A DNA stretch of 64,000 bases from Elusimicrobiota bacterium (lineage in GTDB: Bacteria; Elusimicrobiota; Elusimicrobia; UBA1565; UBA9628), in the NCBI GenBank assembly GCA_026388095.1, contig JAPLKL010000044.1:3993-67992 (forward strand), read 5' to 3'. The number at the start of each line of letters is the position of its first letter. Position 1 is the first letter of the stretch. The notes below the pieces were generated by a model. The model was not told where the DNA came from. It did not search any database and was given only the letters and a program-made list of their open reading frames with translations. Positions 1 to 64,000 of the stretch are shown here, one piece after another. The translations under genes were made by a program, and so were the position numbers.

Positions 1-1088
1 AGCCAGGCGGCCAGGGCCGTCACCACGGCCACGAGGAGGCCGTTGACGAGCCCGGCCGCGACTTCGCCCCGGATGAAGCGCATGGAGTCCTGGAGGCGCA
101 CCTCGCGCATGACCAGGCCGCGCAGGGCGACGGAGAGGGACTGTATGCCGGCGTCGCGGCCTTGCCCCGAGACCACGGTCAGGAACACCGCGAGCACGGC
201 CATGCGCGCGATGAGGTCCTCGAATAAGGACACCACGCCTGCGGCCAGGAAGGTCATGGCCAGGTTGACGAAGAGCCAGGGCAGGCGGCGGGCTATCTTC
301 AGGCGCACCGGGGAGAGGGCCCGCTCCTCGCCGCCCGCGCCGAACAGCATCTGGATGCCCTTCGTGGCCTGCGACTCGCTCGACTCCAGGATGTCCTTGG
401 CGCGCACCGCGCCCATGAGTCGTTGGCGGGCATCCACCGCCGGGATGAATAGGTAGTTGCGCTCCCGGGCCAAGCGCACCAGCTCGGCGCGGTCCGTGAA
501 GGCGGGGACCGAGAAGACCTCGCGCATGATCTTCTCCAGGGGCTGGTCCGGCGCCGCCATGATAAGGTCGCGCATGTTCAAGACGCCCAGGAGGACGTTC
601 TCCGGCCCCACCACGTAGGCATAGCTGTGCGCCCGCTTGGTGGACTTGGCGCGCAGGCGCCCGATGACCTCGCGCACGGTCAGGTCCTTGTGAAAGGAGA
701 GGACCGAGGTCTTCATGAGCCGCCCGGCGCTGCCCTCCGGATAGATCAGCATCTCGCCGACCCGGCGCGAGAGCTCCGGGGGCAGGCCTTCCAGGACCCC
801 GTGGCGCGCCGGCTCGGGCAGGGCCCGGATGATGTCCGCGGCGTGGTCCGGCTCCATGTGCGCGAGGATGGAAGTCGCGGGCCCCGGCACCAGCTTCTGG
901 ATGACGGCGGCTGCGAAATCCGGCCGGGCGTGGTCCAGGCAGGACGCGCAGGCGCGCAGCGGCAAGCTGCAGAGGAGTATGGCCGCCTCGGCCTCGGGCA
1001 GGCCTTCCAGGGCCAGGGCCGCCTGCTGAGGGTCCACGTCGATGAACCGCTTGACCAAGGCGAAGGCGGCGTGCTGCTTGACGCTCAT
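1..1088 (-). CDS. mgtE: Magnesium transporter MgtE. N-terminal part only; the C-terminus runs off the window at position 1.
   Basis: Reverse-strand translation from ATG at 1086-1088 gives MSVKQHAAFALVKRFIDVDPQQAALALEGL... Then an MgtE N-domain, tandem CBS-like region (VIGRLRAKS...VGVLNMRDLI) and the start of the TM domain (RLPWLFVNLAMTFLAAGVVSLFE). No stop codon before the window edge. Confidence 0.8.
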   Translation of the reverse strand, partial: MSVKQHAAFALVKRFIDVDPQQAALALEGLPEAEAAILLCSLPLRACASCLDHARPDFAAAVIQKLVPGPATSILAHMEPDHAADIIRALPEPARHGVLEGLPPELSRRVGEMLIYPEGSAGRLMKTSVLSFHKDLTVREVIGRLRAKSTKRAHSYAYVVGPENVLLGVLNMRDLIMAAPDQPLEKIMREVFSVPAFTDRAELVRLARERNYLFIPAVDARQRLMGAVRAKDILESSESQATKGIQMLFGAGGEERALSPVRLKIARRLPWLFVNLAMTFLAAGVVSLFEDLIARMAVLAVFLTVVSGQGRDAGIQSLSVALRGLVMREVRLQDSMRFIRGEVAAGLVNGLLVAVVTALAAW

Positions 1089-1137
1089 GCGCGGACATCT
1101 TAACAAATCCGGGAAATGTTAGAATGGTGCCACCGCG

Positions 1138-1509
1138 ATGATCTGCACGTCCTGCAAGAAGACCGAGGCCGTGGTCTTCATCAAGCACATCATCAACAGC
1201 CAGGTCTCCCAGGCCGCGCTCTGCGCCGCCTGCGCGGCCGAGGCCCCTGTCCCTCTCAACCCCGTCAACCCCATGGCCGCCCTCCTGCAGCTCGCGGCCA
1301 AGGCCGGGGCGCCCCGCGCCAGGGTCCCGGCCCCGGCGCCCTGCTCCGGCTGCGGCGCGACCTGGACGGATTTCCGCGAGACCGGCCGCTTGGGCTGCGC
1401 GCGCTGCTACGACCATTTCGCGGCCCTCCTGCGGCCCCTCCTCCCCCGGGTCCACGCGGGCGCCACCGTCCATCGCGGCAAGGCCCCGCCTACCCCGCCC
1501 GGCCCATGA
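1138..1509 (+). CDS. mcsA: McsA-like activator of protein arginine kinase (zinc-finger UVR-motif protein).
   Basis: MICTSCKK...CAAC...CSGCG...GRLGCARCYDHFAALLRPLLPRVHAGATVHRGK matches the B. subtilis McsA layout (MICQEC...GRFGCSECY...LRKVHSGNTVHAGK). ATGA start/stop overlap with the downstream mcsB. Confidence 0.7.
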   Translation: MICTSCKKTEAVVFIKHIINSQVSQAALCAACAAEAPVPLNPVNPMAALLQLAAKAGAPRARVPAPAPCSGCGATWTDFRETGRLGCARCYDHFAALLRPLLPRVHAGATVHRGKAPPTPPGP

Positions 1510-2558
1510 ACCTCCAAGGGATGCTGCCCTGCCGCATGGGGTGGGTCCAGGCCGAGGGGCCCAGCGCCGACGTGGTGCTCGCCAGCCGCGTGCGCCTGGC
1601 GCGCAACCTCGCCGCGGTGCAGTTCCCGGGCCGGGCCAAGGCCGCGGCCCTCAAGGCCGCGCGCGAGCAGGTCTTCGCCGCGGCGCGGCGGACCACTCTC
1701 AAGGGCGCGGCTTATCTCGAGCTCGACGGGCTCGACGACGTGGACTTGAGGTTCCTGGCCGAACGCCACCTCATCAGCCCCGCCCTGGCCGGCCGGGCCG
1801 GCCAAGGCGGGGCGGTCGTCGACCCGCGCGAGTGCCTCAACCTCATGATCAACGAGGAGGACCACCTGCGCCTCTTCGCCCTGGCGCCGGGGCTGGACCT
1901 GCGCCGGGCCGCGCGCACGGCGGGCGGCCTGGACGACGAGCTGTCCCAAAGCCTCGACTTCGCCTTCCGGCGGGACTGGGGCTACTTGACCGCCTGCCCG
2001 ACCAATCTGGGCACGGGCATGCGCGCCTCGGCCTTGATGCACCTGGCCGGCCTGGGCCTGGCCGGCCTCATCAACACGCTGCTCGAGACCCTGCCCCGCG
2101 CGGGCCTCATCGCGCGCGGACTCTACGGGGAGGGCACCAAGGTGATGGGAGACTTCTTCCAGATATCCAACGCCACGGCTTTGGGCCGCACCGAGGCCGA
2201 GCTGGCGGCCGCGGTGGAGAGCGCGGCGGAGGCCCTGGTGCGGCGCGAGAAGGACGCTCGGCAGAAGCTGGCTGCGGGGCCCGACCGCGCCCGCATCGAG
2301 GACACCGTATACCGGGCCATCGGCGTCCTGACCGGGGCGCGCCTGCTGTCTTTTGAGGAATCCTGCCGCCATCTTTCGGCTCTGCGTCTGGGACTCTCGT
2401 TGGGCTGGGCGGTCCCAGGCGACTTCGCGACCGTCAACGAACTCATGATCCTGACCCAGCCCGCGCACCTCGCGATGCTGGCGGGCAAGCCCCTCGTCGA
2501 AGAAGACCAAGCCGCACTGCGGGCCTCTTTGGTCCGCCGGCGCCTGACCGGGAAATGA
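1506..2558 (+). CDS. mcsB: Protein arginine kinase McsB (ATP:guanido phosphotransferase family).
   Basis: 350 aa starting MNLQGMLPCRMGWVQAEGP. Conserved phosphagen-kinase motifs (NEEDHLRL, CPTNLGTGMRAS, LYGEGT). Translationally coupled to mcsA. Confidence 0.85.
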   Translation: MNLQGMLPCRMGWVQAEGPSADVVLASRVRLARNLAAVQFPGRAKAAALKAAREQVFAAARRTTLKGAAYLELDGLDDVDLRFLAERHLISPALAGRAGQGGAVVDPRECLNLMINEEDHLRLFALAPGLDLRRAARTAGGLDDELSQSLDFAFRRDWGYLTACPTNLGTGMRASALMHLAGLGLAGLINTLLETLPRAGLIARGLYGEGTKVMGDFFQISNATALGRTEAELAAAVESAAEALVRREKDARQKLAAGPDRARIEDTVYRAIGVLTGARLLSFEESCRHLSALRLGLSLGWAVPGDFATVNELMILTQPAHLAMLAGKPLVEEDQAALRASLVRRRLTGK

Positions 2559-2602
2559 CCCCCTCGAAAAATTGATAGACTAAAGGCCCACAGGAGAAAC
2601 CA

Positions 2603-3229
2603 ATGGCTTTCAGCTTTCTGCCCAAGGAAGAGAAGTTCTTCAAGCTCTTCGAGGCTCAGGCCGCCTACAACTGCAAGGCCGTCAAGGCGTTCAAGGAGCT
2701 GGTGAAGAACTGGGATGAGGATTCTCCCGCCTTCGAGTCCATCCGGGAGATCGAGCACGAGGCCGACATCACCACCCACGAGATCTACGACAAGCTCAAC
2801 CGGACCTTCATCACGCCCTTCGACCGGGAGGACATCCGCCAGTTGGCCGGCGAGATGGACGACATCGTGGACATGGTGCAGTCCCTGTGCAACCGCATGC
2901 ACCTCTACCATATCCACAACTCCACCCCCGACCTCGTGCAGCTCATCGACATACTGGATCAATCGGTCGACGCCATCCGCAAGGCCATCGGAGATCTCCA
3001 GGACAAGGACAAGACCCGCCGCGTGCTGGACTACTGCATCGAGATCAACCGCCTGGAGAACACCGGGGACCATGCTCGCGACATGGCCCTGAGCAAGCTC
3101 TTCGAGGGCCAGCCCGATCCCATCGATGTGATGAAATGGAAGGAGATCTACGAGTTGGTCGAGTCCGCCCTGGACAAATGCGAGGACATCGCCAACACCA
3201 TCGAGACCATCCTGGTCAAGCAGGCCTGA
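2603..3229 (+). CDS. DUF47 (PhoU-like) family protein, putative phosphate-transport regulator.
   Basis: 208 aa. MAFSFLPKEEKFFKLFEAQA...IREIEHEADITTHEIYDKLNRTFITPFDREDI is typical of the TIGR00153/PF01865 family. Confidence 0.75.
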   Translation: MAFSFLPKEEKFFKLFEAQAAYNCKAVKAFKELVKNWDEDSPAFESIREIEHEADITTHEIYDKLNRTFITPFDREDIRQLAGEMDDIVDMVQSLCNRMHLYHIHNSTPDLVQLIDILDQSVDAIRKAIGDLQDKDKTRRVLDYCIEINRLENTGDHARDMALSKLFEGQPDPIDVMKWKEIYELVESALDKCEDIANTIETILVKQA

Positions 3230-3238
3230 GGACCTCTC

Positions 3239-3832
3239 ATGGGCCAGCTCCTGGCGCTCCAGCAGGCTGAGATCAGGCTGTCGGCGGTCAGCGTCCGCGT
3301 CGTCGTCCTATCCCGGATGCTCGAAGACCTTCTGTTCCGCGCCCAGCGCATGTCCCGGGCCTTGAAGGACGACGCCGGGGCCGATGCCGCGGACTCCACG
3401 TTCGGCCGCGACCTGCAGGCCCTGCGCGGCGACGTGCACGTCTTCGGCCGGGATTCCGCGGGCCTCTCCGCCGCGCTCGCAGGCATCGAGCCTCCAGCCG
3501 GCCGCGGCGAGCCGTCTTCGGCCCGCGTCCAGGCCGTCAGGCGCCTGACCCACCGGCTGCACCGGAGCCTGGCCGCGCTCCTGGACCAGGCCGTGCTGGC
3601 GCATCGGCACCTGCTCGAGGCCGAGCACAAGGTGGAGGCCTGGGGCCTGGTGGAGGAGCTGGGGGCCGTTTCCCAGCAGGCCCAGGTGCTTGCCGGCATC
3701 GCCAACCGGCTGCTCGCGGCGGCGGGCGGCGGGACGTGTTCTCCCGAGCCGACGCTGCGCCTGCGGGCGGCGGTCCCGCTGCGGCCTATGGGGCGGCTGA
3801 TCGTGAGCCCGCCGAGCCCCCAGCAGGCTTAG
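3239..3832 (+). CDS. Hypothetical protein (alpha-helical, no recognisable domain).
   Basis: 197-aa ORF with strong GC3 bias consistent with real coding. Sits right after the DUF47 gene. The opposite-strand ORFs here are S/R/A-rich artefacts. Confidence 0.45.
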   Translation: MGQLLALQQAEIRLSAVSVRVVVLSRMLEDLLFRAQRMSRALKDDAGADAADSTFGRDLQALRGDVHVFGRDSAGLSAALAGIEPPAGRGEPSSARVQAVRRLTHRLHRSLAALLDQAVLAHRHLLEAEHKVEAWGLVEELGAVSQQAQVLAGIANRLLAAAGGGTCSPEPTLRLRAAVPLRPMGRLIVSPPSPQQA

Positions 3833-3848
3833 CGGCGCGGCGCGCTCA

Positions 3849-4331
3849 TCATTCGACGCGGATGCTGACGATGGCGTCGTTCTGCCTGATGGCGTCGACG
3901 ACGTCCTGGCCCGCGGTCACCTGGCCGAAGACCGTGTGGATGCCATCGAGGTGCGGCGTGGGGCAGTGGGTGATGAAGAACTGGGAGCCGTTGGAGCATA
4001 TCCCCGAGAGCTTCCGGCCCGAAGCGGGGTCGTGCTCGCAGGAGCCGGCGTGGGCCATGGAGAGGGTGCCCTTGCCGTGCTTGAGCTTGGGCCGGATCTC
4101 GCACTCGATCTTGTAGCCCGGCCCGCCCGTGCCCACGGCCGGCCCCCCGTCGCGGCTCAAGGGGTCGCCGCCCTGGATCATGAAGTCCTTGATGACCCGG
4201 TGCCACTTCTGCCCGTCATAGTACTTGGAGTTGGCGAGATTCTCGAAGTTCAAGACGGTGCCGGGGCACTCGGCGTCGAAGAGCTTGAGTTTGATGGTTC
4301 CGCGGCTGGTCACGATGGTGGCTGTCTTCAT
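3849..4331 (-). CDS. ppiB: Peptidyl-prolyl cis-trans isomerase, cyclophilin type.
   Basis: 160 aa. [14 protein letters not shown]...GTLSMAHAG...SNGSQFFI...[11 protein letters not shown] are cyclophilin signature stretches. Confidence 0.9.
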
Positions 4332-4419
4332 GGAATGAGCCTAGCAAAATTTTATGAGGAATTGACGGGGTGCTGGCCGGATGGTAGTATAGGTCCCTCA
4401 CCCCCAAAGGAGCGAAAGC

Positions 4420-5451
4420 ATGAGAGCTTTGGTCAAGAAGAAGAAGGAGAAGGGCCTTTGGCTGGAGGACGTGCCCGAGCCGTCCATCGGAGACCACGAC
4501 GTCCTCATCAAGATCCGGCAGACCGCCATCTGCGGCACTGACGTGCATATCCACCAATGGGACGAGTGGGCGCAGAAGACCATCCCCGTGCCTATGCACG
4601 TGGGCCACGAGTTCGTGGGCGAGATCGCCAAGCTGGGCCCGGCGGTGCAGGGGTTGAGCGTCGGCGAGAAGGTCTCCGGCGAGGGGCATCTGGTCTGCGG
4701 CCACTGCCGCAACTGCCGCGCCGGCCACCGGCACCTCTGCATCAACACCAAGGGCATCGGCGTCAACCGACCGGGCTGCTTCGCCGAATACCTGGCCTTG
4801 CCCGCCGAGAACGTGTTCCCCATCCCGCACGGCGTGACCGACGACGAAGCCTCCATCCTCGATCCCCTGGGCAACGCGGTGCACACGGCTTTGGCCTTCG
4901 ACCTGGTCGGCGAGGACGTGCTCATCACGGGCGCCGGCCCCATCGGCATCATGGCCGCGGCCATCGCCAAGCACGTGGGCGCGCGCCACGTGGTCATCAC
5001 GGATATCAACGAGTACCGGCTGGAGCTGGCCCGCAAGGTTGGCGTGGAGAACGCCGTGGACGTGCGCACCCAGAAGCTGTCGGACGTCATGAAGAAGCTG
5101 CGCATGACCGAGGGCTTCGACGTGGGCCTGGAGATGTCCGGCAGCCCGGCCGCCTTCAACAGCATGATCGAGGTCCTCAAGATGGGGGCCAACGTGGCCC
5201 TGCTGGGCCTCCTGCCCCAGAGCACCACCATCCCCTGGAACCAGGTCATCTTCAAGGCGTTCACTCTCAAGGGCATCTACGGCCGGGAGATGTTCGAGAC
5301 CTGGTACAAGATGTGCGCCATGCTGCAGAGCGGCTTGGATATCAAGCCGGTCATCACGCACCGCTTTCCCTTCCAGGATTACGAGAAGGGCTTCGCGGCC
5401 ATGATTTCCGGCAAGTCCGGCAAGGTCATCCTGGACTGGACTCGGGCCTAA
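4420..5451 (+). CDS. tdh: L-threonine 3-dehydrogenase (zinc-dependent MDR family).
   Basis: 343 aa. MRALVKKK...CGTDVHI...GHEFVGEI...[19 protein letters not shown]...[20 protein letters not shown] is near-canonical Tdh. Confidence 0.9.
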
Positions 5452-5482
5452 GGTCCGTCAGAGTATCTCGGCGAGGAAGGCC

Positions 5483-5746
5483 TTATGCCGCGTCGCGCAG
5501 AAGCGTGGCGTTGATGAAGGTTTGATACCCGATGCCAAGATGCCTGGCCCGAGCCCGAGCCCATTGGAGCACTTTCGGGTGAAGCCGGATGTGAACGTCT
5601 TGGTACTTGTCCGGGCCCTTGAGAGGTCGGCCGCGGGCGGGCCGCTTGATCTGGAACGTGTTTTCAATCGCCTTCCGAAAAGTCGCAGTTTCTTTGGAAG
5701 TAACCCGGCGCGCCTTAGAGAAGTCAAACCCCTTTGAGTTGCGCAT
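5483..5746 (-). CDS. brnA: BrnA antitoxin (CopG-like RHH, DUF4415).
   Basis: Begins MRNSKGFDFSKARRV...YQTFINATLLRDAA. A GGAGG RBS lies upstream and the start overlaps the brnT 3' end by 23 nt. The annotated ORF start at 5857 is an upstream extension. Confidence 0.75.
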   Translation of the reverse strand: MRNSKGFDFSKARRVTSKETATFRKAIENTFQIKRPARGRPLKGPDKYQDVHIRLHPKVLQWARARARHLGIGYQTFINATLLRDAA

Positions 5747-6023
5747 AGTTCCTCCTCTCTTTTTGATTTGCTCGCCGCGCGCTGATGATTCGTATCCTGC
5801 GGCCTGGGGAGCGAACGGTGAACACGACAACCAGGATGCCTGAGCCGGAATCTCCAATCAGCCATTGCCTTTTTTCGTCGTGAGAATGTCTCGCATCGTC
5901 CAGGATGAAGGCGCAAGGGTCATCGAACGCGAACGTCGCCGTCCTAAAATCAATTCCATGTTTGAGAGCGTTCTGCTGCGCCTTTTCATTGTGCCATTCG
6001 AACGTCATATTTATAGTGTACAC
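5724..6023 (-). CDS. brnT: BrnT toxin (RelE-like ribonuclease, DUF497).
   Basis: 99 aa. MTFEWHNEKAQQNALKHGIDFRTATFAFDDPCAFILDD...IRIISARRANQKERRNY matches the BrnT family pattern. Toxin-first gene order as in brnTA loci. Confidence 0.8.
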   Translation of the reverse strand: MYTINMTFEWHNEKAQQNALKHGIDFRTATFAFDDPCAFILDDARHSHDEKRQWLIGDSGSGILVVVFTVRSPGRRIRIISARRANQKERRNYAQLKGV

Positions 6024-6138
6024 TGAAATTATTCGCGGGTCAAGAGGTCGTCAAGGTGGGCGTTTTTGGACTACGAGAATGACGTGATGCCACCATGTTA
6101 TTTTCTTGATTGCGCCGGCTGTTGTGGCGCTTCTTAAA

Positions 6139-6486
6139 TCAGTCGTCTTTGGCCAGCGCTTTCAGGACGCGCAACACTTGGTCGCGGCGTTTGGGGGGCA
6201 TCTCCTTGACCATGGCGCCCAGCTTGCCGGCCCAGCCGTCATCGGGAGACTTGTGGGGCGGGATGTCGGAGAAAAGCCGGGCGATGGGGACCCCCAGGAC
6301 GTCGGCCAGCCTCTTGACCACGCTGATGCTGGGGATTGCCTTCCCGTGTTCGATGCGGCTGAGGTGGCCAGTGTCCATGGCCGCGGCTTCGGCCAGCTCC
6401 TGCTGCGTGAAATGGCGGGCCTTTCGTTCCTCTTGGATTCGGCGCCCCAGCAGGGTATAGACCTCGGCCATTGATGGAGTCGGCAT
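6139..6486 (-). CDS. XRE-family helix-turn-helix transcriptional regulator.
   Basis: LLGRRIQEERKARHFTQQELAEAAAMDTGHLSRIEHGKAIPSISVVKRLADVLGVPIARLF is a classic Cro/C1-type HTH. An AT-rich divergent promoter region follows at 6487-6760. Confidence 0.8.
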   Translation of the reverse strand: MPTPSMAEVYTLLGRRIQEERKARHFTQQELAEAAAMDTGHLSRIEHGKAIPSISVVKRLADVLGVPIARLFSDIPPHKSPDDGWAGKLGAMVKEMPPKRRDQVLRVLKALAKDD

Positions 6487-6760
6487 CTATCAATTTTACG
6501 CGAGTAGATGGCGTTATGATAATGGCGTGAATAGCAATTCATATAATTGACATACAAACAACTGATTAGATATATTCAATCCAGCACCAGGGATGCCACA
6601 TCGTTGCCGCTATTTCATGCGGGCCGCACGGAATCAGGCTGCTAGGCTCTGGGGGAGTGTTGTTATGCGGGACAGCAGGAGGCGTATGCACCATACAAAA
6701 AGGAAAGATGGCGTCTTTAACCTACATTCCGCAACTCGCGGGCAGCGCATGGGGGAGACT

Positions 6761-7435
6761 ATGCAAAGAGAAGGTGCGGCGCATCAAATGTTCCTAACGC
6801 TGATAATGGCATACGTCGCGGGCTTTTGTTTGCCTCTGTCCGCAGCGGCGGAAACAGGAGCCGCCTTCCCGGTGCAACGTGCCAGCCTGGAAAATCCGGC
6901 TGCCGACGCCGCACGATGGAAAACGGTTCACCAGTTGGAAATTCATGCGGGTCCTATGTATCCAATTTCAGCCGATAGCGGGATTTCAGCTGACCAGGGG
7001 ACGATGTTCGGAGGAGCTTATCTGGCGCAGCTTTCTCGCCACTTTGCCATAGGCGTTGAGTTGGACAGCCTCGACTTCGACTTCAAGAATGCATCATTTG
7101 GAGCAGGAAAATACCATTTCCAGGCTCTCTCATATTTGTTGATCGGGGAACTCGGTTCGTCCTTCGTGGAAGAGCGTTTCGGCTATGGAGTCAGATTTGG
7201 CTTGGGCGGCAACCATACCACAATAAAAGGCAGGGGCAGTGTCGACTTCCGCGAAGCGGGCGAGTATCCCATGGCCATGATCGGCGCAGGGCTATGGTAT
7301 TCGCCGGTAAAGCCTCTGCGATGTGACGTCCGCTATGGAGCCCGGCTTTTTGAATTGGAACCGCGAGCCCAGAGCAGGCTGGGTGTCGCCAACGAACTTG
7401 TTTTCGCGCTTTCGGCCCGCTTCGGCGGGAAATGA
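6761..7435 (+). CDS. Outer-membrane beta-barrel protein (OmpA-like/porin family) with signal peptide.
   Basis: Starts MQREGAAHQMFLTLIMAYVAGFCLPLSAAAE (signal peptide). Alternating beta-strand pattern and a C-terminal ...FALSARF aromatic end. The first 56 codons of the annotated ORF are probably not translated. Confidence 0.6.
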   Translation: MQREGAAHQMFLTLIMAYVAGFCLPLSAAAETGAAFPVQRASLENPAADAARWKTVHQLEIHAGPMYPISADSGISADQGTMFGGAYLAQLSRHFAIGVELDSLDFDFKNASFGAGKYHFQALSYLLIGELGSSFVEERFGYGVRFGLGGNHTTIKGRGSVDFREAGEYPMAMIGAGLWYSPVKPLRCDVRYGARLFELEPRAQSRLGVANELVFALSARFGGK

Positions 7436-7455
7436 CGATCAAGGAGCAAAATAAA

Positions 7456-7803
7456 ATGAAAAAAACCGCATTGCTAATGGCAGCGTTGGCTCTGGGGCTG
7501 GCTGGCTGCACATACTACCTTCCTCACCAGATGGCCGCGTCCAACGTACCGATCAACCCGCCCAGCTACGAGGTAGTAGGGCCGGCAGCCGGAGAATCCT
7601 GTCGTTCTCTATTGCTCACCATAATACCCGTGGGAGGCAGTAACCGCCTGCAAGCTGCTATTGACGCGGCGCTCAAGAAATCCGGAGGCGATGCTCTGAT
7701 TGAAGTGACTTCGGACTACAAGGTGCTCTATGTTTATCCTTTCTTTGCTCAGCATTGCACGCTCGTCAATGGGCTGGCGATCAAAAGACAGCAGGGGCGG
7801 TAG
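7456..7803 (+). CDS. TRL-like lipoprotein.
   Basis: MKKTALLMAALALGLAGC lipobox with an AAGGAG RBS 9 nt upstream. The C-terminal SGGDALIEVTSDYKVLYVYPFFAQHCTLVNGLAIK resembles the TRL-like (PF13146) family. Confidence 0.55.
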   Translation: MKKTALLMAALALGLAGCTYYLPHQMAASNVPINPPSYEVVGPAAGESCRSLLLTIIPVGGSNRLQAAIDAALKKSGGDALIEVTSDYKVLYVYPFFAQHCTLVNGLAIKRQQGR

Positions 7804-7952
7804 ACCTCACCATTTCGGGCAAAGCACAGCTCAGAGACCTGTCCGAGTAATATGGTTCCCATCCCCGTTTTGCAACTTTGGAAGGGGGGGGTGGCGAGGC
7901 GACTTGGCCAAAATGGGGCTGTTTAGCCTACAACCACGAGGAGGGAAAAACA

Positions 7953-8249
7953 ATGAAAAAACTAGCACGGGGTCTTTCGGTCTTGGTGGTGGCGATTGTC
8001 GCCGCTGTTGCGCTTAGTGGATGTGGTCTCATTATCAGCAGCACCTGGCACTCAGGATCACAAGTTGTTTCGGCAGAGGGAAACTGCATGCGGATGTGCG
8101 AGAATACTTATGAATCGTGCTCTACAGGGTGCAAGGTTCAAAGCAGCCCCCTGGATCTGCTTCTTTGGGACCCGTGTAACGACGGTTGTCACGATAAGCG
8201 AGAAAACTGCTACCTCGGTTGCCCTGGTGTGGTAAAGAAAGCAAAGTGA
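7953..8249 (+). CDS. Small cysteine-rich lipoprotein.
   Basis: MKKLARGLSVLVVAIVAAVALSGC lipobox with a GGAGGG RBS. The mature part contains 9 Cys (CMRMCENTYESCSTGC...CNDGCHDKRENCYLGC). Confidence 0.55.
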   Translation: MKKLARGLSVLVVAIVAAVALSGCGLIISSTWHSGSQVVSAEGNCMRMCENTYESCSTGCKVQSSPLDLLLWDPCNDGCHDKRENCYLGCPGVVKKAK

Positions 8250-8550
8250 ATCAGGCGGAAAGCCTGCGCCAGACACAATGAAAGGAGTCGGCACATTAGA
8301 GCTATCGAGAAACTCTATCAAGCACTGCCCCTGATCCGTGGGCAAGCATGCAACGGGTTTGCTAACGATTAATCCCCCAAGTCCTTGGAGCCGAAGGATT
8401 GTAGTGCTTATTGCTCCAGCTGGACACTTTCAGACCGGCGCCAACACCTTCCCGGCTCTCGCCGCGCCGGGATATAAGCCAAAAATATTATAATGCAGCC
8501 ACGAGGACCCGCGCGGGCCTCCATCAGGCGCATTCCGACCGAGGGATGAC

Positions 8551-11043
8551 ATGAACGACCAGAAGCCCCTTTTCCTGACCGACGCCCAGCTCCAAAACGA
8601 GATGGAGAAGTGCGAATACTGCGCGGAAAAGCCCTGCCAAGCGGGCTGCCCCGCGGACTGCTCCCCGGCCGATTTCATCATGGCCGCGATGAAGGGCGAA
8701 GCCTCGGACTACAAGCGCTCCGCGGCCTTGATCATGGGCCACAACCCGCTCGGCGGAGTGTGCGGCGCGGTCTGCCCGGACAAGCACTGCATGGCGAAGT
8801 GCTCGCATAAGGAGTTCGACGCTCCCCTCGACATCCCGGCCATGCAGGCCACCATCGTGCAGAAGGCCAAGGACCTGGGCGTCATGCCCCGCTTCGAGCT
8901 GGCCAAGCCCAACGGCAAGAAGGTCTCCGTGGTGGGCGCCGGCCCCGCAGGGCTGGGCGCGGCCGCGCTGCTGGCCCAGAAGGGCTACGCCGTGGACGTC
9001 TTCGACGCGGACCGCCGCGTGGGCGGCATGTGCAACCTCATCCCGGACTTCCGCCTGGACAAGCGCGTGCTCGACACGGACATCGACTTCCTGCGCTCGC
9101 TGGGCCACATCACCTTCAAGCTGGGCAAGAAGGTCCCGACGCCGGCGACCTTGGCCGCCAAGTACCACGCCGTGGTGGTGGCCTCCGGCCTGGACAACCC
9201 CATCCGCCTGGGCATCCCGGGCGAGGAAGCCTCCCTCAACTGGTTCGCCTGCCTCAAGGACCCGGCCAAGCACCCGCTCAAGGGCCGGCGCGTGGCCGTC
9301 ATCGGCGGCGGCGCCGTGGCCGCCGACTGCGCCGAGACCGCGGCCGAGCAGGGCGCGGCCTCAGTCGAGCTCTTCTGCCTGGAGAAGCTCGGCGAGATGC
9401 CGCTGACCGCCAAGGAGATGAAGGGCCTGCTCGACACCGGCGCCCAGATCACCGGCCGCATCAGCGTCACCGCCATCCTGGCCAAGGCCGGCAAGGCCGT
9501 GGGCCTGGAGACCGTCAAGGTCGCTCTGCCCAAGGGCAGGAAGTTCCATCCGCGCGAGGTCAAGGCCCTGGCGGGCTCGCAAGCTCGCCGCCAGGACATC
9601 GACTGCGTCATCATCGCCATCGGCTCGCGGCCCACGGTCAAGGCCGAGGAGCGCAAGGGCGTGTTCTTCGCCGGCGACATGCAGAACGGCCCCACCACGG
9701 TGGTGGAAGCCGTGGCCGCGGGCAAGAACGCGGCCTTGGAGCTAGACGCGTATCTCTCCAAGGGCCCCAAGCCCGCCATCGACAGGAAGGTCAAGAGCCA
9801 CGCCCTGCTGCCGGGCCGCAACCTCATGCCCGTGCCGCTGGAGGCCGACTTCTTCGGCCGCAAGATCATCTCGCCCTTCCTGCTTTCGGCCGCGCCGCCT
9901 TCGGACGGCTACGACCAGATGAGGAAGGCCTACGAGGCCGGCTGGCCGGGCGGCGTGATGAAGACCGCCTTCGACGGCGTGCCGATCCATATCCCGTCCG
10001 AATACATGTTCGCATTCACGCAGTCGACCTACGCCAACTGCGACAACGTTTCGGGCCATCACCTCGAGCGCGTGCGCCGCGAGATCGAGCGCCTGGTCAA
10101 GGAATACCCGGACCGCCTCACCATGGCCTCCACGGGCGGCCCGGTGACGGGCAACGACGAGAGCGATAAGAAGGGCTGGCAGTCCAACACCAAGAAGCTC
10201 GAGGACTGCGGCGTGATGGGCATCGAGTACAGCCTCTCCTGCCCGCAGGGCGGCGACGGCACCAAGGGCGACATCGTCAGCCAGGATGCGGAGCTCACGG
10301 CCAAGATCATCGGCTGGGTGCTCTCCAGCGGCGACCCGGACATCCCGAAGCTCTTCAAGCTCACGGCCGCAGTGACCGCGATCTACCCCATCATGGCCGA
10401 GATCAAGAAGGTCCTGGCGCGGTACCGCAACGCCAAGGCCGGAGTGACCTTGGCCAACACCTTCCCGACTTTGGGCTTCCGCAAGGGCGAGAAATCCACC
10501 TGGGAAGAGGGCGTGGTGGTGGGCATGAGCGGCGAGGGGGTCATCCCGATCTCGAACCTGACCTTGGCCAACGTCTCGCGCATGGGCGTGGCGGTCTCCG
10601 GCAACGGCGGCCCCATGGACTATAAGTCAGCCGCGGACTTCCTGGCTCTGGGCGCCAAGACCGTGCAGTTCTGCACCATCGTGATGAAGCAGGGCTACGG
10701 CATCATCGACGAGCTGCACTCGGGCGTCTCGCACCTGATGGAGGCGCGGGGGATCTCTTCGATGGACCAGCTCATCGGCCGGGCGCTGCCGGACCCCATC
10801 CGGGGCTTCATGGAGCTCTCTCCGGTCAAAAAGATCTCCGCGGTCAAGGACGAGCTCTGCATGCACTGCGGCAACTGCACCCGCTGCCCGTACCTGGCCG
10901 TCAGCCTCAGCGACGAGAAGGTCCCGGAGACCGACCCGGAGCGGTGCGTGGGCTGCTCCATCTGCACCCAGAAGTGCTTCTCCGGCGCGCTCTACATGCG
11001 CCAACGGACCCATAAGGAACTGGCCGCCCTGAAGGAAGCCTAA
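8551..11043 (+). CDS. Fused PreT/PreA-type NAD(P)-dependent dihydropyrimidine dehydrogenase-like oxidoreductase. GltD-like FAD/NAD(P) domain plus DHODH-like FMN domain plus C-terminal 2x[4Fe-4S].
   Basis: 830 aa. N-terminal Cys cluster; VSVVGAGPAGLGAAALLAQKG dinucleotide fold; second Rossmann VAVIGGGAVAADCAETA; GIEYSLSCPQGGDG DHODH-like motif; C-terminal CMHCGNCTRCP...CVGCSICTQKC ferredoxin motifs. Domain order is the same as mammalian DPD. Confidence 0.75.
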   Translation: MNDQKPLFLTDAQLQNEMEKCEYCAEKPCQAGCPADCSPADFIMAAMKGEASDYKRSAALIMGHNPLGGVCGAVCPDKHCMAKCSHKEFDAPLDIPAMQATIVQKAKDLGVMPRFELAKPNGKKVSVVGAGPAGLGAAALLAQKGYAVDVFDADRRVGGMCNLIPDFRLDKRVLDTDIDFLRSLGHITFKLGKKVPTPATLAAKYHAVVVASGLDNPIRLGIPGEEASLNWFACLKDPAKHPLKGRRVAVIGGGAVAADCAETAAEQGAASVELFCLEKLGEMPLTAKEMKGLLDTGAQITGRISVTAILAKAGKAVGLETVKVALPKGRKFHPREVKALAGSQARRQDIDCVIIAIGSRPTVKAEERKGVFFAGDMQNGPTTVVEAVAAGKNAALELDAYLSKGPKPAIDRKVKSHALLPGRNLMPVPLEADFFGRKIISPFLLSAAPPSDGYDQMRKAYEAGWPGGVMKTAFDGVPIHIPSEYMFAFTQSTYANCDNVSGHHLERVRREIERLVKEYPDRLTMASTGGPVTGNDESDKKGWQSNTKKLEDCGVMGIEYSLSCPQGGDGTKGDIVSQDAELTAKIIGWVLSSGDPDIPKLFKLTAAVTAIYPIMAEIKKVLARYRNAKAGVTLANTFPTLGFRKGEKSTWEEGVVVGMSGEGVIPISNLTLANVSRMGVAVSGNGGPMDYKSAADFLALGAKTVQFCTIVMKQGYGIIDELHSGVSHLMEARGISSMDQLIGRALPDPIRGFMELSPVKKISAVKDELCMHCGNCTRCPYLAVSLSDEKVPETDPERCVGCSICTQKCFSGALYMRQRTHKELAALKEA

Positions 11044-11049
11044 GGCCGG

Positions 11050-12267
11050 TTGCCGGTGCGCAGTCCTTTCCGCGGCCTGCCGCGGGCCTTCGTGGTCCTC
11101 TGGTGGGGCATGCTCGTCAACCGCCTCGGCGGTTTCGTGGTGCCCTTCCTGGCCATCTACCTGACCTCCCAGAGGGGGTTCAGCGTCGAGCGCGTGGGCC
11201 TGATCCTCTCGCTCTACGGCGCGGGCTCGGTTCTGGCCGGGCCCTTGGGGGGCTGGCTCTCCGACCGCTTGGGCCGCAAGGCCGTGATGGTGACCTCCTT
11301 GTGCCTGGGCGCGTGCTCGGTGCTGTCCTTGGCCGCGGTCCAGCGCGGGCCGGCCGTGGCCCTGGCCGTGTTCTGCGTCTCCTTCCTGGGGGACATGTAC
11401 CGGCCGGCCTGCTCGGCCATGGTGGCGGACCTCATCCCGGACCAGCGCCAGCGCGCCTTCGGCCTGGTCTATTGGGCCATCAACCTTGGCTTTTCCGGCG
11501 CCATGATCGTCGCGGGAGCCCTGATGCGTTTCGGCTTCCTGGTGCTCTTCACGGCCGACGCGGCCACCTCGCTCGCCTTCGCCGTGCTCGTGGCCCTGTT
11601 CGTGCCGGAGACCAGGCCCGAGGGGGGGACGGCCCATCCGCTCCACATCGCCGCGCCGTTCCGGGACGGCGGCTTCGTCGCTTTCTTCCTGCTCATGCTG
11701 GGCATCGCGATCATCTACAGCCAGGCGCACTGCACCTTGCCCGTGGACATGCAGCGCCACGGCATCTCCGCCGCCGGCTTCGGCTACATCATCGCCATCA
11801 ACGGGGTCATGATCGCCATCCTGCAGCCCTGGGTCGGCCAGCGGCTCGGGCGCCTGCCGCCCGCGCGGGTGCTGGCGCTCAACGGCCTGCTCACCGGCGT
11901 GGGCTTCGGCATCCAGGCCCTGGCCGGAGGCGCTCCCATCTACGTCGCGGCCATCGTGGTCTGGACGCTCGGCGAGATCATAGGCGCGCCCATGGCCTCC
12001 ACCGTCGTGGCGTCCCTGTCCCCGGCGTCTTTGCGCGGGACCTACCAGGGCGCCCTGCAGACCGCCTGGGGCGGAGGAGCGTTCCTGGCGCCGATGCTGG
12101 GCGGATTCGCGATGGGGAGCTTCGGCGGGCCGGCGCTCTGGGTCGGCTGCATGGTCCTGGGCTGCCTGGTGGGATTGGGGCATTGGCTCGTGACCGGGGC
12201 CATTTTGCAGCGCCGCAGCGCCCGGAATTTTTCTATGATGAGCGGACAGCCGCAACCGGAGGTCTGA
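11050..12267 (+). CDS. MFS transporter.
   Basis: About 12 TM helices. GPLGGWLSDRLGRKAVM is the MFS motif A. A TTG start is proposed; the true start could be the downstream ATG at 11110. Confidence 0.75.
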   Translation: MPVRSPFRGLPRAFVVLWWGMLVNRLGGFVVPFLAIYLTSQRGFSVERVGLILSLYGAGSVLAGPLGGWLSDRLGRKAVMVTSLCLGACSVLSLAAVQRGPAVALAVFCVSFLGDMYRPACSAMVADLIPDQRQRAFGLVYWAINLGFSGAMIVAGALMRFGFLVLFTADAATSLAFAVLVALFVPETRPEGGTAHPLHIAAPFRDGGFVAFFLLMLGIAIIYSQAHCTLPVDMQRHGISAAGFGYIIAINGVMIAILQPWVGQRLGRLPPARVLALNGLLTGVGFGIQALAGGAPIYVAAIVVWTLGEIIGAPMASTVVASLSPASLRGTYQGALQTAWGGGAFLAPMLGGFAMGSFGGPALWVGCMVLGCLVGLGHWLVTGAILQRRSARNFSMMSGQPQPEV

Positions 12268-12271
12268 AACC

Positions 12272-13603
12272 ATGCCCCGCAACATCCTGATCAAGAACGG
12301 CATCATCGCCACCTTGGGCGATGAGAACAAGGTCCTCTATGGCCACGCCCTGCTCATCCAGGACGGGCTCATCAAGACCATCGCGCCGCAAGGGACCTTC
12401 CGGGGCAAGTACGCCAAGGTCATCGACGCCAAGGGCAAGGTGGTCCTGCCCGGCTTCATCAACGCGCACATGCACTTCTACAGCACGATGGTGCGCGGGC
12501 TGGGCAAAGCCGCCCCGTCCAAGGACTTTCAGGAGGTCCTCGAGAACCTGTGGTGGCGCCTCGACAAGAAGCTGACCGTGGAAGACTCCTACTACAGCGC
12601 GGTCCTGCCCCTCATCGACGCGGTCAAGCGGGGCACCACGACGCTCATCGACCACCACGCCAGCCCCTTCGCCGCGCGCGGCTCGCTCAGCAAGATCGCC
12701 CAGGCCGTCAAGGACGTCGGCCTGCGCGCGTCTTTGTGCTATGAGCTCTCGGACCGCGACGGGCCCAAGGTGGCGCAGGACGGCATCGACGAGAACCTGG
12801 CTTTCATCAAGACGTGCGCCAAGGACAAGGACCCGCAGCTCAAGGCCCTCTTCGGCCTGCACGCCTCCTTCACCATCAAGGACGCGACTCTGGAGAAGGC
12901 CTCCGCGGCCGGCCGCGAGCTGGGCGCGGGCTTCCACGTGCACACGGCCGAGGCCAAGTCCGACCAGGACTACAACATCAACAACTTCAACATGCGCGTG
13001 GTGGCGCGCCTGCAGAAGTTCGGCATCCTGGGGCCCAAGACCATCGCGGCGCACTGCGTGCACGTCGACGAGGACGAGATGAGCCTGCTGCGCGACACGG
13101 GCACGGCCGTGGCGCACAACCCGCAGTCCAACATGAACAACGCGGTCGGCGTGGCCGACATCATCAAGATGTCCCAGAAAGGCATTTTGGTGGGCCTGGG
13201 CACCGACGCCATGACCGTGAACATGCTCGAGGAGGTGCGCGTCGCCCTTTGGGCCCAGCACCTGTCCCACAACAACCCGAGCGTGGGCTTCATGGAGGCG
13301 CTGGGCAGCCTCATGTTCAACAACGCCAAGATCGCCAACCGCTACTGGGACCCAAAGGTGGGCGTGCTGAAGGAAGGCTACGCGGCGGACGTGATCCTGA
13401 TGGACTACTGGCCGCCCACGCCCTTCGACGAGAGCACCTTCCTGGGGCACCTGGGCTTCGGGATCTCCCAGTCCTTCGTGGACACCACCATCTGCGGCGG
13501 CAAGGTGCTCATGGAAGGCAAGAAGCTCAAGATCGGCTTGGACGAGGCGGAAGTCGCGGCCAAGTCCCTGGAGCTCTCCAAGAAGCTCTGGGCCCGATTC
13601 TGA
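12272..13603 (+). CDS. ssnA: SsnA-like aminohydrolase/chlorohydrolase (amidohydrolase superfamily, ATZ/TRZ-type deaminase).
   Basis: 443 aa. PGFINAHMHFYSTMVRGLG is a metal-binding HxH motif; GFHVHTAEA and HCVHVDEDE further ligand motifs. Overall fits the guanine/cytosine-deaminase-like family. Confidence 0.75.
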   Translation: MPRNILIKNGIIATLGDENKVLYGHALLIQDGLIKTIAPQGTFRGKYAKVIDAKGKVVLPGFINAHMHFYSTMVRGLGKAAPSKDFQEVLENLWWRLDKKLTVEDSYYSAVLPLIDAVKRGTTTLIDHHASPFAARGSLSKIAQAVKDVGLRASLCYELSDRDGPKVAQDGIDENLAFIKTCAKDKDPQLKALFGLHASFTIKDATLEKASAAGRELGAGFHVHTAEAKSDQDYNINNFNMRVVARLQKFGILGPKTIAAHCVHVDEDEMSLLRDTGTAVAHNPQSNMNNAVGVADIIKMSQKGILVGLGTDAMTVNMLEEVRVALWAQHLSHNNPSVGFMEALGSLMFNNAKIANRYWDPKVGVLKEGYAADVILMDYWPPTPFDESTFLGHLGFGISQSFVDTTICGGKVLMEGKKLKIGLDEAEVAAKSLELSKKLWARF

Positions 13604-13636
13604 CTTTGTGAGGGTCTGACCCTCACAAAGTCGGAG
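13604..13636. terminator. Bidirectional terminator-like perfect hairpin between convergent ssnA-like and cNMP-binding genes.
   Basis: GACTTTGTGAGGG-TCTGA-CCCTCACAAAGTC is a 13-bp perfect stem immediately after the ssnA-like TGA. No strong T-run. Confidence 0.4.
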
Positions 13637-13725
13637 CCTTTCCCGGAGCACGACCCCCGCTTCGGCATACCGAAGGCCAAGGGCCTCATGTTCGTGGAGC
13701 TCGCCAAGGCGCTGGCTTATGAGCC

Positions 13726-14193
13726 TTAGGTCTGGAACATCGTCTGGACGCGCGTGCAGGCCACTTGCTTGATCCAGGCGTCCAGGGCTTTGTGCTTCTT
13801 GAGCAGACCGGTGAGATCCCGGGCCGGGAAGCGGAAGAGCCGGCAGGCTGATTCCGTGCGCACCGTGGCCGAGCGGGCGGACTTCATCAAGAATCCGATC
13901 TCTCCGAAGAAGTCGCCGGGGCCGAGCCGGCCCACCTCGCGCGCCGCGGCCTTGGCGGCTTTGCGCCAGACCGACAGCTCGCCCTTGTAGACCACGAAGA
14001 AATCCTCGCCGCGCTCGCCTTCCCGGAGCACGTCTTGATAGGCGGGCCAGACCTCCAGAGAGATGGCGGGGAGGCTCTCCAGCAGGCTTTCCAGGGCCGG
14101 CGACTCGGAGAGCGCCTCGGAGAGCTTCAGGGATTGGGCCAGCCAGTCGAGGTCCTTGGGGCGGATGTTCTGCGGCACAGGTGTCTTGGGCAT
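13726..14193 (-). CDS. Cyclic-nucleotide-binding domain protein.
   Basis: 155 aa. DVLREGERGEDFFVVYKGELSV...GPGDFFGEIGFLMKSARSATVRTESACRLF is the canonical cNMP-binding fold (FGE motif, RSAT). Confidence 0.75.
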   Translation of the reverse strand: MPKTPVPQNIRPKDLDWLAQSLKLSEALSESPALESLLESLPAISLEVWPAYQDVLREGERGEDFFVVYKGELSVWRKAAKAAAREVGRLGPGDFFGEIGFLMKSARSATVRTESACRLFRFPARDLTGLLKKHKALDAWIKQVACTRVQTMFQT

Positions 14194-14279
14194 GGCATGG
14201 CCTCCGATCCTGGGTCAATGATAGCTCATCGGGCCGCTCCGGTCAAAGGGACGTCGGCAGCGCGTCGGGTTTCCGCGCG

Positions 14280-14972
14280 TCAGTCCGCCGGATTGTCGCC
14301 GGGAGGGGGAGGGCCGGTGGGCGCCCCGCCGTCGACCTCGCTCTGGCCCTGGAACCAGAGCTGGATCTGTCCGAGCGCCGCGGCCTGCCGGATGCTTCCG
14401 CCCTTCATCTGCAGGTAGAGCTTCATCTCGAGTCTGTCCTTGCCGTTGCTGCCGTCCGGGAAGCCATGGGGCTGGGGCCAGAGGTTCTCAACGTGGCTGT
14501 TGCCGCCGATGGACAGGGGGATGAGGTGGTCGAACTCGTAGTCGTGCCATTCGCTCTGCGCGACGCCATAGTGCGCCGCCACCTCCTGCTTCATCTGCTG
14601 GGTGACGTGGCGCTTGCAGTAAGGGATCTGCTCGGCGTAGCGGAACTCCTTGAAATCCGGGTCGCTGGTACTGCAGAGCTTCCCGGGAGTGAAGGACCAA
14701 TCCGGGGCGACCCGCGGTGCCGTGCCGCCGAGGACCGTCAGGGGAGCTTGCGAGGCGGGCTTCACCGGGGCGGCCGCGCCGGCCGGAGGGACCGCGGCGC
14801 GGTCCAGGGCGGAGCTGTTGCCGAAGAACCGGGCCGAGAGGCCCTGGATCGCGCCAGGCTGGATGAGGCTCGTCGCCGCGGCCGCGGGCTGCTGGTCCGC
14901 AGGCTGCGTCTGCGCGGCTGCCAGCGCGGGAGCCAGGAGGACGAGAGAGAAGGCGAAGCTCTGCAGGCGCAT
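14280..14972 (-). CDS. Secreted HNH endonuclease-domain protein.
   Basis: Signal peptide MRLQSFAFSLVLLAPALAAAQT. HNH motif DYEFDHLIPLSIGGNSHVENLWPQ. Pro/Ala-rich linker. Confidence 0.7.
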   Translation of the reverse strand: MRLQSFAFSLVLLAPALAAAQTQPADQQPAAAATSLIQPGAIQGLSARFFGNSSALDRAAVPPAGAAAPVKPASQAPLTVLGGTAPRVAPDWSFTPGKLCSTSDPDFKEFRYAEQIPYCKRHVTQQMKQEVAAHYGVAQSEWHDYEFDHLIPLSIGGNSHVENLWPQPHGFPDGSNGKDRLEMKLYLQMKGGSIRQAAALGQIQLWFQGQSEVDGGAPTGPPPPGDNPAD

Positions 14973-15088
14973 GTCGCGGCCTCGGTAATATCATTATTGG
15001 GGGCAAGGGCCCGCTCTGTCAAGACCCAGAGACCCCCTCGCTTGGGGGGGGCTTCATTTCCTATAATGATAACGTCCGGAAGCATCAA

Positions 15089-16207
15089 ATGAAAACGATC
15101 CTGGAGAAGCTGAGGCTGAGATTCGAGTTCGTGTTCGTCTTGGCGATCATCTTGTCGGCCGGGTGCATCCATTATCTGGTCCGCTACAAGCTGGCCTTCC
15201 TGAACCTCTACGCCATCCCGGTCCTGATGGCGGCCTACTATTTGGACACCCGCAAGACCATTCTGGGAGGTCTCGCCTGCATCCTGCTGACCTTGTTGAA
15301 TGTGGCGCTGGCGCCGCAGCGGTTCCTGGGTCCTGGGGGCGGCGTGGAGCTCTATTTCAGCCTGCTCACTTGGGGGGCCTTCCTTCTCCTTGCGGCCATC
15401 CTGGTAGACTACATGAAGAAGCAGCTGGTCAGCGAGATCGAGCATGGCAAGGGCCTGGGCCGGCAGATCGTAGCGCTCAAGGAGTTCGACGCACTCAAGG
15501 ACCGGTTCGCGCGCAGCGTCACCCACGACCTCAAGGCGCCCTTGAACGCGGTGCAGGCCTATGCGCAGCTCATGCGCAGCGGCACCTCCGGGCCGCTTTC
15601 CCAGACGCAGCAGCGGCAATTGGGCATCATCTGCTCCAGCACGGAGGAGATGGCCTACCTCATCGATGAGATCCTGGATTTCGCCAAGATCCGGGCGGGA
15701 CTCATGCAGTTCCACAAGGCCCCGGTCCGCGTGCGGGAGATCCTGCAGTCCGTGCACGATCTGCATAAGGTCAACGCCGAGAAATTCGGGATCCAGTTCA
15801 TCATGCAGGCGCAGGAACCCTTGCCGCAGGTCTGCGTGGACAAGGGGCAGATCGCCCGGGTGGTCACGAACCTGGTCTTCAATGCCTTCAAATTCACTCC
15901 GAGCGGCGGCAAGGTCGAGATCTTCGCCCGTCGGGACGCCGCGTCCCAAGTGCTGGTGCAGGTCCGGGACAGCGGGGTGGGCATCCCCAAGGCTCTGTTG
16001 GAGAGCATCTTCGATCAGTTCTTCCAGGTCGCCGATACCCGCAAGAAGGCGCGCACCGTAGGGACCGGCCTGGGGCTGGCCATCGCCAGGGAGATCGTGC
16101 AGAGCCACGGCGGAAAGATCTGGGCGGAGAGCGGCAACGGGGACGGCAGCGTGTTCTCTTTCACTCTCCCCGCCGAGCCCGAGCCCGCGGCGCAAGCAGG
16201 CAGGTAA
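15089..16207 (+). CDS. Membrane-bound sensor histidine kinase.
   Basis: N-terminal multi-TM region. HisKA (FARSVTHDLKAPLNAV) and HATPase_c (NLVFNAFKFT...GTGLGLAIAREIVQSHGGKIW). Confidence 0.85.
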   Translation: MKTILEKLRLRFEFVFVLAIILSAGCIHYLVRYKLAFLNLYAIPVLMAAYYLDTRKTILGGLACILLTLLNVALAPQRFLGPGGGVELYFSLLTWGAFLLLAAILVDYMKKQLVSEIEHGKGLGRQIVALKEFDALKDRFARSVTHDLKAPLNAVQAYAQLMRSGTSGPLSQTQQRQLGIICSSTEEMAYLIDEILDFAKIRAGLMQFHKAPVRVREILQSVHDLHKVNAEKFGIQFIMQAQEPLPQVCVDKGQIARVVTNLVFNAFKFTPSGGKVEIFARRDAASQVLVQVRDSGVGIPKALLESIFDQFFQVADTRKKARTVGTGLGLAIAREIVQSHGGKIWAESGNGDGSVFSFTLPAEPEPAAQAGR

Positions 16208-16217
16208 AGGAGCGCGT

Positions 16218-16595
16218 ATGCCAGAGCAGAAGAAGGTCCTCGTGATCGACGACGACATAACCCTGCAGGAGTTCTACACCCAGGTCCTGTCGGCCCATAT
16301 AGTGAAATTCTGCACCAGCGGAGAGGACGCCATAGCCTGGCTCGAGGCCGGCGCGACCTTCGATCTCATCTTCCTGGATCTCGACCTGTTGGGCATGTCC
16401 GGCTTCTCGGTCCTGGATAGGTTCAAGGCGATGAACACAGGCAAGTTCCCCCCGGTGATCGTCAACTCCTGCCTCACCGACGCTGAGACGCAGAAGCGGG
16501 CTCTGGAGAATGGGGCTGCGGCCTTCATGTACAAGCCGATCTCCATGGATAACCTCTTGGGCCTGACCCAGAGGTTCTTCAGCGCGGCGAAGTGA
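16218..16595 (+). CDS. Single-domain response regulator (CheY-like receiver).
   Basis: VLVIDDD...DLIFLDLDLLGMSG...AFMYKP. Immediately downstream of the kinase. Confidence 0.8.
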   Translation: MPEQKKVLVIDDDITLQEFYTQVLSAHIVKFCTSGEDAIAWLEAGATFDLIFLDLDLLGMSGFSVLDRFKAMNTGKFPPVIVNSCLTDAETQKRALENGAAAFMYKPISMDNLLGLTQRFFSAAK

Positions 16596-18037
16596 AGCTA
16601 TTCTTCCTGCTGGGCCTGTGCGCCTGGCCCGCGCTGGCGCGGGCCGGCGCGGAAAAATGGTTTTTCAGCAAGCCCAGGACCGTGCGGGTCTACCTTACGG
16701 CCTCGGCCGGCGGCCAGCGCCTGGCCCTGACGGAGACTTCGCCCTTCGCCGACTTCGGCCAGCCGCTGGAGTCCCAGCCCTGCGTGTTCGTGGACCCCTC
16801 CAAAGCCTTCCAGACCGTGCTCGGCATCGGCGGAGCCCTGACCGACGCGGCGGCCGAGACCTTCGCGAAGCTGCCCAAGGACAGGCAGCGCGAGCTCCTG
16901 CGCTCCTATTATGACGTCAAGGACGGCATCGGCTACACCTTGGCCCGCACCAACATCCACAGCTGCGACTTCTCCAGCGAGAGCTACACCTACGTCGCGG
17001 ACGGCGACCGCGCCCTCAAGACCTTCAGCGTGGCCCACGACCGGAAGTTCCGCATCCCGCTGATCAAGAGGGCCATAGCCGCGGCGGGCGGCGCGCTGAC
17101 CCTCTTCGCCAGCCCCTGGAGCCCGCCGGCCTGGATGAAGGACAACGGCAGCATGCTGCAGGGCGGACATCTCAAGCCCGAGTTCTTCCAGACCTGGGCC
17201 GACTACTACGTGCGCTTCATCCGCGCCTACGAGGCCGAGGGCATCCCGGTCTGGGGCATGACCATCCAGAACGAGCCCATGGCCAAGCAGACCTGGGAGT
17301 CCTGCGTCTTCACGGCGCCGGAGGAGCGGGACTTCCTCAAGAACCACCTGGGTCCGACCTTGGCCAAGGCGGGGCTGGGCGACCGGAAGGTCCTGGTCTG
17401 GGACCACAACCGGGACTTGATGTACCAGCGGGCGCAGACGATCTTCGGCGATCCGGAGGCGGCCAAGTACGCCTGGGGCCTGGCCTTCCATTGGTACGAG
17501 AACTGGTCCGGGGGAGAGCCTCAGTTCGAGAACGTCCGGCGCGTAGCCGAGGCCTTCCCGGGCGTCAACCTCTTCCACACCGAGGGCTGCAACGGACCTT
17601 TCGACACGAAGCGCATCGACGACTGGGGCTGGGGCGAGAGCTACGGCCGGTCCATGATCAACGACTTCAACAACGGCGCGGTGGCCTGGACGGACTGGAA
17701 CGTGCTCCTCGATGAGCGGGGCGGTCCCAACCACGTGGGAAACTTCTGCTTCGCTCCGGTCCACGCCGACACCAGGACCGGGGACCTGCACTACACCAGC
17801 GCCTACTACTACATCGGGCATTTCTCCAAGTTCATCCGGCCGGGCGCGCGCCGGGTGGCCAGCCTGAGCAGCCGGGACCCGCTGCTGACCACGGCCTTCC
17901 GCAACGGCGACGGCAAGCTGGCCGTGGTGGTGATGAACCGGGGCGACAAGGATATCGCTTATCGCCTGTGGATCGAGGGCCAGGCCGCGGCGCTCACCAG
18001 CCCTGCGCACTCGATCGCGACCTTGCTGGTCGACTAG
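16592..18037 (+). CDS. Secreted glycoside hydrolase family 30 (glucosylceramidase-like).
   Basis: Signal peptide MKLFFLLGLCAWPALARA (GTG start). GH30 motifs: FASPWSPPAWMK, IQNEP, GLAFHWY, HTEGC. Confidence 0.8.
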   Translation: MKLFFLLGLCAWPALARAGAEKWFFSKPRTVRVYLTASAGGQRLALTETSPFADFGQPLESQPCVFVDPSKAFQTVLGIGGALTDAAAETFAKLPKDRQRELLRSYYDVKDGIGYTLARTNIHSCDFSSESYTYVADGDRALKTFSVAHDRKFRIPLIKRAIAAAGGALTLFASPWSPPAWMKDNGSMLQGGHLKPEFFQTWADYYVRFIRAYEAEGIPVWGMTIQNEPMAKQTWESCVFTAPEERDFLKNHLGPTLAKAGLGDRKVLVWDHNRDLMYQRAQTIFGDPEAAKYAWGLAFHWYENWSGGEPQFENVRRVAEAFPGVNLFHTEGCNGPFDTKRIDDWGWGESYGRSMINDFNNGAVAWTDWNVLLDERGGPNHVGNFCFAPVHADTRTGDLHYTSAYYYIGHFSKFIRPGARRVASLSSRDPLLTTAFRNGDGKLAVVVMNRGDKDIAYRLWIEGQAAALTSPAHSIATLLVD

Positions 18038-18269
18038 CAGGCTGCTGATAAACCCTCCAGCGGAAAGGACGGTGTCCGGACACAGTCCTTTCGGTAGCGG
18101 GCAACAGTCCGTCCCCGAATTGGCGAGCCGAAGGCTCGCCAGTCGCGCCGAAGGCGCCATCCTTCGTGCAACCTATCGGCTGGGTTCTGCCGCCCCGCTT
18201 CGCGGGTCGGTTGCGCCCGGCAGACGGCCGCCGGGCGCTCGCAGAACGGACTTTATCAGCAGCCTGCTA
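18035..18269. mobile_element. MITE-like 235-bp structured intergenic element bounded by 18-bp perfect terminal inverted repeats.
   Basis: TAGCAGGCTGCTGATAAA at 18035-18052 and TTTATCAGCAGCCTGCTA at 18252-18269. Each TIR contains the stop codon (TAG) of a convergent gene, so both genes end TAG+CAGGCTGCTGATAAA. The interior is packed with hairpins (GGAAAGGACGGTGTCC/GGACACAGTCCTTTCGG; GGCGAGC-CGAAG-GCTCGCC; GCGCC-GAA-GGCGC). Confidence 0.5.
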
Positions 18270-18776
18270 GCCCTTGAAGACGATGAATTTGCGCGCGGCG
18301 AAGTTGATGGCCAGGGACGCGGCGGCGTTGGCGGCGTAGGCGTACGTGGTGGGCAAGCCGGTCCATTGGATCAGGGCCCAGCCCAGGGCGGTCCCGATGG
18401 CGAAGCTGGCCGCGGAGACCGCGTAGAAGAGCGCGAACTCCATGGCCTTGCTGTGCCGGCCTCTGGTGAAGACCCACAGGACGTTGGCGACATAGGCCGT
18501 CAGGTTGGAGAACATGAAGGCGATGACCTTGTCCCAGACGTAATGGGCCGAGCGGACGCCCTCAGGGATGGCCGCCGTGTGCAGGCCGAGCAGGCGCGCG
18601 GCGGGGTCGCCGGGATTGAGGGCGGGCAGAAGCAGGACGGCGGCGAGGTAGAAGACCAGGACGTCCACCGCGGTGGCGAGGACGCCGCAAACGGCGTATT
18701 TGGCGAACTGGACCAGCGGGTGAGCATCCCGCCGGAGGCATTGCTCCCAAAGGCGCCGCGCGTATCGCCCCATCAT
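18267..18776 (-). CDS. GtrA-family membrane protein (polysaccharide synthesis/translocation).
   Basis: 169 aa, 4 TM. YAVCGVLATAVDVLVFY...AARKFIVFKG is typical GtrA-like. Confidence 0.7.
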   Translation of the reverse strand: MMGRYARRLWEQCLRRDAHPLVQFAKYAVCGVLATAVDVLVFYLAAVLLLPALNPGDPAARLLGLHTAAIPEGVRSAHYVWDKVIAFMFSNLTAYVANVLWVFTRGRHSKAMEFALFYAVSAASFAIGTALGWALIQWTGLPTTYAYAANAAASLAINFAARKFIVFKG

Positions 18777-18844
18777 AGGGGGGATGATACCAAATCGACG
18801 AGTAATCCCTTGATGCCGGGGGTACTCCCAGGCTTCCGGACCGC

Positions 18845-19576
18845 TCAGAGGTTGATGTCGACCTGCAGGGTGAAGGTGTTCTTGCCGGCCACGGCGCGGT
18901 TGTTGTAGATGTCGTAGCCGAGGATCACGCTGGTCTTCTCGGAAAAGGCCCAGGAGAAGCCCAGGTTGGTGGCGCCCGCCAGCGACTGCCCGCCCTGATA
19001 GTCCACGGCGAGCCAGAGCTTGTCCGATATCTCCTTCATGGTCCGGTCCCAGGAGAGCAGGACCCCGTTGTTGGCCACATGCCCCTGCTCATCGCGCAGA
19101 ACGGCGCCGTTGCCGCCGTAGTAGCCGGCGGAGAGACGGCCCACCTTCGGCAGGGTCCCGGCGGCCAGGCCGTAGACGATGTCCTGGTTGGTGAACCCGT
19201 TCTTGGTCCCGATGTTGTAGCCGCCGATCGCCAGGGCGGGGGACCACTCGGCCAGGGAGTTCTCCGGCGTGCCCAACTTCCCGTGGAAATAGAGGGGGTT
19301 GTTGTCGAGGACCTTGTCGCCCTGATACATCAGGTCGAATCCGGTCTCGGCCTGTATCTGTTTTGTGGGCAATATACCGATGGTGGGGCCGATCATGGAG
19401 ACCGGGCCCTTCCTGGTCCCGGTGTTCTCGTCCTGGCTGCGCAGGTAGGCGTCGATGTTGAGGTGCAGGACCTTGTAGGGCTGGATATCCGTGGAAGGGA
19501 TCCAGATCTGCGTCGAGGGCGTGGCTCCCGCCGCGGCGGGAAAGCCCAGGGCCAACAGCGCGATGAAGATCTTCAT
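18845..19576 (-). CDS. Outer-membrane beta-barrel porin, co-transcribed downstream of amt.
   Basis: MKIFIALLALGFPAAAGA signal peptide (AGGA RBS 8 nt upstream). Ends ...FTLQVDINL. About 80% identical to the paralogue at 24007-24738. Confidence 0.7.
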   Translation of the reverse strand: MKIFIALLALGFPAAAGATPSTQIWIPSTDIQPYKVLHLNIDAYLRSQDENTGTRKGPVSMIGPTIGILPTKQIQAETGFDLMYQGDKVLDNNPLYFHGKLGTPENSLAEWSPALAIGGYNIGTKNGFTNQDIVYGLAAGTLPKVGRLSAGYYGGNGAVLRDEQGHVANNGVLLSWDRTMKEISDKLWLAVDYQGGQSLAGATNLGFSWAFSEKTSVILGYDIYNNRAVAGKNTFTLQVDINL

Positions 19577-19655
19577 GGCGTTCATCCTATCAGTTCGCGA
19601 GGGACCGACGGGGCCCAGACAGGCGGCGTAGCCTGTCTGGGCCGTTGCGCGGACG

Positions 19656-20870
19656 TCAGGTCTGCAGGTAAGCCGTCTCTCCATGCACGCTCTCGTCGAG
19701 GCCCATTTCCTGTTCCTCAGCCGAGGTGCGTACCGGGGTGATCATGTTGATGAGGAACAGCATGACGTAGGTGAAGATGAAGGCGTAGATGGCGGCGCCC
19801 ACCACGGCGATGCCTTCCTTCAGGAAGAAGTTCACGTTGCCGTGGATGAGGCCGTCGGCGCCGTTGGGGTTGACGAACTTGGTGGCGAATATCCCCAGGC
19901 AGAACACTCCCAGAACCCCGCCCACGCCGTGCACGCCCCAGACGTCGAGCGCGTCGTCCCAGTTCATCTTGTTCTTGATGTTGACCGCGATGTAGCAGAC
20001 CACGCTGGAGGCGATGCCGATGAGGACCGCGCTCTTGACCGTGACGTAGCCGGCCGCGGGCGTGATGGTGGCCAGCCCCGCGATGGAGCCGGTCAGCAGC
20101 CCCACGAACTTGGGCTTCTTCTCGATGACCCAGGCCAGGATGAGCCAGGTGGTGGCCGCGAAGGAGGCGGCCACGTCGGTGTTGACGAAGGCCTGCGCGG
20201 TCACGGCGTCGACCTTGAGCTCGCTGCCCGCGTTGAAGCCGTACCAGCCGAACCACAAGAGGCCCGTGCCCAGGGCGACCAGCGGGATGCTGTGCGCGGC
20301 GGCGTCCGAGACCTTGCGCTTGCCCACGAAGAAGACCGAGGCCAGCGCCGCCATGCCGGCGGAGGCGTGGACCACGATGCCGCCCGCGAAGTCGAGCACG
20401 CCGTGCTTGGCCAGCAGGCCGTTGCCCCAGACCATGTGCGCCAGCGGGAAGTACACGAACAGCAGCCAGGCCACCAGGAAGATCAGGTAGGCCTTGAAGT
20501 TGACCCGGTTCGTGAAGGCCCCGGTGATGAGCGCCGGGGTGATCTGGGCGAACATCATCTGGTAGGCGAAGAACACGAACACCGGGATGCTGCTCACGCC
20601 GGAGAAGGCCTGGTTGAGGCTCATGCCGCGCATGAAGGCGTTGTCGAGGTTGCCGATGATGGCTCCTTCCCCGCCGCTGAAGCAGAGGGAATAGCCGCAG
20701 ACGTACCAGAGCACGGTGGTGACGCCCATGGAGACGAAGCTCTGGATCATGATGGCCAGGACGTTCTTGCGGCCGACGAGTCCGCCGTAGAAGAACGCCA
20801 GGCCGGGAGTCATGAGCATGACCAGGCTGGTGGCCACGAGCATGAATCCGGTATTGCCGGTGTCGAACAT
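19656..20870 (-). CDS. amt: Ammonium transporter (Amt/MEP family).
   Basis: 404 aa with Amt signatures (DFAGGIVVHASAGMAALA, GWYGFNAGS, VWGVHGVGGVLG). Confidence 0.9.
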   Translation of the reverse strand: MFDTGNTGFMLVATSLVMLMTPGLAFFYGGLVGRKNVLAIMIQSFVSMGVTTVLWYVCGYSLCFSGGEGAIIGNLDNAFMRGMSLNQAFSGVSSIPVFVFFAYQMMFAQITPALITGAFTNRVNFKAYLIFLVAWLLFVYFPLAHMVWGNGLLAKHGVLDFAGGIVVHASAGMAALASVFFVGKRKVSDAAAHSIPLVALGTGLLWFGWYGFNAGSELKVDAVTAQAFVNTDVAASFAATTWLILAWVIEKKPKFVGLLTGSIAGLATITPAAGYVTVKSAVLIGIASSVVCYIAVNIKNKMNWDDALDVWGVHGVGGVLGVFCLGIFATKFVNPNGADGLIHGNVNFFLKEGIAVVGAAIYAFIFTYVMLFLINMITPVRTSAEEQEMGLDESVHGETAYLQT

Positions 20871-21031
20871 GTTCTCTCTCCTTCCTTATTGAAATGACGG
20901 CCCTAGGGCCGGGAAGGCCCCCATGCCAGGAAACACTAGCTAACTGGGCGCGGGCGCCGAATCAGGGTTTTCCTGAGAACGGCCCGCCAAATCCCTGAGA
21001 CGGCGCATGTGTTATAATCACGAAGACCAGC

Positions 21032-22153
21032 ATGCAGACATCCCCCAAGGCCGTGGGCGGCCCCGCGCGCGGTCTCGAGCAGCGCCAGCAGAGGCGCATC
21101 CGGATACTCCACCTGTTCCAGGAGAGGGTCAAGGAACTGGCCGCGACCATGCTCCAGGATGACGCGCAGGACATCGCCGCGCTCCTGCGCGAGGTGGTCG
21201 CCATGCTGCCTTCGGCTTGGCAGTACCCGGCGTCGGCCTCGGCCCGGATCCGGCTGGACCAGCAGGAGTTCCGCGCCCCGGATTTCGAGGCCACCCCATG
21301 GCGGCAGAGCGCGGCCTTCGTCACGAGCGACGGACGCCGAGGCCTCATCGAGGTGGTCTATCTCAAGGAGTTCCCCCAGGCGGCCGAGGGCCCCTTCTTG
21401 GCCGAGGAAAGGAAGCTCATCGATTTCCTGGCCGAGATGTTCCGCGGCTTCATGGATAGGAAGATCGCCCGGCAGGCTCTGGTGGCTTCCCGCGACTCCT
21501 ACCAGGAGCAGCTCCGTTGTCTGGCCGCGCAGCTTTCGCTGACCGAGGAGCGGGAACGCCGCGCCCTCGCGGCCGACCTGCACGACCACATCGGCCAGAC
21601 TCTGGCCGCGGCCCGGCTCAAGCTGAGCGCCCTGGCCGGGACTCGCGAGACCGAGGCGGTCCGGGCCCTGTTGGATGAGGCCATCCAGTACACCCGCTCG
21701 CTGACCTTCGAGCTGAGCTCCCCGGTCCTTTACGAGTTGGGCTTGGCGCCCGCCCTGGAGCAACTGGCCGAGCGGATGCAGGAGAAGCACGGCCTCGGCA
21801 TCGAGGTCCATGATGACGGGGCCGCCAAGCCCATGGACGACGAGGTCCGGGTCGTGCTGTTCAAGGCGGTGCGGGAGCTGCTCATGAACGTGGTCAAGCA
21901 CGCCCGCGCCGGCCGGGCCACGGTCGCCCTGCGCAAGGTCGACCGGGCCGTCGAGATCTCCGTGGCGGACGACGGGGTGGGCTGCTCCGCCGAACAGGCC
22001 GCGGCTTCGGCCGGGTCGGGGGGCTTCGGGCTTTTCAGCATCCGGGAAGGGCTGCGCCACTGCGGCGGAGAGTTCGCGATCCGGCCCCGGGCAGGGCGGG
22101 GGACCGAAGCCACTCTCAGGGCTCCGCTCCGGGCCGCGGACCGGGGGCATTGA
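21032..22153 (+). CDS. Cytoplasmic sensor histidine kinase, HisKA_3/NarL-partner type, with N-terminal sensory (GAF/PAS-like) domain.
   Basis: No TM segments. ERERRALAADLHDHIGQTL is the HisKA_3 H-box. HATPase_c (LLMNVVKHARA...GGFGLFSIRE). Confidence 0.8.
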   Translation: MQTSPKAVGGPARGLEQRQQRRIRILHLFQERVKELAATMLQDDAQDIAALLREVVAMLPSAWQYPASASARIRLDQQEFRAPDFEATPWRQSAAFVTSDGRRGLIEVVYLKEFPQAAEGPFLAEERKLIDFLAEMFRGFMDRKIARQALVASRDSYQEQLRCLAAQLSLTEERERRALAADLHDHIGQTLAAARLKLSALAGTRETEAVRALLDEAIQYTRSLTFELSSPVLYELGLAPALEQLAERMQEKHGLGIEVHDDGAAKPMDDEVRVVLFKAVRELLMNVVKHARAGRATVALRKVDRAVEISVADDGVGCSAEQAAASAGSGGFGLFSIREGLRHCGGEFAIRPRAGRGTEATLRAPLRAADRGH

Positions 22154-22154
22154 C

Positions 22155-22802
22155 TTGGAGACGCGGCTGCTGCTCTGCGACGACCATAAGCTCTTCCGGG
22201 AAGGCCTGAAGACCCTGCTGGAGAAGAGGCCGGGCCTGCGGGTCGTCGCCGAGGCGGCCGACGGCCCGGGCGCGGTGGCCGCCAGCCTGGAGTCCCGTCC
22301 GGACGTCGTCATCATGGACATCTCCATGCCCAGGCTCAACGGCATCGAGGCGACCCGCAAGATCCTGGAACTGCGCCCGGATTGCCGGGTCATCGTCTTA
22401 TCCATGCACTCGGACCGCCGCTTCGTCAAGGAGGCCTTGAAGGCCGGCGCGTCGGCCTACCTGCTCAAGGACTCGGCTTGCGACGAGCTCTGCGCAGCGG
22501 TCGCCGCTGTAGCGGAAGGCAAGACTTACCTGAGTCCCGCCATCGCCCATATCGTGGTCGCGGAATGCGTGGGCCGCGGTTCCCGGGATGACGGGGCGGC
22601 GTTCTCCGTGCTCTCCGCCCGCGAGCGCGAGGTCCTGCAGCTCCTGGCCGAGGGCCGGTCGACCAAGCAGATCGCCCTGCACCTGCGCCTCAGCGTCAAG
22701 ACCGTCGAGACCCACCGCATGCAGACCATGCGGAAGCTCGACATCCACAGCATCGCCGGCCTGACCAAGTACGCGATCCAGGAGGGGCTCGTCTCGTTAT
22801 GA
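22155..22802 (+). CDS. NarL/LuxR-family response regulator.
   Basis: Receiver (LLLCDDHKLFREGL...VVIMDISMP) and C-terminal LuxR HTH (LSAREREVLQLLAEGRSTKQIALHLRLSVKTVETHR). TTG start. Confidence 0.85.
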   Translation: METRLLLCDDHKLFREGLKTLLEKRPGLRVVAEAADGPGAVAASLESRPDVVIMDISMPRLNGIEATRKILELRPDCRVIVLSMHSDRRFVKEALKAGASAYLLKDSACDELCAAVAAVAEGKTYLSPAIAHIVVAECVGRGSRDDGAAFSVLSAREREVLQLLAEGRSTKQIALHLRLSVKTVETHRMQTMRKLDIHSIAGLTKYAIQEGLVSL

Positions 22803-24010
22803 GCATCGCCCGGAAGGTGTTCTTCGTGGCCGCCAGCTTCGCCTTGCCCATCATCGTGCTGGCCTTCTTGGTGGTGCGCAGCATCAACGAGCACATCACC
22901 TTCGCGCGCTGCGAGCTGGCCGGGACCGCCTACCAGCGCCCCTTGGAGGCCCTGCTCTGGGACATCCAGGATCACCAACTGTCCGGGCAGGCCGCGGCCT
23001 TGACAGGCACCATCCGCCAGGAGCTGGCGGCCCTGCAGGCCGTGGACCGCCGCTACGGGGTCCTGCTGCAGTTCACGGGCGAGGGCCTGGCCAGGCGCGG
23101 CCGGCAGCTCGCCACCGCGGGCAATCTCCAGCGCGGCTGGGAGCGGCTGGAGGCTCTCAGCTCCCGGGGGAGGTCTCCCGAGCTCGACGCCCAGTACGAC
23201 AAGCTGACCGCCATCATCCAGACCATGATCACGCACGTGGGCGACATGTCCAACCTGATCCTGGACCCGGAGCTCGACACCTTCCATCTCATCACCGACA
23301 CGCTGGTGCTGCTGCCCAAGACGCAGGCGCGCCTGGCGCGGGCCACGGGTGCCGGGCGCCTGGATCATACGGACCGGATGGCTCTGGCCGTCCAGGCCTC
23401 CTTCCTGGAATCGGAGCGCGGACAGATCAAGTCCCATCTGGACACCGCACTCAGCGAGAATTCCAACGAGTTCCACGGCGCCTTGGACTCGTTCCAAAAG
23501 AACGTCCCGATCGCCTACGAGGAGTACGAGTCCGCGGTGAACCGGTTCATCGCCCTGGCCAAGCGGGCCGCCGACGGCGGCCGCCCGGTCGTGCCGGCGC
23601 AGGACTACGTCGCGGCCGGCCGGAGCGCGCGCGAGGCGAGCTTCCGCCTCTGGGACGCGGCCGTCCCCGAGTTGGACCGGCTGCTCCAGGCCCGCATCGA
23701 CTACTACACCAAGCGCAAGGTCGTGGCTTTGCTGCTCTCCGGCCTGGCCCTGCTGCTGGCCTGCCTGTTGGCTTACCGGATAGCGGCCAGCCTGATCCAT
23801 CCCCTCAACCGGATATCCCGCACGCTGACCCCGGGCGCCGACCTGCTCGACGGCAGCGTGCAGAAGCTGGCCGATTTCACCGATAAGGGGGCGCAGGACC
23901 TCACCTCGATGCGCATCACCTGCGACGAGCTCGACGCCCATGCCGAGAATATGCGCAAGACCGCGCGCGAGCTGGCCGCGGTCGTCTTCGGGGACCGCGG
24001 CCGCGCCTAG
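22799..24010 (+). CDS. Membrane-anchored periplasmic sensor-module protein with no output domain (TM, ~280-aa helical periplasmic domain, TM, short cytoplasmic tail).
   Basis: TM1 FFVAASFALPIIVLAFLVV and TM2 VVALLLSGLALLLACLLAYRIAA. Periplasmic part resembles MCP/HK ligand-binding four-helix/NIT-like modules. Start overlaps the RR stop. Confidence 0.6.
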   Translation: MSIARKVFFVAASFALPIIVLAFLVVRSINEHITFARCELAGTAYQRPLEALLWDIQDHQLSGQAAALTGTIRQELAALQAVDRRYGVLLQFTGEGLARRGRQLATAGNLQRGWERLEALSSRGRSPELDAQYDKLTAIIQTMITHVGDMSNLILDPELDTFHLITDTLVLLPKTQARLARATGAGRLDHTDRMALAVQASFLESERGQIKSHLDTALSENSNEFHGALDSFQKNVPIAYEEYESAVNRFIALAKRAADGGRPVVPAQDYVAAGRSAREASFRLWDAAVPELDRLLQARIDYYTKRKVVALLLSGLALLLACLLAYRIAASLIHPLNRISRTLTPGADLLDGSVQKLADFTDKGAQDLTSMRITCDELDAHAENMRKTARELAAVVFGDRGRA

Positions 24011-24738
24011 AGGTTGATGTCGACCTGCAGGGTGAAGGTGTTCTTGCCGGCCACGGCGCGGTCGTTCCAGATGTCGTAGGCGAAGAGCACGCTGGTCTTC
24101 TCGGAGAAGGCCCAGGAGAAGCCCAGGTTGGTCGCGCCCAGCAGATTCTGGCCGCCCTGGTACTCCACCGCGCACCAGAGCTTCTTGGAGATCTCGGCCA
24201 TGGCGCGGTCCCAGGAGACCAGGACGCCGTGGTTGGCCGTATGCCCCTGCTCGTCGCGCAGAACGGCGCCGTTGCCGCCGTAGTAGCCGGCGGAGAGACG
24301 GCCTACCTTCGGCAGGGTCCTGGCGGCCAGGCCGTAGACGACGTCCTGGTTGGTGAATCCGTTCTTGGTCCCGATGTTGTAGCCGCCGATGGCCAGGGCC
24401 GGCGACCATTCGTGCAACGACTTCTCCGGCGTGCCGACCTTGCCGTGAAAATAGAGCGGGTTGTTGTCGAGGGCCTTGTCGCCCTGGTACATCAGATCGA
24501 AGCCGGCCTCGGCCCGGATATCCTGGTAGGGCATGACTCCGATGGTCGGTCCGGTCATGTACATCGGCCCCTTGCGCGTCCCGTTGTTCTCGTCCTGGGT
24601 GCGCAGGAAGGCGTCGAAGTTGAGGTGCAGCACCTTGTAGGCCTGGATGTCCGTGGAAGGGATCAGGATCTGGCCTGAGGGCGTGGCCCGGGCCGGGGCG
24701 GCCAGGGCCAGGATCGACAGCGCGATGAAGGTTCTCAT
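24007..24738 (-). CDS. Outer-membrane beta-barrel porin, paralogue of 18845-19576.
   Basis: MRTFIALSILALAAPARA signal peptide. Long near-identical DNA stretches with the first copy (for example, a ~54-bp exact match at the 3' end). Confidence 0.7.
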   Translation of the reverse strand: MRTFIALSILALAAPARATPSGQILIPSTDIQAYKVLHLNFDAFLRTQDENNGTRKGPMYMTGPTIGVMPYQDIRAEAGFDLMYQGDKALDNNPLYFHGKVGTPEKSLHEWSPALAIGGYNIGTKNGFTNQDVVYGLAARTLPKVGRLSAGYYGGNGAVLRDEQGHTANHGVLVSWDRAMAEISKKLWCAVEYQGGQNLLGATNLGFSWAFSEKTSVLFAYDIWNDRAVAGKNTFTLQVDINL

Positions 24739-24872
24739 GGTCCTCCTGCCGTCCGGAAGTATATCAAACCAGCATCCGCCGCCGCGCCGGCATCTCGGCA
24801 CCCCGGTTCCAAATTGGTATCATAGCCGTAACGTCCCATGCGTCCCGTGCACATATCCCTGAAGGAGGAAAC

Positions 24873-27047
24873 ATGCCCCATCGCAGCCACGCCCCGGAGA
24901 GCCTCGCCCAGATGACCCCCCGCCGCGGATCCCAAACCCAGAAGGTTTCGGACTATTTCGGCTGCAACGTGTTCGGCCCGGAGACCATGCGCCTGCTCCT
25001 GCCCAAGGACACCTACCGGCGGCTGCGCGAGGCCGTGGACCTCGGCAAGCGCATCGAGCCGGAGGTCGCCAACGCCGTGGCCGCGGCCATGAAGACCTGG
25101 GCCCTCTCCAAGGGCGCCACCCACTACTGCCATTGGTTCCAGCCCATGACCGGCTACACCGCGGAGAAGCACGACAGCTTCGTGGAGCCCACGGGCGACG
25201 GGCGGGCCATAGAGAAGTTCTCCGGCCGCCACCTGGTGCAGGCCGAGCCCGACGCGTCCTCCTTCCCCTCGGGCGGCCTGCGCGTCACCTTCGAGGCCCG
25301 CGGCTACACGGCCTGGGACCCCACTTCCCCGGCCTTCATCATGGAGATGAAGGGCGGCGCCACCCTGTGCATCCCCACCATCTTCGTCTCCTACAACGGC
25401 CAGTCCTTGGACGACAAGACGCCGCTGCTGCGCTCCTGCGACGTCATCAGCAAGGCGGCCCTGGACATCCTCAAGCTGTTCAAGAGCGACGCGGCCAAGG
25501 TCCACGCGACCTTGGGCGCCGAGCAGGAGTACTTCCTGGTCGACCGTTCCTATTATGAGAGCCGGCCCGACCTGCTCATGGCCGGGCGCACCCTCGTGGG
25601 CGCGCCGTCGCCCAAGGGCCAGCAGCTCGAGGACCACTACTTCGGCAGCATCAAGGAGCGGGTCTTCGCCTTCATGAACGAGGCGGAGAGCGAGCTTTAT
25701 AAGCTGGGCGTGCCGGTCAAGACCCGGCACAACGAGGTGGCTCCCAACCAGTTCGAGAGCGCCCCGGTCTTCGAGGAAGTCAACGTGGCGGTGGACCACA
25801 ACCAGCTGGTCATGGACGTCCTGGACCGCATCGCCATCCGCCACGGCCTGGCCGTGCTCCTGCACGAGAAGCCCTTCGCGGGCATCAACGGCAGCGGCAA
25901 GCACTGCAACTGGTCCCTGGCGACCGACACGGGCAAGAACCTCCTGACCCCGGGCGACACGCCGAACGAGAACCTGCAGTTCGTGGTCTTCCTGGCCTGC
26001 ATCGTCAAGGCCGTGCACGACAACCCGCTGTTCCTGCGCGCCACCGTGGCCTCGGCCGGCAACGACCACCGCCTGGGCGCCAACGAGGCGCCGCCGGCCA
26101 TCATGTCGGTGTTTTTGGGCGGGCACCTGACCAAGGTCTTCGCGGACATCGAGAAAGGCGTGCACCCCAAGGGCCAGGACAAGGAGTGGATGTCCTTCGG
26201 CCTCTCCCGCATCCCGCCCATCCTGCGCGACAACACGGACCGCAACCGCACCTCGCCCTTCGCCTTCACCGGCGACAAGTTCGAGTTCCGGGCCGTGGGC
26301 TCGTCCTTCAACACCGCCCTGCCCATCACCATCCTGCACGCCATCGTGGCGGCGCAGCTGCGGCAGGCCAAGACAGACATCGAGGCCAAGCTCAAGAAGA
26401 AGCCCTTCAAGGACGCGGTCCTGGAGGTGCTGCGCGGCTACATCAAGCAGTCCAAGGCCATCTGCTTCGAGGGCAACAATTACTCCGCCGCCTGGGTGAA
26501 GGAAGCGGCCAAGCGCGGCTTGCCCAATGTGCAAACGACTCCTGACGCCCTGGAGGGTTTCAGCCGTCGGGAGAACGGGGCCCTGCTGGAGCGCCTGGGC
26601 ATCATGAGCGCGGAGGAGAGCCTCTCCCGCGAGCACGTCAAGCTCGAGAAGTACGCCAAGGACATCGAGATCGAGGCCCGGCTGCTCATGGAGATGGTGG
26701 AGACCCAGATCGTGCCGGCCGGCCTGCAGTACCAGAACCGGGTCGCTGAGGCGGTGCGCGGACTGCGCGAACTGCTGCCCTCCGAAGCGGCTCTGGATAC
26801 CCAGATCGGACTCCTGCGCAACGTCGCGGACCACATCGACCGCGCCAGCAAGGGCGTGACCGAACTGCGCCTGGCCGTGGCGCGGGCCGTGGATGAGGAG
26901 GACGGCGCACCCCGGGCGCGCTTCTACTGCCACAAGGTCAAGCCGCTCTTCACCCCCATCCGGGAGGCGGTGGATGGGCTCGAGGGCCTGGTGGACGCGG
27001 AACTCTGGCCCCTTCCCAAGTACCGGGAGATGCTCTTCCTCCTTTAG
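24873..27047 (+). CDS. glnN: Glutamine synthetase type III.
   Basis: 724 aa. Starts ...QKVSDYFGCNVFGPETMR... as in Bacteroides-type GS-III, with the catalytic region conserved. Confidence 0.85.
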   Translation: MPHRSHAPESLAQMTPRRGSQTQKVSDYFGCNVFGPETMRLLLPKDTYRRLREAVDLGKRIEPEVANAVAAAMKTWALSKGATHYCHWFQPMTGYTAEKHDSFVEPTGDGRAIEKFSGRHLVQAEPDASSFPSGGLRVTFEARGYTAWDPTSPAFIMEMKGGATLCIPTIFVSYNGQSLDDKTPLLRSCDVISKAALDILKLFKSDAAKVHATLGAEQEYFLVDRSYYESRPDLLMAGRTLVGAPSPKGQQLEDHYFGSIKERVFAFMNEAESELYKLGVPVKTRHNEVAPNQFESAPVFEEVNVAVDHNQLVMDVLDRIAIRHGLAVLLHEKPFAGINGSGKHCNWSLATDTGKNLLTPGDTPNENLQFVVFLACIVKAVHDNPLFLRATVASAGNDHRLGANEAPPAIMSVFLGGHLTKVFADIEKGVHPKGQDKEWMSFGLSRIPPILRDNTDRNRTSPFAFTGDKFEFRAVGSSFNTALPITILHAIVAAQLRQAKTDIEAKLKKKPFKDAVLEVLRGYIKQSKAICFEGNNYSAAWVKEAAKRGLPNVQTTPDALEGFSRRENGALLERLGIMSAEESLSREHVKLEKYAKDIEIEARLLMEMVETQIVPAGLQYQNRVAEAVRGLRELLPSEAALDTQIGLLRNVADHIDRASKGVTELRLAVARAVDEEDGAPRARFYCHKVKPLFTPIREAVDGLEGLVDAELWPLPKYREMLFLL

Positions 27048-27881
27048 ATGAACAAGCACGCGCCCGGACCCGAGCCGCAGCCCGAGAAGTCCCTGCCGGA
27101 GGGCGTCCGGCATATCGTGGCAGTAGGCGCGGGAAAGGGCGGGGTGGGCAAGTCCACGGTCGCGGTCAACCTGGCCGTGGCCCTGGCCGCGGAAGGGCTC
27201 AAGGTCGGGCTCCTGGACGCCGACGTCTACGGCCCCAACCTGCCGCAGATGATGGGGGTCTTGAACCACGTGCCCCGGCTGGGCGAGGACGGCAAGATCG
27301 AGCCGGCCGAGGCCCACGGGGTGAAGCTCATGTCCATGGGCTTCCTGCTGGAGGCGGACTCGCCGGTCATCTGGCGCGGGCCTCTGCTGCACGGGGCCAT
27401 GAACCAATTCCTGCGCGACGTGCGCTGGGGCGGGCTCGACGTCCTGGTGGTGGACCTGCCCCCGGGCACGGGCGACGTGCAGCTCTCCGTGGCCCAGACC
27501 GTGCCTCTGGCCGGCGCGGTCATCGTGACCACGCCGCAGAGCATCGCGCTCTGCGACGTGATGAAGGCGGCGGCCATGTTCCGCAAGCTGGAGGTCCCGA
27601 TCTTCGGCGTGGTGGAGAACATGGGCGATTTCGTCTGTCCGCACTGCCGCAAGACCAGCCGCGTCTTCTCGCACGGCGCGGGCAAGAAGTTCTCGCAGAT
27701 GTACGGGGTGCCCCTCTTGGGGGAGATCCCGCTGGACCCGGCCGTGTGTTCGGCCGGGGAGGATGGGAGGCCCTTGTGCGTGGCGCATCCGGAGAGCGCC
27801 CCGGCCAAGGCCCTGCGCGGCCTGGCGCGCGCCGTCGCGGCCCGGCTGGCCATACCGATAGCGAAGAGGCAAGGAGGCTGA
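27048..27881 (+). CDS. apbC: Mrp/ApbC/NBP35-family Fe-S cluster carrier ATPase.
   Basis: GKGGVGKST P-loop; CPHC cluster-binding motif; deviant Walker A. Confidence 0.85.
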   Translation: MNKHAPGPEPQPEKSLPEGVRHIVAVGAGKGGVGKSTVAVNLAVALAAEGLKVGLLDADVYGPNLPQMMGVLNHVPRLGEDGKIEPAEAHGVKLMSMGFLLEADSPVIWRGPLLHGAMNQFLRDVRWGGLDVLVVDLPPGTGDVQLSVAQTVPLAGAVIVTTPQSIALCDVMKAAAMFRKLEVPIFGVVENMGDFVCPHCRKTSRVFSHGAGKKFSQMYGVPLLGEIPLDPAVCSAGEDGRPLCVAHPESAPAKALRGLARAVAARLAIPIAKRQGG

Positions 27882-27882
27882 T

Positions 27883-28371
27883 ATGAGCACGCAGACAGCG
27901 ACCCCAGAGACGACGCCCCTGGCCGCGGGCACCGCGGCGCCGGATTTCCGGCTGCAGGACCAGGACGGCAAGGAGTTCCATCTGGGCGACCATCTGGGCC
28001 AGAAGACGGTCATGCTCTTCTTCTATCCGCTGGACTGGAGTCCGACCTGCTCGAAGGAGAACGCGTGCTTCACGCACAGCCTGGCGCGTTTTCAGGAGTA
28101 CGGCGAGGTGGCGGCCATCTCCAGCGATTCGGTGTATTCCCACCGGGCCTGGGCGGACAAGTTGGGCCTCAAGCACCGCCTGCTCTCGGACATGCACCGC
28201 GCGGTGTCCAAGTCCTACGGACTGTACTTCCCCAAGGCCAACATCAACCAGCGCGCGACCGTGATCATCGGTCGTGACGGCAAGGTGGCCTGGGTCAAGG
28301 TCGAGGCGGACATCACCAAGGAGCGCGACTACAACGAAGTGGAGGCGGTCCTCGCCAAGCTGCCCAAGTGA
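27883..28371 (+). CDS. bcp: Peroxiredoxin (Bcp/AhpC-TSA family).
   Basis: PDFRLQDQDGKEF...FYPLDWSPTCSKE places the peroxidatic Cys in the T-x-x-C context. Confidence 0.8.
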   Translation: MSTQTATPETTPLAAGTAAPDFRLQDQDGKEFHLGDHLGQKTVMLFFYPLDWSPTCSKENACFTHSLARFQEYGEVAAISSDSVYSHRAWADKLGLKHRLLSDMHRAVSKSYGLYFPKANINQRATVIIGRDGKVAWVKVEADITKERDYNEVEAVLAKLPK

Positions 28372-28372
28372 G

Positions 28373-28798
28373 ATGCCCATGACACCTGAACCCAAGAAGG
28401 CCGAGCCGAAGATGGACCCGAATGCCCTTTATCGGGAGGAGGTCTTCACCGACCACCAGGCGGGCACCATCCGCCGCCTCTCGCCGGTGAAGTCCGACGG
28501 TGCTGCGGACGCGGTGCGCAGGACCATATACATCGGGGAAGCCCAACTGCTGACCTCGGCGGGGGCCCTGCCCTTGAGCTTCGAGATCGAGGCGCAGTCC
28601 CTCGGCGACGCCGCCCAGAAATACGGCGAGGGCGTCAAGCAGGCCTATGAGGACGCCCTGGAGGAGTTCCAGGAGCTGCGCCGCCGCGCCAGCTCCGGCT
28701 TGGTCCTCCCGGGGGCCGGCGCCGCGGGTCTGGAAGGCCTGGGCGGCGGGGGCTTGCCTCCGGGCGGGCTTCCCGGCGGCGGGAAGCTGAAGCTCTGA
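28373..28798 (+). CDS. Hypothetical protein with Gly-rich C-terminus.
   Basis: Starts MPMTPEPKKAEPKMDPNALYREEVFTDHQAG. No domain recognised. The upstream part of annotated ORF 28274-28798 overlaps bcp and is rejected. Confidence 0.4.
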   Translation: MPMTPEPKKAEPKMDPNALYREEVFTDHQAGTIRRLSPVKSDGAADAVRRTIYIGEAQLLTSAGALPLSFEIEAQSLGDAAQKYGEGVKQAYEDALEEFQELRRRASSGLVLPGAGAAGLEGLGGGGLPPGGLPGGGKLKL

Positions 28799-28831
28799 GC
28801 TGAAAGACGAGCCAGGCTGGCGAGGCCGGTT

Positions 28832-29488
28832 TTGAGACGAAAGCCCCGGGGCCGCGTCCAACTCCTGAAGGATTTCGTCACCTTTCCCCTGCGCGCGCTG
28901 ACCCTGTTCCACAATGACCGGTGGGGCCTGTCCGCGCTTTCCTCCGAGCGGTTCGAGTATGTCGGGCGGGAGGTGAGAGGTCGCTGTCTGGACGTGGGCT
29001 GCGGCCGGAGCAACCGGTTCGTGCAGGAGTTCCTGGGCGGCCACGGCAAGGGCATCGACGTTTTCAGGTATGAAGGACTGGCTCGGGACGAAGTCGTCGC
29101 GGACCTCTGTCGCTTCCCCTTCCCGGATGCCTCCTTCGATTCCGTCACGTTCATCGCGAATCTGAACCACGTGCCGCGCTCGAAAAGAGACATCGAGTTG
29201 GCGGAGGCGTGGCGATGTCTAAAGCCGGGCGGCGACATCGTGGTGACCATGGGCAACCCGGTCGCCGAGATCCTGGTGCATCAGGTGGTCTGGCTTTACG
29301 ACAAGGTCTTCAGGACCGACTTCGACATGGATACCGAGCGGGGCATGGCGGAAGGAGAGGAGTACTTCTTGCGGGATGCCGAGATCGTCTCACGTCTGGC
29401 CCGGGCGGGGTTCTGCGGCGTCAGGAAAAAATATTTTCCGACGCAATGGGCGCTGAATCACTTGTTCGTCGCGTCGAAGCCGGTCTGA
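28832..29488 (+). CDS. Class I SAM-dependent methyltransferase.
   Basis: CLDVGCGRSNRF motif I and LKPGGDIVV post-II. Confidence 0.65.
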   Translation: MRRKPRGRVQLLKDFVTFPLRALTLFHNDRWGLSALSSERFEYVGREVRGRCLDVGCGRSNRFVQEFLGGHGKGIDVFRYEGLARDEVVADLCRFPFPDASFDSVTFIANLNHVPRSKRDIELAEAWRCLKPGGDIVVTMGNPVAEILVHQVVWLYDKVFRTDFDMDTERGMAEGEEYFLRDAEIVSRLARAGFCGVRKKYFPTQWALNHLFVASKPV

Positions 29489-30846
29489 GCGAAGAGCCAG
29501 CGCAATAGCCGCAGTCCGCTGCGGGCGAGGTCCAGGAACCCGCGGGGCCTGAGCGCTGTTTTCAAGAGATAGCCGGGCCGGAAGTAGAACCTGCGGTAGG
29601 CCTGGCTCATGATGCGTTTGAGCCGCGCCTCGGTCCAATGGCCCGTGATGAGCAGGGGCCTGGTCTGCCCGTATTCCTCGGGCGCCGGCCCGGGGCCTTC
29701 CCGGTACCAGCCGTTTTTTACCGCCAGGTCGTAGAGGTCTGTGCCGGGCAAGGGGCTGAGGCTGCCGAACTGGGCGTAGTCTATGCCCAGTTCGACAGCG
29801 AACTCCACGGTCTGGAGTTCCTCTTCATGGGTCTCGACGGGGATGCCGAGGATGAAGTAGCCGAGGACCTTGATGCCGGCCTTCTTGGTCTTGGCCACGG
29901 CGTCCTTGACTTGCTCGACCTTGATCCCTTTGCGCAGCCAGTCGAGTCCTTTCTGGTGCGCGGTCTCGATGCCGAAGGCGATCTGGACGCAGCCGGCTTT
30001 CTTCATCCAGGAGAGCAGCTCGTCGTCCACGGTGTTGGCGCGGCATTCGCACTTCCAGCGTATCTTGAGGCCGCTGTCGATGATGAGGCGGCAGAGTCGG
30101 ATGACGCGCTCGCGGTCCAAGGAGAAGAGGTCGTCGTAGAACATGAAGGCTGTGACGTCGTGCTTTGAATGAAGGGCCTCAATTTCCTTTATAACGTTTT
30201 CAGGGCTGCGGGGGCGGTATTTGCTGCCGCACACGGTCTTGTCGCAGAAGATGCATTGGTAGGGGCAGCCGCGGCTGGAGAATATGGTGGCGAGACGTTC
30301 GCCCGGGAACAAGGGATGGCGGTAGCGCTCCATGGGCATGAGGTCCCAGGCTGGGAAGGGGAGCTGGTCCGGGTCCTTGATCGAGGCGGGTGCCGAGTCG
30401 TGGCTTTTGGTGATCACGCCTGGGAAACCGGTGCCGGTGTCTCCGGCCAAGAGCGCCTTTGCGAACCGGGGGAAGCTCTCTTCGGCTTCGCCGCGGAAGC
30501 CGAAGTCGAGCTCCGGGCATTGTTCGAAGATCTTGCGGCTGACGGCGCTGGGGTGGGCTCCGCCGAGCGCGAGCCAGCGGGCGTGGGGGCGCAGGCTCTT
30601 GGCCAGCCGATAGGCGGCGCCGGAGAGGGGGGTTGTGGCTGTGATGCCTACGAGCTCGGGTCTGAGTCTTGCGACTTCTTGTGCGACGGCGTCATGATCG
30701 AGGCCGAGGGCGACGGCGTCGATGATCTGTGTTCCCAGGCCGGCTTGGCGCAGGGATGCGGCGAGGTAGCCTAGGCCGAGGCTGGGGATGACAAGAGAGG
30801 CGCTCTTGCCGGGGATGGGGGGATTGATGAGGGCGATCATGGGCAT
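29458..30846 (-). CDS. B12-binding-domain radical SAM protein.
   Basis: N-terminal B12-binding (Rossmann-like) region. CPYQCIFCDK is the CxxxCxxC radical-SAM motif. Confidence 0.85.
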   Translation of the reverse strand: MPMIALINPPIPGKSASLVIPSLGLGYLAASLRQAGLGTQIIDAVALGLDHDAVAQEVARLRPELVGITATTPLSGAAYRLAKSLRPHARWLALGGAHPSAVSRKIFEQCPELDFGFRGEAEESFPRFAKALLAGDTGTGFPGVITKSHDSAPASIKDPDQLPFPAWDLMPMERYRHPLFPGERLATIFSSRGCPYQCIFCDKTVCGSKYRPRSPENVIKEIEALHSKHDVTAFMFYDDLFSLDRERVIRLCRLIIDSGLKIRWKCECRANTVDDELLSWMKKAGCVQIAFGIETAHQKGLDWLRKGIKVEQVKDAVAKTKKAGIKVLGYFILGIPVETHEEELQTVEFAVELGIDYAQFGSLSPLPGTDLYDLAVKNGWYREGPGPAPEEYGQTRPLLITGHWTEARLKRIMSQAYRRFYFRPGYLLKTALRPRGFLDLARSGLRLLRWLFAQTGFDATNK

Positions 30847-30958
30847 CGTCGGGGATAATATACCATGCTCGGGGCAGCGGCGGCGGCCAAGACGTGGAAA
30901 GCCCCGGAGAGCGAAGCTCTCCGGGGCTTTCCCGGATACGGGCCAGGCGGCCGAAAGA

Positions 30959-33043
30959 CTACGTCGCCTTCGGCGGGATCTTCCCCGAATCCTGCGGCGC
31001 CAACCGCATCCCGCTGGCCATGAGGCTGGCCATGAACGCCGAGAGCATGTTGGCCCCGTCTCCCTGCGCCCCCGACACCACGATGTCCGGCGTGATCTTC
31101 ACCTTGCCGCTGGAGACCTGCTTCATCACCTCGATCATGGCCAGCGGCGCCTGCCCCAGCGCCAGCGCCTGCTTGGTGTAGGCCTCGGCCGTGGCGTGGC
31201 CGATGGCCCGGATCTTCTCGCCCTCGGCCCGCCCCACCGCCTCGATGCCCGCCGCCACGCCCTCCTGCTCCAGCTTGGTGGCCGCGCCGCGGCCCTCGGC
31301 CCCGATGATCAGCCCGGCCTTCTGCTGGGTCGCGATCTGCACGTCGATCTCAGCCTTCACCAGGCTCGGCTGCAAATCCGCCTGGGCCTTGGTCTTCTCC
31401 ATCTCGCGCCGGCGCGACTCCGCCTCCTGCTGGGCGTCGAACATGGATTTCTGCTGGGTGGCCACCACCTTGTTGGTCAAGGTCTGCATCAGCCGCTCGG
31501 GCAGCATGATCTGGCAGATGAGCACGCTCACGCACTCCACGTGGTAGCGCCGCAGCTCCTCCTGCACGTGCTGCTCCGCCATCTGCTGCTGCTCGTGGCG
31601 GTCCTGCATGAACTTCATCGCCTCGGTGGCCGAGGCCTGGTTGCGGTACGAGCTGTCGATGAGCGGATGGATGACGTGCTCGATGAGGTTCTCGATGGTC
31701 CCGATGCGCGCCACCATGTGCGGCGCCTGCTGGGGCAGGACCCGGATGATGACCTTGACCTCGACCGTCATCTCGAAGCCGTCCTTGGACACGATGGCCA
31801 GAGGGTCGAAGGCGCGCGGGCCTTCCTTGCCCTCGGTCTTGCCCGAGGCCCAGTCGATGGTGATGTTGGTCGTGGGGATGATGTGCGGGGTGTAGGCCAG
31901 CTTGTTGAGATAATAGGTCCCCGGCCCCGCCACCTCGCGCTGGATGCCGCGGTAGCCCGCGTCGACCACGTAGCGCTCCATGCCGTATTTGAGAGCCTCA
32001 TCGGACTTCGCGTCCGTTTTCGCGGCTGAGCCGTCCGTGGCCGGGTCCTTGCCGATGTTGGAGACGATGACCGCCACCTCGCCGCGCTGGACCACGGCCA
32101 CGTCGTCGAGAGAGGCGTCGAACATCAGCGGGTTGATGTAATAGGTCCCGGGCCGCAGGAAGTCCAGCTGAGGGCCGCGCTGGCCGGCGTTGGACAGGAA
32201 GCCCGCCGCGTCCTGGTAGTCCCGGTGTCCGGGCACGATTTTGCCCACGTACTCGGTCGGGGGCAAGGGGTCGCCGTCCCGGGCGGTGATGAGGCCCACC
32301 TTCTTGGTGGGCACGACCGTGGCTTCCCGAACCTCGACCTTGAAGAGTTTGGTGTTGACGCGGTAGGTGCCGGGCAGGAGGATGTCGATCTGGGGGCCCT
32401 TCTGCCCGCCTTTCTCGATGAAGGCCTGGCCGTCCTGGAAGTTGTTGTGCCCGTCCACCTTCCGGCCGAGCAGGCGGCCCGGCGCGATGGGCTGGCCGTC
32501 CGCGGCCACGACCACCCCGATATGGCTGTTGGAGATGTTGACGGCCGGCACCTTGTCCACGCGGAAGAGGTAGGGGTTGATCCGGTAGAAGCCCGGAGGC
32601 AGGACCTGGAGTTGGGGGCCTTTCTCGCCGCCGTTGGTGAGGAAGGCGGGGGCGTCCTGGAAGAGGTTGTGCCCCGTGACGACCCGGGCGAAGATGCTGC
32701 CGGGCGGGACGGGGCTGCCGTCGATGGACTCGATCAAGCCGACCTCGTTCTCGCCCACCACGAACATGGGGTGCTTCTCCGTGCGGTAGAGGAAGGGGAT
32801 CAGGAAATGCAGGCCCGGGCCGAGGATGCGCGCCTGGATGCCCACCTCATCGGCCATGGCCACGACGCGGCCGTCCGGCATGGAGCGGCCGAGCCAGCGG
32901 CGCTCCAGCACCGCCACCTGGGTTCCGCCGACGACGACGATGGAGTTGTAGGCGAACCAGAGGGTGAGGATGATGGCCACGGCCACGCCCAGGCCCGTCA
33001 CGGAAAGGCCGAGGATGCCGGCGAAGGCTGTCACGATGTTCAT
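30959..33043 (-). CDS. Flotillin-like SPFH (band-7) protein with N-terminal TM and three internal ~70-aa repeats.
   Basis: 694 aa. TM GLGVAVAIILTLWFAYNSIVVV. Repeated GHNLFQD...GGEKGPQ...PGFYRINPYLF units x3. C-terminal flotillin coiled-coil (EAESRRREMEKTKAQADLQ...). The repeat is also visible at DNA level (32056-32746). Confidence 0.75.
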   Translation of the reverse strand: MNIVTAFAGILGLSVTGLGVAVAIILTLWFAYNSIVVVGGTQVAVLERRWLGRSMPDGRVVAMADEVGIQARILGPGLHFLIPFLYRTEKHPMFVVGENEVGLIESIDGSPVPPGSIFARVVTGHNLFQDAPAFLTNGGEKGPQLQVLPPGFYRINPYLFRVDKVPAVNISNSHIGVVVAADGQPIAPGRLLGRKVDGHNNFQDGQAFIEKGGQKGPQIDILLPGTYRVNTKLFKVEVREATVVPTKKVGLITARDGDPLPPTEYVGKIVPGHRDYQDAAGFLSNAGQRGPQLDFLRPGTYYINPLMFDASLDDVAVVQRGEVAVIVSNIGKDPATDGSAAKTDAKSDEALKYGMERYVVDAGYRGIQREVAGPGTYYLNKLAYTPHIIPTTNITIDWASGKTEGKEGPRAFDPLAIVSKDGFEMTVEVKVIIRVLPQQAPHMVARIGTIENLIEHVIHPLIDSSYRNQASATEAMKFMQDRHEQQQMAEQHVQEELRRYHVECVSVLICQIMLPERLMQTLTNKVVATQQKSMFDAQQEAESRRREMEKTKAQADLQPSLVKAEIDVQIATQQKAGLIIGAEGRGAATKLEQEGVAAGIEAVGRAEGEKIRAIGHATAEAYTKQALALGQAPLAMIEVMKQVSSGKVKITPDIVVSGAQGDGANMLSAFMASLMASGMRLAPQDSGKIPPKAT

Positions 33044-33075
33044 GCTTTCTCCTTATGCTGTTCTTGCAGACCCTA

Positions 33076-33927
33076 TCATTTCCCATCCTCCGCGACAACC
33101 GTATGCGCGGAGACATAGGCTTTAAGCCGGTCGGCGGAGATGACGTCGCAGGCGCAAGTGGGGCATTCCTTCCTGTCGACCGTCAGAAGCTGCTTGCAGC
33201 GGGGGCAGACTCGGATGACGGATGGGTCCACGAATCCGGCGAGCTTGGAGAGGGTCATGATGGCGCCGCAGGGACAGGTGTCCTCGGAGCAGGGCTTGGC
33301 GCAGCGGGGACACGGGATGGGACGGCGCGCGGGCTCGAAGGAGATTCCGCAGTCTTGGCAGCGAGGGGCTTGCGGGGAGTTCCCCGTTCCGCAGACCGGG
33401 CAGGCCGCGAGGGCGTCTTCCTTGGGCGCGGCTCCGGCTGCGTCGGGGAGGCATTCTTGGCAGCTGGTCTCCACGGCGAGCTCCAAGGGCATGCCGGCCT
33501 CCAGCTTCTCCAGGATCTTGCGGCTCAGGATCTGGCTCAGATCATGCGGGGCGGGGGCGGTGGGGCTCTCGGCGGCAGGGGTTTCTTCTTGAGCGGCCGC
33601 AGCCGGGCTTGGATGTTCGGCGAGCTCCACGCCGCATTCGGTGCAGACTCCTCTTCCGTCTCCGGATTCCTCGACTTTTCCGCCGCATTCGGGGCAGCCT
33701 GCGGGCTCGGGACTGTTGGACATTGGCAGGCCGCACTGATCGCAGAAGGCCGCGTCCGCGTCATTGTCCGCGCCGCAGGCCGGGCAGGCTGAGGCTGGGG
33801 CCTTGACCGTCTGGGACGGCTCCGGCGCAGGGCTCTCTCGTGGGGCTTTTTTCAGGGACTCTAGGCAGTGATAGCAGACCTGGCAGCCGTCGTTATTGTC
33901 TTTGCCGCATTTTGGACAACGGATCAT
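33076..33927 (-). CDS. Multi-zinc-ribbon protein, upstream partner of flotillin.
   Basis: 283 aa with at least 6 CxxC...CxxC pairs (CPKCG, CPACG, CPECG, CTECG, CPVCG, CPRC). Confidence 0.6.
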   Translation of the reverse strand: MIRCPKCGKDNNDGCQVCYHCLESLKKAPRESPAPEPSQTVKAPASACPACGADNDADAAFCDQCGLPMSNSPEPAGCPECGGKVEESGDGRGVCTECGVELAEHPSPAAAAQEETPAAESPTAPAPHDLSQILSRKILEKLEAGMPLELAVETSCQECLPDAAGAAPKEDALAACPVCGTGNSPQAPRCQDCGISFEPARRPIPCPRCAKPCSEDTCPCGAIMTLSKLAGFVDPSVIRVCPRCKQLLTVDRKECPTCACDVISADRLKAYVSAHTVVAEDGK

Positions 33928-34024
33928 GAGCCGCCTCCCGGATGCTGGAGAAGTGATTATAGCGTACCTGGGGCTGATCCCGCCGCTGCGGCCGCGGTCA
34001 GATTGATATAATGCACTCCATTCG

Positions 34025-35986
34025 ATGAAGCCCCGGCTGGCTCTCTTCCTCGCCGTACCCGCAGTCTGGGCCGCGCTCCATTACGGCGTCCTCGCCTACA
34101 TCTTCCTCCATCCTGCCTCGATCAGTCTCTCGATCTTCACCCAAACCCTCAAAGTCCTGGCCCGCCTGGCCGTCATAGCCTGGCTGCTCGCCGCCTCCAT
34201 GGGCCTCGGCCGCATCCTCCTAAAGCCCCTCGCTTTGCCCTACGCGGACCAAGCCGAGCGCTCCATCCTCGAAGCCGGCCTCGGCCTCGGCCTCCTCAGC
34301 CACACCCTCTTCATGTTCGGACTCCTGCACCTCTGGAAGCCCGCGCCCTTGGCCGTCCTATTCGTCCTGATGACCATGACCGCATGGACAGCCGCGCGGC
34401 CCCTGTGGAACAAGCTCTCCATCCCGACACGACTGACCTGGCCCCAAGCTCTCTTCGCCGCGCCCATCTTCCTGGCCGCCCTCTACGGCCTCATCTCGGC
34501 CAATGCCCCGCCCACGGAATGGGACTCTTTGGCCGTCCACCTCGAGCTCCCCAAGCTCTACGCCCAACTCGGACACCTCCTGCCCCTGCGCTGGCTCTCC
34601 CACGGCTTCGACCCCATGGCCGTCGAGATGTTCTACGTCCCGGCCCTCGTCTTCAAGTCCGCCGAGCTGCCCGCGCTGGTCGCTCTTCTTTTCGAAGGCC
34701 TCATGGCCGCCGCCCTCTGGGCCTTGGGCAGCCGCATAAGCTCCCGACCCGCAGCTCTTGCAGCCGTCGCCCTATTCCTTTGCCAGCCCGCCGTCGTCAG
34801 CGTCAGCGGCACGCCCGGAACCGACTTCGGCGTCGGCCTGTTCGCCATGCTCGCCTTCTGGACCGCCTGGCGCGCCGTCGAGACCAGGCAAGGCCGCTGG
34901 CTCATCCTCTCCGGCGCGCTCAGCGGTCTGGCCGCCGTGTCCAAGACCACCGGCGTATTCCTGGCGGCGGCCCTGGCGGCCATGCTCGCCTTCGTCGCGC
35001 TGCGCCAAGAGCGCGCTTTGCGCAAATGGACGCTCGCCTGGGCCGCGGCCGCGGCCCTCTTCGCTTTGCCCTGGTTCCTGCGGACATTCATCTATATGCA
35101 CAATCCCATCTGGCCCTATTTGCCCCAGCTCTTCGGCGGCAGTCCCAGGGATCTCTACATATTCGCACGGCTCAAGGACGCCACCTTGGAAGGCCTCGGC
35201 ACCGGCTGGCGCCAGCTGCTTCTGCTGCCCCTGCACCTCATCTTCGAGGACCCGGACACCTTCCACCATTCCAGCCGGGAGCTGCTCATCCCCTTCCTCG
35301 CGTTGGGCGCCCTCAACTGGCGCAGCGCCTGCAAAGACCCTTTCGCCAAGTGGTCTTTCGCCTATCTGGGCCTCTTCACGCTCCTGTGGTTCCAAGCCGT
35401 GCAGAACTGGCGCTACTTCATCCCGCTCATGCCGTGGCTCTGCCTGCTCACCTGCGGCTGGGCCGAGCGGACCTGGCGGCAGGCAGGCTGGCGCGCGGGC
35501 GCGGCCTGCGTGCTCGCAGTCGGTTTCATCGCGGTCCCGGCCCTGTCCGCCAACAACGCCCTTTTCCCGGTGCTCGGACTGAGGCCCCAAGACCCCCGGC
35601 AAAGCCCGCAGGACGCGTATCTGAGCCGCAACATCGATTCCTATCCGGCCATGGCCTATATCAACCAAACGTTCCCGGCGGATGCCCGCATCCTCCTCTA
35701 CCGGGAGGTCCGGCCCTTCTACCTCGACCGCTATGTCCTCATCGGCGACCCCCAGAACGAGATGCTCATCCGCTATGAAGAGCGCGACACGCCCGAAGAG
35801 CTCTACCGGCGGCTGCGCGAGCTCGGCCTGACCGCGGTTCTCGTCGATCCCCATCTGGAGACCTTCAGCACGCGCGTGCCGGGCTTCATGCGCGCCGAAG
35901 CCTTGCTGAGGACCGTGCTGCAGCGCTACGCCGCACCCCCCGTCGACATCAACGGCGTCTGGATCTATTCTTGGAGGACGCCGTGA
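34025..35986 (+). CDS. GT-C glycosyltransferase (family 39/83-like, PMT/ArnT-type polyprenyl-phosphate-sugar-dependent transferase) with C-terminal periplasmic domain.
   Basis: 653 aa, about 11 TM. The first periplasmic loop has a DxD/TEWDS-like motif. Confidence 0.65.
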   Translation: MKPRLALFLAVPAVWAALHYGVLAYIFLHPASISLSIFTQTLKVLARLAVIAWLLAASMGLGRILLKPLALPYADQAERSILEAGLGLGLLSHTLFMFGLLHLWKPAPLAVLFVLMTMTAWTAARPLWNKLSIPTRLTWPQALFAAPIFLAALYGLISANAPPTEWDSLAVHLELPKLYAQLGHLLPLRWLSHGFDPMAVEMFYVPALVFKSAELPALVALLFEGLMAAALWALGSRISSRPAALAAVALFLCQPAVVSVSGTPGTDFGVGLFAMLAFWTAWRAVETRQGRWLILSGALSGLAAVSKTTGVFLAAALAAMLAFVALRQERALRKWTLAWAAAAALFALPWFLRTFIYMHNPIWPYLPQLFGGSPRDLYIFARLKDATLEGLGTGWRQLLLLPLHLIFEDPDTFHHSSRELLIPFLALGALNWRSACKDPFAKWSFAYLGLFTLLWFQAVQNWRYFIPLMPWLCLLTCGWAERTWRQAGWRAGAACVLAVGFIAVPALSANNALFPVLGLRPQDPRQSPQDAYLSRNIDSYPAMAYINQTFPADARILLYREVRPFYLDRYVLIGDPQNEMLIRYEERDTPEELYRRLRELGLTAVLVDPHLETFSTRVPGFMRAEALLRTVLQRYAAPPVDINGVWIYSWRTP

Positions 35987-36705
35987 GGATCGCGCTCATC
36001 CCCATCTACAACGAGGAGACCACGCTCTCCGGGGTCCTGCAGTCCGCCAGCCGCTGGGCGGACTACCTGGTCCTGGTCGACGACGGCTCCTTGGACGGCT
36101 CCGCCCGCATCGCCCGCGATTGGTGCCTCAAGCGCGGGGCCAAGGGCGCCTTCATCGCCTTGCCCGAGAACCAGGGTATGGGCGCGGCGCTCAAGGCGGG
36201 CTTCATCCATATCGCGCGCGGCCTCGAAGCCGGACATTGGCGGCCCCAGGACCTGGTCGTGTTCGTGGACGCCGACGGGCAGTACCAGGACGCCGCCCCC
36301 CTGAGGCTCTGCGCCCATGTGGAGAGCCGCGGCTGCGACGTGGCCTCGGTGCGCCGCGATTTCTCCCTCTACCCCTTCTACAAGCGCTTGGGCAACAGCC
36401 TGCTCAGCCTCTGGGCCGGCCTCTTGTGCGGACAGCGCTTCTACGACATCGAAGCCGGCATGCGGGTCATGAAGGCCGGGATGATCCCGAGCCTGTTGGA
36501 GTACTTCATGGGCTTGCGCTACAGCTGCTCGCAGGAGATCGGGATCATCTCGGTCCTGCTGGGCTTCAAAGTGGACAACACCCTCGTCCAGCCCGTGAGC
36601 TACTACCGCTCCCGGACCCGGATCATCGACTTCCTGGCCAACGCAGCGGTGGGGCTCATCGCGAGCCTGCGGGTGCGTTTTCGGCGCAAGGTCTCCGGTA
36701 CGTGA
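35983..36705 (+). CDS. GT2 polyprenyl-phosphate glycosyltransferase (DPM1/GtrB/ArnC-like).
   Basis: IALIPIYNEE and VLVDDGSLDGS DxD region. C-terminal TM helix. GTGA start/stop overlap with the GT-C gene. Confidence 0.75.
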   Translation: MRIALIPIYNEETTLSGVLQSASRWADYLVLVDDGSLDGSARIARDWCLKRGAKGAFIALPENQGMGAALKAGFIHIARGLEAGHWRPQDLVVFVDADGQYQDAAPLRLCAHVESRGCDVASVRRDFSLYPFYKRLGNSLLSLWAGLLCGQRFYDIEAGMRVMKAGMIPSLLEYFMGLRYSCSQEIGIISVLLGFKVDNTLVQPVSYYRSRTRIIDFLANAAVGLIASLRVRFRRKVSGT

Positions 36706-39137
36706 ACGCCTGGAGCCCCGCCCAGGCCAGGATCAGGAGCCACGCCGTGACCCCGCCCCAGAGCAGGCGCTCATACCACGAGGTGTCCACTAGGCTCGAC
36801 ATCGGCAGCTTGAAATAGAACTTGTCGAACCATAGCAAGGTCATGCTGCCGGCCGACAAGGCGCCGAGCACGGTCATGCCTGACGGCAGGGCCACGGCGG
36901 GGAGGTCCACGAGCAGTCCCAGGATGGGGGTGAGGAGGAATCCTATGGGCTTGAGCGCCGCCAGCGCGGCCAGAAGACGAGGATTCCAGACCTTGCCCAT
37001 GCCGGAGTAGGCGGCAGCAACGGAGATGTGCGAGAAATCCAGCCGTCCCCCGGGCAGGACGTAGGCCCACAAGCACAGCCCGACCAAGCCCAGCCCTTCC
37101 CAGAGCGGCACCGGCACCACGGTCAGCAAGGCCCAGCGCCAGCCGGCCAGCGTCGCCAAAGCGAGCAGGCACGCTTCGCTGCCGGAGGATTGCGTGCGGC
37201 AGAAGGCCAGGCCGGCCAGGCTGGCCCAGAAGGCCTTGGCCTGAGGCGGCAGGGGCGAGAGCCAGGCCGCGCCCAGCGAGAGCAGGCAGAGCCCCCACGT
37301 CCAATGACGCAGGGCCTGCGGCCAGGGCAGAAGAGCTAAAACCACGGGAGCGACCGCGACGGCGCATGAGATCATGGCCGGCTTGCGGCCCAGCTCCGCG
37401 ACCAGGCGCCGGTAGAGCACGGCCGCCAGGGCCAGCGCGGCGCCGAGCTCTACGGCGCGCCAAGGAGCGGCGCCGAAACGGCGCAGGTCGAAATGAGGCA
37501 GGCAATAGCGCAGCGTGGACATCTCCGTCCCGCTGGCCCAGGCGCTCATGACGGCGCAGGCCGCCAAAGTCGCCGCGGCCCAAGCCAGGGGCGGCAGTCC
37601 GGGCCGCTCCCACCGGGCCAGCCGCAGCGCGAGCAGAAAGACCAGGACGGCCCACGACCAGAGGGAGACGTCCACCAGGCTCGGGAAGGCGATGGTAGCC
37701 AGCGCCGCCCACCACAGAAACCAGCCCCGCCAGCTCAGGGCCGGGGCATCCAGCCCGGAGGACATGCTCAATAGGAGCAGTCCAGCCGAGGCGGCCAGCC
37801 CCCAAGCCATGGCCGGCGGCCAAAGACCGTCGATCCGCAGGGGGAGGACCAGAAGTCCCAGGCATAAGGCCACCAGGACCCCGGCAGCGATCCGGGTCCT
37901 GGGCCGGGCCATGGGCCAAGCCGCGCTGAAGGAAGCGGCCAGCACCATCAGCCACAGCAGCCAAGTCAAGCGCCCGACCCACTGGCTCGGCGAGTGCGCA
38001 TCGAGCTCATGGTCCACGGCCGCCACGGCGCGCTCCGCGGTTGCGGCGCTGCCGCTATAGGCGCCGGCCTGCCAGCGGGTCCGGGCCTGCTGGAGCGCTG
38101 AATCCGGATCGCTCGTCAGCCAGGGCCAATCGGTGCGCGCCGCGAACCAGCGCCTGCGGCGCTGCTCCAGCAGGTCGAGCATGACCGAGGCCTTGTCGCG
38201 CGCGGAGATCTCAAAAGCTTCGAGGTGCGGCAGCCCTCTGGCTTGGATCGGCGGCGGCAGGCCCATGAACGCGGCCAAAGTGGAAGCCGAATCGTTCTGA
38301 GCGAACGTCCCCAGCCGGCCGGGATGGATGCCGCGCCCCCAGAGGACGTAGGGCACCCGGCGGACGACCATCTCCATGCCGCCATGGCTGCCGTCCGCGG
38401 CTTGTCCGTGATCCGCCGTCACCAGGACGGCGGCCTGCGGGCCGGCGGCCGCGGCCAGCTCCATGATCCGTCCGTCCAGCCAAAGCAGCTTGCGGCGGTA
38501 GTCGGCCGAGCGGGTGCCTTCGCGATGCCCGATGCCGTCGAGGTCGAAGAGGTGGATGGCCAGGAAATCCCAGCCGTCCCCCCGGAGGATGCGCATGGCC
38601 CGGCGCAAGACCTCCGGGTCTTCCGGGCGGCCCGTGTAGGCGACGAGCTCCATGTGGGCGGCGTGGTCCTTGAACAGGGCGGGCCAATCCTGCTGGCCTA
38701 TGGTGAACACCCGGCGGCCGGCCGCGCTGGCCCGGGCCATCACCGAGTCGCGCTCCCAGTGCGCCGGCATCCCGCCCAGGAACACGGGCTCCGGCACTCC
38801 GGTCCGGCCGCTCAAGAGGGCCCGCAGCCCGTTGGGGGTCAAGGTCGGGAAAGACGCCAGGGCGGTCCCCCAGGCCGCTTGCCGCAACTGGGCCTGCAGG
38901 CGCGGCATGAAGCCCGAGGACAGGGCCATGTCGGAGCCCAGCCCGTCGACCATGATGAAGATCAGGCGCGGCGCCACAGGCGCGCGGGCTCCCGCGATGG
39001 GCACCGGTTGGACTTTGGGTGTGAAGCGCTCCGCCCGGGGTATGAGCAGGGGGACCAAAGAGACGGTCCCCAGCAGCGCCGCGGTGAAGATCCCGGCGCA
39101 GGCGACCCGGCCCGTGGAAAACAGGCGCTCGTTCAAG
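36656..39137 (-). CDS. Alkaline-phosphatase-superfamily phosphoethanolamine-transferase-like membrane protein with eukaryote-type (PigN/PigO-like) architecture: N-terminal catalytic domain, C-terminal ~14 TM.
   Basis: Catalytic motifs IFIMVDGLGSDM, FPTLTPNGLRALLSGR (Thr nucleophile context), VTADHGQ. Proposed TTG start at 39135-39137 overlapping the stop of the upstream small ORF (TTGA). The 5' end of annotated ORF 36656-39382 is R/P/G-rich and likely untranslated. 50-bp convergent overlap with the GT2 3' end. Confidence 0.6.
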
Positions 39138-39336
39138 GCTCTTCGGGTGGGGGCGCGGAGACGCGGCGATCCAGCCGGATCAGGTAGACGCAGACCGCGG
39201 CCCAGCCGGCCGCGCGCAGCAGGGCCCAGCCGGCCCCCAACCAATGCAGCGTCACCAGGTCCAGGACCAACCCGACCAGGTTGATCAGCGCGAGGACGCC
39301 GCAGGCGAACAGCATGATCTTGCGCAGGAGTCTCAT
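39133..39336 (-). CDS. Small 2-TM membrane protein.
   Basis: 67 aa. ATGA overlap with the SIS gene stop and TTGA overlap with the downstream transferase start. Confidence 0.45.
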   Translation of the reverse strand: MRLLRKIMLFACGVLALINLVGLVLDLVTLHWLGAGWALLRAAGWAAVCVYLIRLDRRVSAPPPEEP

Positions 39337-40355
39337 ATCGTGCGGGTGACCTTGTGCAGGCCCTTGGGCCGGTCCGGGTCAAGGCCCCGGGACGCGGCCA
39401 GGTCCAGGGCGGCCAGCTTGAGCTCCACGTCGAGCAGCAGGGCGCTCAAGGGCGCCTGGCCGCCCGCGGGCCAGAGCACCTCATGAGGCGTGCCGCGGCC
39501 GCGCAGGGCCTTGCGCACCCGGGCCAGGTCGTCCGGGAGCTTGCGGCCCGAGGGCGAGAGGAGCAGGACCAGGTCCCGCGGTCCGCAGGCGCCCACCGGG
39601 CCGTGCAGGAAGGAGGCGGCGGAATGGGCGGTGGCGTGCAGGCCCGCCAGTTCGCGGAACTTGAGCGCCGCGTCCTTGGCCACGGCGTAGAAGGGGCCGC
39701 GCGCCACGAGGCTCAGGACGGGGGCGCGGCGCAGGCGCTTCCAGGCCGCGGCGAAGCGGCCGGCGGGGGGGAAGTCCCGGGGCCGGGAGAGGTAGCGCGC
39801 CAAGGCCGCCTGGGTCTCGCGGAGCTCAGCCTCGGCGGGCCAGCCGCACCAGAGGCGCGAGGTCCATAAGGCCAGCCAGAGCTGCAAAGAGAAGGTCTTG
39901 GTCGCGGCCACGGAGAGCTCGGGGGAGCTGGAGAGCAGGATGTGGCGCCCGGCCTGCCGGGCCAGAGGGTTGCGGGCCGGGTCCGGCTCGTTGGTCACGG
40001 CCACGCCCTGGGCGCCCCAGCCCATGAGCTTCTTGAGGGCGGCGACCACGTCCGGGCTGCGTCCGGACTGTGAGAAGGCCCAGACCACGCGTCCCCGGAA
40101 ATCGAGGGGCCGGCGGGCCTCGAAGACGGAGTGGGGGTGGACGAAGTCGGCGCGCACCCCGGCGTAAGCCTCCCAGATGTACTTGGCGAAGAGCGTGGCG
40201 TTGTCCGAGGAGCCGCGGCCCACGAGGTGGACCGAGCGGTCCGCGGCCTTGAGCAGGCAGCCGCGCAGCCGCTGCGGGGCCTTCTCCGAAAAGGCCGCCA
40301 AGAGCGCCGGTATCTCGTGGATGTCTCGCCAGGTGCTGGTGTCGCTGGCCTTCAT
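39333..40355 (-). CDS. SIS-domain sugar-phosphate isomerase/aminotransferase-like protein (AgaS/GlmS-isomerase-domain-like, two SIS domains).
   Basis: VHLVGRGSSDNA (SIS motif). Second SIS region VLSLVARGPFYAVAKDAALKFRE. Confidence 0.65.
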   Translation of the reverse strand: MKASDTSTWRDIHEIPALLAAFSEKAPQRLRGCLLKAADRSVHLVGRGSSDNATLFAKYIWEAYAGVRADFVHPHSVFEARRPLDFRGRVVWAFSQSGRSPDVVAALKKLMGWGAQGVAVTNEPDPARNPLARQAGRHILLSSSPELSVAATKTFSLQLWLALWTSRLWCGWPAEAELRETQAALARYLSRPRDFPPAGRFAAAWKRLRRAPVLSLVARGPFYAVAKDAALKFRELAGLHATAHSAASFLHGPVGACGPRDLVLLLSPSGRKLPDDLARVRKALRGRGTPHEVLWPAGGQAPLSALLLDVELKLAALDLAASRGLDPDRPKGLHKVTRTI

Positions 40356-40566
40356 GGGGTCACATTATAGCCCTTTCTCCTGCGGGGGACCAACGTCCTA
40401 GGAAGCCGTGGGACTATAGCCTCTGGCGCAAGCTTCGTTCCTGAGCTATACTGGTCGGGTCGCTCCATTATGCCGTTCTGGAGATGAAACCATAAAGAAA
40501 TCATCCTTCATCATCCTCGCCGTCGCCGCGCTAGCCGCCTCGGCCTCGGGCCAGACGAGTTCGTCT

Positions 40567-43095
40567 ATGCCCAAGGACCCGGCTTTCGCCAGGACCCTGG
40601 TCGCCGAGATCCAGCGCTTCGACCCGGCTCAGCCGGGCGACGACAAGTCTCCGGCCGTCTATTGGGTGAAGCAGGCCGTCCAGAGCCCCGAGCCGCGCCA
40701 GCAGGTCTGCGAGCTCCTGGATACGCTGGGCCCGGACGGGGCGGCCGCGAAGTCCAAGCTCATATCTTTGGCCGCGGCCCCGCTGGCGCTCCCGCCCGAT
40801 GCCAAGGCGGCCCAGGTCCCCGGGAACCTCGCCTCCGCGGCCGCGGACTCTGTTCGGAAGGTTTCATGGGACGCGGCCGGCTCGCGACTGGCTTTCGACG
40901 GGGACAAGGCCCGCTCCGAGGGCGGGGCGATCCCCGTGCCCGGGGTCCCGGGCGGGACGCACCCCCCCGAGCTCTCCCCCTACCAGAACCTGCCCGATCT
41001 GCTCACCAAGCCCACGCCTCCGGGGACCATCAAGGTCGTGGCCGTGTCCGTGGACAAGCTCCAGGACCTGGCGCGCAAGCAGGTCTATTCGGAGCGCCAG
41101 GCGGGGCTCGACAAGGCCCTCGGCATCACCCAGGGCGTGGGCGTAGACGGCGGAGGGTTCTTCAAGGTGAAGATCCTCAACCCCGACGAGGTGAGGGCCG
41201 ACCCGGTCAAGCAGGCGGTGCGCGACGAAGCGGCCAAGAAGGGCGAGAAGATCGTGTTCGTGCGCACCGACACCAAGGTGCAGATGGGAGCCAGCGCTTC
41301 CATCCCGATCGAGAACCCGACCGGCGTGCCGGGGGTGTCCTTGGGCGTGGGCCTGCGGATCAACGGCATCATCGAGATCGTGGAGACCCGGGCCATCCCG
41401 GAGGACAAGGCCGGCGCTTGGCTGCACGCGGAGCAGCGGGTCTTCCTCTGGCCGCTGACGGCCAAGCACCTCAAGGAGGTCATGCGCCCTGGCGAGGACC
41501 TGACCATCACGGGCCGCCTGGACGAGGGCGCGGCCCAATCTTTGGGCTTCGGCTCGAGCCTGGGCCTGCCCAAGTACGCGCACGTGGGCGTCAACGCGGG
41601 CGCCAGCGTGGGCAAGGCCGCGGACCAGTGGGTCTCTCTGCACCTCAAGAAGATCGACGACGACCATGTGCGCATCCTGCTGCAGAAGGCCGACGGCGAG
41701 ACCTTCAGCACCAACGTGGCCGCCTCGGCCGGCCTGCAGATCTACAACGACCTGCTGATCCCGCAGGTGACGCCGACCTCCTTGGAGCAGGGGCTGGTGG
41801 GGAAAGCCGTGCTCAGCGGAGAGAAGGGGATCATGCACCAGATCGAGCAGCTGGCCTCCGCCTCGCTCTCCGGCTCCTGGAGCCAGGGCAAGGACGACCT
41901 GGAGGCCGAGGGCTGGGCCTCGGTGCCGCTCTCCGATCCGAAGGTCGGCGCGGCGCTCGATTCCTTCTTCAAATTCCGCCCTGAGGCCCTGCGGGGCCTG
42001 CCCGCGGAGGGGACCTTCGCCCAGGAACTCAACGCCGGCCGCTTCAAGGCGGATGTGCGCGACATCACGACCAACGCGGCTTTCCAGGCGCACATCTCCA
42101 AGCTCAAGATCGCGCTGGCCGACGGCACCGCCTTCTACGAGGTGCGCTGGCGGCAGGACGGCGCGCTCAAGCACTACGTGGTGGGCCTGACGAACTTCAA
42201 CTACCACGGCGACGTCACCAAGACCAACCGCTCCGAGCAGATGGCGCTGTGGTACGACCTCGACACCAAGAAGACCGCGGTCACGGTTGCCCTGGGTCCG
42301 CAGAACCGGCTCATGACCACGACGCGCGAGAAGGTCAACGACGTCATCGCCACGCAGAAGGCCATGGGCGTGCCGGTCAGCGGCAAGTACGACGAGCCCA
42401 AGCCGTACCTCCAACTCTTTGGACTGGGCAACATCGGGCGCAGCGAGGAGACGGGGAGCTTCTATCTGTCGGACGAGGGCGTGCAGGCTCTGCGCGGCGC
42501 CAGCCGGGAGCAGCTCGTCGCCGCCTACCTGCACGCGGACTGGATCTACGAGAAGGAGAGCTGGGAGCCGGGCCGGAACTTCTGGGCCATGTCCTCCAAG
42601 CCTCCGGCCTGGGCCGAGACCATCGACCCCGAGGCGCTCAAGCCCGTTCTGGATTTCCTGCACGACCACGCCTCCGAGGCCCGCCGCCTGCAGGGCGCCG
42701 ACAAGAGCAACCGCGGCCAGTTGGCCGCGCTGGAGGCCCGCTACCGGAGCGTGGCTCCGGGCCGCTATCTGATGGGCGACGCCTGGGCCTACACCGACGC
42801 GAGCGACTACGCCAACCTGGTCGGCGACATGCAGCGCTCCGACAACCCGGAGCAGCTGGTGGAGCTGTTCATGAAGTTCCGCCACGACGACGGCCTGGAG
42901 CTCAAGCGGGCGGTGGTGGCTACGGCCACGCTGGCCGGGGAGCGCGTCGGGCCGGACGGCAAGCCGGTTCCCAACTGGCAGGGCTGGATCCAGATGACGG
43001 GCAAGAACGTGCAGCTCGTGCCCGCGGGCGGCCCGCCGCCGCTGCCGCTGCATCCGGTCGGCGAGCTCCAGACCTTGCTCGGCCGCTGGCAGTAG
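40567..43095 (+). CDS. Large secreted hypothetical protein (842 aa from annotated ATG). A cryptic signal peptide sits in-frame upstream; see finding.
   Basis: No recognisable domain. In-frame upstream translation reads KKSSFIILAVAALAASASGQTSSS, which is signal-peptide-like. Confidence 0.55.
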   Translation: MPKDPAFARTLVAEIQRFDPAQPGDDKSPAVYWVKQAVQSPEPRQQVCELLDTLGPDGAAAKSKLISLAAAPLALPPDAKAAQVPGNLASAAADSVRKVSWDAAGSRLAFDGDKARSEGGAIPVPGVPGGTHPPELSPYQNLPDLLTKPTPPGTIKVVAVSVDKLQDLARKQVYSERQAGLDKALGITQGVGVDGGGFFKVKILNPDEVRADPVKQAVRDEAAKKGEKIVFVRTDTKVQMGASASIPIENPTGVPGVSLGVGLRINGIIEIVETRAIPEDKAGAWLHAEQRVFLWPLTAKHLKEVMRPGEDLTITGRLDEGAAQSLGFGSSLGLPKYAHVGVNAGASVGKAADQWVSLHLKKIDDDHVRILLQKADGETFSTNVAASAGLQIYNDLLIPQVTPTSLEQGLVGKAVLSGEKGIMHQIEQLASASLSGSWSQGKDDLEAEGWASVPLSDPKVGAALDSFFKFRPEALRGLPAEGTFAQELNAGRFKADVRDITTNAAFQAHISKLKIALADGTAFYEVRWRQDGALKHYVVGLTNFNYHGDVTKTNRSEQMALWYDLDTKKTAVTVALGPQNRLMTTTREKVNDVIATQKAMGVPVSGKYDEPKPYLQLFGLGNIGRSEETGSFYLSDEGVQALRGASREQLVAAYLHADWIYEKESWEPGRNFWAMSSKPPAWAETIDPEALKPVLDFLHDHASEARRLQGADKSNRGQLAALEARYRSVAPGRYLMGDAWAYTDASDYANLVGDMQRSDNPEQLVELFMKFRHDDGLELKRAVVATATLAGERVGPDGKPVPNWQGWIQMTGKNVQLVPAGGPPPLPLHPVGELQTLLGRWQ

Positions 43096-43190
43096 GCCCG
43101 ACGGCCCAGCTGCCTCTGGGCCATCTGCGCGGGGCGCCTTTCCCCTATGGCCCAGCCTAGCCGGGCGGGCCGGGTCTATAATCTGAGTGT

Positions 43191-44492
43191 ATGAAGGCCC
43201 TGGCACTCGCCTTGCTCGCGCTGGCCGCCGCGCCGGTCCACGGCGTGGAGGTGGCGCGCGTGCAGGTGGCCGCGCCGGTCAACTCCTTCATCACGGGCGC
43301 CTCGGCCGTGGGCGCGCGCTCCCAGATCGGCCCGCTGGCCAACCCGTCCCTGTCGGGCGCGGGCGCGCTGTCTTTGACCTCGAAGCTGGCCGTCCCGACC
43401 TTGGTCCCGACGGTGATCCCCGTGGCGCCGGGAGTCCAGTCCTACTCCGCTCCCAGCGCGGCCCCCCAGACGGTCTCCGCAATCCCGCTCTCCGCTCCCG
43501 CGGCGCTGGCTCCGACGGGCGGCGCCTCGCTGCTGCAGCAGTCCGCGGAGCAGAAGAGCGCGCCGGCGGCCGCGGTGAACACTTTGCACGGCTTCGTGGC
43601 GCAGATGGAGTCCAGCCGGGTCTCGGGCCGGAACATCTCCAACGAGCTCTCCAACCGTTTCTTCGACCAGTCCGGCACGCGGGGCCCGCCGCTCGCGGTT
43701 CCGGCCGAGGCCTCGGTCTCCGACGTCGCGGCGCCCAAGCTGCCTCAGGGCGTAACCAAGGTGGCGGTGGACACGGTGCGCAGCGCCGCGGACGTGCAGC
43801 GCCTCATCCCGGACAGCGGGAACTCAAAGAGCCTCAAGGCCAAGCTCAAGCGCATGGTCTCGCAGATGGCGCCTTACCAGATCTATACCTATTACGACCG
43901 GAAGGGCGGGCGCTTCGCGGGCATCGATCTTTCCGCCAGACCCGGCTTGATCGACCAGATCCCGGAGCTGCAGCAGCACGAGGTGAAGCTCATCAAGAAG
44001 CTGATGCTGGTCAACAGCGACATCCGGGTCCTGGTGCGCGAGGACGGAAAGACCCCGGACCTGGTGATAGGCGACAAGCTGGTGGAGATCAAGAGTTCCC
44101 TCGGGGAGGCTATGGCTTTGGAGTCGCTCATCGCGAAGGCCAACATGCAGATCTTGGAGCACGGCCAGCGCCACGGCTTGGGGCGCGGCGCTATGGCTTT
44201 GGATTTGACGCGCCAGTCGCGGGTCCCGGTGGCCGAGGTCCAGGGCATCCTGGACTCCTGGCAGGCGGGGTCTAAGGACCAGATTGTTTTGGAGCAGGTG
44301 ATCGTGTTCGGCCAGACGGACATGCAGGTCTTCATGCGCCAGGCGGACGGAACCTACCGGATCCAGGCGCCGGCCGCCGCGGTCCGGCACATCGTCAACG
44401 AGCGGCCGCTGGCCCCGTCCGAAAGGGGCCGGGCTCAGGCGCTGCTGCGCAACGGCATCGAGAAGTCGCCGGTGCTGGCCCTGAGCCTGTAG
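43191..44492 (+). CDS. Secreted hypothetical protein with Ala/Pro-rich linker and C-terminal domain carrying a PD-(D/E)xK-like motif.
   Basis: Signal peptide MKALALALLALAAAPVHG. TATAAT at 43173-43178. Motif TPDLVIGDKLVEIKS. Immediately upstream of tRNA-Gln. Confidence 0.6.
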   Translation: MKALALALLALAAAPVHGVEVARVQVAAPVNSFITGASAVGARSQIGPLANPSLSGAGALSLTSKLAVPTLVPTVIPVAPGVQSYSAPSAAPQTVSAIPLSAPAALAPTGGASLLQQSAEQKSAPAAAVNTLHGFVAQMESSRVSGRNISNELSNRFFDQSGTRGPPLAVPAEASVSDVAAPKLPQGVTKVAVDTVRSAADVQRLIPDSGNSKSLKAKLKRMVSQMAPYQIYTYYDRKGGRFAGIDLSARPGLIDQIPELQQHEVKLIKKLMLVNSDIRVLVREDGKTPDLVIGDKLVEIKSSLGEAMALESLIAKANMQILEHGQRHGLGRGAMALDLTRQSRVPVAEVQGILDSWQAGSKDQIVLEQVIVFGQTDMQVFMRQADGTYRIQAPAAAVRHIVNERPLAPSERGRAQALLRNGIEKSPVLALSL

Positions 44493-44546
44493 GCTGCCAC
44501 CCCGGCCCGGCAAATTTTGGTAGAATATGTCCGTTCACCGATTTAT

Positions 44547-44617
44547 TGCCGGATGGTGAAATGGTATCACGGGTGGCTCTGAACCACTTATTCTAGGTTC
44601 GAATCCTAGTCCGGCAG
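44547..44617 (+). tRNA. tRNA-Gln (anticodon CUG).
   Basis: Cloverleaf by hand. Acceptor TGCCGGA/TCCGGCA with U1-A72; D-stem GTGA/TCAC; anticodon stem GGTGG/CCACT with loop CTCTGAA (CUG); variable TATT; T-arm CTAGG-TTCGAAT-CCTAG; discriminator G. No encoded CCA. Confidence 0.8.
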
Positions 44618-44637
44618 AACTTTAGCGGCAAAAAAAA

Positions 44638-44662
44638 TGAAGCCCTCCGAAAAGGAGGGCTT
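44638..44662. terminator. Intrinsic-terminator-like hairpin GAAGCCCTCC-GAAAA-GGAGGGCTTC (member of repeated hairpin family).
   Basis: 10-bp perfect stem downstream of the tRNA and convergent with the CDF gene stop at 44676. Confidence 0.55.
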
Positions 44663-44675
44663 CCGTGTTTCTGGC

Positions 44676-45335
44676 TTACTCGCAGTGGGAGCAGCCGCAC
44701 CCGCCGCTGAAATTCTCGTGGCGGGATGCCTGGACCGCTTCGACGCCCTCCTTGCCGATCAGGATGGCTAGGACGAGTCCCGCAACAGAGTCAGCCCACC
44801 AAAGAGACGGCAGCAGGAAGAATACCAGGCTTCCTCCCAGGAGCACGGTCGAGAGCTTGATGCAGACCAGCGAGCAGTCGGCGTCCTTCATCATGGTCGC
44901 GCTGTCGAGACCTGCGGCGACGTTCTTCTTGGAACGCCAAAGATAGAACATAAAAGTCAGACTGATGACCGATACCAGGATTCCGGGTATAACCGTCTCC
45001 GGCTGCGCTCGCTGGGCGAGCTTGACCAAACACCCAGCCGTCGTCAGGATGCCCAAGGCGACAAAGAGGAGTCCTATCACGAACACGGCGCGTCGCTCGG
45101 CGTCGAGGGAGATTGCCTCCCGCTTGCCCATCTCGCTTTGGAATCGCCAAAGCACTACTACGGCGGACGCCACTTCGATGAAGCTGTCTAATCCAAAGCC
45201 AGCCAACGCGAGCGATTCCTTCTCCAGGCCGAAGTAGACCGAGACCAAGCCCTCCAGAACGTTGTATCCAATCGTGAACCAGGAAAGCTGGATGGCTCGC
45301 TTTAGGTAGACGGTTTTAGCCGCGTCCATATTCAC
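44676..45335 (-). CDS. Cation-diffusion-facilitator (CDF)-like transmembrane protein with Cys-rich C-terminus; lacks the cytoplasmic C-terminal domain.
   Basis: 219 aa, ~6 TM. FGLDSFIEVASAVVVLWRF is CDF TM2-like with Asp; ends GGCGCSHCE. Lower-GC gene. Confidence 0.55.
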   Translation of the reverse strand: MNMDAAKTVYLKRAIQLSWFTIGYNVLEGLVSVYFGLEKESLALAGFGLDSFIEVASAVVVLWRFQSEMGKREAISLDAERRAVFVIGLLFVALGILTTAGCLVKLAQRAQPETVIPGILVSVISLTFMFYLWRSKKNVAAGLDSATMMKDADCSLVCIKLSTVLLGGSLVFFLLPSLWWADSVAGLVLAILIGKEGVEAVQASRHENFSGGCGCSHCE

Positions 45336-45408
45336 AGTATATCAGTTGACTGTCGATGCATGGTGCAGATGACGTTCCCCCCGAAAACCAGGCCAAGTGG
45401 ATCAATAA

Positions 45409-45520
45409 GCGCAATTAAACGCGCCTTCGGCCAAGAAAGTTCTAAACTCGTCCAAGTAGGGCAGAACTTTCTCGACGACCGACGACCCGTAGGGCAACCT
45501 GCGGGTCGCTTCATTTTGAG
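45409..45520 (+). ncRNA. Copy 1 of a conserved ~75-nt structured element followed by a terminator hairpin (candidate sRNA or shared cis-regulatory element).
   Basis: GCAATTAAACGCGCCTTCGGCCAAGAAAGTTCTAAACTCGTCCAAGTAGGGCAGAACTTTCTCGACGACCGACG, then GACCCG-loop-CGGGTC and CATTTTG. Aligns with the copies at 47829 and 49293. Confidence 0.45.
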
Positions 45521-45648
45521 CCTTGCGAGGCGGGCGGACACCGCTGCGGGCACCGGTTACTGCGGGATGAAGAGATGGAACTCGTCATCCGGGCGGCGGC
45601 GGGGTTCGGGAAGTCGCGCCGGCGGTGTCTGTTTGACTAAGCGAAGGC

Positions 45649-47052
45649 TTAGTAGAACTTGAGCGCCGGGTCAGCGGCGCTCAGCCGGGGCGTTTGTTCT
45701 CGGTTCTGACGGCGCGCGGCGCGCGGCACCTCGCGCGCGAGATAATCGCCGAGTTCCGCCATGGTCACGTGCCCGTCCTTGTTAGCGTCCGCCGCTCCCT
45801 GGAGTCCCTTGAGCAGGAAATACGTGAACACCCCGTGCCCCTCATCCTGCAGGCCGCCGGCAATCTGGTCGCCGGCCGACGCTGTCAGGATGGAGAAGCG
45901 CGGGTCGCTCGGCGCGTCGGTTTGCCGGACCGTGACGAGGGGGCGGGCGCCTTTGGCCAGGACGGAGCGGCCGCCCGCGCCCGAAAAGCAGGCGTCAATG
46001 ATGACGACGATTTGGCGGGCTTTGAGTGCCGCCAAGCGCTCGTAGAGGCGGGACAACGGGTACGCGCTCGATTCCAGGAAGGCCGGGTCGCCGTCCCAGG
46101 GCACCAGATAGGCGCTGCCTTTGACCGGGTCCGGGGCGCCATGTCCGGAGTAATAGACCCACAGGCGCGATTTCTCGGTGACATTCTTCGGCAGCCACTC
46201 CTCGATGTAGCGGGCGAGGCCGGCGCGCGTGGCCCGCGAGCCCAAGAGCGCAATCGCATTCTCCTTTGGAACGCCCAGGCGCTCCACCGCGTAGCGCCCG
46301 AACGCTGCGGCGTCGCGCTCGCCGAATTCGGCTTCGGGGATGGACTGGTAGCGCTCTACGCCCATGATGAGGGCGTAATCGTCCGGCTGGGGAACGGTCT
46401 GGGCGCCAGGCTCCTCCACGTCGGACCGGCGCGCCTGCGCGACAGGGGAAGGCGCTGCGGGCGCGGCGGGAGGCTGGCCGCCAGCCTGCAGGAACGCCTC
46501 GCTCAGGTTGAGCATCGACTCGTCCGACTCCAGCGTCGCGAAGGCTTCTCCGAAGGCCATGGTCAGGGCGGTCTGCGGGTCGTTGGCCCGGCCGCTACCG
46601 GCGTAGCCGCGGGCCCAGAGTCGGGCGCGCCGGCGGCTATCGACGATGGTCAGTTCGAAGGCGGCGTCGGCCCGGTAGTCCTTGGTGAACTGCAGGGCGC
46701 CCACCTCCGCGCGCTGGATGGTCCCGCGCAGGGCCAAGGGTGAGGGGCCGCCCAGGACGCCCTTGCGCTCCAGGGCTGCGGCGACATTGCGCTCCACGCT
46801 GGCGCCCAGGTCTCCTCCGGCGGAGATGGCCGTTTGCCCCGCCACGCTGAATCCGCCGTAGCCGAAGAGCGAGGGGTCGCGCCTTTCGTCGTGGAAGCGT
46901 TCGACGACGACGGCGAAAAGGGGCTCGCGCGCCTGCGCGGGGCGCGGCTGCGGCATGAGGGCGTCCACGGGCAGTACGCGGGGCGTAGCCACCGTCATGC
47001 AGCCGGACAGGCCGGCCATGCCGATGACGGCAAGGAGGGCCAGCCGCCTCAT
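45649..47052 (-). CDS. Caspase-like (peptidase C14) lipoprotein.
   Basis: Starts MRRLALLAVIGMAGLSGC (lipobox). C-terminal caspase domain YYSGHGAPD...IVVIIDACFSG (His-Gly / Cys dyad). The upstream 250 codons of annotated ORF 45649-47814 are R/P/G-rich read-through and are rejected. Confidence 0.7.
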   Translation of the reverse strand: MRRLALLAVIGMAGLSGCMTVATPRVLPVDALMPQPRPAQAREPLFAVVVERFHDERRDPSLFGYGGFSVAGQTAISAGGDLGASVERNVAAALERKGVLGGPSPLALRGTIQRAEVGALQFTKDYRADAAFELTIVDSRRRARLWARGYAGSGRANDPQTALTMAFGEAFATLESDESMLNLSEAFLQAGGQPPAAPAAPSPVAQARRSDVEEPGAQTVPQPDDYALIMGVERYQSIPEAEFGERDAAAFGRYAVERLGVPKENAIALLGSRATRAGLARYIEEWLPKNVTEKSRLWVYYSGHGAPDPVKGSAYLVPWDGDPAFLESSAYPLSRLYERLAALKARQIVVIIDACFSGAGGRSVLAKGARPLVTVRQTDAPSDPRFSILTASAGDQIAGGLQDEGHGVFTYFLLKGLQGAADANKDGHVTMAELGDYLAREVPRAARRQNREQTPRLSAADPALKFY

Positions 47053-47720
47053 CGCGCCACCTTGACGAGCATGTCGCGCGACATGCGGACCGCTCGGCGC
47101 GTGATCGACGACAGGAGGAGTCCGCCCTCCCGGCCCACGTCCGCGGCCATGACCTCGTCGGTGAAGGTGTGGCTCGTGGTGTGGAACCGCCGGGTGCCCG
47201 TGCTGTCCTCTATGGACAGGAGCTCGACATTGCCCTTGCCCAGCACCGAGAGCTTCCAGTCCAGGGAGAGTTCGACGAAGGTGCCGCCGCCGCCGAACAG
47301 GGGGTCGCCCCATTGGAAATTCTCTTCGATGGCGGCCACGGCCAGCACCACGACGGCGTCGTATTCGCCGGGGGGCGGTAGTTGGCGCAGGACCGAGACG
47401 CTCTGGAACGCGCCGGGGAAGGCCTCGGCCGCCTGGCGCGCCAGCTCCTCGGGGATGGGCAGGTACTTCTCCCCGCCGAAGTGCTCGGTCTGGTCCTGCC
47501 GCACGCTGTGGCCGCGGCCTCCCTGCAAGGAGAGATAATACCGGAAGCCCATGGGGTCTGGGATGACCACGGCCAGGTGCAAGGGAAGCTTCTGCTCCGG
47601 AGTCAGTCCGAGGTCGGGTGTGGGTCCGCGGAAAGGGATGGGCCGGACCTGGATGGTGAAGCAGGCGGCCAAGGACAGACAGAGTGCGGCGCCTGCCGTC
47701 GTCAGGATGAGATTCTTCAT
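47049..47720 (-). CDS. Lipoprotein of unknown function, translationally coupled to the caspase-like gene.
   Basis: MKNLILTTAGAALCLSLAAC lipobox with a GGAG RBS. ATGA overlap with the downstream gene. Confidence 0.6.
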   Translation of the reverse strand: MKNLILTTAGAALCLSLAACFTIQVRPIPFRGPTPDLGLTPEQKLPLHLAVVIPDPMGFRYYLSLQGGRGHSVRQDQTEHFGGEKYLPIPEELARQAAEAFPGAFQSVSVLRQLPPPGEYDAVVVLAVAAIEENFQWGDPLFGGGGTFVELSLDWKLSVLGKGNVELLSIEDSTGTRRFHTTSHTFTDEVMAADVGREGGLLLSSITRRAVRMSRDMLVKVAR

Positions 47721-47828
47721 GGGGACATCTCCGGAGCCCACTGATCAGAGAGATGCACCGGCATCCGTGATGATTGTAGAAAAAAGCGCTGGCGTTGTGG
47801 GACAAACAAGTCAAGCCCGGAGCATTAG

Positions 47829-47927
47829 ATGCAATTGAATGCGTTTTCGGTGAGAAAAGTTCGAAAGTCGTCTAAGCAGGGCAGAACTCTCCGACGAACG
47901 AGGCCCTTGGCGTGAAGCTGAGGGCCT
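47829..47927 (+). ncRNA. Copy 2 of the conserved structured element with strong intrinsic terminator.
   Basis: GCAATTGAATGCGTTTTCGGTGAGAAAAGTTCGAAAGTCGTCTAAGCAGGGCAGAACTCTCCGACGAACG, then CGAGGCCCT-loop-AGGGCCTCG and TTTTTTT. Confidence 0.45.
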
Positions 47928-48023
47928 CGTTTTTTTCGGCTTACAACTACGGGGTGTCTGGTATGGCGAGGTCCGTGATGCGCTCGCAGTCTAAGCGCAC
48001 CTGGGCTCGCGCCGCGTCATTGA

Positions 48024-49076
48024 TCAGTGGCGCGGCCCTTCAGCGCGGTCCGCAAGCAACTGTGCCTCCAATCTCCGGACCTTGGCGATCAAGTCGGGGA
48101 GCCTCCTCAAGGCGGCGTGCATCTTGTGAGCCTCCCGGGCAGGCAGGGCCGGAGTCCCGAAATAGGCTTGTCCGGGCTCCGTATCCTGTGCCAACCCGGA
48201 CATGCCCATGACGCCCGACCCCTTGGCGACCCGCACATGGTCCTTGACGATGACCATCCCGGATATCATCGCCCCGTCCTCGATGACCACGGAGCCGCCG
48301 ATAGCCGTGTTCCCTATGATGTAGATGAATCGGCCGATCCGGCAGTTGTGCCCGATGTGGACCTGGTCGTCGATCTTCGTGTATGTCCCTATCGTGGTGC
48401 TCTCGATGGTCGCCCGGTCGATGGTGCATCCGGCGCCGATTTCGACGTGATCGCTGATGACGACGTTGCCGATCTGGGGGATCTTGTGCCTTTGGCCAGG
48501 CCGGTCATAGTATCCGAACCCGTCCGCTCCGATCACGGCGCCTCCGTAGATGATGCAGCGCTTGCCCACGACGCAGTGATGGCCGACGACGGCGCGGGGA
48601 TAGAGGACGGTGCCTTCCCCGACCTCGGCATACGGCTCGACGACCGAGCCCGGATAGAGGACGCACCCGGGTTCGATGACGGCGTTCGCCATCACGACGG
48701 CGCCCGGAAGGATGGCGGAGCTCTCCGCGATACGGGCCGATGAATCCACTTTGGCCGCACTCGAAATCCCCGGCTCGAATGCTGGTGCCTTATCGAAGAT
48801 TTTCAGAACCTTAATGAAGACCAGACGGACATCCTCTGCGGAGATGAGAGCCCGACGGAATTGACCGGACAACTGCTTGGTCGTCAACACCGCGCCGTGC
48901 TCCGCCATGAGGGGATGGCGCTTCAATACCGCCTTGGACTCAACGAAGTAGAGGCGGTTTTCTTCGGGGAGTTGATCGGAAGATAGGCACTCGACATCCC
49001 GAATCCCGAGGATTGCATAATCCGCTTCCCCCTTGACCTCGACACCCAGCATCCGGCCTAGTTCTTGCAGCGTCAT
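48024..49076 (-). CDS. lpxD: UDP-3-O-acylglucosamine N-acyltransferase LpxD.
   Basis: Starts MTLQELGRMLG with a GGAGGAG RBS. Hexapeptide repeats; GADGFGY...KIPQIGNVVISDHVEIGAGCTIDR. Lower-GC gene. Confidence 0.8.
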   Translation of the reverse strand: MTLQELGRMLGVEVKGEADYAILGIRDVECLSSDQLPEENRLYFVESKAVLKRHPLMAEHGAVLTTKQLSGQFRRALISAEDVRLVFIKVLKIFDKAPAFEPGISSAAKVDSSARIAESSAILPGAVVMANAVIEPGCVLYPGSVVEPYAEVGEGTVLYPRAVVGHHCVVGKRCIIYGGAVIGADGFGYYDRPGQRHKIPQIGNVVISDHVEIGAGCTIDRATIESTTIGTYTKIDDQVHIGHNCRIGRFIYIIGNTAIGGSVVIEDGAMISGMVIVKDHVRVAKGSGVMGMSGLAQDTEPGQAYFGTPALPAREAHKMHAALRRLPDLIAKVRRLEAQLLADRAEGPRH

Positions 49077-49292
49077 CAACTCTCCTCCAGCGCCAAGGGG
49101 CACCGAAAGTCTGCCTCAAGCCCGAGGACGGGAAGCAGCTTCGGTAACCCCTCCGGCGACGCGGGTCTGCCTGTCCTCAGTTATACCGCTTGCGCCGGGG
49201 GAGCGTCAACCATCCGCAGGGAGTATGTCCACTTGGGCCGTTGCTGTGTCGACCCGACCTTTCCCCCGAAGACTGGGCCAATCTCATTGATA

Positions 49293-49384
49293 GCCGCAGT
49301 TAAGCGGTTTCCGCCAAGAAAGTCCTAAAGTCGTCTAAGTAGGACAGCCATTCTCTGAAGCCCTCCGAAAGGAGGGCTTTTTCT
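49293..49384 (+). ncRNA. Copy 3 of the conserved structured element, terminating in the GCCCTCCGAAAGGAGGGC hairpin plus T-run.
   Basis: GCAGTTAAGCGGTTTCCGCCAAGAAAGTCCTAAAGTCGTCTAAGTAGGACAGCCATTCTCTGAAGCCCTCCGAAAGGAGGGCTTTTTC. Compensatory GTCCT/AGGAC here versus GTTCT/AGAAC in copy 1. Confidence 0.45.
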
Positions 49385-49493
49385 TGATATACTGCGGTTG
49401 AATTCATGCGCGGCGGATGGGATGCGCCTCTAGGCAGCGGCCGGTCGGGCGCGCCTGTCCAGCAGCCGGAAACATGATGGAAGGAGAACGAAC

Positions 49494-50282
49494 ATGAGAG
49501 TCCCGCGCCCGACCCGCACCGCCGCCCTCGCCCTGTCCCTGCTCGGAGCCGCCTCCTGGGCCCTGGCCTCGACCATGACCGTCCGCCTCAAGGACGGCAC
49601 CTCGACGAGCTACGACACGGCCCGCATTGAATCGGTGACCTTCTCCGAATCCTCCGCGCGGCGGGCGGCGGCCGGTAAGACCCTCTTTGAGGAGTCCTTC
49701 CGCTCTGGGCTCGGTGACGCCTGGGAGCCAGTCGCCGTGGTGGGCGGGGACTTCGACCGGTTCGCCAAGCTGATCCCCGGCCGCCTGGAGGTCGCCGTGC
49801 CGGAGGGCAACCACTGGACCAAGACCGGGATCATGTCCAAGGCGCCCTTCTTCACCGTGGCCCCCTACATGGCGTTGTCCCCCCTCAAGATCGACCTGGG
49901 CTTCGACCCGGCCAAGACCACGGGCTACGTCATCGGCATCTCCGAGGTCAAGGACGCGGACATGTGGCGCCAGCAGAACGCGTGGTTCCACTTCATCACG
50001 GTCTCGCCGACCGAGACTTCCGCGTACCTCGTCAACACCCAGAACGGGGGGGAGAACTACGGCTCGGTCAAAGGCCCGGCCGCCGCGCCCGTGACTGTCA
50101 CTTTGAGCGTCTCTCCCGGCATGCTGCGCGTGGAAACCTCGGCGGGCATGAAGCTGGAGGGCAGGTTCTCCTGGCTGAAACCCGGGGTCCCGGTCTATCT
50201 CTATGTCTTCAGCCATCCCAAGGACGACCAGGGGCCCGCGGCCTTCGCGCTGGAGAGCATCCGCAAGTACACGAACCTCTGA
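49494..50282 (+). CDS. Secreted hypothetical protein.
   Basis: GGAAGGAG RBS. Signal peptide MRVPRPTRTAALALSLLGAASWALA. Confidence 0.55.
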   Translation: MRVPRPTRTAALALSLLGAASWALASTMTVRLKDGTSTSYDTARIESVTFSESSARRAAAGKTLFEESFRSGLGDAWEPVAVVGGDFDRFAKLIPGRLEVAVPEGNHWTKTGIMSKAPFFTVAPYMALSPLKIDLGFDPAKTTGYVIGISEVKDADMWRQQNAWFHFITVSPTETSAYLVNTQNGGENYGSVKGPAAAPVTVTLSVSPGMLRVETSAGMKLEGRFSWLKPGVPVYLYVFSHPKDDQGPAAFALESIRKYTNL

Positions 50283-50399
50283 GGTCGTAGGAGATATCGC
50301 CCCGCTGCGATCCAGCCAGCCGCGGCTCGCGGGCGGAAAAGCGAAGGACCCCCGAGCCGACGCAGGCCGAGGGTCCCTCGTCCAACGGACGCCGAAACG

Positions 50400-51515
50400 T
50401 TATTTGCCGCTCGCCTTCTGCGTCAAGCGAAGGTCGGCGACCATCTTCCCGACCAGCATGTCTACCGCTTGGTCGTAATCCGCCAGCATCGGGGCGAACA
50501 GGTCCCGCTCCGCCTCCGTTCCCATGCCGTTGCGGCAGCATTTCATGTAATCATGCTGCGCGGCCACGTCGTAGGGGACGCCGACCTTGTCCTCGAACTC
50601 CATCTTATACATCCGGTATATCGGGCTCACCTTGGGGCCGATGCGCCTCTTGTTCGCGGCCTTGACGATCTCCTCCCACCGCGGGAACGGCACGTTCACG
50701 CTTGCCGAGATCGTCATCTTCGCCGTCCCCTTCAAGTTTTCGCTGATGGCCTGCTTGCGGTCGGTCTCCCAGTGGAACGTCGAATGGGTGATGATGCCCG
50801 CATCAAGCCCGGCCTCGGGGCCGATCTTGTCGAGGGGCCCGCCCCAGTTCTGCTGGGCGACCCCGCCCGGGGCGCCGAAGGTCCCGAAGTCCCGCAGGCC
50901 TCTCGGGATCGCGTAAACGGTGTCGCGGGGCTTGCTGCCTCCGGGCGCCGCGATGAAGGCGGCCTTGACCCCCTCGAAGCCCAGGATCTTGTCCATCTTC
51001 TGGAAGATGGAGGTCTCCGTGTTGTTCGGCCAGTCTTTCACCGCCTTGCCTTCCTTCTGATAGGCGGCGGACTGGGTTATCTTCTCGATAGGGACCAGGG
51101 TGACGTCCGACGTCGCATATTTCTCGAGCGCCTTGTTCCATGACGCGAGCATCCGCTCCGAGATCGTCTGCTGTACGGCCTCCATCGGGAACAGATTGGC
51201 GCAGCACCCCGGCGTCTTCGCCCCGCCGGACCGCATGATGTTCGTGTCGAAGATGACCAGGCCGATATTCTTGAGCGCGCCGCCCGGAGCGACGAGCATG
51301 TCGTCGGTGGGCGGGTAGTACCCTTTCGACATGTTCGTGACCTCGATGATCTGCTCCGCGGCCTTGGCCCGCTCCTCCCCCTGGAGCTTGGAGTGGACCG
51401 CGGGGTCGTACTTGAGAGTCCCACCCGTGGTCTTGCCTGGCCCGGCGAACCCCGGCTGGACGAGAACAGCCGCGCAGAATACGGCTCCGACGATGCCTCT
51501 GATGACCTTGCTCAT
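50400..51515 (-). CDS. Secreted hypothetical protein.
   Basis: Starts MSKVIRGIVGAVFCAAVLVQPGFAG with a GGAGGAG RBS. No recognisable domain. Confidence 0.55.
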   Translation of the reverse strand: MSKVIRGIVGAVFCAAVLVQPGFAGPGKTTGGTLKYDPAVHSKLQGEERAKAAEQIIEVTNMSKGYYPPTDDMLVAPGGALKNIGLVIFDTNIMRSGGAKTPGCCANLFPMEAVQQTISERMLASWNKALEKYATSDVTLVPIEKITQSAAYQKEGKAVKDWPNNTETSIFQKMDKILGFEGVKAAFIAAPGGSKPRDTVYAIPRGLRDFGTFGAPGGVAQQNWGGPLDKIGPEAGLDAGIITHSTFHWETDRKQAISENLKGTAKMTISASVNVPFPRWEEIVKAANKRRIGPKVSPIYRMYKMEFEDKVGVPYDVAAQHDYMKCCRNGMGTEAERDLFAPMLADYDQAVDMLVGKMVADLRLTQKASGK

Positions 51516-51626
51516 GTCCACTCCTCCCCGCGAGAATAACGAGGAGGCACTGTACGACATAGTCGCTGCGCGGCACCATGACGAGCGTCAGCTATCTCAG
51601 GAAGAGGAGCCGCGCTTATGAGCGGC

Positions 51627-52061
51627 CTACTTTTTTGGAGGGGCGTCGATCTGGCCGACAATGCGCCACGGGCGCCCGTCGTCTTTCCCTTTATCTTCCG
51701 GGACGACTTTCACACAGCGTTCCACCTTCTCCTTGAGATTGGCCAAGACGAACGGTTTCGTGATGTATTCCACCGCGCCCAACTCCAAGGCCCGCTTCGC
51801 CAACTCGATATCGTTCTGGCTGGTCAGCACGATGATGGTCATCGTCACGGCGGAGGCTTGACAGGCTTGGAGCACCTCAAGACCGCTCATCCCGGGCATG
51901 ACCATATCCAGCATCATGAGCCGAGGCCGCTCCGCTTCGATGATCCGCAGCGCCTCCTCGCCCGTGGAGGCCTCGATGACCTCGCCGGTCGTCTCGAATA
52001 GACAGGCCAGGATCTTCCGGTCGGCTGGGTCGTCATCAACCACCAATATCCTATTGTTCAT
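51627..52061 (-). CDS. Single-domain response regulator (CheY-like).
   Basis: ILVVDDDPADRKIL...LMMLDMVMPGMSG...YITKP. Confidence 0.8.
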   Translation of the reverse strand: MNNRILVVDDDPADRKILACLFETTGEVIEASTGEEALRIIEAERPRLMMLDMVMPGMSGLEVLQACQASAVTMTIIVLTSQNDIELAKRALELGAVEYITKPFVLANLKEKVERCVKVVPEDKGKDDGRPWRIVGQIDAPPKK

Positions 52062-52137
52062 GGAAGCTCACCTTACGATACCACCTCTGACGGGCTGTGT
52101 CTATGCGGACTTATACGTGGAATGCGGGATCCGCGGC

Positions 52138-52161
52138 AAAGCCCTCCGAGAGGAGGGCTTC
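52138..52161. repeat. Hairpin AAAGCCCTCCGAGAGGAGGGCTTC (member of repeated hairpin family).
   Basis: Same GCCCTCC...GGAGGGC stem as at 44638, 49358 and 59819. Confidence 0.5.
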
Positions 52162-52220
52162 TTGTCGTCTCGACGCGGCTGAGCCGGCTGAGGCCGGTCC
52201 GCTGAACGGCCGGCGCCGTC

Positions 52221-54779
52221 TCAGCGCACGTCGAGCTGGAGCTGGCAGGGGGCGTCGGCAGCCTCCGGCGTGACCGCCGGCTCCAGGCTGAAGAACCGCG
52301 CCGCCGAAATGCCGCGCGCGCGCAGAGCCTCCGTGATGACCCCGGCGCGGGCCAGGGCCACGGTCCGCAGTTCGGCGTCCGTCGCCAGCCACTTCTCGGC
52401 GAGCCCGTCGCGGGCCGCGGCCGCCGAAGCGGCCGGAGCGCCGAAGGCCTCCTGGTAGAGCGACAGGGCCTGGGCCTCCTCCTTGGGCGTCAAAGGCTCG
52501 TCTCCGCCCTTGGCCCCGCGCAAGCGGGTCAGGAGGGCGCGCGCGCCGGCGGCCAGGGCGTCGGCGCGGCCGGCCGCGCCGCGCACGCCCACGAGCATCT
52601 GCGGCCGGTCTGCCAGGGCCTGCGCCACCTTCTCCAGGTCCGCGGCGCGCTCCGCCGGCAGGGCCGACTCCCCGGGCGCGAAGGCCACCTTGCCGAGGTC
52701 ATCCTTGGAGCCCAGCATCTGGCCCAGCGCGGCGAAAGGCGACACCGCGGCCTTGACGATCAGGTTGACGACGGTCTTGATGACCGCGCCCATGATGTGG
52801 AAGTCCGGGTCGTCGAGGCTGCCGTCGATGGGGATGTCCAGGTCGATGACGCCGCGCCGGTCCTTCAGGATGGCCAGCCCCAGCCTGACCGGCGCCTTGA
52901 TCGCGTCCGGGCTCTCCACCTTCTCGCCCAAAGTCATCTGGTCGATGAGCGCGTGGTTCTTGGTCGCGATGGTCCGCCCCGCGAGCTTGTGGTCCAGGTC
53001 GAAGCTCAGCGCCCCCTGGTCGATCTTATAGCCCACCAGCCGGCCGGAATAGGGGCTGAACACCGGGAGCTGGATGCCGTCGCCTTTGAGCCGGACCGCC
53101 GCCCAGGCGGCCGCCGTCGAGAGGCGCACCGTGCCCTCGGCCGAGACCGGGGCGTCCTCGACCCGGGCCCCGCCGGAGAAGACCGCGGTCGAGCGGGCGT
53201 CGGTCGCCAGGCCCGTCAGGTCCAAGCGGGCCTCGGACACGGCCAAAGAGAACGCCGGGGCCACGGCGTCGTCCTGGGCCACGATGCGCCCGCCGGAGAC
53301 CGAGAGGCGCTTGAGCCGCACCCCCCAGGGCTCCCCGCCGGGCGCGGCCGGGCGGGGAGGTGCCGCGGGCGCTGGAGACTTCGCGGGCGCGCTCGAAAAC
53401 GACACTCCCAAGGCCGATTCGATGTTGGTCTTGCCGTCGCGCCGGCGCGCGGCGAGCAGGTAGGGCTTATCCACCCGGATGGCCGCGATGTCGAGGCGGC
53501 GGGCCTTGGTCGATAGGCGAGCGGACTCCACGGCCAGCCGCCCCAGGCGGACGAAGACGCGGCGGCTCTGCCGGTCCGAGACCGAGAGGCCGGACAGGGA
53601 GAAGGAGACCGCGGCCTCGACCTCTCCGTCGGCGAGGCTGGCCTTGCCGTCGGCGCTGAAGGTCCCGCTGTCGAGCGAGACCTGCGTGGGCGGCGGTCCC
53701 AGCGGCGAGAAGGGCGCCAGAGGCAGAGCCGCGACCTCGAACTCCGCGCCCGCGGCCAGGGGCTTGGGCTTGAGGTAGGATCTCAGGCGCACGAGGCCGG
53801 TCCTGGACACCGGGACCTCGGCCGACAGGGTCAGGCCTCCGCGGGGGAGGTCCGCGGCCACCGCGTCGACCTTGGCCGGCCCGATCTCCAGCGCGAAGGG
53901 CCCCCGCGGCTTCTCCTTGACCGACTTGAGCCTCCACATGAGGCCGGCGATGGAGGTCCGGGCGTCCTTGAGCGAGAGGGTGAGGGTGCCGCTGTCGAGC
54001 GCGACGTCGTAATCCGTGGAGGCGTCCAGTTTGCCCGCCGAGATCTCCACGGGCAGGGCCGGAGCCCCGGTGGCGAGGCGCGAGAGGTCCGCGTCAGCGA
54101 GCGCGACGCGGCCCCAGAGGTGGGGCGGCCGCACGGTCAGGCGCCCTTCCCAGCTCAGGACCTCGCCCTTGCTGGTCCGGGCCTGCAGGCGGTGCATCCC
54201 GTCGTCGCCGACGATGGTGCTGAGGTTTTGGAGGCGGAATTCGATGGGCCGGGCCGAGAGGCGCTGGGGGGCGCTGCGCAGGCGGCTCTCGAAGTTGAGC
54301 TCCCCGTCCACGATATCAAGGGCGCCGATCACCAGGCGCGGGATGAACATCGGCTGGGCCGGGGCCGCGGGTTCCGCCGGAGCCTTCTTGGGCAAAGCGT
54401 CGAGGACGCTGCTGCCGTCCGGTCCGATGCCCAAGGTCAGCTTCGGTCCCTCGAGTTTGATCTCGCGCAGGCCGATCGCCAGGCGCAGCAGAGCGGCCGG
54501 GCCCAGCGCCACGCTGGCCGAGCGGCAGGAGGCTAGCTCCCCGAAGCGCTCCTGGGTCAAGGCGAGGCCCTCCACGGTCAGGCGCAAGGTCAGGGGGTTG
54601 AAGGCCGCGCGGTCCAGGCGCGCCGCGAAGGTGGGCAGGTATTCCGGGACCAGGCTCAGGGCGCGGCGGACCGCCCAGGGCACGGCGGCCCAGGAAACGG
54701 CGGCCAGGACGACGTAAGCGCCCGCGGCATAGGCCAGGCGCCGGAGCCACTTGCGCGAAGCGGGGACGAGGGTTTTCAT
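52221..54779 (-). CDS. DUF748/AsmA-like large envelope protein.
   Basis: 852 aa with N-terminal TM anchor and a long beta-rich periplasmic region typical of the AsmA/DUF748 family. Confidence 0.6.
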   Translation of the reverse strand: MKTLVPASRKWLRRLAYAAGAYVVLAAVSWAAVPWAVRRALSLVPEYLPTFAARLDRAAFNPLTLRLTVEGLALTQERFGELASCRSASVALGPAALLRLAIGLREIKLEGPKLTLGIGPDGSSVLDALPKKAPAEPAAPAQPMFIPRLVIGALDIVDGELNFESRLRSAPQRLSARPIEFRLQNLSTIVGDDGMHRLQARTSKGEVLSWEGRLTVRPPHLWGRVALADADLSRLATGAPALPVEISAGKLDASTDYDVALDSGTLTLSLKDARTSIAGLMWRLKSVKEKPRGPFALEIGPAKVDAVAADLPRGGLTLSAEVPVSRTGLVRLRSYLKPKPLAAGAEFEVAALPLAPFSPLGPPPTQVSLDSGTFSADGKASLADGEVEAAVSFSLSGLSVSDRQSRRVFVRLGRLAVESARLSTKARRLDIAAIRVDKPYLLAARRRDGKTNIESALGVSFSSAPAKSPAPAAPPRPAAPGGEPWGVRLKRLSVSGGRIVAQDDAVAPAFSLAVSEARLDLTGLATDARSTAVFSGGARVEDAPVSAEGTVRLSTAAAWAAVRLKGDGIQLPVFSPYSGRLVGYKIDQGALSFDLDHKLAGRTIATKNHALIDQMTLGEKVESPDAIKAPVRLGLAILKDRRGVIDLDIPIDGSLDDPDFHIMGAVIKTVVNLIVKAAVSPFAALGQMLGSKDDLGKVAFAPGESALPAERAADLEKVAQALADRPQMLVGVRGAAGRADALAAGARALLTRLRGAKGGDEPLTPKEEAQALSLYQEAFGAPAASAAAARDGLAEKWLATDAELRTVALARAGVITEALRARGISAARFFSLEPAVTPEAADAPCQLQLDVR

Positions 54780-54927
54780 CGCGTCATTCTAACATCTTGC
54801 CCGCCCAGTCAGACTTGTCGAGCCTCCCGCTCCAAGCCGCTGGGGGGGCGCTGGATGGGGTATTATATCCTAGCCGGGCCCGCTGCTGACGCTGTGGCTG
54901 GAGGGCTGGCTCGAATCGGAGGAACGG

Positions 54928-55122
54928 ATGAGAACATTAGCCTTGGCCTTGCTAGCCGCCGCTCTGTGCTCCTGCTCCACGGCCGGCCCCTATGTGACCA
55001 ACATCAGTAGCAACGGGGCCGGGATGCTTACCATCGAGAAGTGCATGGCCCATCTCAACGCGTTCACGGGGGTCATCAACAATTCGGACTGCACCAGCAC
55101 GCAGATCCAAGTCGCGAAATGA
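54928..55122 (+). CDS. Small lipoprotein.
   Basis: MRTLALALLAAALCSCS lipobox; 64 aa. Confidence 0.5.
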   Translation: MRTLALALLAAALCSCSTAGPYVTNISSNGAGMLTIEKCMAHLNAFTGVINNSDCTSTQIQVAK

Positions 55123-55192
55123 AGGGGGCCCCCGTTTGCTATCATAGCCTGTCCCGGCCCCCGAGAGGGCCGGATGCGAGAAGGAGGGCGTA

Positions 55193-55462
55193 ATGGAACA
55201 GGAGCAGGTGGGGACGGTCGAGCATTTTTTCGGCAAGATCAGCGTGAGCATGATCAGATTGACCGCCGCGCTGAAGGTGGGAGATAAGATCCGCATCAAG
55301 GGCAAGGACGCCGAACTGGTCCACGAAGTGTCCTCCATGCAGATCGACCGCGTTCCCGCGCAGGAGGCGAAAGCCGGAGACCTGGTCAGCATACAGGTCA
55401 GCCAGAAGGTGCGCCTGGGCGACACGGTCCATAAGGTCACCGACCCCGCTCCGGCCGGCTGA
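55193..55462 (+). CDS. Small EF-Tu-domain-2-like beta-barrel protein (hypothetical).
   Basis: 89 aa. GDKIRIKG...VSIQVSQKVRLGDTVHKV resembles translation-factor beta-barrel domains. GAAGGAGGG RBS. Confidence 0.45.
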   Translation: MEQEQVGTVEHFFGKISVSMIRLTAALKVGDKIRIKGKDAELVHEVSSMQIDRVPAQEAKAGDLVSIQVSQKVRLGDTVHKVTDPAPAG

Positions 55463-55603
55463 ACTCGGGCCCTCCTTTCCCAGGAGGGTTCCTTGTTTCC
55501 CTACACCCAAACTGCTTGAATAGGGCCAGGCGATGGAGTTCGCCTGAACCGCCCCGGCGACGGGGCTGATGACTCCTACCGATCGCGGTAGGAGTCTCTT
55601 TTT
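55463..55603 (+). promoter_or_regulatory. Structured leader with multiple hairpins, ending in a strong intrinsic terminator immediately before the antiporter RBS (candidate attenuator or riboswitch).
   Basis: CCCTCC-TTTCCCA-GGAGGG; CAGGCG-N8-CGCCTG; GCCCCG-GCGA-CGGGGC; GACTCCTACCG-ATCG-CGGTAGGAGTC plus TTTTTTT; then GAGGGGAG RBS and ATG at 55616. Confidence 0.4.
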
Positions 55604-55615
55604 TTGAGGGGAGAC

Positions 55616-56764
55616 ATGGACACGATCTACGCCGCGACCTGCATCACCCTTCTGGTCTTCATCGCCAGCGTCTTCTCCGTCGAGCTGGCGCTCTCGGCGG
55701 CCATCATCGAGATCGCGGTCGGCGTCATCGCCGGCAACTTCCTCGGCCTGCAGTCCGCGCCCTGGATGGACTTCCTCGCGGGCTTCGGCGGCATCCTGCT
55801 CACCTTCCTGGCCGGGGCCGAGGTGGACCCCAAGATCATGCGGGAGAAGTTCAAGGAGAGCGTTCTCATCGGAGGGATCTCATTTTTGGTCCCCTATCTG
55901 GCCGCCATCGCCTACTGCCGCTGGGCCGCCGGCTGGACCTGGGACGCCTCGCTCATCGCGGGCTGCGCGCTCTCGACGACGTCCTTGGCCGTGGTCTACG
56001 CGGTCCTGGTCGAGACCGGACTGACCAGGACCGAGATCGGCAAGGTCATCATGGCCGCCACCTTCGTCACGGACTTCGGCGTGGCCATGGCCCTGTCCTT
56101 GACCTTCGCCCGATACGACCGCTACACCCTGTGCTTCATCCTGGGCTCGGCCCTGCTCATCACGGCCGCGGCCCGCTGGCTGCCCGGCGTGTTCCTGCGC
56201 TACGGCAAGCGGGTCATAGAGCCGGAGATCAAGCTCCTTTTCTTCCTGCTCTTCTGCTTCATGTCCTTGGCCAAGCTGGGCCAAGGGCACGCGGTCCTGC
56301 CGGTCTTCATCCTGGGCCTGTGCCTGGCCGCGCTCTTCCGCGAGCATCAGGAGCTCCAGAAGAAGCTCCGCGTCGTGGCCTTCGCCATGATCACGCCCTT
56401 CTTCTTCATCAAGGGCGGCATGAACGTGTCGCTGGGCTCCGTCCTGGCCCAATGGCCGCTCTTCCTGATCCTGTTCGGGGTCAAGCTCGCGGCCAAGTTC
56501 GTCGGGGTCTGGCCCCTGGCCAGGCTCTACGCGCGCGGCCACGCCGAGTACACGACCTTGCTCATGAGCACCGGCTTGACCTTCGGGACCATCTCGTCGC
56601 TCTACGGGCTCCAGGCCGGCTACATCGACAAGGGTCAGTTCTCGGTCCTGGTGGCCGTGGTCATCGGGACGGCCATCATCCCGACCTTCATCGCCCAGCG
56701 CTGGTTCTCCCCGGCGCTGCCGGAGGCCGAGGAACTGCTGGCTCGGGAGGAAGAGAGCTCCTGA
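55616..56764 (+). CDS. Cation:proton antiporter (CPA/Na+-H+ exchanger family).
   Basis: ~11 TM; typical Na_H_Exchanger segments. The annotated TTG start at 55604 is rejected in favour of the ATG after the RBS. Confidence 0.75.
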   Translation: MDTIYAATCITLLVFIASVFSVELALSAAIIEIAVGVIAGNFLGLQSAPWMDFLAGFGGILLTFLAGAEVDPKIMREKFKESVLIGGISFLVPYLAAIAYCRWAAGWTWDASLIAGCALSTTSLAVVYAVLVETGLTRTEIGKVIMAATFVTDFGVAMALSLTFARYDRYTLCFILGSALLITAAARWLPGVFLRYGKRVIEPEIKLLFFLLFCFMSLAKLGQGHAVLPVFILGLCLAALFREHQELQKKLRVVAFAMITPFFFIKGGMNVSLGSVLAQWPLFLILFGVKLAAKFVGVWPLARLYARGHAEYTTLLMSTGLTFGTISSLYGLQAGYIDKGQFSVLVAVVIGTAIIPTFIAQRWFSPALPEAEELLAREEESS

Positions 56765-57798
56765 TGCGGCTCTCCCCATTCCTGCTCGCCGTCCTCTCGG
56801 CGGTGTTGTTCGGCGCGGCCAGCCCCGCCAGCAAGCCGCTCCTTGGGCATTTCTCATCCAACCAACTGGCCGGGCTGCTGTATCTCGGCGCCGCCATCGG
56901 GATAGCTCCCTGGGCTTTTCGCGGCTCCGTCCGAAAGCCCTGGCAGCTGGATGCCCGGAACCGACGATTTCTCTTGGGGGCCATCGTTTTCGGCGGGATC
57001 CTCGCTCCGGTCCTGGTCCTGCTCGGGCTCAAAGCCGCTCCTGCCGCGTCGGTCTCCTTGTGGCTCAACCTGGAGCTCGTCGCTACGGCGGTGCTGGGTG
57101 CCGCGCTCTTCCGCGATTCGCTGGGCTGGGGCGGCTGGACGGCGTCGGGAGTCGCCGCCCTGGCGGCCGTGGTCTTGGCATGGGGAGGGGGGGCGGCGGG
57201 CGTCCAGGCCGCCGCTTTGGTCGCGCTGGCCTGCGCGTGCTGGGGATTGGACAACCAGCTGACGTCCCTCATCGACGGCATCGCCCCGGCGGACTCGACG
57301 TTCTGGAAGGGGTTGGCCGCCGGGACGGTGAACCTGGCCATCGGTTCGGCGCTCGCCCCGTGGTCAGGAGGCCTCAAAGAGACGGCGCAGGCCCTGGCCA
57401 TCGGGGCGGCGTGCTATGGAGCCAGCATCGCGCTCTATGTCGCGGCAGCGCAGAGGCTCGGGGCGACGCGGAGCCAGATCCTGTTCTCCACCGCTCCGTT
57501 CTTCGGCGTCCTCATCTCGATGGCGGCCTTGGGCGAGAAGCTCTCCTGGCTCCAGGCGGCGGCCGGGGGCCTGTTCGTCTGCGCCGCGGCCTTGCTGGCG
57601 CTGGAGAAGCATCACCATGCCCATAGGCACGAGCCCCTGGAGCATGAGCATCGCCATCGCCATGACGACCAGCACCATGGCCATGTCCATACTGAGGCCC
57701 TTCCCGGGGCAGAGCATGCGCATCGGCATAGCCACGCGGCCTATGAACACGCGCATCCTCATTGGCCCGACCTGCATCACCGGCATCGTCATCGCTGA
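56764..57798 (+). CDS. DMT/EamA-family transporter with histidine-rich C-terminal tail.
   Basis: 10 TM in two EamA halves. C-terminal HHHAHRHEPLEHEHRHRHDDQHHGHVHTE...HAHRHSHAAYEHAHPHWPDLHHRHRHR. TGATG overlap with the antiporter stop. Confidence 0.7.
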   Translation: MRLSPFLLAVLSAVLFGAASPASKPLLGHFSSNQLAGLLYLGAAIGIAPWAFRGSVRKPWQLDARNRRFLLGAIVFGGILAPVLVLLGLKAAPAASVSLWLNLELVATAVLGAALFRDSLGWGGWTASGVAALAAVVLAWGGGAAGVQAAALVALACACWGLDNQLTSLIDGIAPADSTFWKGLAAGTVNLAIGSALAPWSGGLKETAQALAIGAACYGASIALYVAAAQRLGATRSQILFSTAPFFGVLISMAALGEKLSWLQAAAGGLFVCAAALLALEKHHHAHRHEPLEHEHRHRHDDQHHGHVHTEALPGAEHAHRHSHAAYEHAHPHWPDLHHRHRHR

Positions 57799-57825
57799 AG
57801 CCCGGGATTCCTGTTATAATGTCTT

Positions 57826-58230
57826 ATGGGGCGCACGCGTGTCATGATTGCGACTAGATTGTCTGCTGTGGCGATCGTCCTATCCTTGGCCTTGTCCGCG
57901 GCTGCGACCGGCCGCCCGAAGGGATACGGCGGGCTCACGCCGGCCTCCGAGCTGTCGCCGTCTCAAGCCATGCCCTACACCTTGGCGGTCCCCGGGACTT
58001 TCGCCTTTTCCGGGCCTTTCCGGGTTTCCGAGACTTACGCGATTACCGAGTCGTTCACTCTCCGCGCCCCCCTGACGGCGCCGGGACCAGCGACGAAGCC
58101 TGGGGCTCCGGCGGCGCCTCAGCCTGCGGCGCTTCCGGAGACCTTGGCCAGGACCGGGTCTTTCGCCAGGCCGGGGTCTCTGGCAGCCGCCCCGCAGACC
58201 TTCGCGAGCCCCGGGTCTTTCTGGCGGTAG
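57826..58230 (+). CDS. Small secreted Pro/Ala-rich hypothetical protein.
   Basis: Signal-like N-terminus MIATRLSAVAIVLSLALSAAA. Low-complexity mature region. Confidence 0.4.
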   Translation: MGRTRVMIATRLSAVAIVLSLALSAAATGRPKGYGGLTPASELSPSQAMPYTLAVPGTFAFSGPFRVSETYAITESFTLRAPLTAPGPATKPGAPAAPQPAALPETLARTGSFARPGSLAAAPQTFASPGSFWR

Positions 58231-58348
58231 CGCGCCGCCTCGGAGCGGGGCTCGATCCGGAGCCTCGGCCGAGACCGTAGTCTTACTCTCCACCCGCGTA
58301 TAACTCCTGATAGTCGAGGGCCAGGCCCATAGGTATACTGCCTCTGCC

Positions 58349-59152
58349 ATGGAACGAACCCGTTGGACACGACGCCTCGGTTGGCTGGCGGCGGGGATGC
58401 TGTGCGCCGCGACGGCGCGCTCGTCCTTCGCCAACGACCTCGACTGGAAGCTCAGCTCGTCGCTCGACTATGAATCCGGGAAGTTCGGGACCGGCACGCG
58501 GTCGGATTCCCTCTACATCCCCGTCACCCTGAAGCGCTACCTGGGCGACTGGGACGCGTCGTTGACCGTCCCCTACCTGCGCGAGAGCAGCAACGGACAG
58601 GTGACGAACCTTGGGGGACGGCCGGTCAGGACCGGCAGGGGGACGGGGTCGACCGCGACGACCACCCATTCCGGACTGGGCGACGTGGTGGTCCGGGGGG
58701 GCTACGCCCTCATGCGGGAGGATCCGCAGCCCTTCGATCTGTCTTTGGCCGCCAAGATCAAGCTGCCGACGGCGAACAAGAACAAGGGGTTGGGGACCGG
58801 GAAGTTCGACGAGGGGCTCGGGATCGAGTTTGGCAAGCGCGTCGTCCCCGGTTGGACCGTCCTCGCCGACCTGTATTACACGTTCATCGGGGACCCGCCG
58901 GGAGAGGATCTGAACAACCAGGTCGCCGCGGATATCGGCTTCTCGCACCCGCTGGGAAAGGATTGGACGTCGACGGTCCTCTTCGAGGGAAGCAATGCCC
59001 TCGTTTCGGGCCAGCCCGCGCCCCTGGACCTGCGCGGGATCCTGGACTACAAGCTGGGCGAACAAGGCAGTCTCTTCGGCGGGGGCTTGGTGGGCCTGTC
59101 CAACGGCAGCCCGGACTACGGATTGAGCCTGGGCGGCAGTTATCGGTTCTGA
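58349..59152 (+). CDS. Outer-membrane beta-barrel transporter (MetA-pathway/PF13557-like).
   Basis: Signal peptide, alternating amphipathic strands, C-terminal ...LGGSYRF. Confidence 0.6.
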   Translation: MERTRWTRRLGWLAAGMLCAATARSSFANDLDWKLSSSLDYESGKFGTGTRSDSLYIPVTLKRYLGDWDASLTVPYLRESSNGQVTNLGGRPVRTGRGTGSTATTTHSGLGDVVVRGGYALMREDPQPFDLSLAAKIKLPTANKNKGLGTGKFDEGLGIEFGKRVVPGWTVLADLYYTFIGDPPGEDLNNQVAADIGFSHPLGKDWTSTVLFEGSNALVSGQPAPLDLRGILDYKLGEQGSLFGGGLVGLSNGSPDYGLSLGGSYRF

Positions 59153-59165
59153 TCAAAGGAGAAAA

Positions 59166-59765
59166 ATGAAAAACACAGCGTTAGGCCTTTCGGTCGTTCT
59201 TGCCTTCTGCGCCGCGTCATTCGCCGCGGCCGAGGAAGGACCGTCCAAAGACGAGCAGAAGCTGGAGCAGACATCATCCGACCTGGACCAGAACGCGGCC
59301 CGGCCTGAAGGGCAGAAGGCGGTCGAGTCCAGGCTGAAGTCCGAATTCAAGGTGGACGACGCCCGCGTCCAAGGCCTGCGCGACCAGAAGCTGGGCTACG
59401 GCGAGGTATCCATCGTGCTCGCGCTGGCCCAGAAGATGCCCGGCGGGATCACGGACAAGAACGTCCAGACGATCATGTCCCAGCGGCAGGGGCCGCCGGT
59501 CATGGGCTGGGGCCAGATCGCCAAGCAGCAAGGCGTCAAACTCGGCAAGGTGATCGGCAAGGTGAAGAGCGTGGACGCCGCCGCCCGAAAGCACGAGAAG
59601 GCCGAAAGCAAGAAGCAGGAGAAGAAAGAGCAAAAGGCTGAAAAGGCCAGCCGGCACGAGAAGTCCGAGCGCTCGGAACGCGCCGGAAGACCCGAGAGGA
59701 CCGAAAGGCCCGAAAGGACCGAAAAAACCGAAAGGACCGAGCGGCCGGAGAACCCCAAACACTAG
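59166..59765 (+). CDS. Secreted protein with charged C-terminal (R-P/T-E)n repeats.
   Basis: Signal peptide MKNTALGLSVVLAFCAASFAAA. 9-bp tandem DNA repeats at ~59690-59750 encode RPERTERPERTEKTERTERPE. Confidence 0.55.
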   Translation: MKNTALGLSVVLAFCAASFAAAEEGPSKDEQKLEQTSSDLDQNAARPEGQKAVESRLKSEFKVDDARVQGLRDQKLGYGEVSIVLALAQKMPGGITDKNVQTIMSQRQGPPVMGWGQIAKQQGVKLGKVIGKVKSVDAAARKHEKAESKKQEKKEQKAEKASRHEKSERSERAGRPERTERPERTEKTERTERPENPKH

Positions 59766-59818
59766 ACCGGGAAGGTCGGCAGCTCAAGCCAGACCGACTT
59801 CGACGCTCAATGGACACT

Positions 59819-59841
59819 GGCCCTCCGAAAGGAGGGCTTTT
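59819..59841. terminator. Bidirectional intrinsic terminator GGCCCTCC-GAAA-GGAGGGC plus TTTT (repeated hairpin family).
   Basis: Sits between the convergent stop codons at 59765 and 59847. Confidence 0.6.
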
Positions 59842-59846
59842 GTCTG

Positions 59847-61082
59847 TCAGCCCAGGCAGTAGAGCCAGCCCACGCAGAGCGCGCCCAGCAGGACGGCCAG
59901 GGGCGCGCCGACCCGGAAGTACTCCCAGAACCCCACCGCCGCCTCCTTGCGCGCGGACTCGAAGACGATGAGGTTGGCCACCGAGCCGATGAGCGTGAGG
60001 TTGCCGGCCACGGTGCTCGACGCGGCCAAGGCCAGCCACAGGCAGTCGCGTCCGCCCAGCGCGGGCATGATGTTGCTCAGGAACACCACGGCGGGCACGT
60101 TGCTCACGATGTTGGAGAGGAGTCCGGAGACCACGGAGAGCCCGGCGAGCTGGGCCAGCAGGCCGGCGCCGCGCGCCCGGGCCAGCCGGCCCATGAGCTC
60201 GCCCAGCAGGCCCGATTCCCGCAGGCCGCCCATGACCACGAAAAGGCTGGCGAACATGAGCAGCAGCTCCCAGTCGATGCGCGCGAAGGCCTCCCGGGGG
60301 CGGGTGGACCCGGCCAGGATGAGCGCCGCCGCCACCACGATCGCGGCCAGGGGCGGGTGCACGTTCATGGCCAGCAGGAGCAGCAGGACGGCCGAGGCGG
60401 CCAGGCACACATAGATGAGCCGGCCGCGGCCCGCGGGGGCTCTGACTTCCCCCAGCCGGACGGCGCGGTCCCCGGCGAACTCCTCACGGTAAGCCCGGCG
60501 CAGCACGAGGTAGTTGAGCCACAGGCCGAGCGCGGTGATGGGGGCGAGCTTGAGCACGAAGGCGTTGAAGGGCAGGCGCGAATGGACCGCGATGATCATA
60601 TTCTGCGGGTTGCCCATGGGGGTGAACACCGAGCCGATGTTCGCGGAGGTGGCCAATGCGATGAGATAGGGGGCGGGCTTGAGGCCGCAGCGGCGGGTCA
60701 GCCGGAGCACCACCGGCGTGAGCATGAGGCAGATGGTGTCGTTCATGAACAGCGCCGAGAGCAGGCCGGAGGACGCCACCACCAAGGCCAGCAGGTCGCG
60801 CGTGGTGCGGGCCCGCTCCAGGATGAGCCACTCGACCTTTTCGAAGAACCCGCTGACCTCCAGGTAGCCGATGATGATCATCATCCCCAGGATGAACACG
60901 ATGGTGTCGAGGTCCACGAGGCGGTAGGCCTTGTCCAAGGACACCACCCCGCCCGCCACCATGGCGACCGCGCCGATGAGGGCGGCGGCCGGCCGGCGGA
61001 TGAAGACCCCGGGCAGGCTCTGGAAGGACAGCAGGAGATAGGTCAGCAGGAAGACCGCGGCCGCGACCCAGGGATGCGACAT
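59847..61082 (-). CDS. ArsB/NhaD-superfamily anion/cation permease.
   Basis: 411 aa, ~12 TM. Internal two-fold repeat typical of the ArsB/NhaD/CitMHS fold. Confidence 0.7.
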   Translation of the reverse strand: MSHPWVAAAVFLLTYLLLSFQSLPGVFIRRPAAALIGAVAMVAGGVVSLDKAYRLVDLDTIVFILGMMIIIGYLEVSGFFEKVEWLILERARTTRDLLALVVASSGLLSALFMNDTICLMLTPVVLRLTRRCGLKPAPYLIALATSANIGSVFTPMGNPQNMIIAVHSRLPFNAFVLKLAPITALGLWLNYLVLRRAYREEFAGDRAVRLGEVRAPAGRGRLIYVCLAASAVLLLLLAMNVHPPLAAIVVAAALILAGSTRPREAFARIDWELLLMFASLFVVMGGLRESGLLGELMGRLARARGAGLLAQLAGLSVVSGLLSNIVSNVPAVVFLSNIMPALGGRDCLWLALAASSTVAGNLTLIGSVANLIVFESARKEAAVGFWEYFRVGAPLAVLLGALCVGWLYCLG

Positions 61083-61118
61083 CGTGAGGTATTATGCCAA
61101 AAGGCTATAATCGCCTTC

Positions 61119-61802
61119 ATGACCAAAGAGCCGATGGTCGTTGCCACGCGGCGAGGCTACGACCTCTGGGCCGCGGTCTATGACACGGACGGCAATCCCC
61201 TCATCGCCATGGAAGAGCCTGTCGTGGACCGCCTCCTGGGCCCGGTGCGCGGCCTGAGCGTGGCCGACATCGGCTGCGGCACGGGCCGCCACGCGGTGCG
61301 CCTGGCCCGGCGCGGGGCCTCGGTGACCGGGCTCGATTTCTCGGAAGGCATGCTCGCCAAGGCCCGGGCCAAGCCCGGCGCCGCGGCCGTGCGTTTCATC
61401 CGCCACGATCTGGCCAGGCCCTTGCCCCTGCCCTCCGGCGGCTTCGACCGCGTGGTCTGCTCCTTGGTCCTGGAGCACATCAAGGACCTCGGCCGGCTCT
61501 TCCGGGAGCTCAAGCGCGTCTGCAGGCGCGACGGGACCATCGTGGTCACGGCCATGCACCCCGCGCTCTGGCTCAAGGGCCAGTCCGCGCGCTTCTTCGA
61601 TCCCAAGAGCGGGCGGGACATCCGTCCCCGCAGCCATCGTCAGACCCTTTCCGATTACGTCATGGCCGCGGTCGCAGCCGGCCTGCGCCTCTCGCACATG
61701 AGCGAGCACGCCCCGGACCGGGCCTTGGCCAGGCGCTTCCCCCGCGCGGCCAAGCACCTGGGCTGGCCGCTGCTGACGGTCATGGCCCTGCGCCGAGACT
61801 AG
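61119..61802 (+). CDS. Class I SAM-dependent methyltransferase.
   Basis: Starts MTKEPMVVA. VADIGCGTGRHAVRLARRGASVTGLDFSEGM is motif I. The upstream part of annotated ORF 60357-61802 is artefact. Confidence 0.75.
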   Translation: MTKEPMVVATRRGYDLWAAVYDTDGNPLIAMEEPVVDRLLGPVRGLSVADIGCGTGRHAVRLARRGASVTGLDFSEGMLAKARAKPGAAAVRFIRHDLARPLPLPSGGFDRVVCSLVLEHIKDLGRLFRELKRVCRRDGTIVVTAMHPALWLKGQSARFFDPKSGRDIRPRSHRQTLSDYVMAAVAAGLRLSHMSEHAPDRALARRFPRAAKHLGWPLLTVMALRRD

Positions 61803-61803
61803 G

Positions 61804-62292
61804 ATGGACATCGAGATCCGCCGTCCCGGCGGGCCAGGGGAGCTGGCGGCCTGCGCGCGCATCATGTCGAGCCAGGAGCCCTGGCTCACCCTCGGCCGGG
61901 GCCATGACCAGGCCCTGGCCCTGCTGAAGAACCCGGAGCGCGAGGTCTACGTGGCGGCTGCGGACGGCGCCGTGGCCGGCTTCGTCATCCTGGCCATGGG
62001 CGGGGCCTTCAAAGGCTACATCCAGACCATCGCGGTCTCCCCGGCCTGGCAGGGCCGGGGCGTCGGCAGCAGGCTTATCGCATTCGCGGAGCAACGCATC
62101 TTCTCGGAGTCTCCTAACGCCTTCATCTGCGTGTCCGACTTCAACCCGAAAGCGCGCCGCCTCTACGAGCGTCTGGGCTACAAGCTGGTGGGGGAGCTCA
62201 AGGACTACGTCGTGGCCGGACATTCCGAACTGCTCCTGCGCAAGAGCATCGGTCCCATGTCCGACTTCCACCCCCAGAGGCCGTGCGCCTGA
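61804..62292 (+). CDS. GNAT-family N-acetyltransferase.
   Basis: IAVSPAWQGRGVGSRLI is acetyl-CoA-binding motif A. Confidence 0.75.
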   Translation: MDIEIRRPGGPGELAACARIMSSQEPWLTLGRGHDQALALLKNPEREVYVAAADGAVAGFVILAMGGAFKGYIQTIAVSPAWQGRGVGSRLIAFAEQRIFSESPNAFICVSDFNPKARRLYERLGYKLVGELKDYVVAGHSELLLRKSIGPMSDFHPQRPCA

Positions 62293-63071
62293 GCGACCGA
62301 GCCCGCATAGAGGCTTTCCTGCGGCGGGACCCTTTTCTGCACGGCTACGAGCTCGGGGACCTTGACGACCGGTTCTGGCCGGACACGGCCTGGTACGGGC
62401 TCGTGGACGCAGGGCGGATCCGGGCTTTGGCTCTGCTCTACACGGGCTTGAGCGAGCCCACCTTGCTGGCCTTGGCCTCGCAAGAGTCGGCTGAGCTGGC
62501 CCGCCTGCTGCGAGAGCTCTCGCCGCTTCTGCCTCCGAGCCTCTATTGCCATCTGACTCCTTCTTTGGGCAAGGCCTTGGAGGAGCGCTATGCTTTGACC
62601 GCTCACGGCGAGCACTACAAGATGGCGCTGAAGGATCCCAGCCGCCTGGAAACGGCTCGCTCGGCCGAGACCGTGGAGCTCGCTCCTGGGGACCGCGCGG
62701 AGGTGGAGCGGTTCTACGCGGAGAGCTATCCGGGCAACTGGTTCGTGCCCTCCCTCCTCGATACCGGCTACTATGTCGGGATCCGGGAAGGGGGCAGGCT
62801 CATCTGCGCCGCGGGCGTGCATGTCTACTCGGCCCGGCAGAAGGTCGCGGCCCTGGGAAACATCGCCACCCGGCCCGAGGCGCGCGGCCGCGGCCATGCG
62901 GAGGCCGCCACGGCCGAGCTGTGCCGCCGGCTGCTCAAGACGGTGAGCCACATCTGCCTCAACGTCAAGGCGGACAACCGGGCCGCCATCGCCTGCTACC
63001 GCAAGCTCGGCTTCGAGGCCGTCGCGAGCTATGAGGAATACCACGCGCAGCTCCGGAAAAAAGCGCTATAG
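62283..63071 (+). CDS. GNAT-family acetyltransferase (two-lobe, FR47-like).
   Basis: C-terminal half LGNIATRPEARGRGHAEAATAEL is motif A. Confidence 0.65.
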   Translation: MRLSDRARIEAFLRRDPFLHGYELGDLDDRFWPDTAWYGLVDAGRIRALALLYTGLSEPTLLALASQESAELARLLRELSPLLPPSLYCHLTPSLGKALEERYALTAHGEHYKMALKDPSRLETARSAETVELAPGDRAEVERFYAESYPGNWFVPSLLDTGYYVGIREGGRLICAAGVHVYSARQKVAALGNIATRPEARGRGHAEAATAELCRRLLKTVSHICLNVKADNRAAIACYRKLGFEAVASYEEYHAQLRKKAL

Positions 63072-63078
63072 TCTGAGC

Positions 63079-63777
63079 ATGCCCCGCGAGCCCTTGCCGA
63101 GCCGGCCGAATCTGCTGCGCGTCATGAAGGCCTCGCCTCTGTTCTGCGCTTTGCGGCCGGAGGCGATGAGCCTGGTCCTGCGCCGCGGGAGCGTGCGCGC
63201 CTACGCGGCCGGCGAAGCCGTGTTCCAGGCGGGCGAGCCCGCGGACTGTTTCTTTTTGGTCATCTTCGGCCGGGTCAAGGTCTTCAAGCTCTCCGCGCGC
63301 GGGGGCGAGCAGATCCTCCACTCTTTCGGCCCGGGGACCACATTCGGCGAGGCCGCGCTGTGGGCGGGCGGCCGCTACCCGGCCTATTCGGAGGCCATCG
63401 AGAGGTCCGTCCTCTTCGTGCTCTCGCGCGCCGCCCTGCGCGACGCCTTCGCCGGAAGCCCGGACCTGGCCATCGGCATGATGGCCGGCCTCTCCCAGAA
63501 GCTGCGCGAGTTCGTCCAGCTCGTGGAAGACCTGTCCTTGAAGGAAGTCCCGGCGCGCCTGGCCGGCGCGCTGCTCGCCGAAGCCAAGAGGGCCGGGTCG
63601 GAGAGGTTCCGGATACGCCGGACCAAGGCCGAGTTCGCCTCCCAGTTGGGCACCATCCCCGCGACCTTGAGCCGCGGCCTGCGCAAGCTCCAGGATGCGG
63701 GGCTCATCGCGGTGCGCGGCCCTGAGGTCTCCATCCTCAAGTCCCCGGAGTTGCGCCGTCTCGCCGACGGCGACTGA
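63079..63777 (+). CDS. Crp/Fnr-family transcriptional regulator.
   Basis: Starts MPREPLPS. cNMP-binding fold (GEAVFQAGEPADCFFLVIFGRVKV...FGEAAL) and C-terminal HTH (RTKAEFASQLGTIPATLSRGLRKL). Confidence 0.8.
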   Translation: MPREPLPSRPNLLRVMKASPLFCALRPEAMSLVLRRGSVRAYAAGEAVFQAGEPADCFFLVIFGRVKVFKLSARGGEQILHSFGPGTTFGEAALWAGGRYPAYSEAIERSVLFVLSRAALRDAFAGSPDLAIGMMAGLSQKLREFVQLVEDLSLKEVPARLAGALLAEAKRAGSERFRIRRTKAEFASQLGTIPATLSRGLRKLQDAGLIAVRGPEVSILKSPELRRLADGD

Positions 63778-63800
63778 GCCTCGCGGACCCGCCGGGCCCG

Positions 63801-63816
63801 CTTGACCTAGGTCAAG
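63801..63816. promoter_or_regulatory. Perfect palindrome CTTGACCTAGGTCAAG (TTGAC-N4-GTCAA), candidate Crp/Fnr-family operator.
   Basis: Lies ~60 bp upstream of the ATG at 63875 and directly downstream of the Crp/Fnr gene. Half-sites resemble FNR/Dnr-type boxes. Confidence 0.5.
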
Positions 63817-63874
63817 GCCGTTTTCCGCTTCCCGAGCCATACTATGGGCGAAGGACACAGAGGGGGACCTGACC

Positions 63875-64000
63875 ATGACCAGAATGAGGACGCAGACGAA
63901 AGCCGCGGCCAACACCACTGCGGAGCTTTCCGACGAGCATCGGATCATCCTGAAGGTCGTGGCCGCCTTGCGCGCGGAATGCGGCAAGGTCGCCGGCGGC
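63875..64000 (+). CDS. Hemerythrin-like protein, N-terminal fragment (runs off the window).
   Basis: MTRMRTQTKAAANTTAELSDEHRIILKVVAAL contains a hemerythrin-like EH-R motif. Too short to be sure. Confidence 0.3.
   Translation, partial: MTRMRTQTKAAANTTAELSDEHRIILKVVAALRAECGKVAGG

Follow-up and report, generated by a model that had tools for sequence, protein, structure and literature searches.

A probable patchwork of variable gene blocks beside tRNA-Gln in an Elusimicrobia bacterium, with a repeated element made of a conserved core and a terminator

We analyzed a 64,000-nt stretch of DNA from an uncultured Elusimicrobia bacterium (the window) and found that positions 44547-52220, beside a tRNA-Gln gene, form a patchwork of self-contained gene blocks. 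The region as a whole is probably best explained as a flexible (accessory) stretch of chromosome whose blocks vary between relatives, rather than as a classical integrase-borne tRNA island, with a repeated element (E) as a likely RNA module. The blocks would be a CDF-type metal transporter gene with the membrane domain only; an operon in which a lipoprotein with an LptE/PqiC-type fold is coupled to a C14 caspase-like lipoprotein; a stand-alone lipid A gene, lpxD; and two secreted unknowns with a CheY-like regulator. Sequence reading and consensus scans predicted promoter-like sites for the lpxD and response-regulator blocks and terminator hairpins after several blocks. The new item is E itself, which consists of a near-invariant 30-nt core and an intrinsic terminator and falls outside the Rfam families (no family at E <= 1).

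The E element

E is a conserved module of 130-150 nt. Three co-oriented copies part the first three blocks (0.02 copies were expected in the window by chance), which bears out an earlier report of repeated elements at the block junctions. Copy 1 (45367..45518, + strand) has a 5' arm, a core (45436-45464) and an intrinsic terminator (45483-45508 plus a T-run). The same parts make up copy 2 (47803..47938, +; core 47856-47884, terminator 47903-47931 plus T7) and copy 3 (49255..49385, +; core 49319-49347, terminator hairpin 49357-49380 plus a T-run). Copy 3 begins precisely at the end of the lpxD block common with a relative (L013), in which the orthologous copy has lost its core through an internal deletion. 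The minimal unit is the core with the + strand terminator 10-45 nt behind it; a hairpin with a T-rich tail was located 3-45 nt (mostly 10-35) past the core in 15 of the 17 high-GC copies. These hairpins comprise at least five sequences unrelated to one another, and the core is kept near-invariant over its 30 nt across genomes of 50-69% GC.

The core was detected in three contigs from Elusimicrobia MAGs and in 11 from metagenomes; of the latter, L007 appears to match by chance. All named matches were Elusimicrobia MAGs, and searches of viral, plasmid and phage collections did not detect E. Copies were co-oriented within every cluster (3/3, 3/3, 6/6 and 3/3), and the clusters coincided with lower-GC3 DNA. 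In L012, L013 and L029, copies with only the core and terminator immediately followed co-directional genes; single genes directly followed by E encoded a YkgJ-like protein, ClC, a 129-aa membrane protein and RIC, and in L001 an E copy and a tRNA-Gln(CUG) were 0.8 kb apart. Neither strand of E showed a conserved sigma70-type promoter, and RNAalifold gave little structure beyond the terminator. On the opposite strand, substitutions resemble those of a short reading frame (…LPYLDDFRTFL…) lacking a consistent start codon. Its pN/pS was 0.37 in the high-GC copies, compared to 0.5-2.0 in other frames; no other frame was free of stops in both lineages, and within this one the Leu codons TTG/CTG/CTC and the Arg codons CGA/AGA/AGG alternate. 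On this strand copy 1 reads ...VLPYLDEFRTFLAEGAFNCAY (stop) and copy 2 reads ...VLPCLDDFRTFLTENAFNCI (stop), the latter without a canonical start codon. No larger parent protein was found for the frame.

Possible roles of E

To judge from its sequence, E is most likely a multi-copy small RNA or a 3'-UTR/3'-end RNA module. The RNA would be transcribed left to right, ending at its terminator, and would arise either from the element's own 5' arm or as the 3' end of the preceding gene. A pure small RNA model does not explain the coding-like opposite strand. It is possible, though unlikely, that E is instead a small-ORF/antisense-RNA locus of the type I toxin-antitoxin kind (Ibs/Sib), with a 20-35-aa minus-strand peptide (...LP[YF]LD[DE]FRTFL...) whose ORF would be overlapped and controlled by the terminated + strand RNA; loci of this kind could have a stabilising effect on the blocks beside them. 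The stop-free frame showed coding-like substitution in both lineages (pN/pS was 0.54 in the L014 copies), but 7 of the 22 copies had no ATG, GTG or TTG ahead of the conserved residues and no Shine-Dalgarno sequence was conserved. Two inter-lineage indels were, on inspection, multiples of three that leave 'AE' and 'FN' in frame, and gene callers had called five such ORFs of 36-86 aa; yet the N-terminal parts were unrelated, and the core-only copies retain just ~10 codons. The multi-copy, intergenic character of E, the conserved terminator of the opposite-strand RNA and a HigBA-like pair between E copies in L014 would suit such a locus, whereas inspection showed that both lineages conserve an ATCAAT motif, but in different frames, which suggests that the nucleotides themselves are constrained.

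As repeated copies, RNA modules of this kind may also supply homology for block shuffling. Their presence at synteny junctions does not imply that E takes part in rearrangement, because blocks end in intergenic DNA anyway; L026 and L019 hold the lpxD and caspase blocks, respectively, without any E copy. A cassette system with E as its recombination site is, in our view, quite improbable. Like integron attC arrays or serial site-specific insertion, it would consist of units of one or more genes plus one E, and the array would grow by insertion at an existing E through a recombinase encoded elsewhere. No recombinase was found near any cluster, in sequence covering the 64-kb window, 21 kb of L029 and 8 kb of L003. 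In favour of such a system, the copies in each cluster are strictly co-oriented while the intervening genes face either way, and single genes directly precede E. The constancy of the core across genomes of differing GC and the lower GC3 around the clusters would fit cassettes, but the absence of E from viral, plasmid and phage collections does not, and the conserved terminators suggest a role at the RNA level. The sister species has, relative to the window, an extra unit (full E plus YkgJ) before the E facing lpxD; a vertically inherited E-lpxD-E arrangement nevertheless accounts for the same data.

The gene blocks and their composition

GC content was 0.556-0.560 at 44.5-45.5 kb, 0.68-0.72 at 45.5-47.5 kb and 0.586-0.632 at 47.5-49.5 kb, relative to a window mean of 0.663. 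The dips in GC noted in the initial annotation are therefore present, but the alternation it described is modest in contrast. Each dip is due in part to the AT-richer intergenic regions of 300-420 nt in which the repeats lie (GC 0.55-0.60). Compared to the 41 other genes of the window, GC3 was clearly atypical in only three of the seven region genes, namely those for CDF (0.757, z = -3.2), LpxD (0.783, z = -2.6) and the response regulator (0.793, z = -2.4). Codon composition was ordinary in the other four (z-scores of -1.0 for the caspase, -0.5 for the lipoprotein, and +0.4 and -0.4 for the two secreted unknowns). The window has a far stronger compositional outlier outside this region, at 5.46-8.25 kb (GC3 0.54-0.61).

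The CDF-type cation transporter gene (44676..45329, - strand; 'heavy metal transporter' at NCBI, MCX5795932.1) encodes 217 aa with a Cys/His-rich tail, GGCGCSHCE. The protein matched Pfam Cation_efflux at 27.6 bits (cut-off 26.6) and TIGR01297 at just 25 bits (cut-off 82). Six hydrophobic segments were counted by reading the sequence rather than with a predictor, and the cytoplasmic C-terminal domain is missing. We found no sign of the truncation that had been proposed; the ORF is intact, is annotated at the same length and covers Pfam profile positions 8-190 of 198. The gene ends 13 nt before a bidirectional terminator hairpin, GAAGCCCTCCGAAAAGGAGGGCTTC (44639..44663, between tRNA-Gln and the CDF 3' end), with a T-run on the minus strand (ATTTTTTTT) and a weaker plus-strand tail. 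Instead of the four identical terminator hairpins previously counted, the AAGCCCTCC...GGAGGGCTT hairpin has three copies in the region (at 44640, 49358 and 52139) and a fourth, with two mismatches, outside it at 59818; the hairpins after E copies 1 and 2 differ in sequence. The third copy (52138..52161, - strand) lies 60 nt downstream of a minus-strand DUF748 gene.

In the second block, the gene for a 223-aa lipoprotein (47049..47720, - strand) overlaps by ATGA the gene for a 467-aa lipoprotein (45649..47052, - strand; 'caspase family protein' at NCBI, MCX5795933.1). In the latter, a Pro/Ala linker joins an N-terminal domain to a C-terminal C14 caspase-like domain (Pfam PF00656, E = 5e-10), and an LSGC lipobox was read from its sequence. 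His304 (YYSGHGAP) and Cys355 (DACFSGAGG) were invariant in five orthologues of 39-90% identity, so that the initial description of an ATGA-coupled pair with an intact His/Cys dyad was confirmed. The fold of the partner, of LptE/PqiC/DUF330 type, matched XCC0632/DUF330, PqiC and LptE. The partner has just eight homologues, and wherever a contig extends downstream, a C14 gene or cut-off ORF abuts or overlaps it; the two genes form a rare module, seen in Elusimicrobia-type contigs. Promoter region and both genes are conserved as one unit (45648..47826, - strand), with 87.7% nucleotide identity to another species (L019) over exactly 45648-47826; in L019 and L018 the block has other neighbours and no E copies, in agreement with the proposal of a mobile or accessory module. 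Nothing supported the suggested cell-death role; both proteins are lipoproteins, the partner with a fold of the outer-membrane LptE/PqiC type. The pair most likely acts as an envelope protease at the outer membrane, its dyad intact by sequence, with a scaffold or partner lipoprotein.

LpxD (UDP-3-O-acylglucosamine N-acyltransferase; 48024..49076, - strand) was indeed full length, with a true start at 49076 giving 350 aa and a TIGR01853 equivalog match of 272 bits (cut-off 242.5). A putative sigma70-like promoter of its own, TTGACG-N18-TATAAC, was read at ~49185-49215 on the minus strand. The block (48049-49254) was 93.9% identical to L013/L029 and 88.6% to L026. The protein had 6940 homologues, among which is an unbroken series from Elusimicrobia at 60-70% identity, and in two more distant Elusimicrobia genomes (L023-L025) lpxD is likewise a lone gene away from lpxA/fabZ. 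Since it is a typical Elusimicrobia orthologue and stands alone in those genomes too, lpxD is probably the organism's housekeeping copy; its linkage to the tRNA in L026 also speaks against the extra accessory paralogue first proposed. It may still be xenologous or a second copy, because its GC3 is lowered here and host-typical in two other Elusimicrobia genomes.

The fourth block encodes a secreted protein of 262 aa (49494..50282, + strand; GC3 0.92, genome-typical), a second secreted protein (50400..51560, - strand; ORF of 386 aa, annotated as 371 aa; GC3 0.884) and a stand-alone CheY-like response-regulator receiver of 144 aa (51627..52061, - strand; Pfam Response_reg, 94 bits). Neither secreted protein gave a family match, the first having been searched in Pfam, NCBIfam and PADLOC. 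A promoter scan placed a promoter-like site for the response regulator at 52103-52075.

Relatives, tRNA-Gln and known systems

Block order and content differed between relatives, as expected of the segment mosaic inferred earlier, although the 'variable' locus rests on four or five genomes in contig-sized pieces. L026 has the same tRNA-Gln (94.7% identical) ~4 kb from lpxD, but the intervening genes are those of a hybrid histidine kinase and an aldo-keto reductase, not the CDF gene and the caspase pair. Because the tRNA linkage recurs there, lpxD resembles resident flanking sequence more than cargo. The sister species has its lpxD in a fixed 10-kb stretch (GC3 0.62-0.83) with six E copies, flanked by the housekeeping genes for RecO-GlyQS and NadE (GC3 0.87-0.92); no tRNA was found in the 21 kb of this species. 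Since the blocks recur in relatives in different combinations and positions, or are missing there, the patchwork would have arisen by gain, loss and recombination of whole blocks, with a putative hot spot near tRNA-Gln.

The tRNA-Gln (anticodon CUG) at the region's edge was recovered by ARAGORN at 44546..44618 on the + strand (Rfam tRNA, 63.3 bits). A classical genomic island has little likelihood; it would have been inserted at the tRNA 3' end by a tyrosine integrase and have decayed later, losing the integrase and the far-end repeat. The region directly adjoins the tRNA and its first gene, CDF, has the most atypical composition, but GC3 was normal in four of the seven genes. As noted previously, integrases and recombinases are missing: scans of the proteins encoded in the region, at 29-64 kb and at 5.4-8.3 kb found none, and the last 19-22 nt of the tRNA had no second copy in the 64 kb even with up to three mismatches. 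Contigs of relatives break at tRNA-Gln (L026), and L026 has other content beside this tRNA; in that same genome, however, lpxD, which would lie within the island, stays linked to the tRNA. The tRNA-integrated island of the initial annotation was thus not upheld. It is very unlikely that the region is an ordinary chromosomal neighbourhood of gene-specific codon usage and AT-richer intergenic DNA with repeats as decaying duplicated remnants, since the modest compositional signal, the lack of mobility genes among our findings and the clear decay of some E copies (the L013 deletion, the core-only copies) are outweighed by a core almost unchanged across 50-69% GC genomes and many samples, by terminators kept despite unrelated stems and by the differing block order.

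By inspection, the E core differs from known recombination sites: integron attC sites have inverted core sites (RYYYAAC ... GTTRRRY) and an imperfect palindrome, whereas the E core has neither and is not dif-like, which argues against cassettes. Known type I toxins have a membrane helix; the predicted minus-strand peptide of E is instead acidic and amphipathic, which counts against a toxin-antitoxin-like locus.

Gene content and composition of the region beside tRNA-Gln

We analyzed the gene content and base composition of the region at 44547-52220, whose cargo directly adjoins the 3' end of a tRNA-Gln(CUG) gene (44546-44618, + strand) detected by both ARAGORN and Rfam. The tRNA ends at 44618 and the first cargo gene ends at 44676, with a bidirectional terminator hairpin at 44639-44663. 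The minus strand carries genes for a CDF-type cation transporter (45329..44676, 217 aa), a C14 caspase-like lipoprotein (47052..45649, 467 aa), its partner lipoprotein (47720..47049, 223 aa) and LpxD (49076..48024). These are followed by a plus-strand gene for a 262-aa secreted protein without a known family (49494..50282) and by minus-strand genes for a second such secreted protein (51560..50400) and a CheY-like receiver, a response regulator (52061..51627), after which comes a gene for a DUF748/AsmA-like protein. The proteins of the region are identical to the NCBI Elusimicrobia MAG entries MCX5795932-38. Upstream of the tRNA lie two large plus-strand genes, 40567-43095 (842 aa) and 43191-44492 (433 aa), whose products had no match in Pfam, NCBIfam or PADLOC; the 433-aa protein begins with a hydrophobic, signal-peptide-like stretch.

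The overall GC content of the window is 66.3%, and the GC3 of the 41 window genes used as reference was 0.903 ± 0.046. The alternation of high-GC and AT-richer blocks noted in the initial annotation was real in the GC profile but modest at the level of single genes, with GC3 z-scores of -3.2 for the CDF gene, -2.6 for lpxD, -2.4 for the response regulator, -1.0 for the caspase, -0.5 for the partner lipoprotein, and +0.4 and -0.4 for the two secreted proteins. The dips were partly due to long intergenic DNA (300-420 nt, GC 0.55-0.60). The strongest compositional outlier of the window was the stretch at 5458-8249, in which four ORFs, one of them encoding a DUF6567/TRL-like protein, had a GC3 of 0.54-0.61 (z = -6 to -8); an XRE-type HTH gene in the same stretch (6139-6486) had a GC3 of 0.82 (z = -1.8). 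As a candidate for recently acquired foreign DNA, this stretch outranks the tRNA-Gln region. Elsewhere in the window, a fluoride riboswitch (Rfam RF01734, 61.8 bits) was found at 55520-55585 (+), directly 5' of a gene for a Na_H_Exchanger-family transporter (55604-56764, +).

The region had been proposed to be an island integrated at the tRNA, possibly decayed. As first noted by eye, no integrase or recombinase domain was found among the proteins scanned, namely those of the region, of 29-64 kb and of the low-GC patch at 5.4-8.3 kb. The last 19-22 nt of the tRNA-Gln had no second match in the 64 kb with up to 3 mismatches allowed. Two defining features of an integrase-borne island were thus not found, and we consider that proposal unlikely. 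The mosaic character of the region, on the other hand, was supported by four synteny comparisons with relatives, which showed variability block by block. The caspase block (45648-47826, comprising both genes and the upstream 106 nt) was 87.7% identical to contigs L019/L018 of another species, where it has different neighbours and no copy of the repeated element E described below. The lpxD block (48049-49254, the gene and its promoter region) was 93.9% identical to contigs L013/L029 of a sister species and 88.6% identical to a further relative, L026. In L026 the same tRNA-Gln (94.7% identity) lies ~4 kb from lpxD, and the intervening genes, for a hybrid histidine kinase and an aldo-keto reductase, replace the CDF gene and the caspase pair of the window; none of the relatives examined showed an empty site. 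In the sister species the order RecO-GlyQS-...-methyltransferase-lpxD-YkgJ-like-RIC-ferredoxin-cupin-NrfHA-ClC-OMP-NadE was fixed, as read from the places shown among 11 contigs with the protein. No tRNA was found in the 21 kb around lpxD in that species, and GC3 in the middle 10 kb was 0.62-0.83 versus 0.87-0.92 in the flanks. This block-wise variability indicates that the region is a flexible locus built of self-contained blocks, a chromosomal hot spot of a known general kind. Judged from these alignments, tRNA-Gln and lpxD appear to be its recurrent anchors rather than island border and cargo.

The lpxD, CDF and lipoprotein-caspase genes

LpxD was full length, as first described. It scored 272.3 bits against TIGR01853 (equivalog cut-off 242.5) over residues 15-340, and its start codon is at 49076 rather than at the GTG initially assumed. 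The suggestion that it is an accessory paralogue fared less well. Its GC3 is indeed lowered, lying 0.12 under the local gene average, both here (0.78) and in the sister species (0.76), although not in two other genomes. However, among 6940 homologues the protein belongs, beyond its own species, to a continuous series of Elusimicrobia LpxD orthologues at 60-70% identity, and in two genomes of this series lpxD stands alone, away from lpxA/fabZ. Among the Elusimicrobia genomes examined, an accessory setting of this gene is therefore nothing unusual, and this lpxD is probably the housekeeping copy. It is possible that a copy from a lower-GC relative has replaced the original gene, or that a second copy is present. 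A C14 peptidase gene was also observed ~7 kb from a stand-alone lpxD in another Elusimicrobia genome (L023/L024:1-1273); the two genes may tend to occur in common envelope-related surroundings, unless their proximity is a coincidence. Our literature search on small RNAs or lpxD in Elusimicrobia returned nothing relevant.

The CDF gene had been called truncated, which our analysis did not bear out. Its ORF is intact, with six hydrophobic segments read from the sequence, and a marginal match to Pfam Cation_efflux (27.6, cut-off 26.6) extends over the membrane domain (positions 8-190 of the 198 in the profile). The protein stops after this domain and lacks only the cytoplasmic C-terminal (ZT_dimer) domain; its score against TIGR01297 was 25.3, below the cut-off of 82.35. 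The annotation can thus be corrected on two points, in that lpxD is probably no extra copy and the CDF gene is no wreck.

For the lipoprotein pair, the translational coupling was confirmed, the caspase gene start overlapping the partner's stop in an ATGA at 47052/47049. An HMM search likewise bore out the C14 domain with an intact His/Cys dyad: the caspase scored 39.9 bits against Pfam PF00656 (gathering score 21.4), and His304 and Cys355 were invariant in five orthologues of 39-90% identity. Its score as an EACC1-associated caspase (NF047832) was 80.2 bits, below the cut-off of 140, and phmmer found no PDB relatives at E <= 0.01. A structure of the caspase predicted without an alignment was unusable (pLDDT 40). 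A search of 5.8 billion proteins yielded only eight homologues of the partner lipoprotein. Where a contig extends far enough, a C14 gene lies next to the partner with the 4-nt overlap (in one, L022, it starts ~20 nt later), and two further contigs end in a cut-off ORF overlapping the partner gene. The partner model, built with an alignment of its homologues, had a confident fold (pLDDT 83), and this predicted structure resembled LptE/PqiC/DUF330-type lipoproteins. A paralogous relation between the partner and the N-terminal domain of the caspase was rejected, as BLASTP between the two was not significant.

Lipoprotein and caspase together form a rare module of the envelope that is conserved, with eight homologues in Elusimicrobia-type contigs. 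Of the two proposals, an envelope protease and a cell-death module, we favor the first: the best reading is a protease that would be tethered at the outer membrane together with a scaffold lipoprotein. The pair would put a protease of caspase fold at the envelope, probably at the outer membrane, with an LptE/PqiC-like companion. A death or defence role, in contrast, found no support, a generic 'caspase' being the sole defence-related PADLOC match. The pair offers a testable lead on what bacterial caspase homologues may do other than cell death.

The repeated element E

The repeats between the cargo genes are copies of one element, E, present in the window at 45367-45518 (E1), 47803-47938 (E2) and 49255-49385 (E3), all on the plus strand. 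Each consists of a 70-nt 5' arm, a 30-nt core, AAAGTNCNAAANTCGTCNAAGNAGGNCAG, and an intrinsic terminator 10-45 nt after the core. The initial annotation described four copies of one hairpin; three are in the region, and the fourth is a 2-mismatch copy outside it, at 59818. Nor does the same hairpin stand behind every repeat, since the hairpins after E1 and E2 differ in sequence. Searched against Rfam, the whole window gave no RNA family for E at the gathering scores, and the stretch 44400-52300 gave none at E <= 1.

By exact-pattern scanning, the core was located in 3 contigs from Elusimicrobia MAGs and in 11 metagenome contigs, of which L007 is apparently a chance match; so far, E has been seen in Elusimicrobia-type contigs. 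Copies cluster, with 3 in 4.1 kb in L003, 6 in 8 kb in L029 and 3 in 5.3 kb in the lower-GC lineage L014, and are co-oriented inside every cluster. In the sister species, the cluster (L013, and L029:9268-17185) holds genes for nitrosative stress and nitrite (RIC/ScdA, ferredoxin, cupin, NrfH, NrfA) as well as a ClC channel and a beta-barrel OMP, all lower in GC3 than the flanking RecO, GlyQS and NadE. A YkgJ-like cysteine-cluster gene (CxxCxxCC) adjoins E in four independent loci and three arrangements (L002:6484-7062; L003:4703-5215; L012, about 5790-6400; L013:2665-3309, equal to L029:11130-11654), none of them in the window; in L003 the minus-strand reading frame of E ends 7 nt before the YkgJ start. 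In L001 (CALRXP010000022.1) a tRNA-Gln(CUG) precedes an E copy by 0.8 kb; the label 'Candidatus Endomicrobium trichonymphae' looks doubtful for this GC-rich contig (65% GC). In L005 an E copy (3519-3612) follows an orthologous two-gene block (84% nucleotide identity to the window), and the matching site in the window, 59818-59839, has a plain AAGCCCTCC-type hairpin, a difference of E presence versus absence. In L014, two small ORFs between two E copies (L014:10582-11235) are by inspection presumably a HigB/HigA-type toxin-antitoxin pair, and one E reading frame opens in frame right after the stop of a 561-aa protein (L014:5530-7365), which we take from its sequence to be nitroreductase-like.

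We tentatively favor an RNA element. A hairpin with a T-rich tail follows the core in 15 of the 17 high-GC copies, and its stems belong to at least five unrelated sequences; retention of a terminator with unrelated stems argues for a plus-strand transcript ending there. Where a copy has only core and terminator, it sits 0-35 nt past the stop codon of a gene read in the same direction (YkgJ-like, ClC, RIC or a 129-aa membrane protein), and full copies lie in divergent intergenic DNA. Such placement matches that of sRNAs that are either expressed from a promoter of their own or derived from the 3' end of an mRNA. Against the RNA reading, no conserved sigma70-like promoter was found for E, and RNAalifold returned only the terminator and a 4-bp hairpin. 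A structured 5' arm or core was rejected, since the stems GCGC...GCGC and TCGTC...GACGA occurred in some copies only and compensatory changes were mixed.

The strand opposite the terminator has a coding-like signature, which is puzzling. It reads (W)LP[YF]LD[DE]FRTFLAESAFNCxY*, with changes that are mostly synonymous or conservative: Leu is TTG, CTG or CTC, Arg is CGA, AGA or AGG, and Phe, Ala, Glu and Ser differ at third positions. This is the sole frame without stop codons and has a pN/pS of 0.37, versus 0.5-2.0 in the other frames; in the lower-GC lineage (L014, L009) the same frame reads AFLDD[FL]RTFCLSAE...LID[ML]NQLL...S*. These data would agree with translation of a tiny ORF that an antisense RNA overlaps. 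Against translation, however, 7 of 22 copies have no upstream ATG, GTG or TTG, the reading frame through the upstream hairpin varies among all three possible ones, and 1.84 billion representative proteins included no larger protein with the motif and only five small called ORFs. We regard this alternative as rather unlikely; a nucleotide-level constraint that mimics coding is possible.

That E is an element of some other kind is doubtful, and a recombination site is at least as doubtful. The lpxD block common with the sister species has one edge at the first base of E3 and the other 110 nt after the E2 terminator, and the caspase block common with L019 stops at the 5' edge of E2. This position at block boundaries would fit a role in shuffling, or merely an intergenic location. 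Yet L026 and L019 hold the same blocks without E, which shows that E is not required for them. We also consider it unlikely that E is a new module, whether a recombination site at cassette boundaries or an element of dual use (core RNA on one strand, start-less short peptide ...LPYLDDFRTFL... on the other), that organises co-oriented accessory arrays holding even lpxD.

Several other origins were rejected. For an origin from part of a larger gene (a duplicated 3' end as in e14/icd, or an IS/TnpB end), a word-indexed search of 5.8 billion proteins gave no support, the profile search of the 1.84 billion representatives gave only the five tiny ORFs with unrelated N-termini, and Pfam and PHROGs were empty. 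Carriage on mobile DNA was dismissed, as E was not found in collections of viral contigs, plasmids and phages. An apparent gene insertion inside E in L013 proved to be an internal deletion, the 5'-arm-only copy having its arm fused to the 3' half of the terminator. A tmRNA, tRNA-like or tRNA-Gln-derived att repeat was discarded because ARAGORN and Rfam were negative and the common GGCAGAAC is too short. A role as promoter (sigma54, ECF or sigma70) of the minus-strand genes lying downstream was a misfit in spacing and motifs; the 106 nt upstream of the caspase block are kept in L019 without E, and lpxD has a putative promoter of its own between E3 and the gene.

E is the most useful by-product of this analysis. 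It combines a nearly invariant stretch of 30 nt with a terminator of its own, recurs several times per genome in an uncultured phylum, is absent from Rfam and marks variable DNA of lower GC3. An sRNA family, if real, would be the first regulatory RNA candidate for this phylum; a recombination site, if real, would explain accessory-gene shuffling in these genomes.

Comparison with known systems

Like tRNA-associated islands and regions of genome plasticity, the region adjoins a tRNA, varies in content at this anchor among relatives, has lower GC3 in part of its cargo, and consists of blocks of accessory type (transporter, envelope proteins, regulator). Unlike in them, no integrase, mobility genes or att-type repeat of the tRNA 3' end were found, most of its genes are host-typical in composition, and it includes the essential-pathway gene lpxD, whose linkage to the tRNA is kept in a relative. 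LpxD itself agrees with TIGR01853 members in score, complete length and a detected hexapeptide-repeat domain (Pfam Hexapep), but its gene is not clustered with fabZ/lpxA, which is also the case in two more distant Elusimicrobia genomes. The caspase resembles bacterial C14 peptidases (orthocaspases, metacaspase-like) in its above-threshold Pfam match and in the invariant His of SGHG and Cys of DxCxSG. It differs from them in being a lipoprotein, in carrying an N-terminal domain of ~170 aa plus a Pro/Ala linker, and in its constant pairing with a lipoprotein of LptE/PqiC fold. That partner has only 7-16% identity to LptE, PqiC (YmbA; DUF330, the ABC-transport auxiliary lipoprotein), CsgG and PelC, with no sequence-family match, and is adjacent not to lptD, pqiAB or mce but to its fixed neighbour, the caspase-like lipoprotein.

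E was compared with three kinds of repeated element. As in integron attC arrays and CALINs, its copies are co-oriented and stand between units of one to few genes, often directly after a gene. Unlike in those arrays, no IntI was found nearby, inspection revealed no R''/R' core sites, bulged palindrome or RYYYAAC/GTTRRRY pair, and the units bounded by E have putative promoters of their own and can point in either direction, while a real terminator is part of each repeat. Type I toxin-antitoxin repeat loci include the Ibs/Sib 'QUAD' and Ldr/Rdl 'LDR' repeats. E shares with them a multi-copy intergenic module of ~150 nt or more and, as predicted, a tiny ORF on one strand with a terminator-ended RNA on the other. 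It departs from them in that a third of the copies have no start codon, the peptide is acidic and amphipathic rather than hydrophobic, and the minimal conserved unit is only ~10 codons. Multi-copy and 3'-UTR-derived sRNA genes are exemplified by Qrr, AbcR and CpxQ-type RNAs. Unlike these, E has no recognised promoter, its reverse complement behaves as a reading frame, and its copies are clustered and co-oriented in variable DNA. Like them, E shows a short core that is conserved and apparently unpaired, with a Rho-independent terminator after it, lies free in intergenic DNA or right after a stop codon, and occurs as several paralogues per genome.

Follow-up and report, generated by a model that had tools for sequence, protein, structure and literature searches.

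The question raised by this locus is what a row of three related elements downstream of a tRNA gene represents: a family of small RNAs, a set of shared regulatory sites, or the scars of repeated DNA insertion. The elements (c1, c2 and c3) lie downstream of tRNA-Gln in a 64-kb stretch of DNA from an Elusimicrobia bacterium, hereafter the window. The original prediction of three homologous plus-strand copies was confirmed by nhmmer (cores at 45409-45475, 47829-47895 and 49293-49358; E values of 1e-18 to 1e-20) and by a degenerate core pattern that gave three matches against zero expected by chance, and searches by pattern, nhmmer and covariance model (CM) found no additional copies within the 64-kb window. 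The predicted hairpin and T-run indeed stand behind every copy on the plus strand, although the tail at c1 is weak. We propose, on the sequence evidence described below and with a probability of about 0.7, that the elements are att-type recombination sites marking a small mosaic island at the 3′ end of tRNA-Gln, and that the enzyme responsible is most likely a large serine recombinase (LSR). The three repeats are probably not small regulatory RNAs. The features of the locus are as follows.

44546..44618, plus strand: tRNA-Gln(CTG), identified by ARAGORN and Rfam
44597-44614, plus strand: 3′ part of tRNA-Gln, GTTCGAATCCTAGTCCGG, putative attB-type (B) half-site
44615-44616, plus strand: putative crossover dinucleotide CA of tRNA-Gln
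44617..44672, plus strand: present tRNA-Gln trailer and terminator (GAACTTTAGCGG...), hairpin at 44639-44663
44676..45335, minus strand: cation-efflux (CDF) gene (Pfam PF01545), the module nearest the tRNA
45371..45517, plus strand: copy c1, putative internal P-CA-P′ junction (CM score 82.9 bits)
45371-45438, plus strand: c1 left arm
45439-45461, plus strand: c1 P half-site, GTTCTAAACTCGTCCAAGTAGGG
45462-45463, plus strand: c1 crossover CA
45483-45508, plus strand: c1 right half and terminator hairpin
45649..47741, minus strand: middle module, a lipoprotein-like gene (47049-47741) and a caspase-domain gene (45649-47052; Pfam PF00656)
47820..47936, plus strand: copy c2, putative internal P-CA-P′ junction (CM score 79 bits)
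47859-47881, plus strand: c2 P half-site
47882-47883, plus strand: c2 crossover CA
47899-47929, plus strand: c2 terminator hairpin, followed by a run of seven T (47930-47936)
48024..49103, minus strand: distal module, a hexapeptide (LpxD-like) acyltransferase (Pfam PF00132)
49255..49384, plus strand: copy c3, putative attR-type junction (CM score 69.8 bits)
49255-49321, plus strand: c3 left arm
49322-49344, plus strand: c3 P half-site, GTCCTAAAGTCGTCTAAGTAGGA
49345-49346, plus strand: c3 crossover CA
49345-49382, plus strand: displaced native tRNA-Gln end of c3, a 38-nt block (CAG, CCA, trailer and terminator)
49357-49380, plus strand: hairpin behind c3, with its T-run

The likeness of the elements to the tRNA-Gln 3′ end, already remarked upon in the original prediction, proved far more extensive than claimed. 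Behind a homologue of ORF433, the same tRNA-Gln stands in all relatives, and the DNA beyond this conserved pair is entirely different in each of them. The window tRNA-Gln possesses neither an encoded CCA nor the native trailer present in the relatives; the tRNA-Gln of L034/L035 carries CAGCCATTCTCTGAAGCCCTCC... where the window has GAACTTTAGCGG... At 38/38 positions, the right half of c3 (CAGCCATTCTCTGAAGCCCTCCGAAAGGAGGGCTTTTT) is identical to the sequence that L034/L035 have from the 3′ end of tRNA-Gln through CCA and trailer to the terminator, and this homology ends left of the CAG. c3 thus carries the displaced native tRNA-Gln trailer joined to a P half-site, an attR-type end. Conversely, the window trailer begins with GAACTTT, and GAACT(T/C)T is common to the right halves of c1 and c2. 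Because c3 reproduces the tRNA end of the relatives and the window trailer resembles c1 and c2, we assign the tRNA as attL, c1 and c2 as internal junctions and c3 as attR. As judged from these alignments, the present trailer is element-derived (P′-type), and tRNA-Gln in its present state is an attL-type junction. Copying of local tRNA ends is also seen elsewhere: three copies in L005 have the same trailer and terminator as the local tRNA-Asn (scores of 14.5-18.5, versus 4-8 for foreign tRNAs), and the tRNA-Gln trailer of L001, GCCAATCTTGACGCG, corresponds to the right half GCCACTCTCGACGC of the element family.

The left (P) half of the element has the consensus GTTCKRAA-N-TCGTC-YAAG-N-AGGR and is followed by the crossover dinucleotide CA, or GA in some lineages. 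The T-loop motif GTTCGAA recurs in this half exactly 5 bp farther out from the CA than in tRNAs, with GTTC standing 23 nt from the crossover in 23/25 copies measured and 18 nt from it in 9/9 tRNAs. This agrees with the published rule for LSR sites, in which the ZD motif lies at positions 16-24 in attP and 11-19 in attB (Rutherford et al. 2013, PMC3783163). Element and local tRNA also vary together at the central dinucleotide, which is CA/CA in the window and L001 and GA/GA in L005 and L020. The putative crossover falls on the CA at the 3′ end of tRNA-Gln, and the left half has the geometry of an LSR attP half-site. The right half resembles the P′ arm of the LSR prophage L041 (GCCATCTTTGACGG); its symmetry is limited to TCGTC/GACGA, and it contains no mirrored GTTCGAA motif. 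In Elusimicrobia-type copies, conservation runs ~35 nt farther left than the LSR footprint. The earlier suggestion of serial integration at tRNA-Gln with att remnants is strongly supported, and is refined by the native trailer in c3, the putative crossover CA and the attP-like left half.

Members of the element family were found in MAGs of Elusimicrobia and in related metagenome contigs, with 3-5 copies to an array. At all five loci with a tRNA in view, the copies are co-oriented with the tRNA and downstream of it. The tRNA is tRNA-Gln or, in other cases, Asn or Gly. Relatives have LSR genes (Resolvase, Recombinase and Zn_ribbon_recom domains) adjoining the 3′ end of a tRNA: of the orthologous tRNA-Gln in L039, and also in L040, L041-43 and L049, of tRNA-His in L044-46 and of tRNA-Asn in L050/51. 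The only complete example of tRNA, LSR and motif is L020, in which a different LSR, 27% identical to the Elusimicrobia LSR family, adjoins tRNA-Gln and the element motif lies 8.1 kb beyond. No recombinase gene was found in the 64-kb window or adjoining the arrays of L003, L005 and L024. None of the loci found included the distal junction of an LSR prophage of the Elusimicrobia family, and the element motif was not found in IMG/VR viral contigs.

The DNA between the sites is a mosaic. The minus-strand genes flanking the copies proved, by Pfam, to be those predicted (cation-efflux, caspase-domain and hexapeptide LpxD-like acyltransferase), and in L001 a toxin-antitoxin pair occupies the interval between tRNA and element where the window has the CDF gene. 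The LpxD-like block (48049-49254) lies between two of the sites and is 93.9% identical to L024 (blastn and alignment), yet the flanks of the sites differ between window and L024. Sites aside, this 1.2-kb block was all the DNA that L024 had in common with the whole window. Among the sites, c2 is 81% identical to copy L024a over 108 nt; the middle module has no homologue in this related array. The cargo had been described as lower in GC, and a drop is present, albeit a mild one (0.56-0.64 across 44.5-49.5 kb versus 0.67-0.73 on either side).

We propose that a site-specific recombinase inserted small gene modules successively beside tRNA-Gln. Each element would consist of a P half-site, a crossover dinucleotide and a right half supplying a tRNA trailer and intrinsic terminator. 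Recognition of the T-loop motif GTTCGAA would fall to the zinc-ribbon domain of the LSR, which would find it at positions 11-19 of the tRNA and 16-24 of the element. The tRNA would then be an attL-type junction of tRNA body and element-derived trailer, c1 and c2 internal P-CA-P′ junctions between the CDF, lipoprotein plus caspase, and LpxD-like modules, and c3 an attR-type end in which a P half-site is joined to the original CCA, trailer and terminator. The plus-strand terminators would serve to end tRNA transcription after insertion, rather than belong to an sRNA. Homology, junction structure, 5-bp geometry, mosaic content and LSR genes beside the same tRNA in relatives are seen directly in the sequences; we infer which recombinase works on the array, that it acts in trans and how the tandem junctions arise. 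Canonical serine integrases accept only the attP/attB pair as substrates, and the tandem P-CA-P′ junctions should therefore require a less strict enzyme or have formed in some other way.

A sibling family of trans-acting sRNAs, each with its own promoter and intrinsic terminator and with the invariant ~30 nt as seed or protein-binding region, is the leading alternative, albeit an unlikely one. It would account for the clustering of the copies, as in known sibling sRNAs, a clear same-strand hairpin and T-run in 18/27 of them, and a core almost invariant across contigs of ~31% to 61% GC; in the small hairpin GUCY-AAGNA-GGRC, moreover, a U.G pair can be replaced by U-A or C-G. However, the stems thought to be kept by compensatory changes did not survive the alignment of 18 homologues: RNAalifold kept only a 4-bp hairpin and revealed no double compensatory change, the proposed helices were paired in 70.1% of cells versus 68.8% in shuffles, and their covariation score of 0.130 (0.119 in shuffles) was equaled or exceeded in 102/500 shuffles. 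What is conserved is primary sequence, no Rfam family matches the copies, and no sigma-70-like promoter was found in the region. The terminator hairpin (GCCCTCC-loop-GGAGGGC) differs between copies and is generic, also occurring at unrelated sites including directly behind tRNA. A structured small RNA is thus unsupported, and it leaves unexplained why the 3′ part of the copies reproduces the local tRNA end and trailer, the native tRNA-Gln trailer in c3, the 5-bp shift of GTTCGAA and the synteny breaks at the copies. The suggestion of a shared operator, promoter or 5′ leader draws on the position of each window copy 100-240 nt upstream of a minus-strand gene. It fails on gene orientation in L005, L012/L020, L013 and L015, where the copies lie 0-45 nt after co-oriented plus-strand genes and no minus-strand gene follows; the neighboring genes are also functionally unrelated, and we regard this explanation as very improbable. 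Hardly credible is a minus-strand small protein gene, for which the core reads ...WLPYLDDFRTFLAE... and then a stop with many apparently synonymous differences (Arg as AGA, CGA and AGG; Leu as TTG, CTC and CTG), the peptide being kept in c1-c3 and L001-L003. Against this, codons that could change without altering the peptide are invariant whether the contig is AT- or GC-rich (Thr ACT, Asp GAC, Pro CCC, Arg xGA), c2 has no start codon, L024b has a stop two codons upstream, stop positions vary, and copies found without the peptide-based pattern carry an F-to-S change (L024d) or 1-nt insertions that shift the frame in otherwise intact elements (L005a and L005c).

The same model of site accretion could be driven by a tyrosine integrase, as in CIME- or tycheposon-like elements, although we consider this unlikely. 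Tyrosine integrases insert routinely in tandem into attL or attR, tRNA 3′ ends are their classic targets, and an 11-bp identity, GGCAGAACTTT, joins the window tRNA and c1; tandem arrays of tycheposons with partial tRNA-like repeats are documented (bioRxiv 10.1101/2020.12.28.424599). However, none of the loci scanned with Pfam contained a tyrosine recombinase, all recombinases found at these tRNAs are LSRs, and the repeats are something other than genuine partial copies of a tRNA, their distinct half-site and fixed 5-bp offset being an LSR hallmark. Integron attC sites between gene cassettes were also considered, given the alternation of genes and sites and the small, unrelated cargo (GNAT, hydrolases, methyltransferases), which is cassette-array-like. 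This identity was rejected as hardly conceivable from the site anatomy: the inverted R″/R′ core sites (RYYYAAC...GTTRRRY) are absent, and the sequence after the hairpin is nowhere complementary to the conserved left part. Nor was an IntI-type tyrosine recombinase found, and the sites mimic the end of the very tRNA to which the array is anchored.

Sibling sRNAs such as Qrr1-5, OmrA/B and LhrC1-5 occur in several copies per genome and have an invariant ~30-nt stretch followed by an intrinsic terminator. The elements share these traits, but show no evidence of a promoter or a conserved structure, mimic the end of the local tRNA and sit at recombination junctions. Tycheposons and other tRNA-anchored island builders (bioRxiv 10.1101/2020.12.28.424599) likewise form hypervariable islands beside tRNA genes, with adaptive rather than housekeeping cargo, older elements moved inward by successive integrations and att remnants scattered in the island. 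However, tyrosine recombinases serve 910/937 tycheposon-type elements, the repeats of which are genuine partial tRNAs, whereas the repeats here have a distinct conserved half-site and the arrays are devoid of hallmark replication genes. The att sites of LSRs (A118/LI, Bxb1, phiC31; PMC3783163) are also short primary-sequence sites around a 2-bp crossover common to both partners, with a ~9-bp distal motif 5 bp nearer the center in attB than in attP (here, GTTCGAA at 18 nt in the tRNA versus 23 nt in the element from the CA), hybrid junctions after integration and, as in our relatives, a recombinase gene adjoining one junction. The elements differ in their putative target, the extreme tRNA 3′ end with the T-loop as distal motif, in having several attP-like junctions in tandem without a recombinase gene and in a right half-site without an obvious mirrored distal motif. 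SCC/ECC 'cassette chromosome' islands are built by the LSRs CcrAB/CcrC at the rlmH 3′ end, and multiple attR sites are found in 16/32 ECCs and in complex SCCs (PMC6222049). The array of Elusimicrobia differs from these in its anchor, a tRNA gene rather than rlmH, in its tiny modules (0.7-3.6 kb, 1-3 genes), and in the recombinases found, single LSRs of another lineage rather than CcrA/CcrB pairs. Features in common are the predicted insertion by an LSR at the 3′ terminus of a conserved housekeeping gene, a composite island structure with multiple att repeats, highly variable cargo, and segments that carry no recombinase of their own.

The three repeats downstream of tRNA-Gln(CTG), here called c1, c2 and c3, are probably att-type recombination sites (we put this at about 0.7), and with somewhat less confidence we take the enzyme acting on them to be a large serine recombinase (LSR). 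This reading builds on observed homologies, junction anatomy, a 5-bp geometry, the tRNA-adjacent recombinases of relatives and mosaicism. The three copies are present as originally predicted, each with a hairpin and T-run at its 3′ side on the + strand; a search with a profile built from the cores found all three (E 1e-20 to 3e-18) and no further copy in the 64-kb window, and a degenerate core pattern gave 3 matches in the window against 0 expected.

45409-45474, + strand: core of c1
47830-47893, + strand: core of c2
49295-49357, + strand: core of c3
minus strand, neighbours of the copies: cation-efflux (CDF), lipoprotein-like, caspase-domain and hexapeptide (LpxD-like) acyltransferase genes

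When one genome per species was scanned with a DNA pattern, matches fell in Elusimicrobia MAGs only, namely Ca. Endomicrobium trichonymphae and two others, one of which has three copies in 4 kb. The window too comes from an Elusimicrobia MAG, with a 100% match to MCX5795931.1. About 15 more loci came from metagenome contigs, and the single metagenome scan used the back-translated minus-strand peptide as a degenerate pattern. The copies are clustered and co-oriented, with 3 in 4 kb in the window and in the array L003, 3 in 3 kb in the array L005 and 5 in 9 kb in the array L024. The covariance-model search that the original prediction had proposed recovered the nhmmer copies and, in addition, a single left-arm remnant in L024; the tRNA/LSR loci gave no match. 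Among IMG/VR viral contigs the strict motif had 0 matches and the loose motif 7 chance matches that all lacked both the GGG-N-AG segment and a terminator; the provirus fragment L047 merely begins inside tRNA-Gln. The remnant in L024 (1298-1327, minus strand; covariance model E=0.13) is a left arm that survives alone at the position orthologous to c3, and about 450 nt beyond it lies a degenerate full copy (786-863, minus strand), which has CG in place of the crossover dinucleotide and lacks a terminator.

The order ORF842-ORF433 followed by tRNA-Gln(CTG) is conserved in the relatives L034-L039, and the DNA downstream of the tRNA is entirely different among them. ORF433 (43191-44492, + strand), just upstream of tRNA-Gln, encodes a conserved secreted protein with no Pfam domain here, and distant homologues of it (among proteins P0012, P0014, P0015 and P0017) carry the guanyl-specific ribonuclease domain PF00545. 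In the relatives L034 and L035 tRNA-Gln ends in ...GTCCGG-CA-GCCATTCTCTGAAGCCCTCCGAAAGGAGGGCTTTTT, and from the CA onward the right half of c3 is identical to this tRNA end and trailer at 38 of 38 positions, homology being lost immediately left of the CA. After its CA the window tRNA-Gln reads GAACTTTAGCGG..., similar to what c1 (GAACTTTCTCG) and c2 (GAACTCTCCG) have in their right halves. Both hybrid junction types are present, a P half joined to a native B′ flank in c3 and a B half joined to an element P′ flank at the tRNA (P, the conserved left half-site; P′, the right half with trailer and terminator). Insertion at the CA would be expected to leave such a pattern. The tRNA would be an attL-type site, c3 an attR-type site that keeps the native CCA, trailer and terminator displaced from the tRNA, and c1 and c2 junctions between stacked modules. 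The original hint of att remnants at tRNA-Gln was correct and can be made specific in these terms.

The conserved left half begins with GTTCKRAA, which is the T-loop motif of the tRNA (GTTCGAAT). Counted from the G of this motif, the crossover dinucleotide lies at 23 nt in 23 of the 25 copies measured and at 18 nt in each of 9 tRNAs; the two exceptional copies (one of them degenerate) stand at 24 nt. With the first base of the dinucleotide numbered 1, the motif lies at 16-24 in the elements and at 11-19 in the tRNA. In serine integrases a 9-bp motif for the zinc-ribbon domain lies at 16-24 of attP and 5 bp nearer the center in attB (Rutherford et al., PMC3783163), and the motif positions in the putative element and tRNA half-sites match this published rule exactly. 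The central dinucleotide co-varies between partners, being CA/CA in the window and in L001 (both tRNA-Gln) and GA/GA in L005 (tRNA-Asn) and L020 (tRNA-Gln); with two states seen, this identity is a modest indication. The sequences TCGTC and GACGA are symmetric about the crossover, approximately 11-15 nt from the CA, with matching changes in copies L003a, L003b and L024a. The right half has no mirrored GTTCGAA, and conservation continues leftward for approximately 35 nt past the extent of an LSR footprint.

In every locus with a tRNA in view, the copies are downstream of it and co-oriented with it:

window: tRNA-Gln, c1 0.8 kb downstream
L001 (Ca. Endomicrobium trichonymphae): tRNA-Gln, copy 0.8 kb downstream
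L020: tRNA-Gln, copy 8 kb downstream
L005: tRNA-Asn, three copies downstream
L015: tRNA-Gly and a tRNA-Gln 3′ fragment, one copy about 1 kb downstream of tRNA-Gly

Each copy has a 3′ part that is similar to the end and trailer of the tRNA at its own locus. In L005 the copies have scores of 14.5-18.5 with tRNA-Asn versus 4-8 with foreign tRNAs, in L001 the tRNA-Gln trailer GCCAATCTTGACGCG matches the family's usual right half GCCACTCTCGACGC, and in the window GGCAGAACTTT is common to c1 and tRNA-Gln. The tRNA-Gln 3′ fragment of L015 (AGGTCCGAATCCTAGTCCCGGAG, approximately 333-395, downstream of tRNA-Gly) has its own trailer and terminator, and the L015 element carries a homologous trailer.

Recombinases occur at the same tRNAs in relatives. 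At the orthologous locus L039 an LSR gene (Resolvase, Recombinase and Zn_ribbon_recom domains), followed by a gene for a LexA/S24-type repressor, ends inside the 3′ end of tRNA-Gln; homologues of this LSR at 50-93% identity are common in Elusimicrobia. In every locus fetched via such a recombinase the LSR abuts a tRNA 3′ end:

tRNA-Gln: L040, L041-43, L049
tRNA-His: L044-46
tRNA-Asn: L050/51

The LSR homologue P0079 of L053, a locus in view via a neighbouring helicase gene, is not beside a tRNA. On its element side L041 has a flank (GCCATCTTTGACGG) similar to the repeats' right half. The tRNA-Gln of L020 is abutted by a distant LSR (27% identical), and the motif follows after another 8.1 kb, past genes for a rolling-circle Rep, a NERD protein and a GNAT protein. 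The 64-kb window encodes no LSR, and none lies next to the arrays L003, L005 and L024. A common genome for the window and the tRNA-His LSR element of L044/L045 was not adopted as a reading: both are in run SRR20698638, with protein accessions that are far apart. At every locus with a tRNA-abutting LSR, the LSR gene runs antisense to the tRNA gene and its stop codon falls among the tRNA gene's final 12-14 bases (L020 176-188; L039 3972-3984; also L040, L041-46 and L049-51). The 8-kb tRNA-Gln island of L020 has a Phage_CRI/G2P initiator of the filamentous-phage/plasmid rolling-circle type and a NERD nuclease-related protein (1836-2909, minus strand, and 4124-4891, + strand).

The modules between sites are 0.7-3.6 kb long and hold 1-3 unrelated genes:

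window: CDF; lipoprotein and caspase; LpxD-like
L005: Fur, PTPS, GDSL lipase, DUF3568, esterase, DsrE, RibD_C, methyltransferase
L024: methyltransferase, ScdA/hemerythrin, NrfHA, CLC channel, porin, NadE
L003: PhnA, TPM phosphatase, ArsA
L001: toxin-antitoxin pair, read by eye

The L001 pair (3370-4050, minus strand), read as a RelE-like killer with an HTH antidote, takes up the 0.8-kb interval that separates tRNA-Gln from the element, where the window has its CDF gene; a Pfam scan of 3368-3676, the sole scan of this interval, found no family. L024 and the whole window share a single block, a 1206-bp stretch at 93.9% identity that is the LpxD-like gene, and in both genomes this block sits between two sites and has unrelated flanks. 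Over its full length, terminator included, c2 (47829-47927) is closest to L024a (L024 8594-8685), and by its position beside the LpxD-like block it corresponds to L024d (L024 2586-2677); this mismatch suggests that sites and modules have been shuffled. The cargo, which the original prediction had described as lower in GC, is lower only modestly, at 0.56-0.64 across the island versus approximately 0.70 around it. Further along the window a fluoride riboswitch (55520-55585, + strand; Rfam RF01734, 61.8 bits) lies just upstream of an ORF (55604-56764, + strand).

That the repeats might instead be a family of structured small RNAs had been proposed from two stems that seemed to covary among the three copies, and a terminator does follow each of them. 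With 18 Elusimicrobia-type copies aligned, RNAalifold retained a single 4-bp hairpin and zero double compensatory changes, helices of the proposed type were paired in 70.1% of cells versus 68.8% after shuffling, and the observed covariation score was equalled or exceeded by 102 of 500 shuffles; these analyses gave no signal. The proposed Rfam check (Rfam 15) assigned the element to no family, whether at the gathering threshold or with E<=10 allowed, its few hits being chance. The small-RNA interpretation is thus not supported. A promoter scan of the region gave 0 sigma-70-like sites, and sigma-54 or sigma-70 readings of the core also misfit in spacing. The hairpin GCCCTCC-loop-GGAGGGC that ends many copies also stands at unrelated sites, including right behind the tRNA; it appears to be a lineage-typical intrinsic terminator, and we rejected it as part of the element since it is generic in these genomes. 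Near-identical hairpins occur at window positions 44642, 49360, 52141 and 59820, at L001 4102 and at L003 6201, and in copy L024c the loop of the hairpin is inverted.

A coding reading was convincing at first, in six copies, where the minus-strand core reads as a peptide ..VLPYLDEFRTFLAEGAFNCAY (..LPYLDDFRTFL..) ending in a stop, with many apparently synonymous differences. Codons are fixed in AT-rich and GC-rich contigs alike (Thr ACT, Asp GAC, Pro CCC, Arg xGA), the minus-strand frames of family members have no consistent start or stop, and copies found by profile instead of by the peptide pattern have 1-nt insertions within the motif or an F-to-S change; the constraint is therefore on nucleotide sequence and not on protein, which rules the peptide out. 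A mimic of the tRNA T-arm was likewise discarded, the flanks of GTTCKRAA being unable to pair and ARAGORN calling nothing there, as was an integron attC, which would need an inverted core and a downstream complement to the conserved part that these copies do not have. The element is neither an integron nor a described RNA family.

For the att-type reading that we favor, we suggest that modules in the form of small circles, or else larger elements that afterwards shrank, would carry an attP-type site and would be inserted at the CA of tRNA-Gln by an LSR putatively supplied in trans, so that newer modules would lie nearest the tRNA and the + strand terminators would be replacement tRNA terminators brought by incoming DNA. 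Canonical serine integrases pair attP with attB only. To our knowledge, tandem stacking of recombinase-less mini-modules is undescribed for tRNA-targeting serine recombinases. Precedent for tandem P-CA-P′ junctions comes from SCC/ECC islands, in which several att sites build up alongside segments that lack a recombinase (PMC6222049). Much more tentatively, Elusimicrobia and related lineages might possess an integron-like gene-capture platform run by LSRs, in which the tRNA 3′ end (Gln, Asn, perhaps others) serves as docking site and promoter-independent mini-cassettes of 1-3 genes, each with one attP-type site that also gives a new trailer and terminator, are inserted, stacked and exchanged in trans by recombinases of prophage-like elements elsewhere; we regard this wider scheme as a rather unlikely extension.

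If the att-type reading is true, an apparent new small-RNA family would become a readable record of how a flexible genomic island is built beside tRNA-Gln in a poorly known phylum, and the locus would illustrate, in nature and across several genomes, the serine-integrase half-site rule for attP and attB, the universal tRNA T-loop being the distal recognition motif. It would also extend to these tRNAs the tandem stacking of recombinase-less mini-modules, a behavior known from SCCmec-type islands. The candidate attP/attB pairs and putative cognate recombinases (e.g. the LSRs P0022, P0057 and P0062) could be tested as genome-engineering tools, and annotators should note that where a terminator follows a conserved motif downstream of a tRNA, the motif is not necessarily a small RNA.

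Among known systems, integrons are defined by an imperfect palindrome with R″/L″ and L′/R′ core sites and by IntI at the array head; the copies have no such palindrome, and the scanned loci have no tyrosine recombinase. Tycheposons are alike in being tRNA-anchored islands, but they are recognized by a lineage-specific tyrosine recombinase, hallmark replication genes and partial-tRNA repeats, whereas the arrays have no such genes (no tyrosine recombinase occurs in the scanned loci) and their repeats are not partial tRNAs, so the window system is not a member. Nor does it belong to the SCC/ECC islands, which it resembles at the island level; these are defined by ccrAB or ccrC, insertion at rlmH and ISS direct repeats with TATCATAA, and the window system has a tRNA target and a different repeat. 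The window system would work in the manner of serine-integrase att sites, and it falls outside the named families with which it is compared, differing in target, repeat sequence and recombinase lineage.
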